Positions 1 through 64,000 of a DNA stretch of 64,000 nucleotides are shown piece by piece (the first letter of the stretch is position 1; the number at the start of each line of letters is the position of its first letter). Origin of the DNA: Geosiphon pyriformis uo1. Taxonomy: Eukaryota; Fungi; Glomeromycota. The translations under genes and the position numbers were made by a program. Location: assembly GCA_016748015.1 (NCBI GenBank), contig JAAOMT010000647.1:128880-192879 (forward strand), written 5' to 3'. The notes below the pieces were generated by a model. The model saw nothing but the letters and a program-made list of their open reading frames with translations, ran no database searches and had not been told where the DNA came from.

Positions 1-3000
1 CAGAATTTAGTCCAGAAATCCCAAACTTTTGATGCATTCAAGCTAGAATTTTTAAAATATTTCAGTAATAACAACAGCATTAACCACCTGGCAAATACCT
101 TCACCACCATTAAACAAAGAGAAACTGAAGCAGTCACTACTTACTTGAGATGCTTCCATAGAAATCTGCACCAAATCCAGACAATACAAGCTGACTATTT
201 TACAGTGCCACAAATCTTAAACCAATTTATTAGAGGATTGTGCAGTAGCATCCTATAACACATATATCTAATGCATTCAGCAAACCTTCAAGCCACAGTT
301 ACAAACATAAAAGATTTCAAAGCAGCCAAATTAAAAGCCAACCACACTCAAGCTGTCAATCTAGTGATGAATAGATTATCTGAATTGGATTCTAAGTTGA
401 AACAATTCAGTAATTCTATTAATCAAAAATTAGAAGGATACTTAGCTAACAATTAGGCAATTTATTAACTTTCACAATAACATAATAATTATGAAAACAC
501 AAATCATTTCCAGAACCAGTTGTGTCCATCATTCTCAACCAATCAACAGTGGCAGCAGGAAATGCATGTTTGCCACTATTGTGGTAAACAAGGACATTTG
601 AGAATCAACTACAGGCTAAGAATAGATAATCAATGATCAGGAAATCAATATTGAAATCCCGATTGCCAGTTTCAAACTCCAAGATATCAATCCAATCCAG
701 AAATATATGAATCAAATTACCTACCAGTAACACAACTGCCAATTTACCAACCACCTATTTATCAGACTCCAGCACTAGTTATTTATCAACTGCAGCCACA
801 AATAATATACCAACTCTAACAAATTTCTATATTGCCACCAAACTCAGCTCAGATGACATCAGGAAATCCCAGATCAAAAGTCACTTAAAACTGAAGATTA
901 GCAATAGTTGTTCACTAACCAATCCTCAGCTCCTTTCACTAACCAACAGAATTTCATTCTCAGAATTTGGGAACTGAATATGCCCAAAACTCAAATTTTC
1001 AACACTATTTAAGTCTCTTAATTACCCCAAAAGATGCCTTATCTCATAACCCAAAAACCAACCAAAAGCAATCACCTACCAACAACATACCTCCAGCCAC
1101 CATCACCAATAACAAATTACTAGCAGTAATCTTCTCATTCGAACTTGAGAAATTGTCATTCATGCCATTGTTTAGTAGAGCTGCACTCAAAAAAAAACCG
1201 ATTACTGCCATGTACACTAATGCCAAAGTGAATGGCCACTCCATCAAACTCATATTAAATAGCAGATTAGCAGGCAGCATTATTACATGACAACTTATAG
1301 ACCAATTAGGTTACTGAGTTGATCATGCTACCAGTGCCAGAATCATAATAGCCAATAGAGCAACCAAAACTCCAATTGGCAAAATTGATGACCTCTCCAT
1401 AGAAGTCAATAGCATTATTGTACCAATAAAAGTATTAGTCATGGAAGCTACCCAGTACTAAGCACTTGTTGGCAATAACTGGTTGTCCAAAATCAATGCA
1501 ATACTTAACTGAAACATACAGAAGCTCCAACTTAGCCAGAATGGTCAACACACACATGTATCAGTCATGTGTGGCCACTTCAAGCCTACTATTATGCCAG
1601 CACCACACATCAAGTTTGAGAAAGAAAAAAAAATCTCACTTGGGAAGCATATCAAATCTTATGGGCTGATGACAACCACAATAAACTGCCATCAATCCTT
1701 TTCTGGAATGACAAGAGAAAAAAAAGAACTTATCTGGAATTTTGATCAAGTCTGGGGAACCAATAACGATCAGAATAAACTAATAACAACTGGGGAATGA
1801 GAAGAAGAGAATAATAAAAGAAAAGAAAAGGAGAAAAAAGAAGAAACAACACCTATCAGTACCATCACTTATAACTTCTACACTTACACTACATCATAAC
1901 AATCCAACTATCGCTGACCAAAGCTCATATGTGTCGATTGTAACAAGAAATTGTTATCAATAGGTGTATGCTGTGGTGACAATGAGAAATACCAAATAGC
2001 AACTAAGTTTTATTGCCACCCATGTGTTCTTAAACATTTTGGCAGACCAAAGAGGCAGGGAAAATAGGACAACAAACCTTGTCTAGCATGTAAAACAATC
2101 TTGTTCAATGAAAGAATGTGAAATAACATTCTTAGATGTAAAAGAACATAGGATGAAACATGCCAATATACTATTCTAATAAATGACTGGGTATGCAAAA
2201 AAACCCCAATTGACAATGCATAAAAAAAAAGCATTATAACAACTAGAAGAATATTTCTATGACGAACATGAGATCTGAAGAATGGCAAGTGCAAAAGTAG
2301 AAAGTGCAATAACTAGTGAACTATTAGAGATCAAAAACAACCCCTTATCACTTCCTGAACCCAAATATGTCCCAATGTTTGATATCTTTAACAATATTGA
2401 AAATGATTCTAAAGAATTTCACGAGCATTACCAATGTCTGACACTAACAAAAGAAGTGCAAGAGCAATGTCTAGAGCAATTAAACACTCAACTGTGTCAA
2501 CACTGCTTAATATCATGTGACTTCCAATATTGTAATGAGTGTGACCTTATTTACAATCTACCACCACACATGATCTACATGATACCCAAAAAAAAAAACC
2601 AATCAACAGCTGTGTATTAGAATTGGAATCAATTTTTGATCACAATTTAAACTCTGACAATAATGACAACAAAAACACTGGTTCCAGTTCCACTCAATAT
2701 GGCAATAGAAATAACAATAATTCAGACTCCAATTCAAATTTCAAAACATTCATTGCACTTTCTGATCTCACCAAGGAGCAAGAACTAAAATAGTTCAGTA
2801 ATAATGCTAAAAATATTATGCCAGAATATGCACATAATACTGATGCTGGGTTTGATCTGAAGTATCCAGGAAAAAATGCCATCAAATTGAAACCACATTT
2901 GTGCACCTGCATAGATCTTAAAGTAGCACTAGAAATCTCAGCAACAACAATGATTCAACTAGCATCTAAGAGTAGTTTAGTAAAAAAAGAAATCAACATC

Positions 3001-5050
3001 AAAGAAGAAATAATTAACACAAGATATGTAGGAAATATTATTACAAGTTACAAAATAACTCAGAAAAAGCCTATGTTATAGAGCCAAATAAAAAAATAGC
3101 ACAGACAATATTCCTGTCTTTGGTTAAAATAGCTTAGTTAGTATTAGTAAAAAACAGAGAGGAATTAAGGATTACAGCTAAAAAGATACAGGGATTTGGA
3201 TCCATGAGTAGAATAAATATACCAGTCAATATGGCAGAAAAAAAAATTGTTAACAAAAGAGAAATTATTTCCACTTATTAATCAATTTCTATTTTACCAT
3301 ATGACCAGTATATATTAGCCATAAAAAGAGAAGTAAAAAATCAAGTTCAGTTGCTTGAAGCAAAAGCCATCATTTGCAAATCAGGAGAGATCGGACTCAC
3401 TAATCTTTACATATCAGCCAAAAGCTCCAAAAACATCAAAATTCTTATCTACAACATCACTGGAAATATTATTGAGATACCAAAAGGAACTATCATTGGA
3501 TACTTAACCACCGAAGTTGAAAATTAACAACCAAACCTCATTCTAGATTTTTCACAGCTTTGTGGATATGTGAATATCATATTACAAACCATTTACAGAC
3601 AAAGTGAATGTTATTTGCTCCAACCAGAATGATTGGAACAGATAAACATAAGAAATCTAGATCCACTCCAACAAATGCAACTAAAGATGTTACTCAACAA
3701 TTTCAATGACATTTTTGCTAATGAAAATGAATTTGGCTGCACCAACATTATCCAGCATCAAATCAAGACTGGAAATATAATGCTAATTAAACAAAGAGCA
3801 TATCAGATACTACCAGCCAGCCATGAGATCATTTGTCAAGAAATCAATTGAATTTTGGACAATGGACTAATTCAGTCATCAATGAGTCTATAATTATCAC
3901 CAGTAATACTAGTCCAGAAGAAAAATGGGAAAATCTACTTCTGTGTAAATTATAGGAAACTCAATGAAGTCACTCATAAAGATAGCTATCAACTCCATGG
4001 ATCCAGGAGCTATTCAACACTTTCAGTGGAAATAAATGGTTCTCAACACTAAATTTGAATAGTGGTTATTGACAAGTAGCCATAGATCTAGCCAACAAAG
4101 AGAAAACAGCATTTACCACAAGAAAAAAAAATTTCAAATTTGAAGTCATGCCATTTGGCTTAATGAATACACCAGCCACATTTCAACAGCTAATGGAAAT
4201 TGTATACACTAGACTACTATGGAAGTCAGTAGTCATATACTTGGATAACACCAATGTGTTTTCAAAAACATTCGATGATCATTTTCATTATCTTCATTAT
4301 CTTCAACAAGTATTTGAAAGACTCAAACAAACAGGACTGAAATTGAATGCAAACAAGTGCTTCTTTAGAAAAACTGAACTTAAGTTTTTGGAACATATTG
4401 TGAGCAAAGACAGCATAAAAACAGATCCAGACAAGATTAAAGTTGTCAAAAACTTTCCAGTACCAAATAATCTTACCAAACTAAAAACATTTTTGGGATT
4501 TGCAGAGTACTATTACTACTTTATCAAAATTTTTTCTAAACGGATTTAGCCATTATATCAACTCTAAAGCAAGAATGTGAAATATAAATGGACAGAAATC
4601 CAGCAAGAAGCTTTTAACACACTAAGAAGAAAACTCATTCAAGCTCCAGTGTTAATTTATCCAGACCACAGCAAATTATTCATTATCATTATTAATGCAT
4701 CAGGTCAAGCATTGGGAACAGTACTATCACAGAGAAAACCAGATAGAAGAGAGCATCCAGTAGCATATGCCAGCCAAAGTTTGAGTCCAGTAGAAAAAAA
4801 CTAATGAATATCAGCATTAGAACACTTAGCGATCTACTGGGCAGTCATAAAATAGAAAGAATACTTAAGCCAAAAATTTGATATTTATATGGACCATAAA
4901 GGATTGACTTCAATCCAGAAACAAAAATTTGAAGATGATTACTATACATGATAGAAAATAGAACTATTACCATTCAAATATACAGTATATTATAAAAAAA
5001 GAAAAGAAAATAGAAATACTAACAGTTTGTCATGAATAAAACAAATCTTA
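1..5050 (+). pseudogene. pol: Decayed gag-PR-Cys-rich-dUTPase-RT-RNase H region of copy A
   Basis: ORF fragments 271-456, 967-1290 (KLILNSRLAGS = degenerate LDSG), 2282-2620, 2818-3081, 4148-4549 and 4577-4804 (NASGQALG, AYASQSL). Many TAA/TGA stops. Confidence 0.9.
2818..3210 (+). pseudogene. dUTPase domain of copy A
   Basis: AHNTDAGFDL (motif 1), ASKSSL (2), IINTRYVG (3), KIAQ (4), QGFGS (5). Confidence 0.9.
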
Positions 5051-5110
5051 ATATTTCAATCCAAAAATATAACAAAATACAAACAATTGAAAACAAAAAT
5101 ATAACAAAAA

Positions 5111-7340
5111 ATGAACACACAAAAATATTAACAACTCCAGCATTATATAAATACTCAACAATTCAAGGAAAAATTATCTCAAAAAGAACAAAACAACATA
5201 AAACAACAATCAAAATACTTTATCAATCATCAAAATATACTTTACTAAAAGAACAAAAAAAATCCAGATCAACCAACCAAAGTAATTACAGAACCAGAAA
5301 AAGAAACAATACTGTTCAACATGTACTCAGACCCAACAGCAGAACATTTTTATAAAGAAACAACCATAAAAAAAACCAAAAATAAATACTATTGGCCATC
5401 AATGTATCCAGACATTATTTAATACGTTCAAAATTGTGATGCTTGTCAGAGAAAAAGAAGAATAAGACCAAGTAAATCATTAAAACCAATCAAAGTGAGA
5501 TAACTATTTGATCACATTAGAATTGATTTAGTCAAATCATTAACAATCACCAGTAGAAGAAACTGATATATCGCAGTAGTCATGGATTATCTCACTAAAT
5601 GGCCAAAAACAAAAGCCATTCAAAGAGCAGATGCAGAATTTGTCACCAAATTCATTCACTAAGATCTAATTTGTCGACATAGATGTCCAAAAAAATTACT
5701 ATCAGATCAAAGAACTTACTTTGTGAATAAAACATTAGCTGAATTAAGTCAAAGATTTGGAATCAAAAAACCATTATCATCATTATATTATCCACAAACC
5801 AATGGCTTAGTTGAAAGATTCAATAGAACATTGTGTAAAGCAATTGCCAAAATCAGCCAAAAAAATCAAGACAAATGGAATTTGTTTATACCATCAATAT
5901 TATTTGCTTATTGAACAATGAAACAAGATACTACACAAGCAACACCATTTGAGTTGGTATACAGTAAAACAGCAATATTACCAGTTGAGATAGAAGTCAA
6001 TACATATCCAATAGAACCATAACAGAAGACAATTTTCAAGAAACATTGCTAAGAAGAACATACAACTTAATAGAGACACTAGAAAACAAAAAGCAAAGAG
6101 CAGCTGATAACATTCAGATGTCACAAAAGAAACAAAAAAAATGACATGATAACCAATTACCAGATAAACCAGTTGAATTCAAGATTGGAGACAAAATACT
6201 CTTACATTATACCAAAGTGGAAAAACATTGGAGTGGAAAATTTGACCCCAAATGAGATAAACCATTTCACATAGAAGAAATTCTAGAAAATGAAGCTTAT
6301 AAATTAAGATAGGACAACAAAATCCTGGCCAAAGCAGCACATGGTGATTGACTGAAACCATATTACTATTGTTACAGATGATTATTTGGGGTTTTAAATC
6401 AAATAACAAATCTATAATTTAGTGCTTAATTGATTTTACAGATGATGTTGTTAATAATCTGGAGGTTTTGGTGTCTGAAGGTTTTGATTGAGTCTTTTGT
6501 ATAATAGACAAAAATTCAATGATTGTTTTATCTGTAGCTTCCTGAAACTGCAGTTTTGTTAATTTTTTTCTTGGTGTGGTGACTAACAATCTCTTGGTAA
6601 GCTATTCTCAATTCTATGAGTATTTACCCTTATTCCTAAGTTTTTTACCAGTGCTATATCCTAACATCAGTACCTCTGCATATTATTCTTTTTAATCAAT
6701 TAGTACATAACAATAAAATCAAAGAAATGAAAAATAAAGAAATGAAATAAAGAAAATAAACCAATGCAATTGCAAATTAGTATTCTGTTAATAACCATGA
6801 TCAAGAGCTATTGTTTCAGTGTGGTTAAGTATCAATTACTATTAACATCAAGTATTGATAGTGGAAAGTAGAGTTGAGATAGTGAATAATTATTTATTGC
6901 TTTGAAAGATTGCTTAGATCAAATCTAAATTGAAAGATCTGTTTTTTCTACTTTTAATATTATCACTATATATACATAATTGAGATTTCTCAATTTTTTG
7001 ATTTTTCACACCAGAAATCCTGGAATTCCTGGAATTCTGCAATTTTTTTGAGAGAAATTCTGAAATTCTGGAATCTTGTGATTTCTTATACAAGAATTCT
7101 AAAATTCCTGGAATTTTGCAATTTCTCTAAGAGGAATCCTGGAATTCTACATTTACTACATTTACTTCTGATTGGCTAATTTATATGCTAATATACTTCC
7201 TATATTCTATGAGTAACACCATATAGTATTATCATCCACCAGTAATATTCTACAATTGGGAGTATAGTAAATACTAGTCCAACCAGATAAATTCCATGAG
7301 ATTTGAAACCAATCATAATTATTAGACCAAACATGTAAAA
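5111..7340 (+). pseudogene. Integrase of copy A, C-terminus split by a solo LTR
   Basis: Starts at ATG 5111 (MNTQKY...); HHCC remnant, YYPQTNGLVERFN core and GPF-like C-terminus. Confidence 0.88.
6370..7218 (-). repeat. Solo LTR, family 1, antisense, in copy A
   Basis: Reverse complement of the 8017-8853 LTR with TGTTAC/GTAACA ends. Flanks CTAT/CCAT form a 4-bp TSD with one C>T. Confidence 0.93.
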
Positions 7341-7398
7341 TTAAACAATAAAAAGAGAATATAAAGACATTGTAGATGTGACAAAAGACATCAGAAAA

Positions 7399-8003
7399 AT
7401 AAAAATTACTGACAACATTTACTTACTAGCACAACAACTTTTCCAATTAATTCAACAACAAGAGGTAGAAATTACAATCAATTAACAAACCATCAGATAC
7501 ACAAACACCAAAAAAAGACTATGGGATAAAGTATGAAGAAAAACAGAAGACATTATTGACAAAATAATTGCAAAAGTGAAATTGGCAATAAAAGCACAAC
7601 CAAAAGTCATCCAATATCAAGAGTTGACCGTAAAAACTTGGAATTGGTGGATACAACAATTTCCAAAAAACTTTTGTTACTTCTACTTAGAACAACATGT
7701 GAATATTCAGAATTTACATATGGATAAAACAAAATAGTTATTCAACACAACAATACTGCAACAACTGGAACAATTTGTGGGAAAAAACCATTTGATCACA
7801 CAAGCAAGAGTCATTTATCAGCTACACACTGAATTTTAAGATCAATCAGAAATTTTACTCAACACAAAAATGAATACTGTTACTATTAACCAAATGAGAA
7901 AAAGATAACACAAATAATTATCGAAAAAGAAGTTCAAGAAATACTCAAAGATGGAGAATTAGAGTTAAAAGATTTAGGAGATCTTGACGGAGCTTAATAT
8001 TAA
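7399..8003 (+). pseudogene. ORF3 (unknown function) of copy A
   Basis: Colinear with 19499-20137 (ITDNIYLLAQQLFQ...NFCYFYL...); short internal deletion near 7900. Confidence 0.75.
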
Positions 8004-8016
8004 AAGAAAAGAATAA

Positions 8017-8853
8017 TGTTACTTATAAAATATAGGAAATATACTAGCATATAAATTAGCCAATCAGAAGTAGACATAGTAAATATGAAATTCCAGGATT
8101 TCTCTCAGAAGAATTGCAGAATTTCAGGAATTTTAGAATTCTTATATAAGGAATTGTAAGATTCCAAAATTCCAGGATTCTTCTCAAAGGAATTGCAGAA
8201 TTCCAGAAATTCCAGAATTCCTGGTGTGAAGAATCAAGGAATTGAGAAATCTTAATTATGTATATATAGTGGTAGCATTAGAAGTAGAAAAGACAAACTT
8301 CTCAGTTTAGATTTAATCTAAACAACCTTCCAAACCAATAAATAATTATTCACTATCTCAAATTCACTTTCCATTATCAACACTTCATGTTGATAGTAAT
8401 TAATACTTAATTACACTGAAACAATAGCTCTTGATCACAGCTATTAATGGAATATTAACTTGCAATTACATTGGCTCATTTTCTTTATTTTTTTATTTCT
8501 TTTCTTTGATTTATTGTTGTTTACTAAATTAATTTAAGAATTAAGCACTGAAGTACAGACATCATAGAGACTGGTAAAAGACCTGTAAAACAAGAGTAGA
8601 ACACTCATAGATTTGAGGATAGCTTACCAGGAGGATTACCAGCCACCACACTGAGAAAAAAATTCAATGAAATTGTGATTCTGGGAGGCTACTAAAAACA
8701 ATCATCACATCTCTGTCTATTATACAAAAAACTCTACAACAAAACCTTCAGACTGATAACACTTTCAGATTACCAACATCTTCAGTATATTAATTGAGCA
8801 CCAAGTTACAAGTTTGTTATTTATTTCAATATCTGAAATAATCACTTGTAACA
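8017..8853 (+). repeat. 3' LTR of copy A
   Basis: Preceded by a purine tract; TGTTAC...GTAACA ends; GAATTCCAG-type array followed by TATGTATATATAG. Confidence 0.95.
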
Positions 8854-10956
8854 CCAGATAGAAAAGAACATCCAATAGTATATGTCAGCTGAAGTTTGAG
8901 TCCAGCAGAGAAAAACTTTGGAACACCAGCATTAGAACACTTAGCAATATACTGAGCAGTCATGAAATAGAAGAAATACTTAAACCAGAAATTTGACATC
9001 TATATGAACCATAAAAAATTGACTTCAATCTAGAAGCAAAAATTTGGAGACAATTGTTATGCTCAATAGAAGATAGAACTTTCACCATTCAAATATACAG
9101 TACAATATAAAAAGGGAAAAGAAAACAGAGATACTGACAATTTGTCACAAATGAGACAAATCTAAGAACATTTCAACTCAATAATATAACAAAAAAATGA
9201 ATACACAAAAATATTAACAACTTCAACATTATATAAATACCCAATTGTTCAAGAAGAAATTATCTCAAAAAAAACAAAACAACATCAAACAACAGTCCAA
9301 ATATTTTATCACCTACCAAAATATACTTTATTGAAAAAACAGAAAGAATTCAGATTAACCAACCAGAGTAATTACAAAACTAAAAAAAAAAACAATATTA
9401 TTCAACATGCACTCGGATTTAATAGCAGGACATTTTCATAAAGAAGCAACAATAGAAAGAACCAGAGAAAGATACTATTGGCTATTAATGTATTCAGACA
9501 TCATCCAATATGTTTAAAATTGTGATGCTTGTCAGAGAAGAAGAGGAACAAAACCCAGTGAACTATTAAGATTGATTAAAGTAGAACAACCATTTAATTG
9601 TACTAAATTTGACTTAGTCAGACTATTAACAATTACTAGCAGAGACAACAGATATATTGCAGTAGTCATGGATTATTTTACTAAATGGCCAAAAGCAAAA
9701 GCCATTCAAAGAGCAGATGCAAAATCTGTTACCAAATTTGTTCATCAAAATTTAATTTGTTGACATGAATGTTTAAAAGAATTACTATCAGATCAAGAAA
9801 CACATTTTGTAAACAGAACATTAGCCAAGTTAAGTCAAAGATTTGGAATTAAAAGACCATTATCATTACCATATTATCCACAAACCAATGGCTTAGTTGA
9901 AAAATTCAATAGAACATTGTGTAAAGCAATTGCTAAGATCAGCCAAAAAAACCAGGATAAATGGAATTTGTTCATACCACCAATATTATTTGCTTATCAG
10001 ACAATGAAACAAGACACTACACAAGCAACACCATTTGAATTAGTCTATGATAGAACAGCAACATTACCAGTAGAGATAAAAGTCAACACATATTCAACTG
10101 AGCCAATAACAGAAGACAATTTCTAAGAAATATTGTTGAAAAAAACATATGACTTAATGAAGACACTAGAAAACAAATGGCAAAGAGCAGCTGATAACAT
10201 TCAAAAGTCACAAGAAAAACAAAAAGAACAACATGATAACCAATTATCAGATAAACTAGTTGAATTCAAGATTGGAGACAAAGTATTCTTACATTGTACC
10301 AAAGTGGAAAAACAATGGAATAGAAAATTTGATTCCAAATGAGATAGACCATTTCACATAGAAAAAATTCTAGAAAATGGAGCTTATAAATTAAGATGAG
10401 ACAACAAAATCTTAGCCAAAGCAGCACATGGTAATCAACTTAAACTATATTACAAGATAACATTATTATTCACCAGTAATATTTCACAATTGAGAATACA
10501 AAAAATACTAGTCCAACCAGATAAGATTCCATAAGATCTAGAACTAATCATTATCATTAACACTAATACATCAAATTGAGCAACTAAAAGAATATAAAGA
10601 CATAGTAGACATGACAGAAGATATCAGAAAAATAAAAATTATTAACAAAATTTACTCACTAGTATAACAATTCTTTCAATTAATCTAACAACAAAAAATA
10701 GAAATTACAATCAATCAACAAACCATTAGATACACAACTACCAAAAAAAGACTACAAAATAAAATATGAAGAAAAACAGAAAACACTGTTAACAAAATTA
10801 TCACAAAAGTGAAATTGGCAATAAAAGCACAACCAAAAGTCATCCAATATCAAGAGTTAACTATAGAAATCTGGAATTGGTAAATACAACAATTTCCAAG
10901 AAACTTTTGCTATTTTTATTTGGGACAATACTTAAACATTTAGAATTTATATACAG

Positions 10957-11823
10957 TATTACTCATAGAATATAGAAAGTATATTAGCATATAAATTAGC
11001 CAATCAGAAGTAGACATAGTAAAAGTGGAATTTCAGGATTCTTCTTAGAAGAATTGTAAGATTCTAGGAATTTCAGAATTCTTATATAAGGAATCACAGA
11101 ATTTCAGAATTTCAGGATTTCTCTTAAAAAAATTGCAGAATTCCAGAAATTTCAGGATTCCTGGTGTGAAAAATTGAAATTGAGAAATCTTAATTATATA
11201 TATATAGTGGTAGTATTAGAAGTAGAAAAGACAGACTTCTTAGTTTAGATTTTATTGAAACTATTTTTTCAAATCACAAATATCAATAAATAATTATTTG
11301 CTATTGCAATTCACTTTCCACTATTACCATTTTATGTTGATAGTAATTCATACTTGATCATACTGGAACAATAGCTCTTAATCATGACTATTAATAAGAT
11401 ACTAACTTAATTGCCTTGGCTTAACTTCTTTATTTTTCTTTTATTTTTCTTTTATTTTCTTTTTTTTATTATTGTTGTGTACTAATTGATTAAAAGAATA
11501 ATGTGTAGAGTTACTAACATCAGGATATAGCACTGGTAAAAAACCCAGGAATAAGGATAGAACATTCGATTAAAGATAGCTTACCAAAAGAATTATCAGC
11601 CATTATGCTGAGAAAGAAATTGATGAAACTATGGTTTTGGGAAGCTATAGATAAAACAATCATTGAATCTTTGTTCATTATACAAAGAACTCAACCAAAA
11701 TCTTCAGATTGATAAAACCTTTAGATTGATAAAACCTTCAGAAATCACCAACTATATTACTAATTGAGCACTAAGTTACAGGTTTATTATTTGATTTAAG
11801 ACCTCAAATAATCACCTGTAACA
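10957..11823 (+). repeat. 5' LTR of copy C
   Basis: TATTACTC (TG>TA)...CCTGTAACA; direct repeat of 20151-21002. Confidence 0.95.
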
Positions 11824-11825
11824 TT

Positions 11826-11841
11826 TGGTGCTCTCTATGAG
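11826..11841 (+). promoter_or_regulatory. Primer-binding site TGGTGCTCTCTATGAG
   Basis: TGG lies 2 nt after the LTR end. Related TGGTGCT/TGGTACT sites follow the 5' LTRs of F, G, H, I and J. Confidence 0.85.
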
Positions 11842-11886
11842 ATATAAATCTACAGAGAACTAGCACCAGCAACAACTATTCCTAAA

Positions 11887-13620
11887 GTGGCAAAAACAGA
11901 AATAATAGAAACAAATTATTTAGAATTTGCCAAATCCTTATTTCAACAGTACAACCAACAATTAGGATTAAGCAACAATCATTATTCAGCAGAATTAGCC
12001 TTCAATTTTTATGTCAATAAAAGAATCAAAAATTTCCTAAGAGTACCAATTGACATTGAATTAGCAAGGGAGAATTTCTACACAGAATTAATTCAACATC
12101 TTAGCTTACCATAAAATCATAGTTTTGTGCCAATCATTAGAGAAATCAATCAAACCATTGAAAAATACACTCAACAACAATTTTCTATTACCTATGTAGA
12201 CAAAAGTAAAAGAAAATTACAAACACCAGCAGTAACACCAAAAAGAATCCAAATACCAAACTAGAAAAAACAAAAAATTGAATCCCCAATATACTCATCA
12301 TATTACCACACATTTAGAAGTACAATTAATATTACATCAGCAGGTGCATCCATATTAAACATGACATCAACATTTGGGCAACTCCCATTTCAAAATAAAC
12401 AGAAAAAAGCAGAGATATTGGAAACTTACAGCAATTATTTTGAAGGATTCAAATTATGATTGCCAATACCATTAGGATTCTGATCACTATTATCTTCCCC
12501 AGATTTCAGAACCATAAGTTCTTGGAAAGTAACAGAATCAGAAAAAAAAGAAGACAACAATCAAAAATTTACTTATCAAAACCCAATTCTAGAAAATCTG
12601 GAAATTGAAACTCCAGATAATCAAATCTTAGAGCAGTAAACTCTGAATAATCAAAACCTCAATCTAATTAATCAACCAAACTTATCTCCAGTAATCATTA
12701 TCAATCAGCCACTAATTGAACTGATTATTGCACTGATTCAGCAACCACTTTAACAACCAATACAGCCACTTCAACAACTGCAACAACAACTCCAACTACT
12801 GTCAGTACAACAACAACAACTGATTGCACAAATGGCATACACCTCAATTGTAAAGCTCAAAAAATTTATGAGTGAAAAAATGACACTCAAGTATGGTTCA
12901 ATAACATAAAAAAAGCCATTATGGCTAATAGATGGAATAATGCCAGAGCTATGCAAGCTATTTCATATTTTCTTCAGGATACTGCTAACTTGTAGTATCA
13001 AAGCTTGGTCAACAAACTCCAAGATTTCAAGCATTCAAGCTTGAATTTCTAAGATACTTTAGTAATAATAACAGTATTAATTGACTGGCTAATATCTTCA
13101 CTACTATTAAACAAGAAGAAACTGAAGCAGTTATTACTTACTTAGGATGCTTTCACAAAAATCTGCACCAGATCTAAGCCATTAATGTCGATTATTTTAC
13201 AGTGGCCCAAATTCTAAATCAATTTATTTGGGGATTATGCAGTAGCATCTTGTAATGCATATGCTTACTACATCTAGCCAACCTGCAAACCACAGTCACC
13301 AATGCTAGAGATTTTGAAGCCACCAAATTAAAAGCTAATTATGCCCAAGCCATAAATCTAGTAATGAACAGATTATCTGAATTGAACTCTAAGTTAAAAC
13401 AATTCAGTGATTCCATCAATCAGAAATTAAAGAGATACTTAGCTAACAATCGAACAATTTATTAACCTTCACAATAACACAATAATCCAGGAAACTCTAC
13501 TTGTTTCCAAAATCAGCCATGTCCAACTTCATCAAATCAATTATGCCAGACAGAGACAGGTATTTGCCACAACTGTAGTAAACAAGATCACATAAGAACC
13601 GATTACCATTCTTATATTAA
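11887..13620 (+). pseudogene. gag: gag of copy C: N-terminal domain, Q/P-rich linker, capsid-like domain, CCHC knuckle
   Basis: GTG-opened fragment 11887-12114; MAYTSIVKLKKF... capsid start ~12832; CHNCSKQDHI ~13565. Confidence 0.85.
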
Positions 13621-14199
13621 CTCATGATTGGGAAATCAATATCAAAACCCAAATTGCTGGTTTCAAATGCCAAATCAGTACCCAAATTAGGATCAATACC
13701 AACCTCATTACATCTAAATAACACACCAGCCAATTTATCAACCACCAGTATATCAAGCTCTACTTTATTAGCCAACAGCACCAGTTATCTATCAACTACA
13801 GCCACAATTAGTATATCAGCTTCAACAAATCCAAACACCACCACAAAACTCACCTCAAACCAGAATCCAAAGACCAAAAATGACACAATAAAACTGGAGA
13901 TCAGCAAGAGTTGTTTACCAACTGATCTCCAGTTTTTCAACCCAACAAACAAGATCTTATTAGCAGAATTTGGGCACTGAGTACACCCAAAACCTGAATT
14001 CTCAACACTATTTAAGTTTCCTAGTTACCTCAGAAGATGCTGTATTCAATGACTTGAAAACCATCCAAAACCATTCTCTTACTAGCAACATACCTCTCGC
14101 CATTATAACCAATGATGAATTGCTAGCAGCCATTTTTCCATTTGAATTCAAGGAGCCATCAAAAACACTTTTGTTTAGTAGAACTACCTTTAAAGAAAA

Positions 14200-14580
14200 A
14201 CCCATTACTGCCATGTACACTGATGCTAAAGTTGATGACCATTTTATTAAACTCATATTAGACAGTGGATTAGCAAACAGTATTATCACATGGCAACTCA
14301 TAGACCAATTAGGTTGCTGAGTTGATTGCACTGTTAGTGCCAGAATCATAAGAGCCAATAGAATGACCAAAACTCCCATTAGTGAAATTAATGACTTACC
14401 CATTGAAATTGATGGCATTATAGTATTTATCAAATTTCTTGTGATGGAAGCAACTCAGTATCAAGCACTCATTAGCAATAACTAGTTGTCTAAGACCAAT
14501 ACAATACTTAACTGGACTACCCAAGAGTTGTAACTCAATTAGAATGAATAACACACTTGAGTACCAGCAATCTGTGGCCA
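14200..14580 (+). pseudogene. Aspartic protease of copy C
   Basis: KLILDSGLANSII, downstream ALISNN (LLGND-like). Confidence 0.88.
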
Positions 14581-15495
14581 TTTCAAACTCAGTACTACAC
14601 TAACCACTTCACTAATTAAGTTTAAGAAAGAAGAAAAAAAACCTACCTGGGAAGCTTATTAAGTTTTTTGGGCTGACAATGATCACAATAAACTCTCATT
14701 GATTTCCTCATGGGATGACAAAAGAAAAAAAAAAAAAAAAAAAAAGAACATACCTGGGAAATTAACCAAATACTGTGGACTGACAACAAAAGCAAGTTAC
14801 TACCGAATTGGACTTGGGAAAAGAAAAAAAAAGAGAAAGAGAAAGAATCAAAACCAGTCACTACTTCAATATATATTTTATATATCTACCCTCTACCACC
14901 ACAGTCTTACTATTATTGATTAAAGCTTATATATGTCAATTGTGATAAGAAATTATTATCAATAGACATATGCTGTGGTGACAATAAAGAATACCAAATG
15001 GCAACTAAGTTTTATTGCCACTCATGTGTTCTTAAATGTTTTAGAAGACCAAAACAAGTTGAAAAATAGAATAATGAACCATGCTTGGCTTGTGAGAAAA
15101 CTTTTCTAGACAAAGAAATGTGGAATGACATTTCTGGGCAAAAAAGAACATGTGATGAATCATGTTAATACACAATTCTAATAAGTGATTGGGTTAGAAA
15201 AAAAACATCAATAGAAGCTGTCTAGAAAAGAGCTGTAAAATGTCTAGATGGTTGTTTACATAATGACAACAAAATTTGGCAAATGGCACTCACAAAAATC
15301 AAAGGAGCATTACCTAAAGAGATCAAAGTGATCAAAAACAACCCACCAGAACCCATAAAACTTGACTGGAGCCCAAACTCAGATATAGTTCTAAAACCAA
15401 TGAACCCAGAGCAATTTCACAAACACTATTAAGAATTAACACTAACTAGAAAAGTACAAAAACAATGTTTAGAGCAGTTAAACACTCAATACTGT

Positions 15496-16671
15496 TTGAT
15501 TTTCTGTGACTTTCAATATTGTAATGAGTGTGATCTTATTTACAATCCACTATTATGTATGATCTACATAATCTCAAAGAAAAATAAACCAATCAGCAGC
15601 TGTGCATCAGAATTGAAATCAATTTTTGATTCCAATTCAAACTCTGACAATGATGACAATGAAAATGCCAGTTCCAGCTCTGTTCAATATGGCAACCAAA
15701 ATAACAATAACTCAAACTCAGATTCAAACTCTAAACAATACATTGTGCTTCCTGATCTCATCAAAGAGCAAAAACTGAAATGGTTTAATAATAATAATAA
15801 AGATATTATGCCAGAACGTGCACATAATACTGATACAAAATTTGATCTGAGATATCCAGGGAAGAATGCCATTAAATTGAAACCAAATTTGTGCACTTGT
15901 ATTGATCTTAAAATAGCATTAAAAATTCTGGCAACAACAATAGTTCAACTAGCATTTAGGAATAGTTTAGCAAAAAAAGAAATCAACATTAGAGGAGGAA
16001 TAATTAATACAAGATATATAGAAAATATTATTGCAATACTACAAAATAACTCAGAAAAAGCATACATTATAGAGCCAAACAAAAAAATAGCACAAACAAT
16101 ATTTCTGCCTCTGATAAAAATAGCTCAGTTAATTTTAGTGAAAAATAAAGAAAAATTAGGGATCACAACAAGAAGAATAAGTGGATTTAGATTCATAAGT
16201 AGAATAGATGTACTAGTTAATATGGCAGAGGAAAAAGTTGTTGACAAAGGAGAAATTATCTTCACCTGTCAATTCATTTCCATTTCACTATATAATAGGT
16301 ATATGTTAGCATTAAAAAGAAAGATGAAAGATCAGTTACAGATTTTTGAAACAGAACCAACCATTTGCAAATCAGGAGAGATTGGACTTACCAATCTATA
16401 TATATCAGCCAAAAACCTGAAGCATGTCAAAATTTCCATCCACAACACCACTGAAGATGTCATTGAGATTCCAAAAAGAACTATCATCAGATATTTAAGC
16501 ACTGAAATCAAAAACCAGTCACCAGATACCATTTCAGACTTTTCACAACTTTGCAAATATGTAGATATTACATTACAAACCATATATAGACGAAATAAAT
16601 ACTATTTGCTTCAAGCAAAACAATTAAAACAAATGAACTTAGAAAATCTAAACTCATTTCAACAGATATAG
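15496..16671 (+). pseudogene. Longest open fragment: Cys motif, acidic linker, dUTPase (15808-16200) and a second beta-rich module
   Basis: CDFQYCNEC; AHNTDTKFDL, AFRNSLA, GGIINTRY, KIAQTIF, RRISGF; then IHNTTEDVIEIPKRTII. Confidence 0.9.
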
Positions 16672-16770
16672 CTAAAGATATTACTCAACAATTTTAATAA
16701 CATCATTGCTAGTGAAAACAAATTTGGCCATACTAATATTATCCAGTATTAGATCAAAACTGGAGATACA

Positions 16771-18032
16771 ATGCCAATCAAACAAAAAACATATAGAGTA
16801 CCACCAGCCAGCCATGAAATCATTTGTCAAGAAATCAATCAAATGTTAGACAACAGACTAATTCAGCCATCAATAAGTCTATGGTTATTACTACTAGTAA
16901 TAGTCTGGAAAAAAAATGGAAAAATTTGCTTTTGTATGGATTATAGAAAATTCAATGGAGTCACTTGTGAAGACAGCTATCCAACTTTACAGATCCAGGA
17001 GCTATTCAATGCTTTTGGTGAAAACAAATGGTTTTCAACATTAGATCTGGATAGTGATTACTAATAAGTAGCCATAAATTCAGCTAATAAAAAAAAATAG
17101 CATTTACCACAAGAAAAGAGAATTTTGAATTCAAAATCATGCCATTCAGCTTAATGAACACACCAGCCACATTCCAATGGCTAATGGAAATCATATACAC
17201 AAGATTACTATGGAAATCAGTAGTTGAATACTTGGATGATACTAATGTATTTTTAAAAACATTTAATAACTATTTTTATCATCTACAACAAATGTTCGAG
17301 AGACTCAGATATACAGGATTGAAATTGAATGCAATTAAGTATTTCTTTTGAAAAACAGAACTCAAGTTCTTGGAATATGTCATAAGCAAAGATAACATCA
17401 AAACAGATCCAGACAAAATTGAAACAGTCAAAAACTTTCTAGTACCAACCAACTCGACAGAACTAAGAGCATTCTTGGGATTTGCCAGATACTATTGCCA
17501 CTTTATCAAAGACTTTTCCAAACTGGCTCAACTATTATACCAGCTCTAAACAAAGAACACCAAATATGAATGGACAGAAAACCAGCAAGAAGCTTTTGAT
17601 ATACTAAGAAGAAAACTTATTCAAGCTCTAGTATTGATTTATTCAGATTACAGCAAGCCATTCATTATTACAACTAATGCATTAGGTCAAGCATTGAGAG
17701 CAGTATTATCTCAGAAAAGACTAGATGAAAGAGAACATCCAGTAGCATATGCCAGCCGAAGTTTGAGTTCAGCAAAAAAAAACTATGGAACACCAGCATT
17801 AAAATACTTAGCAATATACTGGACAGTTATAAAATAGAAGGAATACTTGAGCCAGAAATTTGACATCTACATGGACCATAAAGGATTGATTTCAATCCAG
17901 AAACAAAAATTTGGAGACAATTGTTATGCTTGATAGAAGATAGAACTTTTACCATTCAAATATACAATACATTATAAAAAGGGAAAAAAAACTAGAAATG
18001 CTGATGATTTGTTGTAAATGAAACAAATCTAA
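16771..18032 (+). pseudogene. pol: Reverse transcriptase and RNase H of copy C
   Basis: CMDYRK, FSTLDL, MPFSL, YLDD, TNALG, AYASRSL. Confidence 0.92.
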
Positions 18033-18062
18033 GAACATTTTAAACCAAAAATATAACAAAAA

Positions 18063-19437
18063 ATGAATACACAAAAACATCAACAACTTCAATATTATAT
18101 AAATACCCAATTGTTCAAGGAGAAATTATTTCAAAAAGAACAAAACAACATCAAACAACAGTCCAAATATTTTATCATCCACCAAAATATACTTTATCAG
18201 AAAAACAGAAAGAATCCAGATTGACCAACCAGAATAATCACAGAATCAGAAAAAGAAACGATATTATTCAACATGCACTCAGATCCAACAGCAGGACATT
18301 TTCATAAAGAAACAACAATAGAAAGAACCAGAGAAAATACTATTGGCTATCAATGTATCCAGACATCATTCAATACATTCAAAATTGTGATGCTTGTTAG
18401 AAAAGAGAAGGAACAAGATCCAGAAAACTATTAAGGTCAATCAAAGTGGGACAACCATTTGATTATATTGGAATTAATTTAGTTGGTTTATTAACAATTA
18501 CCAGCAGAGGCAACAGATATATTGTAATAGCCATAAATTATCTTACCAAATGGCCAGAAGCAAAAGCTATTCAAAGAACAGATGCAAAATCCATTGCTGA
18601 ATTTGTTCACCAAAATCTAATTTGTCGACATGAATGTCTAAAAAAATTACTATCAGATTAAAAAACTCACTTTGTAAATAAGACATTAGTAGAATTAAGT
18701 CAAAAATTTGGAATCAAAAGACTATTATTATCACCATACCATTCACAAACAAATAGCTTAGTTGAGAGATTCAATAGAACATTGTGTAAAGCAATTGCCA
18801 AAATCAGCCAAAAAAATCAAGATGAATAGAATTTGTTTATATCATCAGTATTATTTGCTTATTGGACAATGAAGTAAGACACTATACAAACAACACCATT
18901 TAAATTAGTATATGGTAGAACAGTAACACTATTAGTGAAAATATAAATCAATACATATCCAATAAAACCAATAACCAAAGACAATTTTCAAGAAACACTG
19001 CTGAAAAGAACATATAACTTAATGGAAACACTAGAAAACAAATGGCAGAGAACAGTTAATAACATTCAAAAGTTACAAGAAAAACAAAAAAAAAGACATA
19101 ATAACCAACTACCAGATAAACCAGTTGAATTCAAGATTGAAGACAAAGTACTTTTACATTGTACCAAAGCAGAAAAACAATGGAGTAGAAAATTTGACCC
19201 CAAATAGAATGAACCATTTTACATAGAAAATTTTTTAGAAAATAGAGCTTATAAATTAAGATAGAACAACAAAATCCTGGCCAAAGTAGTACATAGTGAT
19301 CAACTGAAACAATATTACCATACAATATCAGCATCTACCAATAATATTCCACAACTGGAAGTATAGTAAATACTAGTCTAACCAGATAAAATTTCACAAA
19401 ATTTGGAACCAATCATAATCATTAGACCAAACATGTA
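18063..19437 (+). pseudogene. Integrase of copy C
   Basis: ATG 18063 MNTQKHQQL...; HSDPTAGHF...CDAC; YLTKWPEAKA core. No chromodomain recognised. Confidence 0.9.
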
Positions 19438-19498
19438 AAATTGAACAATAAAAAAAGTATATAAAGACATAGTAAACGTGACAAAAAACTTCAGAAAA

Positions 19499-20137
19499 AT
19501 GGAAATTACTGACAACATCTACTTACTAACACAACAACTCTTTTAATTAATTCAACAATGGAATATAAAAATTACTATCAACCAACAAATCATTTGGTAC
19601 AGAGATACTAAGAAAATATCCCAATACAAGATACAGAGAAAACCGGAAAACACCATTGACAAAATAATTTTAAAAATAAAATTGGCAATAGAAGAGCCAA
19701 CAAGTATTACCACATATCAAAAACTGACCAAAAAAACATAGAAGTAATGGATACAAAAATTTCCAAGGAACTTTTGTTATTTCCACTTGGAACAACATTT
19801 GAATATTCAGAACTTATATACAAATAAAACAAAACAATTATTTGATCCAGAAATTTTACAATAACTCAAACAATTAATGGGAAAGAACAATCTAACCACA
19901 CAAACCTGAGCCATCTATCAATTACAAATTGGATTTCAAGACTAATCAGAAATCTTGCTCAATCTAGCAATGGACACCATTACTATTAACCAAATAAAAA
20001 AAATAACTAATGCCTAATTTGAAGAATTAAAAAACAAGATAACACAAGTAATTCTTGAAAAAGAAGTTTAAAAAATACTCAAAAACAGAAAATTAGAGTT
20101 AGAAAATTTAGGAAATCTCAATAAAGCTCAATATTAA
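19499..20137 (+). pseudogene. ORF3 of copy C (213 codons, in-frame stops only)
   Basis: Single frame from ATG 19499 (MEITDNIYLL) to TAA at the PPT. Internal stops are consistent with CAA/CGA/TGG transitions. Confidence 0.8.
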
Positions 20138-20150
20138 AAGGAGAAAATAA

Positions 20151-21002
20151 TGTTATTCATAGAATATAGGAAGTATATTAGCATATAAATTAACCAATAA
20201 GAAATAGATATAGTAAATATGGAATTCCAAAATTCCTCTTAAAAAAATCACAGGATTTCAAGAATTTTAGGATTTTTGTATAAAAAATTACAGAATTTCA
20301 GAATTCCAGAATTCCTCTTAAAGAAATTGCAGGATTTCAGGAATTTCAGGATTCTTGGTGTGAAGAATTGAGGAATTGAGGAATCTCAATTATGTATATA
20401 TAGTGGTAATATTAGAAGTAGAAAAGACAGATCTCTCAGTTTAGATTTTATTGAAACTACCTTTCCAAATTACAAATATTAATAAATAATTATTTGCTAT
20501 CACAATCTACCTTCTATTATCAACATTTCATGCTGATAATAATTCATACTTGACCACACTGGAACAATAGTTCTTGATTATGGCTATTGATAGAATACTA
20601 ACTTAATTATCTTGGCTTAACTTCTTTATTTTTCTTTTATTTTTCTTTTATTTTTTTTCTTTTATTGTTGTTGTATACTAATTGATTAAAGAAATAATAC
20701 ATAGAGTTATTGACATCAGGATATAGTACTAGTAAAAGACCCAGAAATAAGAGTAGAACACTTAATTGAAGATAGCTTACCAAGAGGATTACTGGCTATT
20801 ACATTAAGAAAAAAATTAATAAAACTGCAGTTTTGGAAAGCTATGGATAAAACAATTATTGAATCTCTGTTCATTATACAAAGAACTCAACCAAAATCTT
20901 CAGATTGATAAAACCTTTAGAAATCACCAACCATATTACTTATTGAGCACCAAATTATGGGTTTGTTATTTGATTCAAGACTCCAAATAATCATCTGTAA
21001 CA
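20151..21002 (+). repeat. 3' LTR of copy C
   Basis: Follows PPT AAAAGGAGAAAATAA; TGTTAT...CTGTAACA. Confidence 0.95.
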
Positions 21003-21317
21003 ATGGATTAAACAAAATGATTATTTGACACAACAATACTGCAACAAATAGAACAATTTGACTACACAAGTAAGAACTATTTATTGGCTACACACTGGAT
21101 TTCAAGATTAACCAGAAATCTTACTCAAAACAGAAATGAATACTATTACTGTTAACCAAATGGGAAAAATAACCAATGCCCAATTTGAAAAATTACAGAA
21201 CAAGATAACACAAGTAATTATCGAAAAAAAAGTTCAAAAAATACCCAAAAATAGAGAATTAAAGTTAGGAGATTTAGAAAATCTTGACAAAACTTAATAT
21301 TAAAAAGGAGGAAATAA

Positions 21318-21673
21318 TATTACTCATAAAATATAGGAAGTATATTAGCATATAAATTAGCCAATCAGAAGTAAACATAGTAAATGTGGAATTTCAGAAT
21401 TCCAGAAATTGCAGGATTCTCATATAAGAAATTGCAGGATTTCAGAATTCCAGAATTTTTCTCAAAAAAATTGCAGGATTTTAGAAATTCCAGAATTCTT
21501 GGTATGAAAAATTAAGGAATTAAGAAATCTCAATTATGTATATATAGCAGTAGTATTAAAAGTAAAAAAAAAACAGATCTCTCAGTTTAGATCTTATCTA
21601 AGCTATCTTTCCAAATTACAAATATCAATAAATAATTATTTGATATTGTAATCTACCTTCTATTATTAATACT
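21318..21673 (+). repeat. 5' part of the 3' LTR of copy B (truncated)
   Basis: Matches the first ~360 bp of family-1 LTRs, then switches sequence. Confidence 0.88.
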
Positions 21674-21920
21674 ACACATTTTAGTAAGCTTCCAGACAAG
21701 CAATTTCTGAAAAAAAGTTAATATTTACTACAATGTAACTACACAAAGTAACTGGCATGAAATTGGCTATTCCACTTATAAGCCCAGCAGTTCAAATTAT
21801 AGAAGATAATTTGAAGATAAATTCAGTTACTGGAGGTTTAACTACTTCCTAAAAATGTAAATTCACAGCAAACAAACATTAATAACATTCGAGAAAAAAG
21901 ACCAAAAACCTTTAGTAACA
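21671..21920 (+). repeat. 3' 250 bp of a family-3 LTR
   Basis: Aligns with ~45999-46249 and ends CCTTTAGTAACA. Confidence 0.88.
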
Positions 21921-22499
21921 CCAAAGATCTTTTAATTCCAATCTGATTTTCCTAAATTAACACCAACTAATGTAAGTTTTTTGATTATTGTAATAAGCTA
22001 TTATATATTATATTCTAATAAGTTGTTGAAATATTCAACAATCAAAATTCTTTTTACAATCTAGGAAACCAATTTTAAAACTAGATTATAATTTGGTCAA
22101 ATACACAATAGGTATTTTAGTTGTTATATTTTTTTTTGATATAATTCATCATTTAAATATTAAATTTAACCAGAAATTTTTATTACAGGGGATTTCATAT
22201 ATCTCTTAGATCTAAGCAATTCTTTAAAATACAAAATTATAGTCATTGAAAAATTATTTGTGAATTTAAAGTAAGTATTTACATTATAATAATGTAAGGT
22301 TATAAATAGAGTACAAATAATATTTCCAAATTCTCTGACAATTGCTCATAGTATTTTTACAATTACTTTAACACTTAGTGTGAACAATATTAATATTTGG
22401 GTTTTTGTTCTAATAATAACAACCAAATATAGTGGTAGTATAAATAAAATATTTATGGTTAATAATACCATGTTATTAACAGAAAACACATTAGCCAAG

Positions 22500-24260
22500 A
22501 TATTATATCTTTATAAAAAATTAATCATCTAAAAATTAAATTAATATTAATTGAAAGTTTTTCTAAAAATAATAATATTTTAATAATTTATCACATAATA
22601 ATATGACTTTAATAATTGCTGATTGGCTAAAATTTGATTGATTGGCATCTAAAAATTAAAGATTAATAATAAAAGTGGCTAATTTTAAACTTTAATAACT
22701 TTATAAATTATAATATAATTCAAAAAATTAAACTGTAAATGTGAAAAAAAAGAACTTAATCTATCATATTTACAGTTTAGTTTTTTAATATTATTAAAAT
22801 TGGAAGACTAAATACAATTTAAAATTATATAAATTGTTTAATAAATATAAATAGTTTATACTATATTAATAATATAAACTTAAATAATTATATTAAATTT
22901 ATTTTAAAATATATTAAAATTAGTTATTTTAATAAAAAAATTTTAACAATATTTTAAATTGTTAAAAAGTTTTTTATTATTAAATTAATTAACAAATATA
23001 ATTTAATTATTATTTAATATATAAAAACAGATTAAATATTTTTATTTGAATATAATTTAGGTATTTATTATATATAATTAATTATTTAAATTAAGATTAT
23101 ATTATATATTTATATACATAAATCAAAAAAAATAAACATTATTTATATAAATTAAAACTTATTACAAAAGTTTTAAATATATATATTATATTAAATAAAA
23201 ACTTATATAATAAATTATATAAACTATATAATATTATTTTAGTATTATTAATTAAACTACTTTTTTTTATAATAGCTTTATATTTGATTTAATACAATTA
23301 TATTTTGTCTTTGTAAATTATAATTAATTATTACATAAAATTAATCAAAACTAAAATAATATTCTTAATATTATCAAAAATTAAAACTGTTTTTACAAAT
23401 TAATTTTTGAAAATAAATTTTTTGTAAAAAACAATATGCAACTTATTATCAAAAATATAAAAGAAAAAAATTTGTAAAATTAAAAACAATAAAAGATAAA
23501 TATTTATTAGTAACTTTTAATAATTTGTAAATTTTTTTATTAAACTTATAAAGTTTTTAATATTTATTCTATAAATATAATTATGATTAAAAAATTTTAT
23601 TTTTTTATAATATAGATATATAACTTTTAGATTATATTTGTTATAAAAATATTTTTTAATCACAATTAACAACTGTTTATAAATTGTTTTTATTAAATAT
23701 ATATGTAAATTAGCTAAAAATTTGTTAATAAAATTAAATATTATATAAAAATTAAAATATTATATTAAAAAGTATAAGTTTAGTTAATATTTTTAATTAT
23801 TAAATTAATAATTATATTAATATTAGAACTAGTTTTTTATTAAACATAACATATTATTTTGTAAATATTATAAATAAAATACCAAATATTTACAAAAACA
23901 ACAATATTATTAGCCAAAAAAAATATTTTTTAAATTATTATAAAAAAAATAATAATAAGTAAATAGTTTTATTGGCCAAAATATTAATATTATTATTGCT
24001 TATAATACTTAAATGACTTTTTATTTTTGATTAAATAATTAAATTTTTTTAATATAAATAATGTTTATAATTTGTTTTTTTTCTATTTAACAATAATTAT
24101 ACAGATTTAATATTGTTAAAATAAGTTTAACAATATATATATATCAGAATAATTTAACTGTTAAAATAAATAATGATCATATTAAATGCTAATACATATT
24201 TAAAAATTAAAACAATAATTTATAATTTATTTAATATATTTTTTTATTATGAGATTTATG
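22500..24260. other. Extremely AT-rich low-complexity tract
   Basis: G/C very sparse by eye, no ORFs in the track, no resolvable repeat unit. Confidence 0.7.
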
Positions 24261-24374
24261 AGTAAAATTCAACTGTTATTTAATATATAAACCCAAACTA
24301 AGTGGCTCAAACTAAATACAGCTTATATTCATATTATATATATCCAGCCACTCAGACTAAACAAAACAATATTA

Positions 24375-24907
24375 TATGTTTATATTAACAAAAGCATTAC
24401 CACTCAAACCAGAAAAAAAATGTCATATTTTGTATCTGTTAAAACTAATAGCAAAGAATTCCATAACACCAAGCATATAAACCACCCTATCTAATAACAT
24501 AGATACTATACAACAAGACAAGCCTGAAACCAGATCATTATTTTTGACTCATTTAGTTTTTTTTATATCTATCTTATGTTTGAACCTAATAAGTCACATT
24601 TTAGTACAATATAACTCCACTAAAAACTTAACTTATTTAATAAGAACTGAAACAGTTTTCCTTTTTTTATCAAAAACCAAAACAGTTTCAGCATACTAAT
24701 TTCTTAGCACAAAACCTTTAGAAATAGCAGTGTACAGACCCATGTTCAAAGAATACATCAAAAACAAACACAAAATGGCAGAAGTAAGTAAGCAAAAAAA
24801 ACCTATTAGTGACTTTTACCTTTTAGCAGTCTTAACCAGAATGTCCTCATAAAGACCAACATTACTAGTATAAGTAAAAACATAGTTAGACAACTCCATC
24901 TTATTAC
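24375..24907 (-). mobile_element. Decayed 3' end of a probable non-LTR (LINE) ORF2, cut by the LTR of copy D
   Basis: Minus-strand translation MELSNYVFTY...LYTAISKGFVL...SGLSCCIVSMLLDRVVYMLG...FFSGLSGNAFVNI resembles the post-zinc-knuckle C-terminus of fungal LINE ORF2. Recognised from memory, not searched. Confidence 0.55.
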
Positions 24908-25627
24908 TGTTACAGGTGATTATTTGGAGTCTCAAATTAAATAACAAATCTGTAACTTAGTACTTAATAGTGGATATGGTTAATAATATCTGAAGATTTT
25001 AGTATTTGAAAGGTTTGGTTGAATTCTTTGTATAATGGACAAAAATTCAATATTTGTCTTCAGTAGTCTTCTGGAATCATAATTTCATTAATTTTTTTCT
25101 TAGCTTGGTGGCCAGCAATTCTCTGGTAAGTAATTTTTAATTTCAAGTGTTTTATTTTCTCACTTGGAGTTTTTTACTAAGCAATCTCTAACATCAGTAA
25201 TTTAGCACTTAATTCTTAATCAATTAGTATATAACAATAAACAGAAAATAAAAAAAATAAAATAAAATAAAAAAATTGAAGCCAAAGCAATTAATGTTAG
25301 TATTTTGTCAATAACTGTGATCAAAAACTATTGTTCTAATATGGTTAAGTATGGGTTACTATTAACATGAAGTGTTGATAGTGGACAATTAGATTGATAT
25401 AATTAATAAGTATATTTATTAATAATGTAAATATATGGATACTAACTAGGAAGTAAAACTCAGATGTTTGTCTTTTTTGCTTTTAATATTACCACTATAT
25501 ATACATAATTGAAATTCCTTAATTCCTCAATTCTTTACACCAGAAATTCTGGAATTTTCTATTTACTATGTCTACTTTAATTGGCTAATTTATATGTTAA
25601 TATAATTTTTATATTTTATGAGTAATA
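24908..25627 (-). repeat. 3' LTR of copy D with a collapsed U3 repeat array
   Basis: Family-1 LTR of 720 bp versus ~830-870 bp in other copies; PPT adjacent at 25628-25645. Confidence 0.92.
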
Positions 25628-25919
25628 TTATTTTCTTCTTTTAATATTGAGCTTTGTTAAAATCTTCTAATTTCTCTAATTCTCCAGATTGAATTATATC
25701 TTGAACTTTTTTTTTAAGAATTATTTGTGTTATTTTAACTTGTAATTCCTCAAATTGGGCATTGGTCATCTTACTCATTTGATTAGTGGTAACTGTATCT
25801 ATTTTTAAATTGAGTAGTATTTCTGGTCAGTCTTAAAATCCAGCTTGTAATCAATATATTTTTCGTATTTGTGTGGTTAAATTGTTTTTTCTCACAAATT
25901 GTTCTAGTTGTTATAGTAT

Positions 25920-28900
25920 TGTTATGGTTGGAATAACAAGTAAATAGATAGCAAGGAAGAACAGGATTGTAGAATAATAAAAGAAATCAAATAAAATTCA
26001 ACTTTAAAGAGTAAATTAAATAAGTATGAATTCAATGTGTAAGATTAGTCTCATAAAATATCTCAGTTGCAATACTTTTTAAAAAATAACCAGGGAATTT
26101 GAAGGTAAAAGAATAGTCCGTACTGTCAACAAATGATCACATTCTAGTATAATTCTATGTCTTATATTAGTGCTCTTACAATTCAATATCAGATATCAGA
26201 TGTATTTTTCAGTCAAATTTTATTTAATAATCTTTAAATGCTGTAATTACATATTTTGGGAAAAAGGTAGGGAATAACCAATAAGTAATTTTTTATCTTT
26301 ATGATGTTCAGATACTTAAAGATAGAGAAAGAGAAATTAATGAGAAGAGATAAAGTTGTTATTTTATTTTTTTATTTTTTTTTGATTCTTATATACTTTT
26401 CTGCAGCTAAAAGATTCATCACTTATATAGCTATCAAAAGTAATTAATGATCAGATCAATGATCACTATCTAAAAATAGAGTGGTTAATTATGTGATATT
26501 AGTGGCTAATACATGTAATAATTAATAAGAAGTATAGGTTTTAACCATAATATCATCCTCTTCAAAAAGATTAAACTCCAGCAAAATCAAGCTATTTATA
26601 GTATAATTTATTTAAAAAGTTTTATTTAACTTAAAGCTAACTAGTTTGTTGAAGTCTTTTGTGGATAGAGTATATAATACTTGAGATGAAATGAGTTTTG
26701 TATTCAAAAAACCAAATCTTTGTATTAGAATTTTGGCTCTTTTAGCAATAGTTAAAACTCTTGGAACATCTAACTGTATAATGTCCAAAATTTCTGTTTG
26801 TATCTTTGAAGTTGTTTTCTTCATGAGTTTTATATTTTTTATGATTTCACCAAGACAATCATAGAGTTCTAATTGTCTTTTATATAATAAATTTTTGTCT
26901 ATAGGCAAGATTTCTTGGATTGTTTTTTCAATTGTGTTAGAAGATGAGAATATAACTGCTGTTATACTTTTTAACAAATATTTATCTATTTTATTACCAA
27001 TTTTTTTTCTTCTGATAGTGGTTTTCTTTGGTTTAATAACAGTATATATTCTATTGTTATTAGTAATAGTAGTTTGTTTTCCAATAGTCAGAGTAGCATT
27101 TGAATAGTTTTTGATCCAATACTCATGGAGAGCATAGAAGGCATTTTGAATGTTTTGATTCAAAAAATAATTGTTTATGGCAATTAAAAATACCTCTGTT
27201 TTGAAAACAGTACATTTATTTATACTTGATTTTTGCTGATTATTTGGGTTGGTATTATTATAACAGGCAACCAATCAAATTATTTATGATATTTTTTGAG
27301 TTGTGTACTATAAACAGGATAATTATTGAAGATTGTTTTAGATTGATCTTGAAGAATATAAGAACTATTGTTCAAAACTTTGTTGACTATAAAGGGTTCT
27401 TTCCACTGGCTAGAAAATTTATTACTATAAACATTATCTCTGTCTGAATGGTATTCCAATACCAAGTTACCAATACTTAAAGAAAGTGTTTTATAGGTTT
27501 TCTTCTTTTTAAGCTTTTTTTGAAACTGTTTTATCTTTTCAAAAGCAATTATTTGTGCTTTTATCAAGAAGTTAAGAATAGTACCAAAATGTTTTTGTAA
27601 TTTTCTATTGTGATCTTTTTAAAAAGTATTGTTTTAATATTAGTTTCTATTGATAGTGTTGTCATGCATCCATAGAACAGATAAAAAAGTTTATAATCTG
27701 TTATGTCATAATTTACAGTTCTATAAACAAACAAAGCTAAAGACAGTACTTTGTCTTATAAGTTGGTTTCTTTACTGGTTTTGGCTAGAGTTTTACATAG
27801 TGCTCTATAAAAATGTTTTACTAGGTCATTTGTTTGAGAGTAATAAGAAAAAAAAAGTTTATAACATATTCTCATTTTTCTACAAAGTTCTTCAACTAGT
27901 GTACTGAAAAAAGCTCTTTTTCTATCAGATAAAAGTTCTTTGAGGCAGCCATAATAGCAGATGATATCTTCATAAATGAAATTGGCTATTGAAAATGCTG
28001 TTTGGTCTGGAATAACTCTTGCTTCTACTCACTTTGTAAGATAGTTGGTAGCTGTAATAATGTATCTGTTGTCATCAGAAGTTATTGTTAAAAGTCTAAT
28101 AATATCTATATTAATTTTGTCAAATGGTTGATCAACAGAGATTGGATAGATATTTTTTTTGTGATTGGATTTATCTTTTCTTTGGTAGATGTCACAGGTT
28201 TTGATATATTCAGCAATGTCTTTTTCTAAGGTAGGCCAATAATAACAAACTAAGGTTTTCTGAATTGTTTTTGTTTTTCCAAAGTGTTTAGCTAATAAGT
28301 CAGTGTATATGTTGTATATTACAATTTCTTTTTCTTCAAATCTAATAACTCTTTGGGGGCAGTCAGGATCTTTTCTGTTTCTTTTATATAACTGGTTCTG
28401 GTGAATTAAATAGAAATTTGATTGTTTGTGCAAATGATCTCTTTGCTGTTAAGTGTAGTCTAATGGGTATTGTTCTTTACCCAAAAATTCTATTAAAACA
28501 GAATAGTTGTTCAAGTCCATTATTGTGTTTGTTTATAAGGGAGTTACTAATAATTAAGTTGGTTTGGTTGAAAAGTTGTACTATTACTGGATAGTAAGTT
28601 TGAAGAGAGCATCAACATTTTGATGATTAGCTCCTTTGTGATGTTGAATATCATAGTCAAATTCATCCAGATGGAGTATTCAGTAAATTATTCATTTATG
28701 TTCCAACTTTTTTTTGTTGTACAGCCAAACCAAGACTTAATGATCTGTTACTACTAGGAATTTCACACCAAGAAAATATTGATCCCAATAATTAATAGCC
28801 CAAACTACTGCTAAACATTTTTGTTTAGTTACTGAATAGTTTTTTTCTGCTTGTATAAGAGATCTACTGGCATATGCTATAGTATATTCTCTGCCATTTT

Positions 28901-31900
28901 CATTTTTTTATAAAAAAACAGCACCAAGTCCATAGCCAGATGCATTAGTGTGGAGGATAAAAGATTGGTCCAAGTCAGATTGTTTGAGAATTGGTTTAGT
29001 AACAAGTTTTTCCTTCAAAATTTCAAAAACTTTTTGTTAATGAATGCTCCAGTAATAAGAAGCCAAACCAAAGAAAGAGCATAGTTCAAGAACATTTATT
29101 GGTTGTCTAATGTTCTGAACTTTTTCAATTTTAGCTGGGTCAGGGAAAATTCTATCTTTTGTAATAAGATGACTGAGAAACTAGGTGAATTGGCATCCAA
29201 AAAAAGATTTGATTAGATTGATCTTAAGACCAGCATTTTTAAGGAGGTCAAAAATCTTTTGCAAGTGTTCAAAGTGTTTATCTCAGGTTTTTGAGTATAC
29301 CATTATGTTATCTAAGTAGACCAGAACAAAGTTTTCTTTTACTGATTTAAATACTTTGTCCATTAGGTATTGAAAAATAGGAAAAGCATTAATAAGACCA
29401 AAAAGCATGACTGTAAATTCATAGGTGCTATACTTAATAATAAAGACAGTTTTTTTTCTGCTTTCTAAATTCATCTCTACTTGTTAAAATCTAGCAGTTA
29501 AGTCAATAGTTGAGAAGAAAGCAGCACCATTGAATTTGTCTAACATTGCATCAATTTTGGGAAATGGATATATGTCTTTTATAGTGATAGCATTTAATTA
29601 GCAGTAGTCAATACAGAAACGTAAAGTTCTACTTTTTTTGGATACCACTACAATTGAAAAAGCCCATTTATTCTTGGTTTTTTGTATAAACTCAAGATCT
29701 TTTATCTGGTTTATCTTTTTTTTGATAAACTTATTATTGTATTAATTAAATTAATAAGACTTCAAATAAATAGAATAAGTTTTTTTGGTGGTAATAGTGT
29801 GTTGTATCACATGGGTTTGTCCAGAGATGTTACTTTCTTTTGAAATAACTGGGCTATTTTTAGCCAATAGATTTTCAATGTATATTTTTTTTTTTCAGGA
29901 GAGAGTTTTTTTTGTTTTATTACAAGTAATTAAATTTCAGTTGGTTCATTCTCAAAAGACTTCTGTATTTCTTTTAGTTTTTTTCTGGATATTAAATTAA
30001 TTGGCTTCCAATCTTTGTAATAGATTAGACAGGACTTGTATTCATTATTAAGAGAATACAAAGGTTTATTATACTAGTATCTGGCACAAAGACCATACTA
30101 TTAATAGCTGTATTTGGCTTTTTTGTTAGGTTTTCTATTAAAGGTTTTTCTGAAAATATTATAGTAAGGTCAGCAAATCAGCTTGTCATTTACCATGATT
30201 TTTTTTTTGTTAACTTTAACATTTTTTAGTAACTTGCTATTGCTGGTAAAAATAGTATAAACGAATTTAGCAGTTTTTTCTTGTTCTTTTTGATCTTTTT
30301 CTTCATCATTCTTATTATCATCTGATTTATTTGATTGTTTTTCTTCTTGGTTTTGCTTGATTACTGAAGAAGTTGTCCAATGATAGCATTTAACCACAAT
30401 GAGTTTCTCACTACATCTGATGGTTAGCTTGCAAAGTACATAGTCAAATAGTGTTTTGGCTTTCTTAAGCCACTCATTACCAACAATGATGGTATACTCT
30501 TTTGCTTTAGACACTTCCATGTCTGTTTCAATGCTGATACTATTGATGTGAACAGAAACAGCTTTGGTTATATTTAGATCTTTTTTTTTGTCACCATGTA
30601 TATTGGTCATAGGCTGAGTAAAAAGTTTATCAATCTTTCTTCCAATGGCTTCCAAAAAGTGTTTGGCAATTACACTAACAGATAATTCACTGTCTAGGAT
30701 CAAATCAATAAAGTAACCAGCCACTTGGACTTTGCAAATTAGAGGAGTGATATTGCTATTGTCAGCAAGTCCAGTTTGATAAGAATGCTTGTTGGTTTTT
30801 GGTATCTTCTTCTTTGGTATCAATGATTTGTGAAGATCTTTTTTGAACTGTAGATGGGTCATTAGTTGACCAAATGTAATGTACACTGGAGTTTTCATGA
30901 GTTTTTTAACAACAGAATAGAGTCCAGATTTTTGTAATATTTCTGAAGATTCCAATTTTGAAGAATTTTTAAAAACTTTAGTCTTTGGCAGCTCATTGTT
31001 GTCAGTAGTGAAAGTTGAGACTTTGTTGGGATCTAAAACAAAATCAATCTTGGCTTTCTTCTTTTTTCTTGTTGAGTCAGAAGTGTTGATTGCCAGTTTA
31101 TCTATATTATGGTCATTATCAGTTAAGTTAAAAATGTAAAAAAGGTTTTCTTCTGGTTGGCTTGCACTTTCACTCTTTAAAGGTGCGCCTACTAGTTTAA
31201 AGACTAATAAACAGTAGCTTCAACTAGAAGATCCTCTCCAAAGAAATTGATGTTGGTATGATTGGGTTTTTGATTAGGGGCATTATTGTTAATAGTTCTG
31301 TTATTTTGATTGTTATTGTTTTTAGGAATTGGAGGGAGCAAAGGAGGATTATTGCAATCTCTGAAAATATGTTCAGTTAATCCACAGCAATAACACACAA
31401 GTGGATCATGATTTTGTTGTCTTTAATAAAGGGGTTGCTGGGACTGATTAAAATGGAATTCAAATTTGGGTCTTTGAAGTTGCTAATTGTCTCTGACTGC
31501 TTGGGTTAATGATTTTAATAGCTGAACAAGGTTAGCAGTAAGTCTGTTTATTAATTGTTCATTGGGGTTTTGAGTATGAGTGGCAAAAGATGTAGCAGCT
31601 ATTTGTGGAACTGGAGCCATGGCAGGAACAAGAACAAAAACTAGAAGTGTGGATTCCAAATGCATCTTTTGGCTATCTTCAATTTTTTGTGCCAGTTCAA
31701 TAGCTATGTCTATTTTTGAGTTGTCTTTTAAAACCAAGAAAGGCCAAAGAGCATACAATAAATTGGTTTTTAATTCTTTTGTAAAGAAATAGATCTTTTG
31801 CTTTTCTGTCCAGTTTCTCCTAGAGTTTACATGTTTGATTAGCTTTTTGATAGCTTTAGCATATTTAGTCACTACTTTTCCAGGGCCTTGGGTTCTTTTT

Positions 31901-33449
31901 TTCAATTCCATGTGCCATTTGGATATTAATATTGGGATTCTGAACTTGGTCTCAAACCAAATAATAAAAAAGGTATTTTCTTTTTTAGCATTAGTTGGTA
32001 TCCATCTGATTATTCTGTGTTAAGCATTGGCATCTGTTTTTTGTGAGAACCAGGTAGCAGAAGAGTCTTGAAGATAGCCACCAATGATTTGGAACTTGTA
32101 TTCTTCATCATACTGGTTGGCTGTGACAGCTCTCTCAAAATCATTCAACCATTTAATTAGATCTTGTGTATTACCTCTAAATAGTGATAATGGAGTGTTG
32201 TTTCTTTGTCCTAAAGCAGTCTGTATACCTTGGAGAACAATCAGGATATTTTGTTGCATAAGGTCTTGGGTCATTGGTTCAGGAGTAACTGTTTGTGTGG
32301 AATGTTTTGATTTACTTAAGAAGAGATCAAAAACAGGAGTGGTTTAATAGCTTTCTTCTTTTGTTTCAAAGAAAGTTACTGCTAGCTGATAAGCAGTAAT
32401 CCAAATGTGAATTTGGTAATTTAGGTTTTCAGAATCAAGGGGCAGTTGTTCAAAAGTTATGGAGTATAAAAGCTAATTAATACTATTGTTTCTTTCTTCA
32501 AAATTGTATTTAAGATAAGCTTGGTCAAAATAATAAGTTGTATAGGCTGTATATGTTTCAGCTGAATGCTCATTCAGGAACCAGTTCTGAAAGTCTTGGA
32601 ATTGTTTGCTAAATTGTTCTTCAATGGAGAAACAAATCAAGCAAGAGGACAAAGGATTAAGTTCAATAAAGTCTAGATTGTTTTTGTTATGTGCTTCAAA
32701 GTGTTCTTCTGATTGTTGTAATAAATATGAATAATTACTCATACAATAAAAAACAAAGTGGATTTTGACAACTTTATAAAAAGCACCACTTTTATGTTAT
32801 AAGTTAGAATAACAAGCTAACAGATAACAAAGGAGAACAGAATTGTAGGGTGATGAAAAAAATCAAATAAAATTCAACTTCAAAGAATGAATTGAATTAA
32901 TATAGATTCAATGTACAAGATCAGTTTTATAAAATATCTCAGTTACTATACTTTTTAAAGGATAACCAAAGAATTTGAAGGTAAAGAAATAGTCTGCACT
33001 GTCAACAAATGATCACACTCTGATATAATTTTATGCCTTATGTTGGTGCTCTTAGAATTCAATATTAGGTATCAGATGTACTTTTTAGTCACATTTTATT
33101 CAATAATCTTCAAATGCTGCAATTACATATTTTGGAAAAAAGATAGGGAATAACCAATAAGTAATCTTTTATTTTTAAGATATTCAGATACTTGAAGGTA
33201 GGAAAAGAAAAATTAGCAAGAAGAGAAAGATTAAGATGAAGTTGTTATTTTATTTCTTTATTTCTTTTAATTCTTATATATTTTTCTATAGCTAAAAAAT
33301 TCATTACTTATATAGCTATTAAAAGTGGTTAATAATCAGATCAACAACTAGGTCAATAATCACTATCTAAAAATAGAGTGGCTAATTATGTGACATCAGT
33401 GGCTAATACATGTAATAATTAATAAAAAGTATAGGTTTTAACCATAATA
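25920..33449 (-). mobile_element. Full-length Gypsy family-2 copy F (7,530 bp, no dUTPase)
   Basis: LTRs 25920-26552 and 32795-33449, perfect TSD GTAT, PBS ~32775-32788, gag (CYCCGLTEHIFRDC), protease (LILDSE), RT, RNase H, integrase, ORF3. Confidence 0.96.
26612..27274 (-). CDS. ORF3 of copy F, 220 aa open frame, unknown function
   Basis: Uninterrupted frame between integrase and PPT; homologous frame at 41925-42596. Confidence 0.7.
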   Translation of the reverse strand: MVACYNNTNPNNQQKSSINKCTVFKTEVFLIAINNYFLNQNIQNAFYALHEYWIKNYSNATLTIGKQTTITNNNRIYTVIKPKKTTIRRKKIGNKIDKYLLKSITAVIFSSSNTIEKTIQEILPIDKNLLYKRQLELYDCLGEIIKNIKLMKKTTSKIQTEILDIIQLDVPRVLTIAKRAKILIQRFGFLNTKLISSQVLYTLSTKDFNKLVSFKLNKTF

Positions 33450-35676
33450 GTATTTTTGTATCAAATAATCACTTTGTTTTATCCATATATAAGTTCTGAA
33501 TATTCAGATGTTGTCTTAAATAAAAATAACAAAAGTTTCTTAGAAATTGTTGTATCTACTAGTTCCAAGTTTTTTTGGTCAATTCTTGGTATAGTATAAC
33601 TTTTGTTTGTACTTCTATTGCCATTTTTACTTTTAGAATTATTTTGTTAATGATGTTTTTTGGTTTTCTCTGTACTTTGTATTGGGGTTTTTTCTTTGTA
33701 TCTTTATATCAAATAATTTTTTGGTTAATTGTAATTTCCATATTTTGTTGTTGAATTAGTTGGAATAATTGTTGTGCCAGTATGTGGATATTGTTAATAA
33801 TTTCCATTTTTTTGGTATTTTTTGTCACATGCTAATTTTTTATATAAAGTTTTGATGTTTTAATTTAATATGTTCATGTTGATAATTATTATTGGTTCTA
33901 AATTTCATGGAATTTTTTCTGGTTGAACTAGTATTCTCTGTATTCTCAATTGTAGAATATTATTGGTTAATAATAATACTATACTATGGTATAGTTTTAG
34001 TTGATCATTATGTGCTGCTTTGGCTAAAATTTTGTTGTTTTATTTTAATTTATAAGCTCTATTTCTTAGAATTTCTTCTATGTAAAATAATCTATCCCAT
34101 TTGGGGTCAAATTTTTTATTCTATTGTTTTTCTGCTTTGGTACAATATAATAGTACTTTGTCTCCAATCCTGAATTTTATTGGTTTGTTTGATAACTGGC
34201 TATTATGTTATTTTTTTTGTTTTTTTTGTGATTTTTGAATATTATCAGCTGTTTTTTGTCTTTTGTTTTCTAGTGTTTCCATTAATTTGTATGTTTTTCT
34301 TAATAATGTTTTTTGGAAATTGGCTTCTGTTATTGGTTTTGTTGGATATATATTAATGTTTATTTCTATTGGTAATGTTGCTGTTCTATTATAAACAAAT
34401 TCAAATAGTATTGCTTGTGTGGTATCTTGTTTCATTGTTCAATAAGCAAATAACATTGATAGAATAAACAAATCCCATTCATTCTGATTTTTTTAACTGA
34501 TTTTGGCAATTGCTTTATACAATGTTCTATTAAATCTTTCAACTAAACCATTTGTTTGTGGATAATATAATAATGATAATAGTCTCTTGATCTTAAATCT
34601 TTGGCTTAATTTTGCTAATGTTTTGTTTACAAAATGAGTTCTTTAATCTGATAACAATTTTTTTAGACATCTATGCTAACAAATCAAATCTTGGTGAGCA
34701 AATTTGGCTACAGATTCTGTATTCACTCTTTGAATTGCTTTCATTTCTGGCCATTTTGTAAGATAGTTTATGGCTACTGCTATATAATGGTTGCTTTTGC
34801 TGATTATTGTTAATAGTCCAACTAAGTTAATTCCAATTCTGTCAAATGGTTGTTCTACTTTAATTGGTTTTAGTGATTTATTAAGGTTTGTTCTTTTTCT
34901 TCTTTAACAAGTATCACAATTTTGAACATATTGATAGCCAATAGTATTTTTTTCTGGTTCTTTTTATGGTTGCTTCTTTATGAAAGTGTCCTGCTGTTGA
35001 ATCTAAGTACATATTGTATAGTATTGTTTTTTTTTTGATTTTGTGATTACTCTGAGTAGTTGATTTAGATTTTTTCTGTTTTTCTGGTATAATATATTTT
35101 GGTGAGTAATAAAATATTTGGATTGTTGTTTTATGTTGTTCTGTTTTTTTGGAGATAATTTCTCTTTAAACTACTAAGTATTAATATAGTGTTGGAATTG
35201 TTGATATTTTTGTGTATTTATCTTTTATTATATTTTTGGGTTGTAATGTTCTTAGATTTGTTTTATTTACAACAAACCATTGGTATTTCTATTTTCTTTT
35301 CTTTTTTTATAATGTACTGTATATTTGAATAGTAAAAGTTTTATTTTTTATCTGACATGGCAGTCATTTCCAAATTTTTGCTTCTGAATTAATGTCAATT
35401 CTTTGTAATCAGTGTATATGTCAAATTTTTGGCTCAAGTATTTCTTCTATTTTATAACTGCCCAATAAATAGCTAAGTGTTCTAATGCTGGTATCTTATA
35501 GTTTTTTTCAGCTGGACTTAAGCTGTAACTAGTATATGCTACTGGATGTTCTCTTCTATTGTGTCCTCTCTGTAATAATACTGCTTAACCTAATACATTA
35601 GTGGTAATAATAAATGGTTTGTTATGATCTAAATAGATTAATACTGGTGCTTAGATGAGCTTTCTTCTTAAAGTAT

Positions 35677-38600
35677 TGTTATGATTAAAATCTATATCTC
35701 TTATTAATTATCACATGTATTAGCCACTAATATCATATAATTAACCATTCTATTTTTAAATAGTAATTATTGACCTGATCAATAACTTAACCATTGACTT
35801 AATCATTGATCACTTTTAATAGCTATATAAGGGATGAATTTTTTAGCTGTAGAAAAGCATATAAGAAAAAGAAAAAAATAAAATAAAATAATAACTTCAT
35901 CTCAATTTTTTTCTTATCACTAATTTCTCTTTCTCTACCTTCAAGTATCTAAACATCTTAAAGATAAAAGATTACTTATTGGTTATTTCCTACCCTTTTC
36001 CTGAAACATGTAATTGTAGCATTTAAAAATTATTAAATAAAACATGACTGAAGAGTACATCTAATATCTGATATTGAATTCTAAAAGTGCTGATGTAAGA
36101 CATAAAATTATACCAGTGTGTAATTATTTGTTAACAGTATGAACTATCTCTCTATCTTTAGATTCCCCAGTTATCTTTTGAAAAGTATAGTAACTGAGAT
36201 ATTTTATGAGACTAATCTTGCATATTGAATTTATACTTATTTAATTCGCTTTTTGAAGTTGAATTTTCTTTGATTCCTTTTCATTACTCTACAATCTTGT
36301 TTTTCTTTGCTATCTATTAGCTTGTTACTCCAACCTATAACATAAAAGTGGTGCTTTCTGTAAGGTTGTTAAAATTTACTTTGTTTCTTATTGTATGGAT
36401 AATTATTCATATCTGTCACAATAATCAAAAAAACACTTTGAAGTATACAACAAAAATGATCTAGACTTTATTGAACTTAATCCTTTGTCTTTTTGCTTGA
36501 TTTGCTTCTCCATTAAAAAACAATCCAGTAGACAATTTTAAGACTTTTGGAACTGGTTCCTAAATGAGCATTCAGCTGAAACTTACACAGCTTATACAAC
36601 TTATTACTTTGACCAAGCTTATTCTGAAGATAACTTTGAAGAAAGAAACAACAGTATCAATTAGCTTTTATACTCAACCACCTTTGAACAACAGCTTCCT
36701 GATTCTAAATATCTAAATTACCAAATTCATATTTGGATTGCTGCTTATTAGCTAGTAGAGACTCCTTTTGAAACAAAAAAAGAAAGCTATCAAACTGCTC
36801 CTGTTTTTGACTTCTTCTTAAGTAAATCAGAACATTATACACAAACAGTTACTTCTGAACCAATGGCTCAAAACTCTATACAATAAAACATTTTAATTGC
36901 CTTCTAAGGTATATAGACTGTTTTAGGGTGAAGAAAAAACACCCCATTACTATTATTTAGAGATGATACTCAAGATCTAATTGAATGATTAGATGATTTT
37001 GAAAGAGCTGTCACAGCCAACCAATATAATAATGAATACAAGTTTCAAATCATTAGTGGCTATCTTCAAGACTTTTCTGCTACTTGGTTCTCACAAGAAA
37101 CTAATATTGGTGCTTACCAAAGAATTATTAGATAGACACCAACAAATGCTGGAGAAGAAAACACCTCTTTTACAACCCAGTTTAAAACTAAATTTAAAAC
37201 TCCTATTTTAATCTCAAAATGGTATATGAAATTAGAAAGAAGAACTTAAGACCTTTGTGAAGTTGTAACCAAATATGCCAAAGCAATCAGAAAGTTAATC
37301 AAGTGAATAGACCCTGGAAGGAATTGAACAGAAGAGCAAAAGATTTATTTCTTTACAAAAGAATTGAGAACTAATTTTTCCTATGCTTTTTGGCTCCTCT
37401 TAGTCCTAAAAGATAATTCTACAATAAATATGGCTATTGAACTTGCCCAGAGAATAAAAAACAATCAAAGAATGTACTTAAGATCTACACTTCCAGTTTT
37501 TGCTCCTGTTTTTGTTATGGCTTCTGCTTTCCAAATGGCTGCTACCTCATTTGCTTCCCAAACTCAAGACCCAAATGAACAGTTGATAGATAGACTTACA
37601 GCCAATCTTGCCTAGTTACTGGAATCCTTAATCCAAGCAGTCAAAGATAATTAGCAACCACAAAGACCCAGAATTGAAACCCGTTTTAATCAGCTCCAAC
37701 AACTCCCTTATCAAAGGCAACAAAATCATGGTCCATCTGTATGTTATCATTGTAGAGTAACTAGATATTTCTCCAAAGATTCCAACAATCCCCCATTGCC
37801 TCCCCCAGCTTCCAGAAATAATGACAATTAAAACAACAGAACCATTAACAACAATGTCTTTAATTAAAGACCCAATTATATCAACATCAATTTCTTTGGA
37901 AAGAATCCCCTAGTTAAAGCTACTGTATATTAGCCTTTAAACTGGTAGATGCATCTTCAAAAAATAAGAGTGCAAGCCAACCAGAAGAAAACCTTTTTTA
38001 TGCTTTTAACTAATTAATGATGACCATAACATGGATAAACTAACAATCAACATTTCTGAATCAACAAGAAAGAAAAAAAAAGCCAAGATTGATTTTGTTT
38101 TAGACCCAAACAAAGCATTCAAATCAACTGCTAATAACAATGAACCACCAAAGACTAAAGTTTTTAAAAATCCTCCAAAATTGGAATCTCCAGAAATAGT
38201 ACAAAAACCTGGCCCCTATTCTGTTGTTAAAGATCTCATAGAAACTTTTGCTTACATTATCTTTGGCCAGAGAATGACCCATCCCAAATTCAGAAAAAAT
38301 TTTTACAAATCTTTGGTTTTCAAGAAAAAGACACCAAAAATCAACAAAGTCTATGCCAAACTAAACTTGCTGACAACAACAATGTTACTCCTCTTATTTG
38401 TAAAGTTCAAATGGCTGGTTACTTTATAGATCTGATCCTGGACAGTAGATCATCTGTTAGTGTTATTGCTAAACACTTCTTAAAAGCAATTGGCAGAAAG
38501 ATTGATGAACTATTCACATGACTAATGACTGATGTACAGTGTAACAAGAAGAAAGATCTGAACATAGCCAAAGCTGTTCCTGTCTGAATCAACAGCATCA

Positions 38601-41600
38601 GCATTGAAACTGACATGGAAATATCTGAAGCAAAAAAATACATCATAATAATTGGCAATAAATGGCTCAAGAAAGCAAAAGTCTTGCTTAATTATGAACT
38701 CTGTAAACTGACCATCAGATGTAATAAAAAACCCATTATGGTTAAGTGTCACTATTGGACAACTCCTCTAATATTCAAACAAAGCCAAGAAGAAGAGCAA
38801 TTAGATAAGTCAGATAATGAAAAAAGTGACAAAAAAGATGAACAAAAAGAACAAAAAAAAACTGCTGAACTTGCCTATACCATTTTTACCAATAATGGCA
38901 AGCCATTAGATAATGTCAAAGCAGATAAAAAAAGAATCATGGTAAATGACAAGCTAATCTGCTGGTCCTATTATAATATTTTTAGAAGAATCTTTAACAG
39001 AAAGCCTGGCAAGAAAGCCAAATACAGTTATTGGTGATATGGTCTTTGTGTTTGGTATTGGTGCAACAAACTTTTGTATTCTTCTAGTAATAAATACAAG
39101 TCCTGCTTAATATATTACAAATATTGGGAGCCAATTAGTTTAATATCCAGAAAAAAACTAAAAGAAGTACAAAAGTCTTTTGAGAATAAACCAACTGAAA
39201 TCTAATTACTTGTAGTAGAATAAAAAAAACCCTCTCCTGAAAAAAAAAAATAGATATTGAAAATCTATTGGCTAAAAATAGCCCAATTATTTCAAAAAAA
39301 GTAACACCTCTGGACAAACTCATGTGATACAACACACTATTACCACCAAAGAAACTTATTCCATTCATTTGAAGTCTTATCAATCCAATTAATACAATAA
39401 TAAGTTTATTAAAAAAGAGATAAACCAGATAAAAGATCTTGAGTTCATACAAAAAACCAAGAATGAACGGGCTTTCTCAGTTGTAGTAGTATCCAAAAAA
39501 AATAGAACTTTACACTTCTGTATTGACTACTGCCAATTAAATGCTATCACTGTAAAAGACATGTATTTATCCCCAAAATTGATGCAATACTAGACAAATT
39601 CAATAGTGCTGCTTTCTTCTCAACTATTAACTTAACTGCTAGATTCTAACAAGTAGAGATGAATTCAGAAAGCAGAAAAAAAACTGTCTTTATTATTAAG
39701 TATAGCACTTATGAATTTACAATCATGCTTTTTGGTCTTACCAATGCTCTTCCCACTTTTCAATGCCTAATGAACAAAGTATTTAAATCAGTAAAAGAAA
39801 ACTTTGTTCTGGTCTACTTAGACAACATAATGGTATACTCAAAAATCTGGGATAAACACTTTGAACACTTGCAAAAGATTTTTGACCTTCTTAGAAATGC
39901 TGGCCTTAAAATCAACCCAATTAAATCTTTTTTTGGATGTCAATCCACCTAGTTCCTCAGTCATTTTATTATAAAAGATAGAATTTTCCCTGACCCAGCT
40001 AAAATTGAAAAAGTTCAGAACATTAGACAACCAATAAATGTTCTTGAACTATGCTCTTTCTTTGGTTTGGCTTCTTATTATTACAAATTTATTAAAGATT
40101 TCTCCAAAATCGTCTTTTTATCCAATTAGCTACTCAGAAAAAATGTCAATTATTACTGGGCCATTCATCAACAAAAAGTTTTTGAAATTCTGAAGGAAAA
40201 ACTTGTTACTAAACCAATTCTTAAACAATCTGACTTGGACCAATCTTTTATCTTCCACACTAATACATCTGGCTATGAACTTGGTGCTGTTTTCTTACAA
40301 AAAAATGAAAATGACAGAGAACATACTATAGCATATGCCAGTAGATCTTTTACACAAGCAGAAAAAAACTATTCAGTAACTGAACAAAAATGTTTAGCAA
40401 TAGTTTAGACTACTAATTATTGGGATCAATATTTTCTTGGTGTGAAATTCCTAGTGGTGACAGATTATTAAGTCTTGGTTTGGCTGTGCAACAAAAAAAA
40501 GTTGGAACATAAATAGATAACTTACTGAATATTTCATCTAAATGAATTTGACTATGATATTTAACATCACAAAGGAGCTAATCATCAAAATGTTGATGCT
40601 TTCTTCAAACTTACTATCCAGTAATAGTACAACTTTTCTACCAAACCAACTTAATTATTAGTAACTCCCTTATAAACAAACACAATAATAGACTTGGACA
40701 ACTATTCTGTTTTAATAGAATTTTTGGGTAAAGGGCATTACCCATTGGACTACACTTGACAGCAAAGAGATCATTTGTGTAAACAATCAAATTTCTATTT
40801 AATTCACCAGAACCAATTATATAAAAGAAACAAAAAAGATCCTGACTGTCTCTAAAGAGTTATTAGATTTGAAGAAAAAGAAATTGTAATATATAACATG
40901 TACACTGACTCATTAGCTGAACACTTTGGAAAAACAAAAACAATTCAGAAAACCTTAGTTTGTTATTATTGGCCTATCTTAGAAAAAGACATTGCTGAAT
41001 ATATCAAAACCTGTGACATTTACCAAAGAAGAAATAAACCCAATCACAAAAAAAATATCCATCCAATCTCTGTTGATCAACCATTTGACAAAATTGATAT
41101 AGATGTTGTTGGACCTTTAACAATAACTTCTAATGGCAACAGATATATTATTACAGCTACCAACTATCTTACAAAGTGGGTAGAAGCAAGAGTTATTCCA
41201 GACCAAACAGCATTTTCAATAGCTAATTTCATTTATGAAGATATTATCTGCTATTATGGCTGCCCCAAAGAACTTTTATCTGATAGAAAAAGAGCTTTTC
41301 TCAGTACACTAGTTAAAGAACTTTGTAGAAAAATAAGAATATGTCATAAACTTTTTTTTTCTTACTACTCTCAAACAAATGGCCTAGTAGAACATTTTAA
41401 TAGAGCACTATGTAAAACTCTAGCCAAAACCAGTAAAGAAACAAACTTATAAGACAAAGTACTGTCTTTAGCTTTGTTTGTTTATAGAACTGTGAATTAT
41501 GACATAACAGATTATAAACTTTTTTATCTGTTCTATGGATGCATGACAACACTATCAATAGAAACTAATATTAAAACAATACTTTTTGAAAAGATCACAA

Positions 41601-43357
41601 TAGAAAATTACAAAAACATTTTGGTACTATTCTTAACTCCTTGATAAAAGCACAAATAGTTGCTTTTGAAAAGATAAAACAGTTTCAAAAAAAGCTTAAA
41701 AAGAAGAAAATCTATAAAACACTTTCTTTAAGTATTGGTGACTTGGTATTGGAATATCATTTAAACAGAGATAATGTCTATGTTAATAAATTTTCTAGCC
41801 AATGGAAAAAACTTTTTATAGTCAACAAAGTTTTGAATAATAGTTCTTATATTTTTTAAGATCAATCTAAAACAATCTTCAATGATTATCCTGTTTATAG
41901 TACACAACTCAAAAAATATCATAAATGATTTGATTGGTTGCCTGTTGTGGTAATACCAATCCAAATAATCAGCAAAAATCAAGTATAAATAAATGCATTG
42001 TTTCCAAAACAGAAGTATCTTTAATTGCCATAAACAATTATTTTTTGAATCAAAACATTCAAAATGCTTTCTATGTTTTTCATGAGTATTGGATCAAAAA
42101 CTATTCAAATACTACTCTGACCATTGGAAAACAAACTACTATAACTGATAACAATAGAATATATACTGTTATTAAACCAAAAAAAAAGACTATTAGAAGA
42201 AAAAAAATTGGTAATAAAATAGATAAATATTTGTTAGAAAGTATAACAGCAGTTATACTCTCATTTTCTAACACAATTGGAAAAACAATCCAAGAAATTT
42301 TGCCTATAGACAAAAATTTGTTATATAAAAAACAATTAGAACTCTATAGTTGTCTTGGTAAAATCATAGAAGATATAAAACTCATGAAGAAAACAACTTC
42401 AAAGATACAGGCAGAAATTTTGAACATTATATAGTTAGATGTTTCAAGAGTTTTAACTATTGCTAAAAGAGCCAAAACTTTAATACAAAGATTTGGTCTT
42501 TTAGATACAAAACTCATTTCATTTCAAGTATTATATATCCTATTCACAAAAAACTTCAACAAACTAGTTAGTTTTAAGTTAGATAAAACTTTTTAAATAG
42601 ATTATACTATGAATAGCTTGATTTCACTAGAGCTCAATCTTTTTGAAGAGGATAATGTTATGATTAAAGCCTATACTTCTTATTAATTATTATATGTATT
42701 AACCACTGATGTTATATAATTAGCCATTCTATTTTTAGATAGTAATTATTGATCTGATTAATGATCTGACCATTGACCTAATCATTGACATGATCATTAA
42801 TCTAGTTATTAATCTAATCATTGACTATTTTTGATAGCTATATAAGCAATGAATTTTTTAGCTATAGAAAAGCATTTAAGAAAAAGAAATAAAAGAAATA
42901 AAATAACAACTTTATCTCAATTTTTTTCTTATTGCTAATTTTTTTTTCTCTATCTTCAAGTATCTGAACATCTTAAAGATAAAAGATTACTTATTGGTTA
43001 TTTTTTACTTTTTTCTTGAAACATGTAATTGTAACATTTGAAGATTATTGAATAAAATATAACTAAAGAGTACATCTGATATCTGATATTGAATTTTAAG
43101 AGTGCCAACATAAGGCATAGAATTATACTAGTATGTAATTATTTGTTGACAGTATAGACTATCTCTTTACCTTCAAATTCTCTGGTTATTTTTTGAAAAG
43201 TATAGTAACTGAAATATTTTATAAGACTGATCTTGCATATTGAATCCATACTCATTCAATTCGCTCTTTGAAGTTGAATTCTCTTTGATTCTTTTTTATT
43301 ACTCTACAATTCTGTTCTCTCTTACTATTTATTAACTTGTTGCTCCAACTTGTAACA
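35677..43357 (+). mobile_element. Full-length Gypsy family-2 copy G (7,681 bp)
   Basis: LTRs 35677-36342 and 42656-43357, perfect TSD GTAT, PBS TGGTGCTTTCTG ~36349, PPT TGAAGAGGATAA, integrase fragment 40898-41452. Confidence 0.96.
41925..42596 (+). pseudogene. ORF3 of copy G
   Basis: Near-identical to ORF3 of F; ATG 41925 overlaps the integrase stop; in-frame stops at 41931 and 42432. Confidence 0.75.
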
Positions 43358-46300
43358 GTATTGAAAGCTTTTTGTTGCACTTTATTTCATTCATATTTCA
43401 CATTTTTGGCTTGAAGCTGATAGAGTGGTTGGGCCAATTTGAAGAAGTTTTGAATAAAACAGCAATAATATCTAGTAAATCCCAAAAATGTTCATAGCTC
43501 CATTAAATTTGTTGGTACTAGAAAGTTTTTGACAATTTCAATCTTGTCTGAATCTGTTTTAATGCTGTTTTTGCTTACAACATGTTCTAAAAATTTCAAT
43601 TTCATTTTCCCAAAAAAGCACTTGGTTGCATTTAGTTTTAGTCCTGCTCTTTTTAATCTCTCAAACACTTGCTGAAAATAATAAAGATAATTATTAAATG
43701 TTTTTGAGAATACATTGGTATCATCCAGATAAATCACTACTAATTTTTACAACAGTCCAGTATAAACAATTTTCATTGGTCATTGGAAAGTGACTGGAGT
43801 ATTGGTTAAGCCAAATAACATTACTTCAAATTCAAAATTTTTTTTTTGTGGTGAATGCAGTTTTCTCTTTGTCTTTTAATTTCATGACTACTTGCCAGTA
43901 ACTACTATTTAAATCCAAAGTAGAAAATCATTTCTTCTCTCCAAAAACATCAAATAATTCTTAGATTTGTGGAGTTGAATAACTGTTTCCATGAGTAATA
44001 CTGTTGAGCTTTTTATAATTCACACAAAAACGGATTTTTTCATTTTTCTTATAGACTAGTACTACTGATAACAACCATAAATTCATTAATAGTTGAATTA
44101 ACCCATTGTCCAACATCTGGTTGATTTCTTATTGGATGATTTCATGGCTTGCTAATGGTACTCTGTATGCTTTTTGTTTAATTGGCATTGTATCTTCAAA
44201 CTTGATCTGGTGCTGAATAATGTCAGTTCTGCCAAATTTATTTTTACTAACAAAGATATCAGTAAAATTGTTAAGTAGCATTTTGAGTTGCATATGTTGT
44301 AATGGGTCTAGATTTTTCAAATTCATTTGTTTTAATTGTTCTGGCTAGAGCAAATAAAATTCTTCTTGTCCATATATTGTTTGTGATGTGATATTCACAT
44401 ATTCACAAAGTTGTGAAAAATTTGGAATAGTGTCTGGTGGTTGTTTTTCGACTTCAGTACTTAAATATCCTATGGTAGTTCTTTTTGGTATTTTAATAAT
44501 ATTTCCAGTTGTATTGTGGATAGGAATTTTTATGTGTTTAAGACTTTTGGCTAGTATGTAAAGATTGGTGAATTCAATCTTTCCTGATTTGCAAATTGTA
44601 GTTTCCACTTCAAAAATTTGAGCTTGATTCTTTATTTTCTTTTATATAACTAACATGTACTGGTTATATAGCAGAATGAAAATTGATTGATAAGTGGAGA
44701 TAATTTCTCTCTTGTCAATAACTTCTTCCTTTGCCATGTTAACTGGTACATCTATTCTACTTGTGGATCCAAATTCACTTATTCTTCTTGTTGTTATCCT
44801 TAATTTTTTCCTTTTTTTTATTAATACTAACTAAGTTATCTTAATCAGAAGTAAAAATATTGTCTGCTATTTTTTTATTTGGTTCAATAATATATTCTTT
44901 TTCCGAGTCATTTTGTAGCATTGTAATGATATTTCCTATGTATTTTGCATCAATTATTTCTCCTCTGATGTTGATTCTTTTCTTCACTAGATTACTCTTA
45001 AATGCTAGTTGAACTATTGTTATTGTTAGAATTTCTAATGCTATTTTTAGATCAATGCTTGTACATAAATGTGGTTCCAATTTGATGGCATTCTTCCTTG
45101 GATATCTCAGATCAAACCCTGTATTGGTATCATGCACATCTTCTGACATAATACTTTCATCATTATTACTGAACCATTTTAGTTTCTGTTCCTTGGAAAG
45201 ATCAAGGAATGCAATATATTGTTCTGGATTTGAATTGGAATCCAAATTGTTGTTATTAGTGTTGCCATTTTGGACTGAGCTGGAACTGTTGTTTTCATCA
45301 TTGTTACCAGTAAAATTTTAGTTATTAATTAGCATGAAATTACTCTTATAGTTCTTATTATTAATTAGCATATATGATTATTATTTCAATTATTACTTAT
45401 TATTTAATCAAATTAGCAATTATCATCATTTAATCAATAACCCGATTTGTATTATAGAAATTAATATGATCAAATTACACAATATCCTAAACCATGTAAC
45501 ATAATCAAAATTTGCCGAAATAATTAATAGTTTAATATAATAACTTGTAGTTCACCAAAATGTATCTTTAATTCACCAAAATTGTAGCAAAGAAAAAAGT
45601 ACAAGTTCAAAGACTAGTACTATAACAAGTTGTATAAAAAAAGAGCTTCTCTCTTTAAAAAAATGTATCTTCTCATATCTTACCATAATATCTTACTTTA
45701 AATATCTTAATTAGAACAAATCATCTTTTACAAAGTCAAATAAAAATTAAATATTCGAAAACCAAACCCTTAAATTATTACACTTAAAATTCTCTCAACA
45801 CAACTAACATTTTAAAATTGATTAGCTACCAATTTCAATAGACTGTTAATGATTCCAGGCCTGGATAGAAAACGTTTCTCTTAACAAAATTTTATTTCTT
45901 TTATATTTCTTTTATTTTTTATTTTTTTTCTTATCATAATTATTAGGTTAGTCTACAGATAAGATTTCTGTAAAAAAGTTGGCTTTCACAGCAAAGTAAC
46001 TACACATTTTTAGTAAGCTTCCAGATAAGTAATTCCTGAGAAAGAGTTGATTTTTACTACAATGTAATTACATAAAGTAACTGGTATAAAATTGGCCATT
46101 CTATGTATAAGCCCAGCAGTTCAAATTATAGGAAATAATTTGAAGATAAATTCAGTTATGAAAGGTTCAACCACTTTCTGAGAATGTGAATTCACAGCAA
46201 ATAAACATTAACAACATTCAAGAAAAAAAACCAAAAACCTTCAGTAACATTTGGTGCTCTCCTATGGAAATAACACAGTAATAATAACTTCAAAGCGGCG

Positions 46301-49300
46301 ACCACACCAGACACAACAATTCTAGAGTATTATCAGTCAATTTACACCCACTGCAAGCAAAGATTCAACATCCAAAACGGAATTGAAATTTTCAAGAAAT
46401 CATTATACCAATACATTGAAAACTGCATCAACAATTATCTTTTTGGAAACTACAATATCTCAAAAGTTAAAAGCAATCTTTACAATAATTTATTGTACTA
46501 TTTACAATTGAAAACTGAAGATATTAATAATGAAACACTTGATACCTACTTCCAAGAACTTAACTTTAATATTATCCAGTATTGTAAAGAAAAATATCCA
46601 GTACAGTCTAAATACTTCATTGATCTTGAATCAGAAACAGAAACAAGCAACAAAAACAAACAAAAACTAAAGCAACACTCAAGTACCACCTTAAACACTC
46701 CAAAAACACTAAAGATAACTACCAAACACTTGCAGATTTCAGAACAAAGAACCAGTATCAGACTTCCATTCTCATTCACACTATTTTCAATTTTATTTGT
46801 TTAACCACAAACACCAAATTTACCACTTATCCATTTCGCAAGACTAAAAGATTTTCAGTCATTTAAAAGCTCTACTCAATAGCAAAAACCAATATCAACC
46901 AGCACCAATCTTTTTGATTACTTGGAAAAAAATCAAAGTCATTATTCAGAGAACTTAGAAAGTAAAAAAACTGAATCAAAACAAAAAAAAACTACCAAAA
47001 ACAAAAAAGAAATGACAACTGCTTACATTGCAAAAATTCTAGAATTCACTAGTAAAGATAATAATACCAGCCCTCAAAAATGGCTTGATAAAGTCCAGAA
47101 AACAAGAGATGCAAACAGATAGAATGGTACAAGAATGCTTAAAGCTATACCTTATTTTCTTCAAAAAACAGCAAATAAATAGTTTGAAAACCTAGAAAAA
47201 CTTTTTGAAAACTGGCAAGCATTCAAAGATGCTTTTTTATAACAATTCACTGACAACAACATCTCTATCACTCTCTGAAACTGCTTTTGCAATATTAAAT
47301 AAGAAACATCTGAAACTGTCATGATCTATCTTGAGAGATTCAATAAACTTCTTAGACAAATTTAACAATTAGAAACCAATAACTACTATTCCAATGCCCA
47401 AATTCTGAATCAGTTTATAGCAGGATTAAAAGACAAATTAATTAAGAAAGTTTGTCCACATGTTTTAGTAGACTTAAAAACTGCCATTAAACATACAAAA
47501 AACTATGAAATGGCAATAAAAAAAGCAAATCACACCAAACTTGTAAACTTAGCAATTGAAAAAACCAGCTCAGCAGCTGAAAAGAAAATTAACCAACTTA
47601 CAAAGAAGGTTGAAAGTTATTTTACCAGCCAACAACAACAGCAACAATCATAAAGATACTAGCCACCTCAATGACACAACCAAAATAATTACACTTCAGC
47701 ATCCAACAACCAACCACAAAACTGTTACTATTATAGAATTCTAGAACATTAAAAACAAGACTGCAAAAAATTACAAAAAGACCAATAAAACAGAAGTAAT
47801 CAACATTACCCTTTACTATAACAATCTTATTATCAACTTTTACTACCAATTTATTACTCATTAAGACCACAAAATCAGAACAATTACTATCAATCTGCTC
47901 CACAATCAATACAGCAATAATATTAACAATCTTTACCAATTCAGCAATATCAAACACCATTTACACAATAATATTAAATACTTGTGCAAAAATTGGTTCA
48001 CCAAAACTAATTTACATCTTAAAATCGATTCCAAAATAATAACAACAGAATTAACTCAAACAACCAGTTGGTTTCCCAAAATTCTGGCCAGTAAAGACCC
48101 AATTAATACCACACTTAATCCAGTTATTTCACAATGCCAGAAGAATCAAATTTTTAGCAAACTGCACTTTTTGAAGGAAAAGCTGCAGCACTAAGATTAA
48201 ACCCTTTTAACAATACTATTCCACCATCCCAAATTGCCCAAAATACCAATTTCTCAGATATATTCCCATTTAAATTTAAAGCAAATGAATTACCATTCTT
48301 GCTTAGCAATACAGCAGTCAATAAACAAAAAGCAATTACAGCAATATATACTGAAGCTAAAGTTGAAGGAAAACCTATTTGGTTAATTCTAGACAGTAGA
48401 TCAACTGGAAGTATCATCATCTACCAATTAATATAACAACTCAATCAAAATATTAACAGACCAGCCCAAATAATAATTGTTATAACAGATAATATAAAAA
48501 AAACACCAGTAGAAAAAATTGACAACTTTTTATTTACTATTGATGGAATTACTATTCTAGTTAAAGTTTTAGTTATGGATACACTTCAATACTAAGCTTT
48601 TGTCAGAAATGATTGGCTTATTAAGGCCAATGCAAATTTATATTAAGAAACCCAGAAATTGAAAATTTTATACCAAAGACAATATACCAGAGTACCTACC
48701 ATCTATGGTACTTTTAATAAAAAATTTGAAAAAGCCCCCATATTTAAATTTAAAAAGGAAAAAGAACTACCAATTACTAAAACTTTTATGGCTCTTGGAT
48801 TAACATCCAATTGAGCTAAGAAAACAGAACAAAAAATTTTTAAAAAAACCAGAAAATAAAATGTTGTTTGATACTTTACATCAGAACCAAGAAAACAACC
48901 ATCTTACATCCTACTTAAATGCAAAGATTGCAACAAGAAACTTTTATCAATGGGGGCATGTATTTCTTCAAAAGAGGAATATGAAATTTGTACTTGTTAC
49001 TACTGTAAAGCATGCCATAGAGAACGATTTGGATATTCCAAATGAAGTGGAAAATAGAACAACATTCCTTGTTTGACATGTGGAAATATGCTATCAGAAG
49101 AATACAACTGGATTGATGTTGCAATAAAAGGAGGAGTATGTGATCAAACCTGCCAATATGCCTTATTAATTTCGAAAAAAGTCAAAAGAGGAACACTCTT
49201 TGATGCAGCATACAACAGTACTCTCAACAAACTCTACTACTACCCTTATAATGCTGAAATAATCTTTGACTTAGCAATGACTTTAATCAATAGAGCCATA

Positions 49301-49678
49301 CAAGAAAATATCTGCCAAATGAAAAAAGCTAAATATATTGAGTACACAATAGAATTAGCTGAATTTAACTATAAAGATAAAGTAAAAACCTATCATTAAA
49401 TCACAAGTTATGCTTATCCAATCAAAGAAGCTCAAATTCAATGATTAAAGCAAATGAACATTCAACTATGTGAAGAATACATCATGTCTTGTGATAACCA
49501 ATGGTGTCCAGAATGTTATGCAATTAGCATCCTTCTGCCCAGCAAAAATGATAAATATGAAATTGAATTTGGAGAACCTGAAACAAAAAAAGAAATTGCA
49601 ACAACACTAATCTATCTTATCAAGAATCAACTAGCTCTACAACTTAAATACTTTAACAATAATGGTCAAGAAATTAAA

Positions 49679-50070
49679 CCAGAAAAAGCCCATAATATAG
49701 ATGCTGAATATGATCTACAATACCCAGGAAAAAATATTTTGGTTCTCCAACCAAAATCTTTAACAAAAATCAATTTCAGAATTGCTCTTAAAATACCACC
49801 AAAAGCAATGATTTAAATTGCATTCAAATCATTATTGGCAAGCAAAAAAATCAATATTAGAAGAAAAATCATAGATGCAGAATACACTAAAAATATTACA
49901 ATCATGCTACAGAATAAAACTGACAAACCATTCAAAATTGAACATGCACAAAAAATTGCTCAAGCTATTTATCTACCCCTAATTAACATTTCGAATTAAC
50001 AATCAGTTAACAACAGAAAACAATTAGAAAAAAGTGGAAAAGAAACTCAAGATTTTGATTCAACTGGATG
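49679..50070 (+). pseudogene. dUTPase domain of copy H
   Basis: PEKAHNIDAEYDL, AFKSLLA, IIDAEYT, KIAQAIY, TQDFDSTG. Confidence 0.87.
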
Positions 50071-50399
50071 ATTTACAGTTTCAGTAAACATAGCTCTTAA
50101 TACACAAAGTGAATCTTATCAGATTTTTCAACTTCCTCAACCAATTACCATTTTATCTTTTGGAAAACATCACAAATCTACACTTGCTCAAAACCTATTA
50201 CTACTCAACAAATCTTTAAATCCAATGAACAAATCTGTTCAAAACATAAAATCTCAATCTCAAATGTCTACATACCAAAAAGAATGAAAAAATTTCAAGT
50301 TACTTTTTACAATTTTAACAACTATCTTATTGTTTTATTAAACAAATTAAAAATTAGAATCATATATAGCAATATCTTTCAAAATAAAAACTTTTAGAT

Positions 50400-51266
50400 T
50401 GTTAGTATTACAGTTTAAGAATTTAATAGGAATTATAAATAATATAAATTAGCCAATCATAAAATAGCACAGCAACAATTTATAAAAAGAAATAATTTAC
50501 AAATAACAGCAAGCACTACTGTGCAATAGCAGCAAGCACTATTTTACAATAGCAGTAAGCACTATCATGCAAAAGCAGCAAGCACTATCATGCAAAAACA
50601 GCAAGCACTATTTTACAATAGCAGCAAGCACTATTTAAAAATAATGGAAATAAAGTATTACAAGACATTATTTTGAAAAACAATAATTATATATATATAC
50701 AATAGTTTTAATAATGAAAAATAAAACAGCTTTAACTCAAAGCAATAAATATCTAAATAAAATCTTATTCAAAAAGAATTAATAAAAATAATAAATTAAA
50801 TTAATATTACAATTACAAGATTAACAATAGAATTCACATACCCTCTCTAGCAAATGAAACTATCATTCTATCTTTGAACTCTTTAGAAGAATAATCTCTG
50901 ATCAAGATTATTTATGTAGTTACTAATTAAATTGAAAAAGCTTTATTATATATATAAAAAAATTGCAAAAAGACCATTAACATTCCATGTTTTTAGATTA
51001 GAGAAACATATCAGACAATTGCAAAAATAGCCTCAGAAAAGACTTCAAACTGTGGATAGATTTCAGATTAACCTCTGGGAAAGAGTACACAACATACAAA
51101 GACAACTAAAATTAAAGAAAAGACTTACATTACAACATTAAGAGAAAATCTTCAGTATATTATCATTAATATTCAACACATAAAATTGAGAAACTCACAA
51201 GAGACTGATTACAATTAAAACAGAATATCAACAATTAAAATATACCAAAAAAACACTTTCATAACA
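50400..51266 (+). repeat. Probable solo LTR of a fourth family inside H pol
   Basis: TGTTAG...ATAACA ends, ATATAAATTAGCCAATCA box shared with family 1, tandem array and TATA-like run. H coding resumes after it. No clean TSD. Confidence 0.7.
50505..50636. repeat. ~23-bp tandem repeat (AGCAGCAAGCACTAT...) x ~6
   Basis: Directly visible. Confidence 0.9.
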
Positions 51267-54217
51267 TCAGCAATTTTATTAAAATTGTAAGACATATACT
51301 ACTCCCAAATCCAAACATCATCTCTACTACTGAAAACTACCACCTTTTGGAAGAAAACCTATCTTGAATCAACATGGGTTTCTTAAAACCTCTACAACAA
51401 AAACAATTGAAACAATTGATAGCTGAATTTGCTGATATATTTGCAAAAAACAACAATGATCTAGGAAAAACTAATATTGTTTAACATCAGATATACACAA
51501 AAGATGTTCTGCCAAAATGTCAACAAGCCTATTGAGTACTATCTATTAGCCACCAATTTTTCAGAGAAAAGATCCAAAAAATGCTCAATAATGGATTAAT
51601 TCAACCATCAAAAAGTCTATAGGCCTTATTAGTAGTCCTTGTCAAAAAGAAAAATGGAAAAATTAGATTTTGTGTTGATTATTAACAATTGAATAATGTT
51701 ATAATTAGAGATATCTACCCTTTTCCAAGAATTGATAACATGCTAAATGCTCTAGAAAAAGCCAAGTTTTTCTCAACTTTAGACTTGGAAAGTGGATACT
51801 GACAAGTCGAAATGGACCCAAAAGATCGACCCAAAACAGCATTTACCATTCAGAGAAAAAACTACAAATTTAATGTTATGTCTTTTGGACTTTGTAATGC
51901 ACTAACAACATTCCAATGACTTATAGATATTGTATATGAAAGACTTTTATAACAATTAGTAGTTGTTTACTTTGATAACATTAATATATACTTATCAAGC
52001 TTTGAAGCTTATCTTATCTACCTGTAAAAAGATTTTCAATGATTATGGAAAGCAAGATTTAAGTTGAATATTGAGAAATATTACTTTGGAAAAACAAGTT
52101 TAATTTTTCTTGGACACATTGTTAGCAAAGATGAAGTCAAACCAAATTCTAAAACAATCAGTGCTGTTAAAAACTTTTAAACTCCCAAAAATATCACAGA
52201 ACTATGAGAATTTGTAAATTTAGCCTCCTATTATCAGAAATTCATTAAAAGATTCTTAAAATTGCTAAACCACTCAATTATTTTACCAACAAAAACATAC
52301 CATACCAATAGACTGAAAAGCAATAGAAAGCCTTTGAAACTTTCAAAACAAAATTAACAACAGCCCCAGTTTTTGCTTATCCAAACTTTAACAAATAATT
52401 CCAATTATTTATTGATGTTTTACATATAACATTTGGTACTATCTTATTATAATTAGATGAAAATGACCAGGAACAAGTCATTGCCTATACCAGTAGGACA
52501 CTTAAACCAACAGAACTCAAATATGGCTCAACCAAATTAGAAGCCACTATAGTCATTTAAGCTTTTAAACACTTTCAATAATACCTGAAAAATAGAAAAG
52601 AATTTGATATTATAACTAACAATATTGGTCTCAAATGGCTCAATAAAAAGAAGACAGAACAAAGTGCCAAACAGTCTTAATAGAATAATTTTTTAGCAGA
52701 CTACAAATACATTGTACATTACAAATCAAGAAAACTATACACCAATATTGATAGTCTTTCAAGAATAAGACAAAATTAATACTAACAGCAACACTATCAC
52801 AACTTAACAACCTATTAACAAAAATAACCAAACAACAATAGATCCCAGAAATTACAACAATATCAAAAACTATTTGGAAACTCTTACCATGTCAGAAAAT
52901 TGGTCTCCAAGTAAAAAGCATCGATTACAACACCAATTAAAACAATATTTCATATACTACAACAAAATCTATTATAAAAATTACAGAAATCTAAACCAAT
53001 TACTCAGATTAGTACAAGAAAATGAAAAAGAAACAATCCTATACAACATGTATACAAATCTATTTGCAGCACACTTGGGAAGAGATAGAATAATTCAAAG
53101 AACCCTTAAACATTATTTCTGGTCTCACATGCAAAAAAACATTTGACAATATGTTAAATCTTGTGATAGTTGTCAAAGAAGGGAGAAACTCACTCTATAA
53201 AACCTTTAAATCCAATCAAAGTTGGACAAATTTTTGACAGAGTTGAAATTGATTTAATCGGATCATTACTTATCACAACCTAAAGAAATTATTATATTGC
53301 AGTTGCAGTAGATTATCTTACCAAATAGTCTGAAGCTAAAGTCATCTAAAGAGCAGATGCAAAATCAGTAGCAAATTTTATCTATGAAGACATTATTTGT
53401 AGACATGGATGCCTAATTGAACTTTTATTTGATCAAAAAACATATTTTGTGAACAACTCAATACAAGAAATTTGTGAATAATTCAATGTCAAAAAACCTC
53501 TATTATTACCTTATTACTTCCAAACAAATGGACTTGTAGAATGTTTCAACAGAATATTGTGTAAATTTTTAGCCAAAGTCTTAACTGACTTTGAACAAGA
53601 ATGAGATATCTTTATTCTATTAATGTTACTAGCATACAGAATACTAAAACAAGATACTATGAAACACATACTATTTGATTTGACTTATAAAAGGACAACA
53701 ATATTACCAATTAATTTCACAGTAAAAACATATCCAGTACAACTAATTAATAAAAAAACTTTCAAAAAACACTCTAAAGAAGAGTCTATACTCTTTTTAG
53801 TACACTAAAAGAAAAAAGATGGATAGCAGCAACTCATATTGAATACTTTTAAGCTCAACAAAAAAAAAGACATTACAACAAATTACCACCAGTTACCAAT
53901 GAATTTAAAGTTGAAAATAAAGTTCTCTTACACAAAACTAAGGCTAAAAAAGAATAGAGTAGAAAATTTGAAAACAAATAGAATGGACCATTTTATATTC
54001 ACGAAATTCTAGGCAATAAATCATAAAAATTAAGACTTAATAACAAAGTACTAGCAAAAGTTGCACATAAAGATTAATTGAAACACTATTATTTCAGAAA
54101 CAATCCTGAACTATTAATTCCACAAATTGGTATATATTCTTTTTTAATTAATTCTGAGGATATTTCCCAAAATTTAGAACCAATAATTATAATAGAACAA
54201 TAACCAAATTTAAATAC

Positions 54218-55155
54218 TATTACTTGAAAAAAAAAAGCTTATCAAAGAAAGAAAGAAAAATATGATCTAAAAAAACATGAAAGAATACAAAATAATATAC
54301 AATAATATTAAATAATGTGTTATAATATAAGATAACATGTTATAAGGCAAAATAATACAAAATAACATATTATAACATAAGATAATCTGTTATAATGCAG
54401 GATAACACAGAATAATATGTAATAATGTCAGATAATGTATTATAATATAGGATAATTAGTTATAACATAAAAAAACAAAATAATAGCTAGTAAGAACAGA
54501 TGATCCAAAGCAATCCTGTAAAACTAAAAAATATGTATATATAGCAGTAGTACTAGAAGCAGAAAAGACAGAATCTCCAAACAGAAATTTATTAGTTACT
54601 ATTTCCTATTTAGAAACCATATCATTTCAAATATCAATAAATATATTTATTCAGCATCTCAAATCTAATTGCTTGCTATCAACTCTAAATATTGATAGTA
54701 ATTGATACTTAAACCACACAAAAACAATAGCTCTTGATCATGACTATTAACAAGATACTAACTTGTATTGCCTTGGCTTAATTTTTTTTATTTTATCTTC
54801 TTTTATTTTTTTGTATTTTGTTGGTGGTTTACTAAACTTTTTAAGGATTAAGCATTGAGTTATTGATGTCAAGAATTGCTTGGTAAAAGACTCTTGTGAA
54901 TGGGTAAAATGTGTAAGAATTATAAATTGCTTACCAGAGGATTGCTGGCCACTAAGCTGAGAAAAAAATTGACAGAATTGTGATTCTGGGAAGCTACAAA
55001 TAAAATAACACAGAAATCTCTGTTCATTATACAAAAAACTCAATCAAAACCTTCAGAATGCAAAAACCTTCAGATTATTACCATCTCATATTAATTAAGC
55101 ACTAAGTTATGAGTTTGTTATTTATTCTAACTACTCAAATAATTCACTTATAACA
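54218..55155 (+). repeat. Solo LTR, family-1-type 3' half with a different U3 array
   Basis: TATTACT...TATAACA; TSD ATAC/ACAC; ~20-bp GATAACATGTTATAA-type repeats at 54290-54470. Confidence 0.88.
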
Positions 55156-55365
55156 ACACTTAATTTAACATATTTTTACAATAATTTTTTTAATAACACA
55201 CCGAAAACAGAAAACAAAAATAGTAAATAATTACAAAAAACACCCAAATCCAAAAACAAATAAAAAACCCCATACTTAAAAATAATTTTCTTTATTCTTT
55301 TTTTTTAGTTAGTTACTTTTATCACGATTATTCTCTGAAATATCTAACAAATATCCCAAAAATTA

Positions 55366-56000
55366 ATGTTAGTTTTGAAAACACTTCCTGACTTATTCAT
55401 AACGATTAATAAAAGTCAAATTAGTTATATTCAAAAAGAAACCACAGCTTCAGTATTAAACAATTCTCTGAATTATCACTTTTATAGAAAAAACACTAAA
55501 AATTACACTAAAAATCAATTACCAGAACTTTTAAAACAAGGTTTAAAAAAAAACCTCTTATTTGTCCCTATAAACATTTTACCAAATGCCACAATTCAAC
55601 AAAAACTTTTACTATTTCTTAATGAACAGAACAATAAACATACCCTTATTTATAGATATTTTCATATTGGAAAGACACTTTATGAATAAAAACTGGAACT
55701 TGAAGCAACAAACCTCACTCCTAAAACAATACAAAAACAAATTTACAATAAATTCAAGACAACAGCTGGACCAACAAATACTTACTACAAACTTAGAACA
55801 GCTTTTAGATTTTATGATTTGTTTAATACTTGCAAAAATGTCCTACAAAATCCAATACTACAATTGATGAAAATTCAATATATTGGCAAACTCACAAAAC
55901 TGAAATTTTAACAATTTTCAGACCAGATTACTTTAATTATATTGGATTATTATCTTAACATCACAAATAATGCTTGGACTTTGATAAAGCTCAGTCTTAA
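55366..56000 (+). pseudogene. ORF3 of copy H (~210 codons)
   Basis: Frame continues past TAA 55687 through YYKLRTAFRFYDLF...IQYIGKLTKLKF. Confidence 0.72.
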
Positions 56001-57668
56001 GAAAAAGATTATATTACCAGTAGAATTTTAGCTATTAATTAGAATGAAATTACTCTTATAATTCTTATTATTAATTAGCATATATAATTATTATTTCAAT
56101 CATTACTTATTATTTAATCAAATTAGCAATTATTATCATTTAATCAATAATCCAATTTGTATTATAGAAATTAAGATAATCAAATTACACAATATCTTAA
56201 ACCATGTAACATAGTCAAAATTCGCCAAAATTAATGAAAATTGGCCGAAATAATTAATAGTTCAGTAAAATAACTTGTAGTTTGCTGAAATATATCTTAA
56301 GTTTACCAAAATTATAGCAAAGAAAAAAGTGCAAGTTCAAAGACTAGTACTACAACAAGTTGTATAAAAAAAGAGCTTCTTTTTTCAAGAAAATATATCT
56401 TTTTATATCTTATCATAGTATCTTACTTTAGATATTTTAATTAGAACAAATCATTTTTTACAAAGTTAAATAAAAATTAAATATTCGAAAACCAAATCCT
56501 TAAATTATTATACTTGAAATTCCCTCAACACAACTAATGTTTTAAAATTGATTAACTACCAATTTCAATAAACTATTAGTGACTCCAGACCTGAATAGAA
56601 AATGTTTTTCTTAACAAAATTCTATTTCTTTTACATTTTATTTATTTTTTATTTTTTTTCTTATCATAATCATTAAGGTAGTCTACAGACAAGATTTCTG
56701 TAAAAGAGTTGACTTTTACAGCAAAGTAACTACATATTTTTAGTGAGTTTTCAAATAAGCAATTTCTGGAAAAAAGTTGACATTTATTACAACATAACTA
56801 CATAAAGTAACTGGCACAGAATTGGCCATTCCACATATAAATCCAACAGTTTAAATTATAAGAGATAATTTGAAGATAAATTCAGTTATAAAAAATTTAA
56901 CTACTTCTTGAGAACATGAATTCACAGCAAACAAATATTAACAACATTCAAGAAAAAAAACCAAAAACCTCTGATAACATTATTGTTGTCATTGGAGTTT
57001 AAATTGGGATTAAACAGTGATTTCAACTCTGCTATATAGCAGCTGATTGGTTTTTTCTCTTCTGGAATCATGTAGATTATGCATAATAATGAATTATAAA
57101 TAAGGTCACACTTATTACAATATTAAAAGTTACATGGGATTAAACAGTAGTCACATAATTGGATGTTTAATTGTTCTAAATGCTGTTCTTATTCTTCTTT
57201 TATAGGTGTTAAATTCTGGTAGTGTTCATGGAACTTTTCTAGACCTGTCTCAATATCCAAAAATGCATCTGAATTGGGAATGAAAATAACTTTCACTGGT
57301 TCTGGTGGGTTGTTTTTTATTTTCAAGATCTCATTGGATAAAGTGTCTGCTATTTTGGCATTTACCATTTGCCAGATTTTGTCTTTTTTATGTAGATAGC
57401 CATTTAAGCAAAAGATTGCTTGATGTCACATTGTATTAATAGGTGTTTTATGACTCATCCAGTTATTGATGAGAATTGTATACTGGCATAAAGCATTGTA
57501 TGTTCCTTCTTGATTCAGAATGTTATTTCATATTTCTTTATTAAGCAATTGTTTGTCACAAGTGAAACATGATTTGTTGTTCCACTTGTCTTGTCTTTTT
57601 GGGTAGTCATAACATTTGTGGTGGCATGGCTTGCAATAATAGCGTATTCAGTAAATTTCATCAGGCAT

Positions 57669-60600
57669 TGTTACTTATAGAAGATAAGAAATATATTAGC
57701 ATATAAATTAGCCAATCAGAAGTAGACATAGTAAAAATATGGAATTTTAGGATTCCTTTTAGAGAAATTACAGGATTTCAGAAATTTCAGAATTCTTGTA
57801 TAAGGAATTGCAGAATTCCAGAATTGCAGAATTCCAGAAATTCCAGAATTCCTGGTATGAAAATTGAAGAATTGAGGAATCTCAATTATGTATATATAAG
57901 CAGTAGCATTAAAAGCAGAAAAACAGACCTCTTAAGTTTAGATTTCATTTAAGCAATCTTCCAAATCATTAATATCAATAAATAATTATTTGTTATCTTA
58001 ATCTACTCTCCACTATCAACACTCTATATTGATAATAATGAATTCTTAACTATACTGGAACAATAGCTCTTGATTACAGCTATTGATAAGATATTAACTT
58101 AAATTGCCATGGCTTATTTTGTTTATTTTATTTTATTTTATTTTATTTTCTTTATTTTTTTGTTGTTTACTAATTGATTAAGGATTAAGCACTAAGTTAT
58201 TGATGTCACAGATAGCCTGGTAAAAGACTTAGAAATAAAAGTAAAAATTATATATTTTAATGTAGAAGGACATGACTGCCAGAATAAACCAGCCACCAAG
58301 CTAAAGAAAAAAATTGGAAAACACATTATCAAAGACTTATATACTGCAAACATTAAATCTCTGTCTATTATACAAAGAACTTAACCCAAAACTTTCAGAT
58401 CCAACAAAATCTTATGATATTACCAACTATATTAACAATTGAGTACCAAGTTACAGATTTGTTATTTGTTTCAAAACCTCAAATAATCACCTATAACATT
58501 TGGTGCTTTTTGTAAGATATAATCTTACAGAAAACTAGCATCAACAACAACTATTCAAAAGTGACAGAATCAGAAATCATAAGGACAAACCATTTAAGAT
58601 TCGCCAAATCCTTATTTCAACAGTACAGTCAACAATTGGGCTTAAACAGCAACTATTATCCAGTAGAATCAGCCTTCAAATTTTATGTTAATGAAAGAAT
58701 TACAGATTTTTTTGGAAGACCAGTTGACATTGAATCAGCAAAAAAAAATTTTTATACTGAATTAATACAACACACTAGCTTACCACAAAACCACAGTTTT
58801 ACATCAATCATTAAGGAAATCAATTAAGCAATTGAAAGGTACATTCAACAACAATTTTCCATTATCTATGCAGACAAAGGCAAAAAAAAATTACAAACAC
58901 CAGCAGTAACACCAAAAGGAATATAGTTACCTACATAAAAAAAACAAAGAATTGAATCTCTATTATATCTGTCATATCACCACACACCCAGCAGTATCAT
59001 TAACATTTCATTAGCAGATATATCTACATCAAATGTGAAAACAACATTGGCACAGATACTGTTCCAAAGTAAACAATCAAAAACCAACCTATTAAGAATA
59101 TATGACAAATATTTTAAAAGATTTAAATCCCAATTGCTAATGCCATCAGAAACTAAATTACTACTATCTTAACCAAATTTTGGAACTGTTAGTTCTTAGG
59201 AAATAACAGAATTGGAAAAAAAAAAAAGAAAAAAAAAAGATCAGGAATTTAACTACCAAAACCCAATTGTAGAAAATCTGGAAGTTGAAACTTCAAATAA
59301 TCAAACTTAGCAAAATCAGAATAAGCCAAACTCTAATACCATTAATCAACAAAACTTATTTCCAGTAATCATAATCAACCTACTACCAGTTGCCATACTA
59401 CCATAACAACCACCAATTAAACTGATTGTTGAACCAATCCAACAGCCATTAATACCACCTCAACAATAACAACAATTACAACAACCACTTTAATAGCTGT
59501 CACAACAACAAATAACATATGCATCTATCACCAAAATTGAAAAATTCACTGGCAAAAAAGATGACATGCAAGTGTGACTGAACAATATAGAAAAAGCCAT
59601 TGCAACCAATAAATAAAATAATGCCAAAGCACTCTAAGTTATTCCATACTTTCTTCAGAATACTGTTAACTTGTGATATCAGAGCTTGGCCAACAAATTT
59701 TAAGATTTCAATGCATTCAAAGTTGAATTTTTGAGATATTTTAGCAATAATAATAGTATTAATTGCTTAGCCAATATCTTTACTACCATTAAGCAAGGAG
59801 AAACTAAAGCAGTCACTACTTATCTAGGATGCTTCCACAGAAACTTATGCCAGATTTAAGCTATTAATGCCAACTATTTCACAATGGCCCAGATTTTGAA
59901 CCAGTTCATTTGCAGATTATGCAGTAGCATTCTGCAATGTGTATGGCTGTTGTATCTAGCCAACCTTCAAGCCACAGTTACAAACATCAGAGATTTTAAA
60001 GTAGCAAAACTCAAGCTAACCATGCTCAAGCCATAAATCTAATAATAAATGGATCATCTGACTTGGATTCCAAATTGAAACAATTTAGTAACTTGATTAA
60101 TTAGATATTAGAAGGATATTTAACTGATAATCGAGCAATTTATTAATCTCCACAATGATACAATAATCAAAAAAACCCCAATTGTTTCCAAAATCAATTG
60201 TATCTATTATTATCGACCAATCAACAATGGCAACAGGAAACATGTATTTGTTACTATTGTGATAAACAAGGACATCTACAAATTAACTGCTGCCATTGCT
60301 TAAATAACCAATAATTGGGAAATTAATATTAAAATCCTAATTGCCAGTTTTAAACTCAAAGATATCAACCAAACTCAGGACTATATTAACTGAATTACCT
60401 ATTAATAATACAGCTGCCAATTTATCAACCACCAATTTATCAGACTCCAATACCAGTTATTTATCAACTGCAGCCACAAGTAATATATCAATTCTAACAT
60501 ATTCAAACACCACCACAAATTTCAACTCTGATGTCACATGGAAACCAAAGACCAAAAAACATTCAACAAAACTGGAGATTGGTGATGGTTGTTCATTAAC

Positions 60601-62266
60601 CAATTTCCAGTTTATTCACCCAACAAACAGAATTACACCAGCAGAATTCAGAAACTGGGTACATCCAAAACCCAACTTTTCAGAACTATTTAAGTCTTTT
60701 AGTAACTCTAAAAGACATTTTATCCAACAACATGGAACCCAACCAAAAACAACCACTTATCAACAACATACCTCCAGCCACTGTCACCAATGACAAATTC
60801 TTAGCAGTAATTTTTTCTTTCAAACTTGAAAAAACCACACCAGTTCTATTATTTAGCAGAGCTGTTTTCAACACCAAACCCATTACCATAATGTACATTG
60901 ATGCCAAAGTTAATGGTCAATCCATCAAACTGATCTTAGACAATGGTTTAGCAAGCAAGATTATTACATGACAACTCATGGACCAATTAGGTTGCCAAGT
61001 TGATTGAGCTGCCAGCACCAGAATTATTACAGCTGATAGAACCACCAAAATCCTTATTAATAAGATTGATGATTTCCTCTTTGAAGTCAATGGTATTATA
61101 GTATTAATCAAAGTCTTAATAATAAAAGCTACACAGTACCAAGCACTAATTGGTAATAACAGGCTAGTCAAAACCAATGCTGTACTTGATTGGACCACTC
61201 AAGAATTACAACTCAGTCAAAATAGCCAGCACATGCAACTACCAGCCACCTGCGGCCACTTTAAACCCACAACAATGCCAGCACCACTAATTGAGTTTGA
61301 AGAAAAAAAAGAAAAACCTATCTGGAAAGCATTTCAAGTCTTATGGGCCAATAAAAACCACAACAAATTGCTGTCAATATTCTTGTGAGATGACAAAAGA
61401 AAGAGAAGAGAAGATGATGAGCCACAGAAAGACAGCACCAATGAAATTGCTAGTGGCTGGAAAAGATTCTATTCAACTGACTCCAGACCAGAATTACCAT
61501 ATATCTTACTTAAGTACAAGAACTGCAAAAAAAAACTGTCCTCCATGAGAGTTTGGGTCATGTCCAATGAAAACTACTAGATACAAACTCATTACTATTA
61601 TAAACTATGCCACAGAAAATGCTATAGATACTCCAAATGACAAGGCAAGTGGGACAACAAATCATGTTTTGCTTGTGGGGAACAGTTACTTAACAAAAGA
61701 ATGTAAAATAATATTCCTGGTCAAGGAGAAATGTGTGACACCTCATGCCAGTACATGATTCTCATAAGTGACTGGGTCAGTTGTAACACACTTATTACTG
61801 CTGCATAACACTGAGCAATTTCTTGTTTGAACAGCTATTCACATGACAAAAATGAGATCTGGTAAATGACCAATGCCAAGATAGAAAGCACTTCACCTAG
61901 TGAGATTCTAGAAATAAAAAACAATCTTCCAAAGTCAGTTAACATTGTTTTCATCCCCAATTCAAATGTATTTTTAGATATTGAGACAGGTCCAGAGAAA
62001 TTTTATAAGCATTACCAAAATTTGGTACCAACAAGAAAAAAACAGAAACAATGCTTAGAAGAAATAAATACCAGATTATGTAACCACTGTTTGATTTTAT
62101 GTGACTTCCAATATTGTAATGAGTGTGACCTCATTTACAATCTACCATCATATATAATCTACACAATTCTGGAGAAAAAGAAACCAATCAGCAGCTGTGC
62201 ATTGGAATCAAAATCAATGTTTAATCCCAATTTAGACTTTGACAACAATGATGATGAAAACAATGG
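57669..62266 (+). mobile_element. Gypsy family-1 copy I, 5' part (LTR 57669-58498, gag, protease, Cys-rich region), interrupted by J
   Basis: LTR, PBS at 58501, GTG-opened gag 58561, CYYCDKQGHLQINC, KLILDNG. Confidence 0.92.
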
Positions 62267-64000
62267 TGTTACTCATAAAAAGAGAACGGATATAGGAAAA
62301 TAGTAGATCAATAAGAGAATAATAGGTAACATGTGAGCACATTGCTCAGCAATATCAGAAATTACGGCACATTGCTCAGCAATGTGAAGCAATATCAGAA
62401 ATCACAACACATTGCTCAGTGATGTGGAGTGATGTTAGAAAATTAGGGCACATTGCTTAGCAATATGAGCATTGCTTAAAGAAATCATAACACATTGCTC
62501 AGGAATGTAAGCAATCTCATAGAACATTAATTATGTATATATAGTGATAGTGTTAGAAGTAGAAAGAACAAAATTTTTTAGTTAGAGACCTTCCAGTTTA
62601 AATTTGATCTAAACAATCTTCTACATTACAATATCAATAAAATAAATATTCACTATCTCAATTCACTCTCTATTATCAACACTCCATGTTGAAAAAAGTT
62701 GATACTTAAACACACTAGAACAATAGCTCTTGATTATAGCTATTAACAGAATACTAATTTGTAAATGCCTTGGCTTATTATCTTTTCTTATTTTCTTTTA
62801 TTTTTTTTTTGATTATTTTGTTGTGTTTACTAATTGATTAAAAAGATTAAGCACTGAATTACTGACATTAAGGATTGCCTGATAAAAGACCCTTGCAAGT
62901 GGGCAGAACACATAAAAGACTTATGGATTACTTACCAGAGAATTGCTGGCCATCACGCCAAGAAAAAAATTGACAGAATTGTGATTCTGAAAAGCTATGA
63001 AAAAACAACTAGTGAATCTCTGCCATTATACAAAGAACTCAACAAAAACCTTCAGATACTACAAACATCTATATATTATTTGAGCACCAAGTTATGGATT
63101 TGTTATTTGATTTGAGACCCCAAATAATTACTTGTAACATTTGGTACTTCCTGTGAGGTATAATCTTACAGAAAACCAGCACTAACAACACCCATCCAAA
63201 CAGTGGCAGAATCTGAAGAAACAGAGACAAATCATTTAGGATTTGTGAAATTCTTATTCCAACACTACTGTCAACATTTAGAATTAATCAACAATCACTT
63301 ATCAGCAGAATTAGTTTCAAGTTTTATGTTTACAAGAGAATCTTATATTTGCTAGAAGTACCAGTAGAAACTGACTCAGCCAGAAGAAACTTCTACAACA
63401 AATAAATTCAAAATACCAGCTTACCAACAAATTATAATTTCACAGCAATCCTTACTGAAATCAATAAAGAAATTGAAAGTTACACTCAACAAAAATATCT
63501 AATCACCTACGCAAACAAAGGCAAAGGAAAATTAGCAGTAATATCCCAAAGGATACAACCACCCACTTGGAAGAAAACCAGAGTTAAATTACCAACAAAC
63601 TTATCATACCACTATATACCTGGAAGTACTATCAACATCTCATCAATAGATGCATCCACATCAAACACGATATTAACATTTGGGCAACTCCTATTTCAAA
63701 GTAAACAAAAGAAAGCAGAATTACTAGGAATCTACAGCAATTATTTTGAAGGATTTAAATTGTGATCACCAATACCATCAGAATTCTGATCACCACCATC
63801 TCAACCAGATTTCGGAAATGTGAGTCTCTGAAAGATAACAGAATTAAAAGAAAAAAAAGAAGCTAAAAATTAAGAATTTACTTACCAGAACCCAATTCTA
63901 AAAAATCCAAACATCAAAACCCCAAACCTTCAAACTCAGCAAAATCTAAATTTAAAAAATCTGGAAATTGGAACTCCGAATATTCAAACACTGCCAAATC
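62267..64000 (+). mobile_element. Gypsy family-1-related copy J, 5' LTR (62267-63139) and gag start; runs off the window
   Basis: TGTTACTC...GTAACA, PBS TGGTACTTCCTGTGAG, gag from GTG 63203; U3 carries ACATTGCTCAGCAAT repeats. Confidence 0.9.

What the first reader, a model, noticed from the sequence alone, without database searches (positions are those of the whole stretch)
19499..20137. Conserved non-env extra ORF (ORF3) between integrase and PPT in three divergent Gypsy families
Seen: every copy with a visible 3' end has a ~210-220-codon sense frame after integrase (A 7399-8003, B, C, D, F 26612-27274 still open, G, H 55366-56000). Family DNA is unalignable by eye, yet the C-terminal halves share a pattern: Y/F-x-x-LG (CYFYLG / LYDCLG / RYFHIG), then a helix (ARVIYQL / AKRAKILI / AFRFYDLF), then MGKITNAQF / LYTLSTKDF / IGKLTKLKF. 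No signal peptide or TM segment is evident, so it is unlike env. Inference: an ancestral accessory protein of this clade, perhaps a helical nucleic-acid-binding, targeting or anti-silencing factor.
Basis: partly seen in the sequence, partly recalled or inferred. Interest (0 to 1): 0.85.

Follow-up and report, generated by a model that had tools for sequence, protein, structure and literature searches.

The report
Unknown accessory gene in fungal retrotransposons
Jumping genes in this fungus carry an extra, long-conserved gene just before their right-hand end; it encodes a soluble protein matching no known family, which likely binds DNA and may help the element switch itself on.

Summary
The extra ORF is real. 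All 7 integrase-bearing Gypsy elements in the window (most likely Geosiphon pyriformis) carry a sense ORF3 of about 210-240 codons between integrase and the 3' LTR. The focal copy is decayed (8 stops), but open copies of each family are on record. Family-1 ORF3 shows coding constraint: transversion pN/pS 0.45 against 0.76-0.95 in LTRs, and few indels. Families 1 and 3 are homologous (hhalign 87%, E 4e-6). Family 2 is only borderline (p about 0.05), so the three-family claim is not fully shown. A metagenomic contig has the same RT-RNaseH-integrase-ORF3-PPT-LTR layout with an open ORF3 24-29% identical in the core. There is no transmembrane segment, so it is not env. The core folds confidently (pLDDT 90) as an all-alpha domain with no significant Pfam or structural match. 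Weak hints (ParB/Spo0J Z 4.7, sigma-F region 4 Z 4.4, DUF1016_N E about 0.01) point to a helix-turn-helix DNA binder. Best guess: a trans-acting regulator of its own LTR (about 0.38). Expression and function are untested.

The parts
19469..20137 (+). Focal ORF3 (family 1, element B); 8 internal stops; probable start at 19469, in-frame ATG at 19499
17262..19444 (+). 3' part of pol of element B (RT, RNase H, integrase); integrase-frame stop at 19442-19444, present at this place in 4 of 4 family-1 copies
20137..20150 (+). Polypurine tract of element B, directly after the ORF3 stop
20151..21002 (+). 3' LTR of element B (83.5% identical to the 5' LTR)
10957..11823 (+). 5' LTR of element B, followed by a TGG-starting PBS-like site; B is inserted in the ORF3 of element C
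7369..8003 (+). ORF3 of element A (family 1), with stops and a frameshifting deletion near the 3' end
10602..10956 (+). 5' part of the ORF3 of element C (family 1)
21003..21303 (+). 3' part of the ORF3 of element C
33453..33807 (-). 5' part of the ORF3 of element D (family 1), interrupted by element F
25641..25919 (-). 3' part of the ORF3 of element D
26522..27178 (-). ORF3 of element F (family 2, 218 codons, 1 internal stop); reads through the PPT into the LTR that starts at 26552
42030..42686 (+). ORF3 of element G (family 2, 2 internal stops); LTR starts at 42656
55324..56031 (+). ORF3 of element H (family 3, start approximate); reads through the PPT into the LTR that starts at 56012
54218..55157 (+). 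Nested family-1-like solo LTR between the integrase and the ORF3 of element H

Best explanation
ORF3 is a separate, conserved accessory gene of a Gypsy LTR-retrotransposon lineage, and its soluble, predicted all-helical core likely binds DNA through a helix-turn-helix-like motif and would act in trans on the element's own LTR to keep it transcribed in a methylated genome. Shown: position, a separate frame, coding constraint, homology of families 1 and 3 and of two metagenomic proteins, and no transmembrane segment. Predicted: a helical core of about 120 residues. Inferred: DNA binding by the three helices at core residues 24-43, 50-65 and 70-84, with the conserved G-K-T-N turn and the R and F that follow it; nuclear import or extra DNA contact by the basic stretch near residues 35-60; the LTR U3 repeats as target; activation or anti-silencing as outcome; expression from a subgenomic RNA.
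For: Real gene: transversion pN/pS 0.45 (integrase 0.23, LTR 0.76-0.95); 2 indels in 597 aligned codons against 43 in about 1090 for LTRs. Changes by codon position are 63/28/57 for focal against A (p 0.0008), and 213/203/207 in LTRs (p 0.89). Open full-length copies are on record: 22 of 120 listed for family 2 and 63 of 120 for family 3 by length. Ancient: L001 has RT-RNaseH-integrase, a 317-nt spacer, an open 230-codon ORF3, PPT and LTR. Its integrase is closest to family 3 (58%) and its ORF3 groups with family 3 (100/100, with a long-branch warning). Fold: core model pLDDT 90, pTM 0.84. DNA-binding helical domains recur among the structural neighbours: Spo0J/ParB 1vz0 Z 4.7, rmsd 3.6, 89 aligned over the whole model; sigma-F region 4 1l0o_C Z 4.4, rmsd 2.4, 57 of 57 on model 19-83; Orc6 Z 5.3. 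DUF1016_N, named as a guess beforehand (note), is the Pfam family most often hit in family 3 (13 of 62, best E 0.0028) and aligns in register on the Y-x-x-I-G and R-x-x-Y-x-x-F helices (E 0.011 and 0.0094). A basic 15-mer (net +4 to +6) lies at residues 33-63 in all 8 proteins examined. Context: CpG observed/expected is 0.07 in the window, and family-1-type LTRs have swapped U3 parts with different short repeats, like VANC targets (PMC5735166, abstract).
Against: No fold match is significant: best Z 5.7, to a designed protein, and the tool warns that Z under about 13 may be generic for helical bundles. No Foldseek hit reaches E 0.001. DUF1016_N scores (12.9-14.6 bits) are far below the 32.8 cut-off. 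The 13 of 62 members are not independent: an unrelated family hits 7 of 32 family-2 members at E 0.0075. 4 of 40 block shuffles reach the hhalign score, and E. coli YhcG alone gives E 0.58. The two metagenomic proteins are acidic overall (pI 5.4 and 5.9). Motif sharing between the pre-ORF3 spacer and the LTR holds in L001 only, in 0 of 4 window tests. U3 repeats were above chance in only 6 of 13 LTRs, in none of the family-2 or family-3 LTRs and not in the focal one. The pN/pS pairs share the focal copy, and transition ratios do not separate the ORF3 frame from the +1 frame (0.65 against 0.69).
Confidence: 0.38

Rival explanations
1. ORF3 is an RNA-binding accessory protein: it coats or exports genomic RNA, or suppresses RNAi, acting like a helical nucleocapsid or a Rev-type factor.
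For: Both Atlas queries list the closterovirus coat protein PF01785 (0.93) and the translation repressor PF01818 (0.90-0.91). PNPase helical domains appear at Z 5.5 and 4.6. Basic N-terminal stretch. Small RNAs are made at TE loci in a related fungus (10.1101/2021.03.30.436303, passages).
Against: Atlas recognition values (2029, 2186) are under the 2300 mark and shared features under 170. No closterovirus coat protein among the top 50 rows of either viral fold search or in the Pfam scans.
Confidence: 0.2
2. ORF3 is an integration-targeting or nuclear-import cofactor that tethers the pre-integration complex to chromatin or to other copies, in place of a chromodomain.
For: It is co-inherited with integrase. 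No chromodomain hit was seen on the integrase-end ORFs scanned. Elements are heavily nested, and 2 of 4 family-1 ORF3s are themselves insertion sites. A helix-turn-helix-like core would fit this too.
Against: Nesting is expected in a repeat-dense genome. ORF3 is a separate frame, not fused to integrase. No test of binding to integrase was run.
Confidence: 0.17
3. ORF3 acts by protein-protein contact with a host factor or with Gag (a Vpr/Nef-type adaptor or a copy-number control factor) and does not bind nucleic acid.
For: Small, soluble, helical, fast-diverging (18-29% core identity between deep branches), placed over the PPT and U3 as nef is (recalled).
Against: No positive evidence for any partner; the weak hints lean toward DNA-binding domains.
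Confidence: 0.17
4. ORF3 is an env or env-like membrane protein for spread between cells.
For: Sense position between pol and the 3' LTR, where env lies (PMC7264820, parts 1-2).
Against: Highest 19-residue hydropathy 1.29, 0-2 Cys; no env family in Pfam.
Confidence: 0.02
5. ORF3 is a passenger: a once-captured sequence or a chance frame with no role in transposition.
For: All window copies are broken. F against G evolves neutrally (transition pN/pS 1.12).
Against: Neutral change between recent dead copies is expected. Constraint between subfamilies, indel scarcity and conserved motifs across unalignable DNA and a metagenomic element show selection.
Confidence: 0.04

Closest known systems
Additional 3' ORFs of plant Gypsy elements (Athila/Bagy2 env-like; Grande, RIRE2, Retand antisense ORFs with TRP28) and fungal Boty
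   Same: Extra ORF between pol and the 3' LTR, kept in most copies; nuclear or DNA-binding roles proposed (PMC7264820 parts 1-2; PMC11963269 passages).
   Different: This one is sense yet has no transmembrane segment, has no TRP28 or SMC hit, is short, and often reads through the PPT into U3.
ORF3s of bdelloid rotifer LTR retrotransposons (env, GDSL, DEDDy, TM, coiled-coil)
   Same: Sense ORF3 in elements whose pol can carry dUTPase (PMC5408684 passages; dUTPase here).
   Different: No esterase, exonuclease or transmembrane signature here.
VANC anti-silencing proteins of Arabidopsis VANDAL DNA transposons
   Same: Functional model only: a fast-diverging TE-encoded protein acting on family-specific short repeats in a methylated genome (PMC5735166 abstract).
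   Different: Different TE class and kingdom; no sequence similarity seen; activity untested here.
DUF1016_N (YhcG N-terminal domain, PF17761) and ParB/Spo0J-type helix-turn-helix domains
   Same: Y-x-x-I-G helix and later R-x-x-Y-x-x-F helix align in register; Spo0J matches the whole core at Z 4.7.
   Different: All scores are sub-threshold; the nuclease domain of YhcG (PMC1189080 passages) is not part of ORF3; homology is not established.
Foamy virus Tas/Bel1 and HIV nef (recalled, from no call)
   Same: Accessory ORF at the 3' end overlapping the PPT and U3; Tas activates its own LTR and an internal promoter.
   Different: No sequence or fold similarity seen; an analogy of layout only.

Membership tests
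Ty3/Gypsy LTR retrotransposon (carrier element) | Paired LTRs, PBS and PPT | tested here: met
Ty3/Gypsy LTR retrotransposon (carrier element) | RT and RNase H before integrase | tested here: met
   protease, RT and integrase Pfam hits
env / env-like ORF | Transmembrane segment and Cys-rich ectodomain | tested here: not met
   highest KD19 1.29, 0-2 Cys in 8 proteins
env / env-like ORF | Expression from a spliced subgenomic RNA | not testable with these tools
   no RNA run to lay reads from
DUF1016_N (PF17761) | Pfam gathering score 32.8 bits | tested here: not met
   12.9-14.6 bits; best E 0.0028
DUF1016_N (PF17761) | Remote profile-profile homology | tested here: inconclusive
   E 0.0094-0.011, probability 4%, 4 of 40 block shuffles as high
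ParB/Spo0J-type helix-turn-helix | Structural match to the DNA-binding domain | tested here: inconclusive
   1vz0_A Z 4.7, rmsd 3.6, 89 aligned
ParB/Spo0J-type helix-turn-helix | DNA binding | not testable with these tools
   needs EMSA or ChIP
Enzymatic or TRP28 extra ORFs (GDSL, DEDDy, PF04195) | Pfam domain hit | tested here: not met
   none listed (25 of 42 families shown)
VANC-type anti-silencer | Sequence-specific loss of methylation on cognate copies | not testable with these tools
   bench test
VANC-type anti-silencer | Family-specific short repeats in non-coding parts | tested here: inconclusive
   above chance in 6 of 13 LTRs, all family-1-type or L001
Closterovirus coat protein (PF01785) | Sequence or fold match | tested here: inconclusive
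   Atlas features 0.93 twice; not listed in Pfam or viral fold results

The most novel reading that the evidence does not exclude
A Gypsy lineage of Glomeromycotina-type fungi took up a bacterial DUF1016_N/ParB-like helix-turn-helix domain as a third gene and uses it as a retrovirus-style transactivator or anti-silencer. Each subfamily's protein reads its own U3 repeat (and an internal promoter), which would help explain the LTR explosion in Geosiphon.
Probability: 0.15. Interest if true: 0.85.

Novelty: new variant of a known kind. Interest (0 to 1): 0.56.

Why it matters
Extra 3' ORFs are known in plant and animal LTR elements, but I found no description of a conserved, sense, non-membrane one in a fungus. 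This one defines a protein family with no Pfam entry and no significant fold match. It accounts for several hundred 'hypothetical proteins' in the G. pyriformis annotation (126, 192 and 199 hits), which are therefore probably TE genes rather than host genes. If it is a sequence-specific LTR regulator, it gives a testable way for retrotransposons to expand in heavily methylated genomes of this fungal group.

Tried and rejected
No whole genome is held, so genome-wide dN/dS and context counts were not possible. ORF3 as a C-terminal extension of Pol: rejected. It shares the integrase frame in A and B, but a stop lies at the same place in 4 of 4 family-1 copies and the frames differ in C and D. Pfam and PHROGs scans gave no consistent family. 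PDB sequence searches gave only importin-5 at E 0.013 and 0.53. The full-length model (pLDDT 76, N-terminal part 42-63) had no Foldseek hit at E 0.001 in PDB or BFVD and a best VIA Z of 5.1 on generic helix pairs. For the core model, BFVD gave none at E 0.001; HTH, DUF3102 and ParB rows were at E 1.2-2.9. The family-2 protein was not folded (both jobs went to the family 1/3 group). No RNA holder was listed for 26400-27400; this is no evidence. No relatives were found in viral or prokaryotic contigs with two peptide patterns each; these scans are weak. An internal promoter sharing motifs with the LTR was seen in L001 only. Earlier scan findings: none. Paper searches that found no description of this ORF; subscription journals, Repbase and Dfam were not searchable, and no supplements were read. 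The script stopped with an error at its last comparison, after the values quoted were printed.

Full report
Setting. The window is a nest of decayed Ty3/Gypsy elements, 12-36% GC, with CpG at 0.07 of expectation. All 120 listed hits of each of three ORF3 searches are Geosiphon pyriformis hypothetical proteins (120 of 126, 192 and 199 hits), so the window most likely comes from that fungus (inferred; no genome is held). A paper on these fungi reports striking LTR expansions in Geosiphonaceae and Ambisporaceae (PMC11952901, passages).

Observation. Seven elements show an integrase and each is followed by a sense ORF3: four of family 1 (A, B = focal, C, D), two of family 2 (F, G) and one of family 3 (H). 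Element B spans 10957-21002 and sits inside the ORF3 of C; element F sits inside the ORF3 of D; a solo LTR separates H's ORF3 from its integrase. The focal frame has 8 internal stops, mostly opposite Q, W or R in intact relatives, as expected from C-to-T and G-to-A decay. ORF3 is a separate gene: the integrase frame stops at the same place in 4 of 4 family-1 copies, about 24 nt before the probable start. In family 1 it ends just before the PPT; in families 2 and 3 it reads through the PPT and stops inside U3.

Constraint. Between the focal ORF3 and five other family-1 pieces, transversion pN/pS is 0.45, against 0.23 for integrase and 0.76-0.95 for LTRs read in three frames. Indels number 2 in 597 codons against 43 in about 1090. 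These pairs share the focal copy. For focal against A alone, changes by codon position are 63/28/57 (p 0.0008). Transition ratios are uninformative (0.65 in frame, 0.69 in the +1 frame), and F against G looks neutral (1.12), as recent dead copies should.

Homology. Families 1 and 3 align over 185 columns (87.2%, E 3.9e-6) and beat shuffled and reversed controls. Family 2 does not pass; it aligns in the expected register but at p about 0.05. Its integrase is also the most distant (36-45% to the others, against 48-50% between families 1 and 3), so homology is plausible but unproven. A profile search of 1.84 billion proteins gave 111 hits. Of 95 new ones, 21 were under 48% identical to the six reference proteins. 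Of 10 looked up, 8 were G. pyriformis (further subfamilies among them) and 2 were unnamed metagenomic proteins, P0399 and P0403. Contig L001 encodes P0403 after RT, RNase H, integrase and a 317-nt spacer, fully open and reading through the PPT into the LTR; L002 holds a partial relative. In an ORF3 tree of 14 rows the metagenomic proteins group with family 3 (100/100, long-branch warning), matching the integrase identities. The Atlas lists a 98-member Mucoromycota cluster first for P0403 (0.94, 176 shared features, recognition below threshold), a lead to a wider family.

The protein. It has an N-terminal helix and two strands (low confidence), a basic stretch, and a helical core. The core alone folds at pLDDT 90. 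Y102, N145, F160 and L167 (P0403 numbering) are the majority residue in 6 of 6 subgroups; G108, K143 and R155 in 5 of 6. It has no transmembrane segment, so it is not env. No Pfam, PHROG, PDB or BFVD match is significant. Weak hints agree: Spo0J/ParB covers the whole core at Z 4.7 and sigma-F region 4 matches three helices at rmsd 2.4; DUF1016_N, which I had guessed from memory of its motif before testing, recurs in family 3 and aligns in register. None passes its control: top Z values go to unrelated helical proteins, 4 of 40 block shuffles match the hhalign score, and an unrelated family recurs as often in family 2.

Mechanism. I favour a DNA-binding trans-regulator of the element's own LTR (0.38). 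The step from fold to DNA binding is inferred from the hints above. The step to the LTR rests on context: strong CpG loss here, TE methylation in Rhizophagus (10.1101/2021.03.30.436303, passages), and family-1-type LTRs that share about 600 bp of the 3' part but differ in U3, with distinct short repeats, as VANC targets do (PMC5735166, abstract). In L001, TTGCCCT occurs twice before ORF3 and three times in the LTR (0 of 200 shuffles; the motif was picked by eye). This sharing did not hold in 4 window tests, and U3 repeats were above chance in only 6 of 13 LTRs. RNA binding (0.2), integration targeting (0.17) and a protein adaptor role (0.17) remain open.

Comparison and verdict. Extra 3' ORFs are a known kind (PMC7264820, parts 1-2 of 3; PMC11963269, passages; PMC5408684, passages). 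This one differs in being sense, soluble, non-enzymatic by the scans run, and fungal. Seven paper searches found no description of it, with the limits of that library. Verdict: a real, apparently undescribed accessory gene family; a new variant of a known kind; function unproven. Interest 0.56.

Noticed in passing
window 8017-8853, 10957-11823, 57669-58498, 54218-55157, about 62255-63139: Family-1-type LTRs share about 600 bp of their 3' part (70-74%) but carry different U3 segments with different repeated motifs (GAATTT/CCAG, TGTTATAA, CACATTGC), suggesting U3 swapping.
   Followed up: partly
L001 2258-2285 and 3403-3570: TTGCCCT occurs twice in the spacer before ORF3 and three times in the LTR, nowhere else; a possible internal promoter sharing sites with the LTR.
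   Followed up: partly
window 15433-16671: The family-1 pol carries a dUTPase domain upstream of RT (Pfam E 5e-12).
   Followed up: no
window 10956/21003 and 33453/25919: Two of four family-1 ORF3 copies are interrupted by nested elements within about 10 codons of the same position.
   Followed up: no
window 55290-55310: A pyrimidine run ending in AG lies just upstream of the family-3 ORF3 start, a candidate splice acceptor.
   Followed up: no
window 22001-24000: A very AT-rich stretch (12% GC) with an inverted repeat at 22680-22827.
   Followed up: no
protein hits: Many G. pyriformis gene models fuse ORF3 to integrase, dUTPase or LTR-derived text, probably by false introns that skip stops.
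   Followed up: partly
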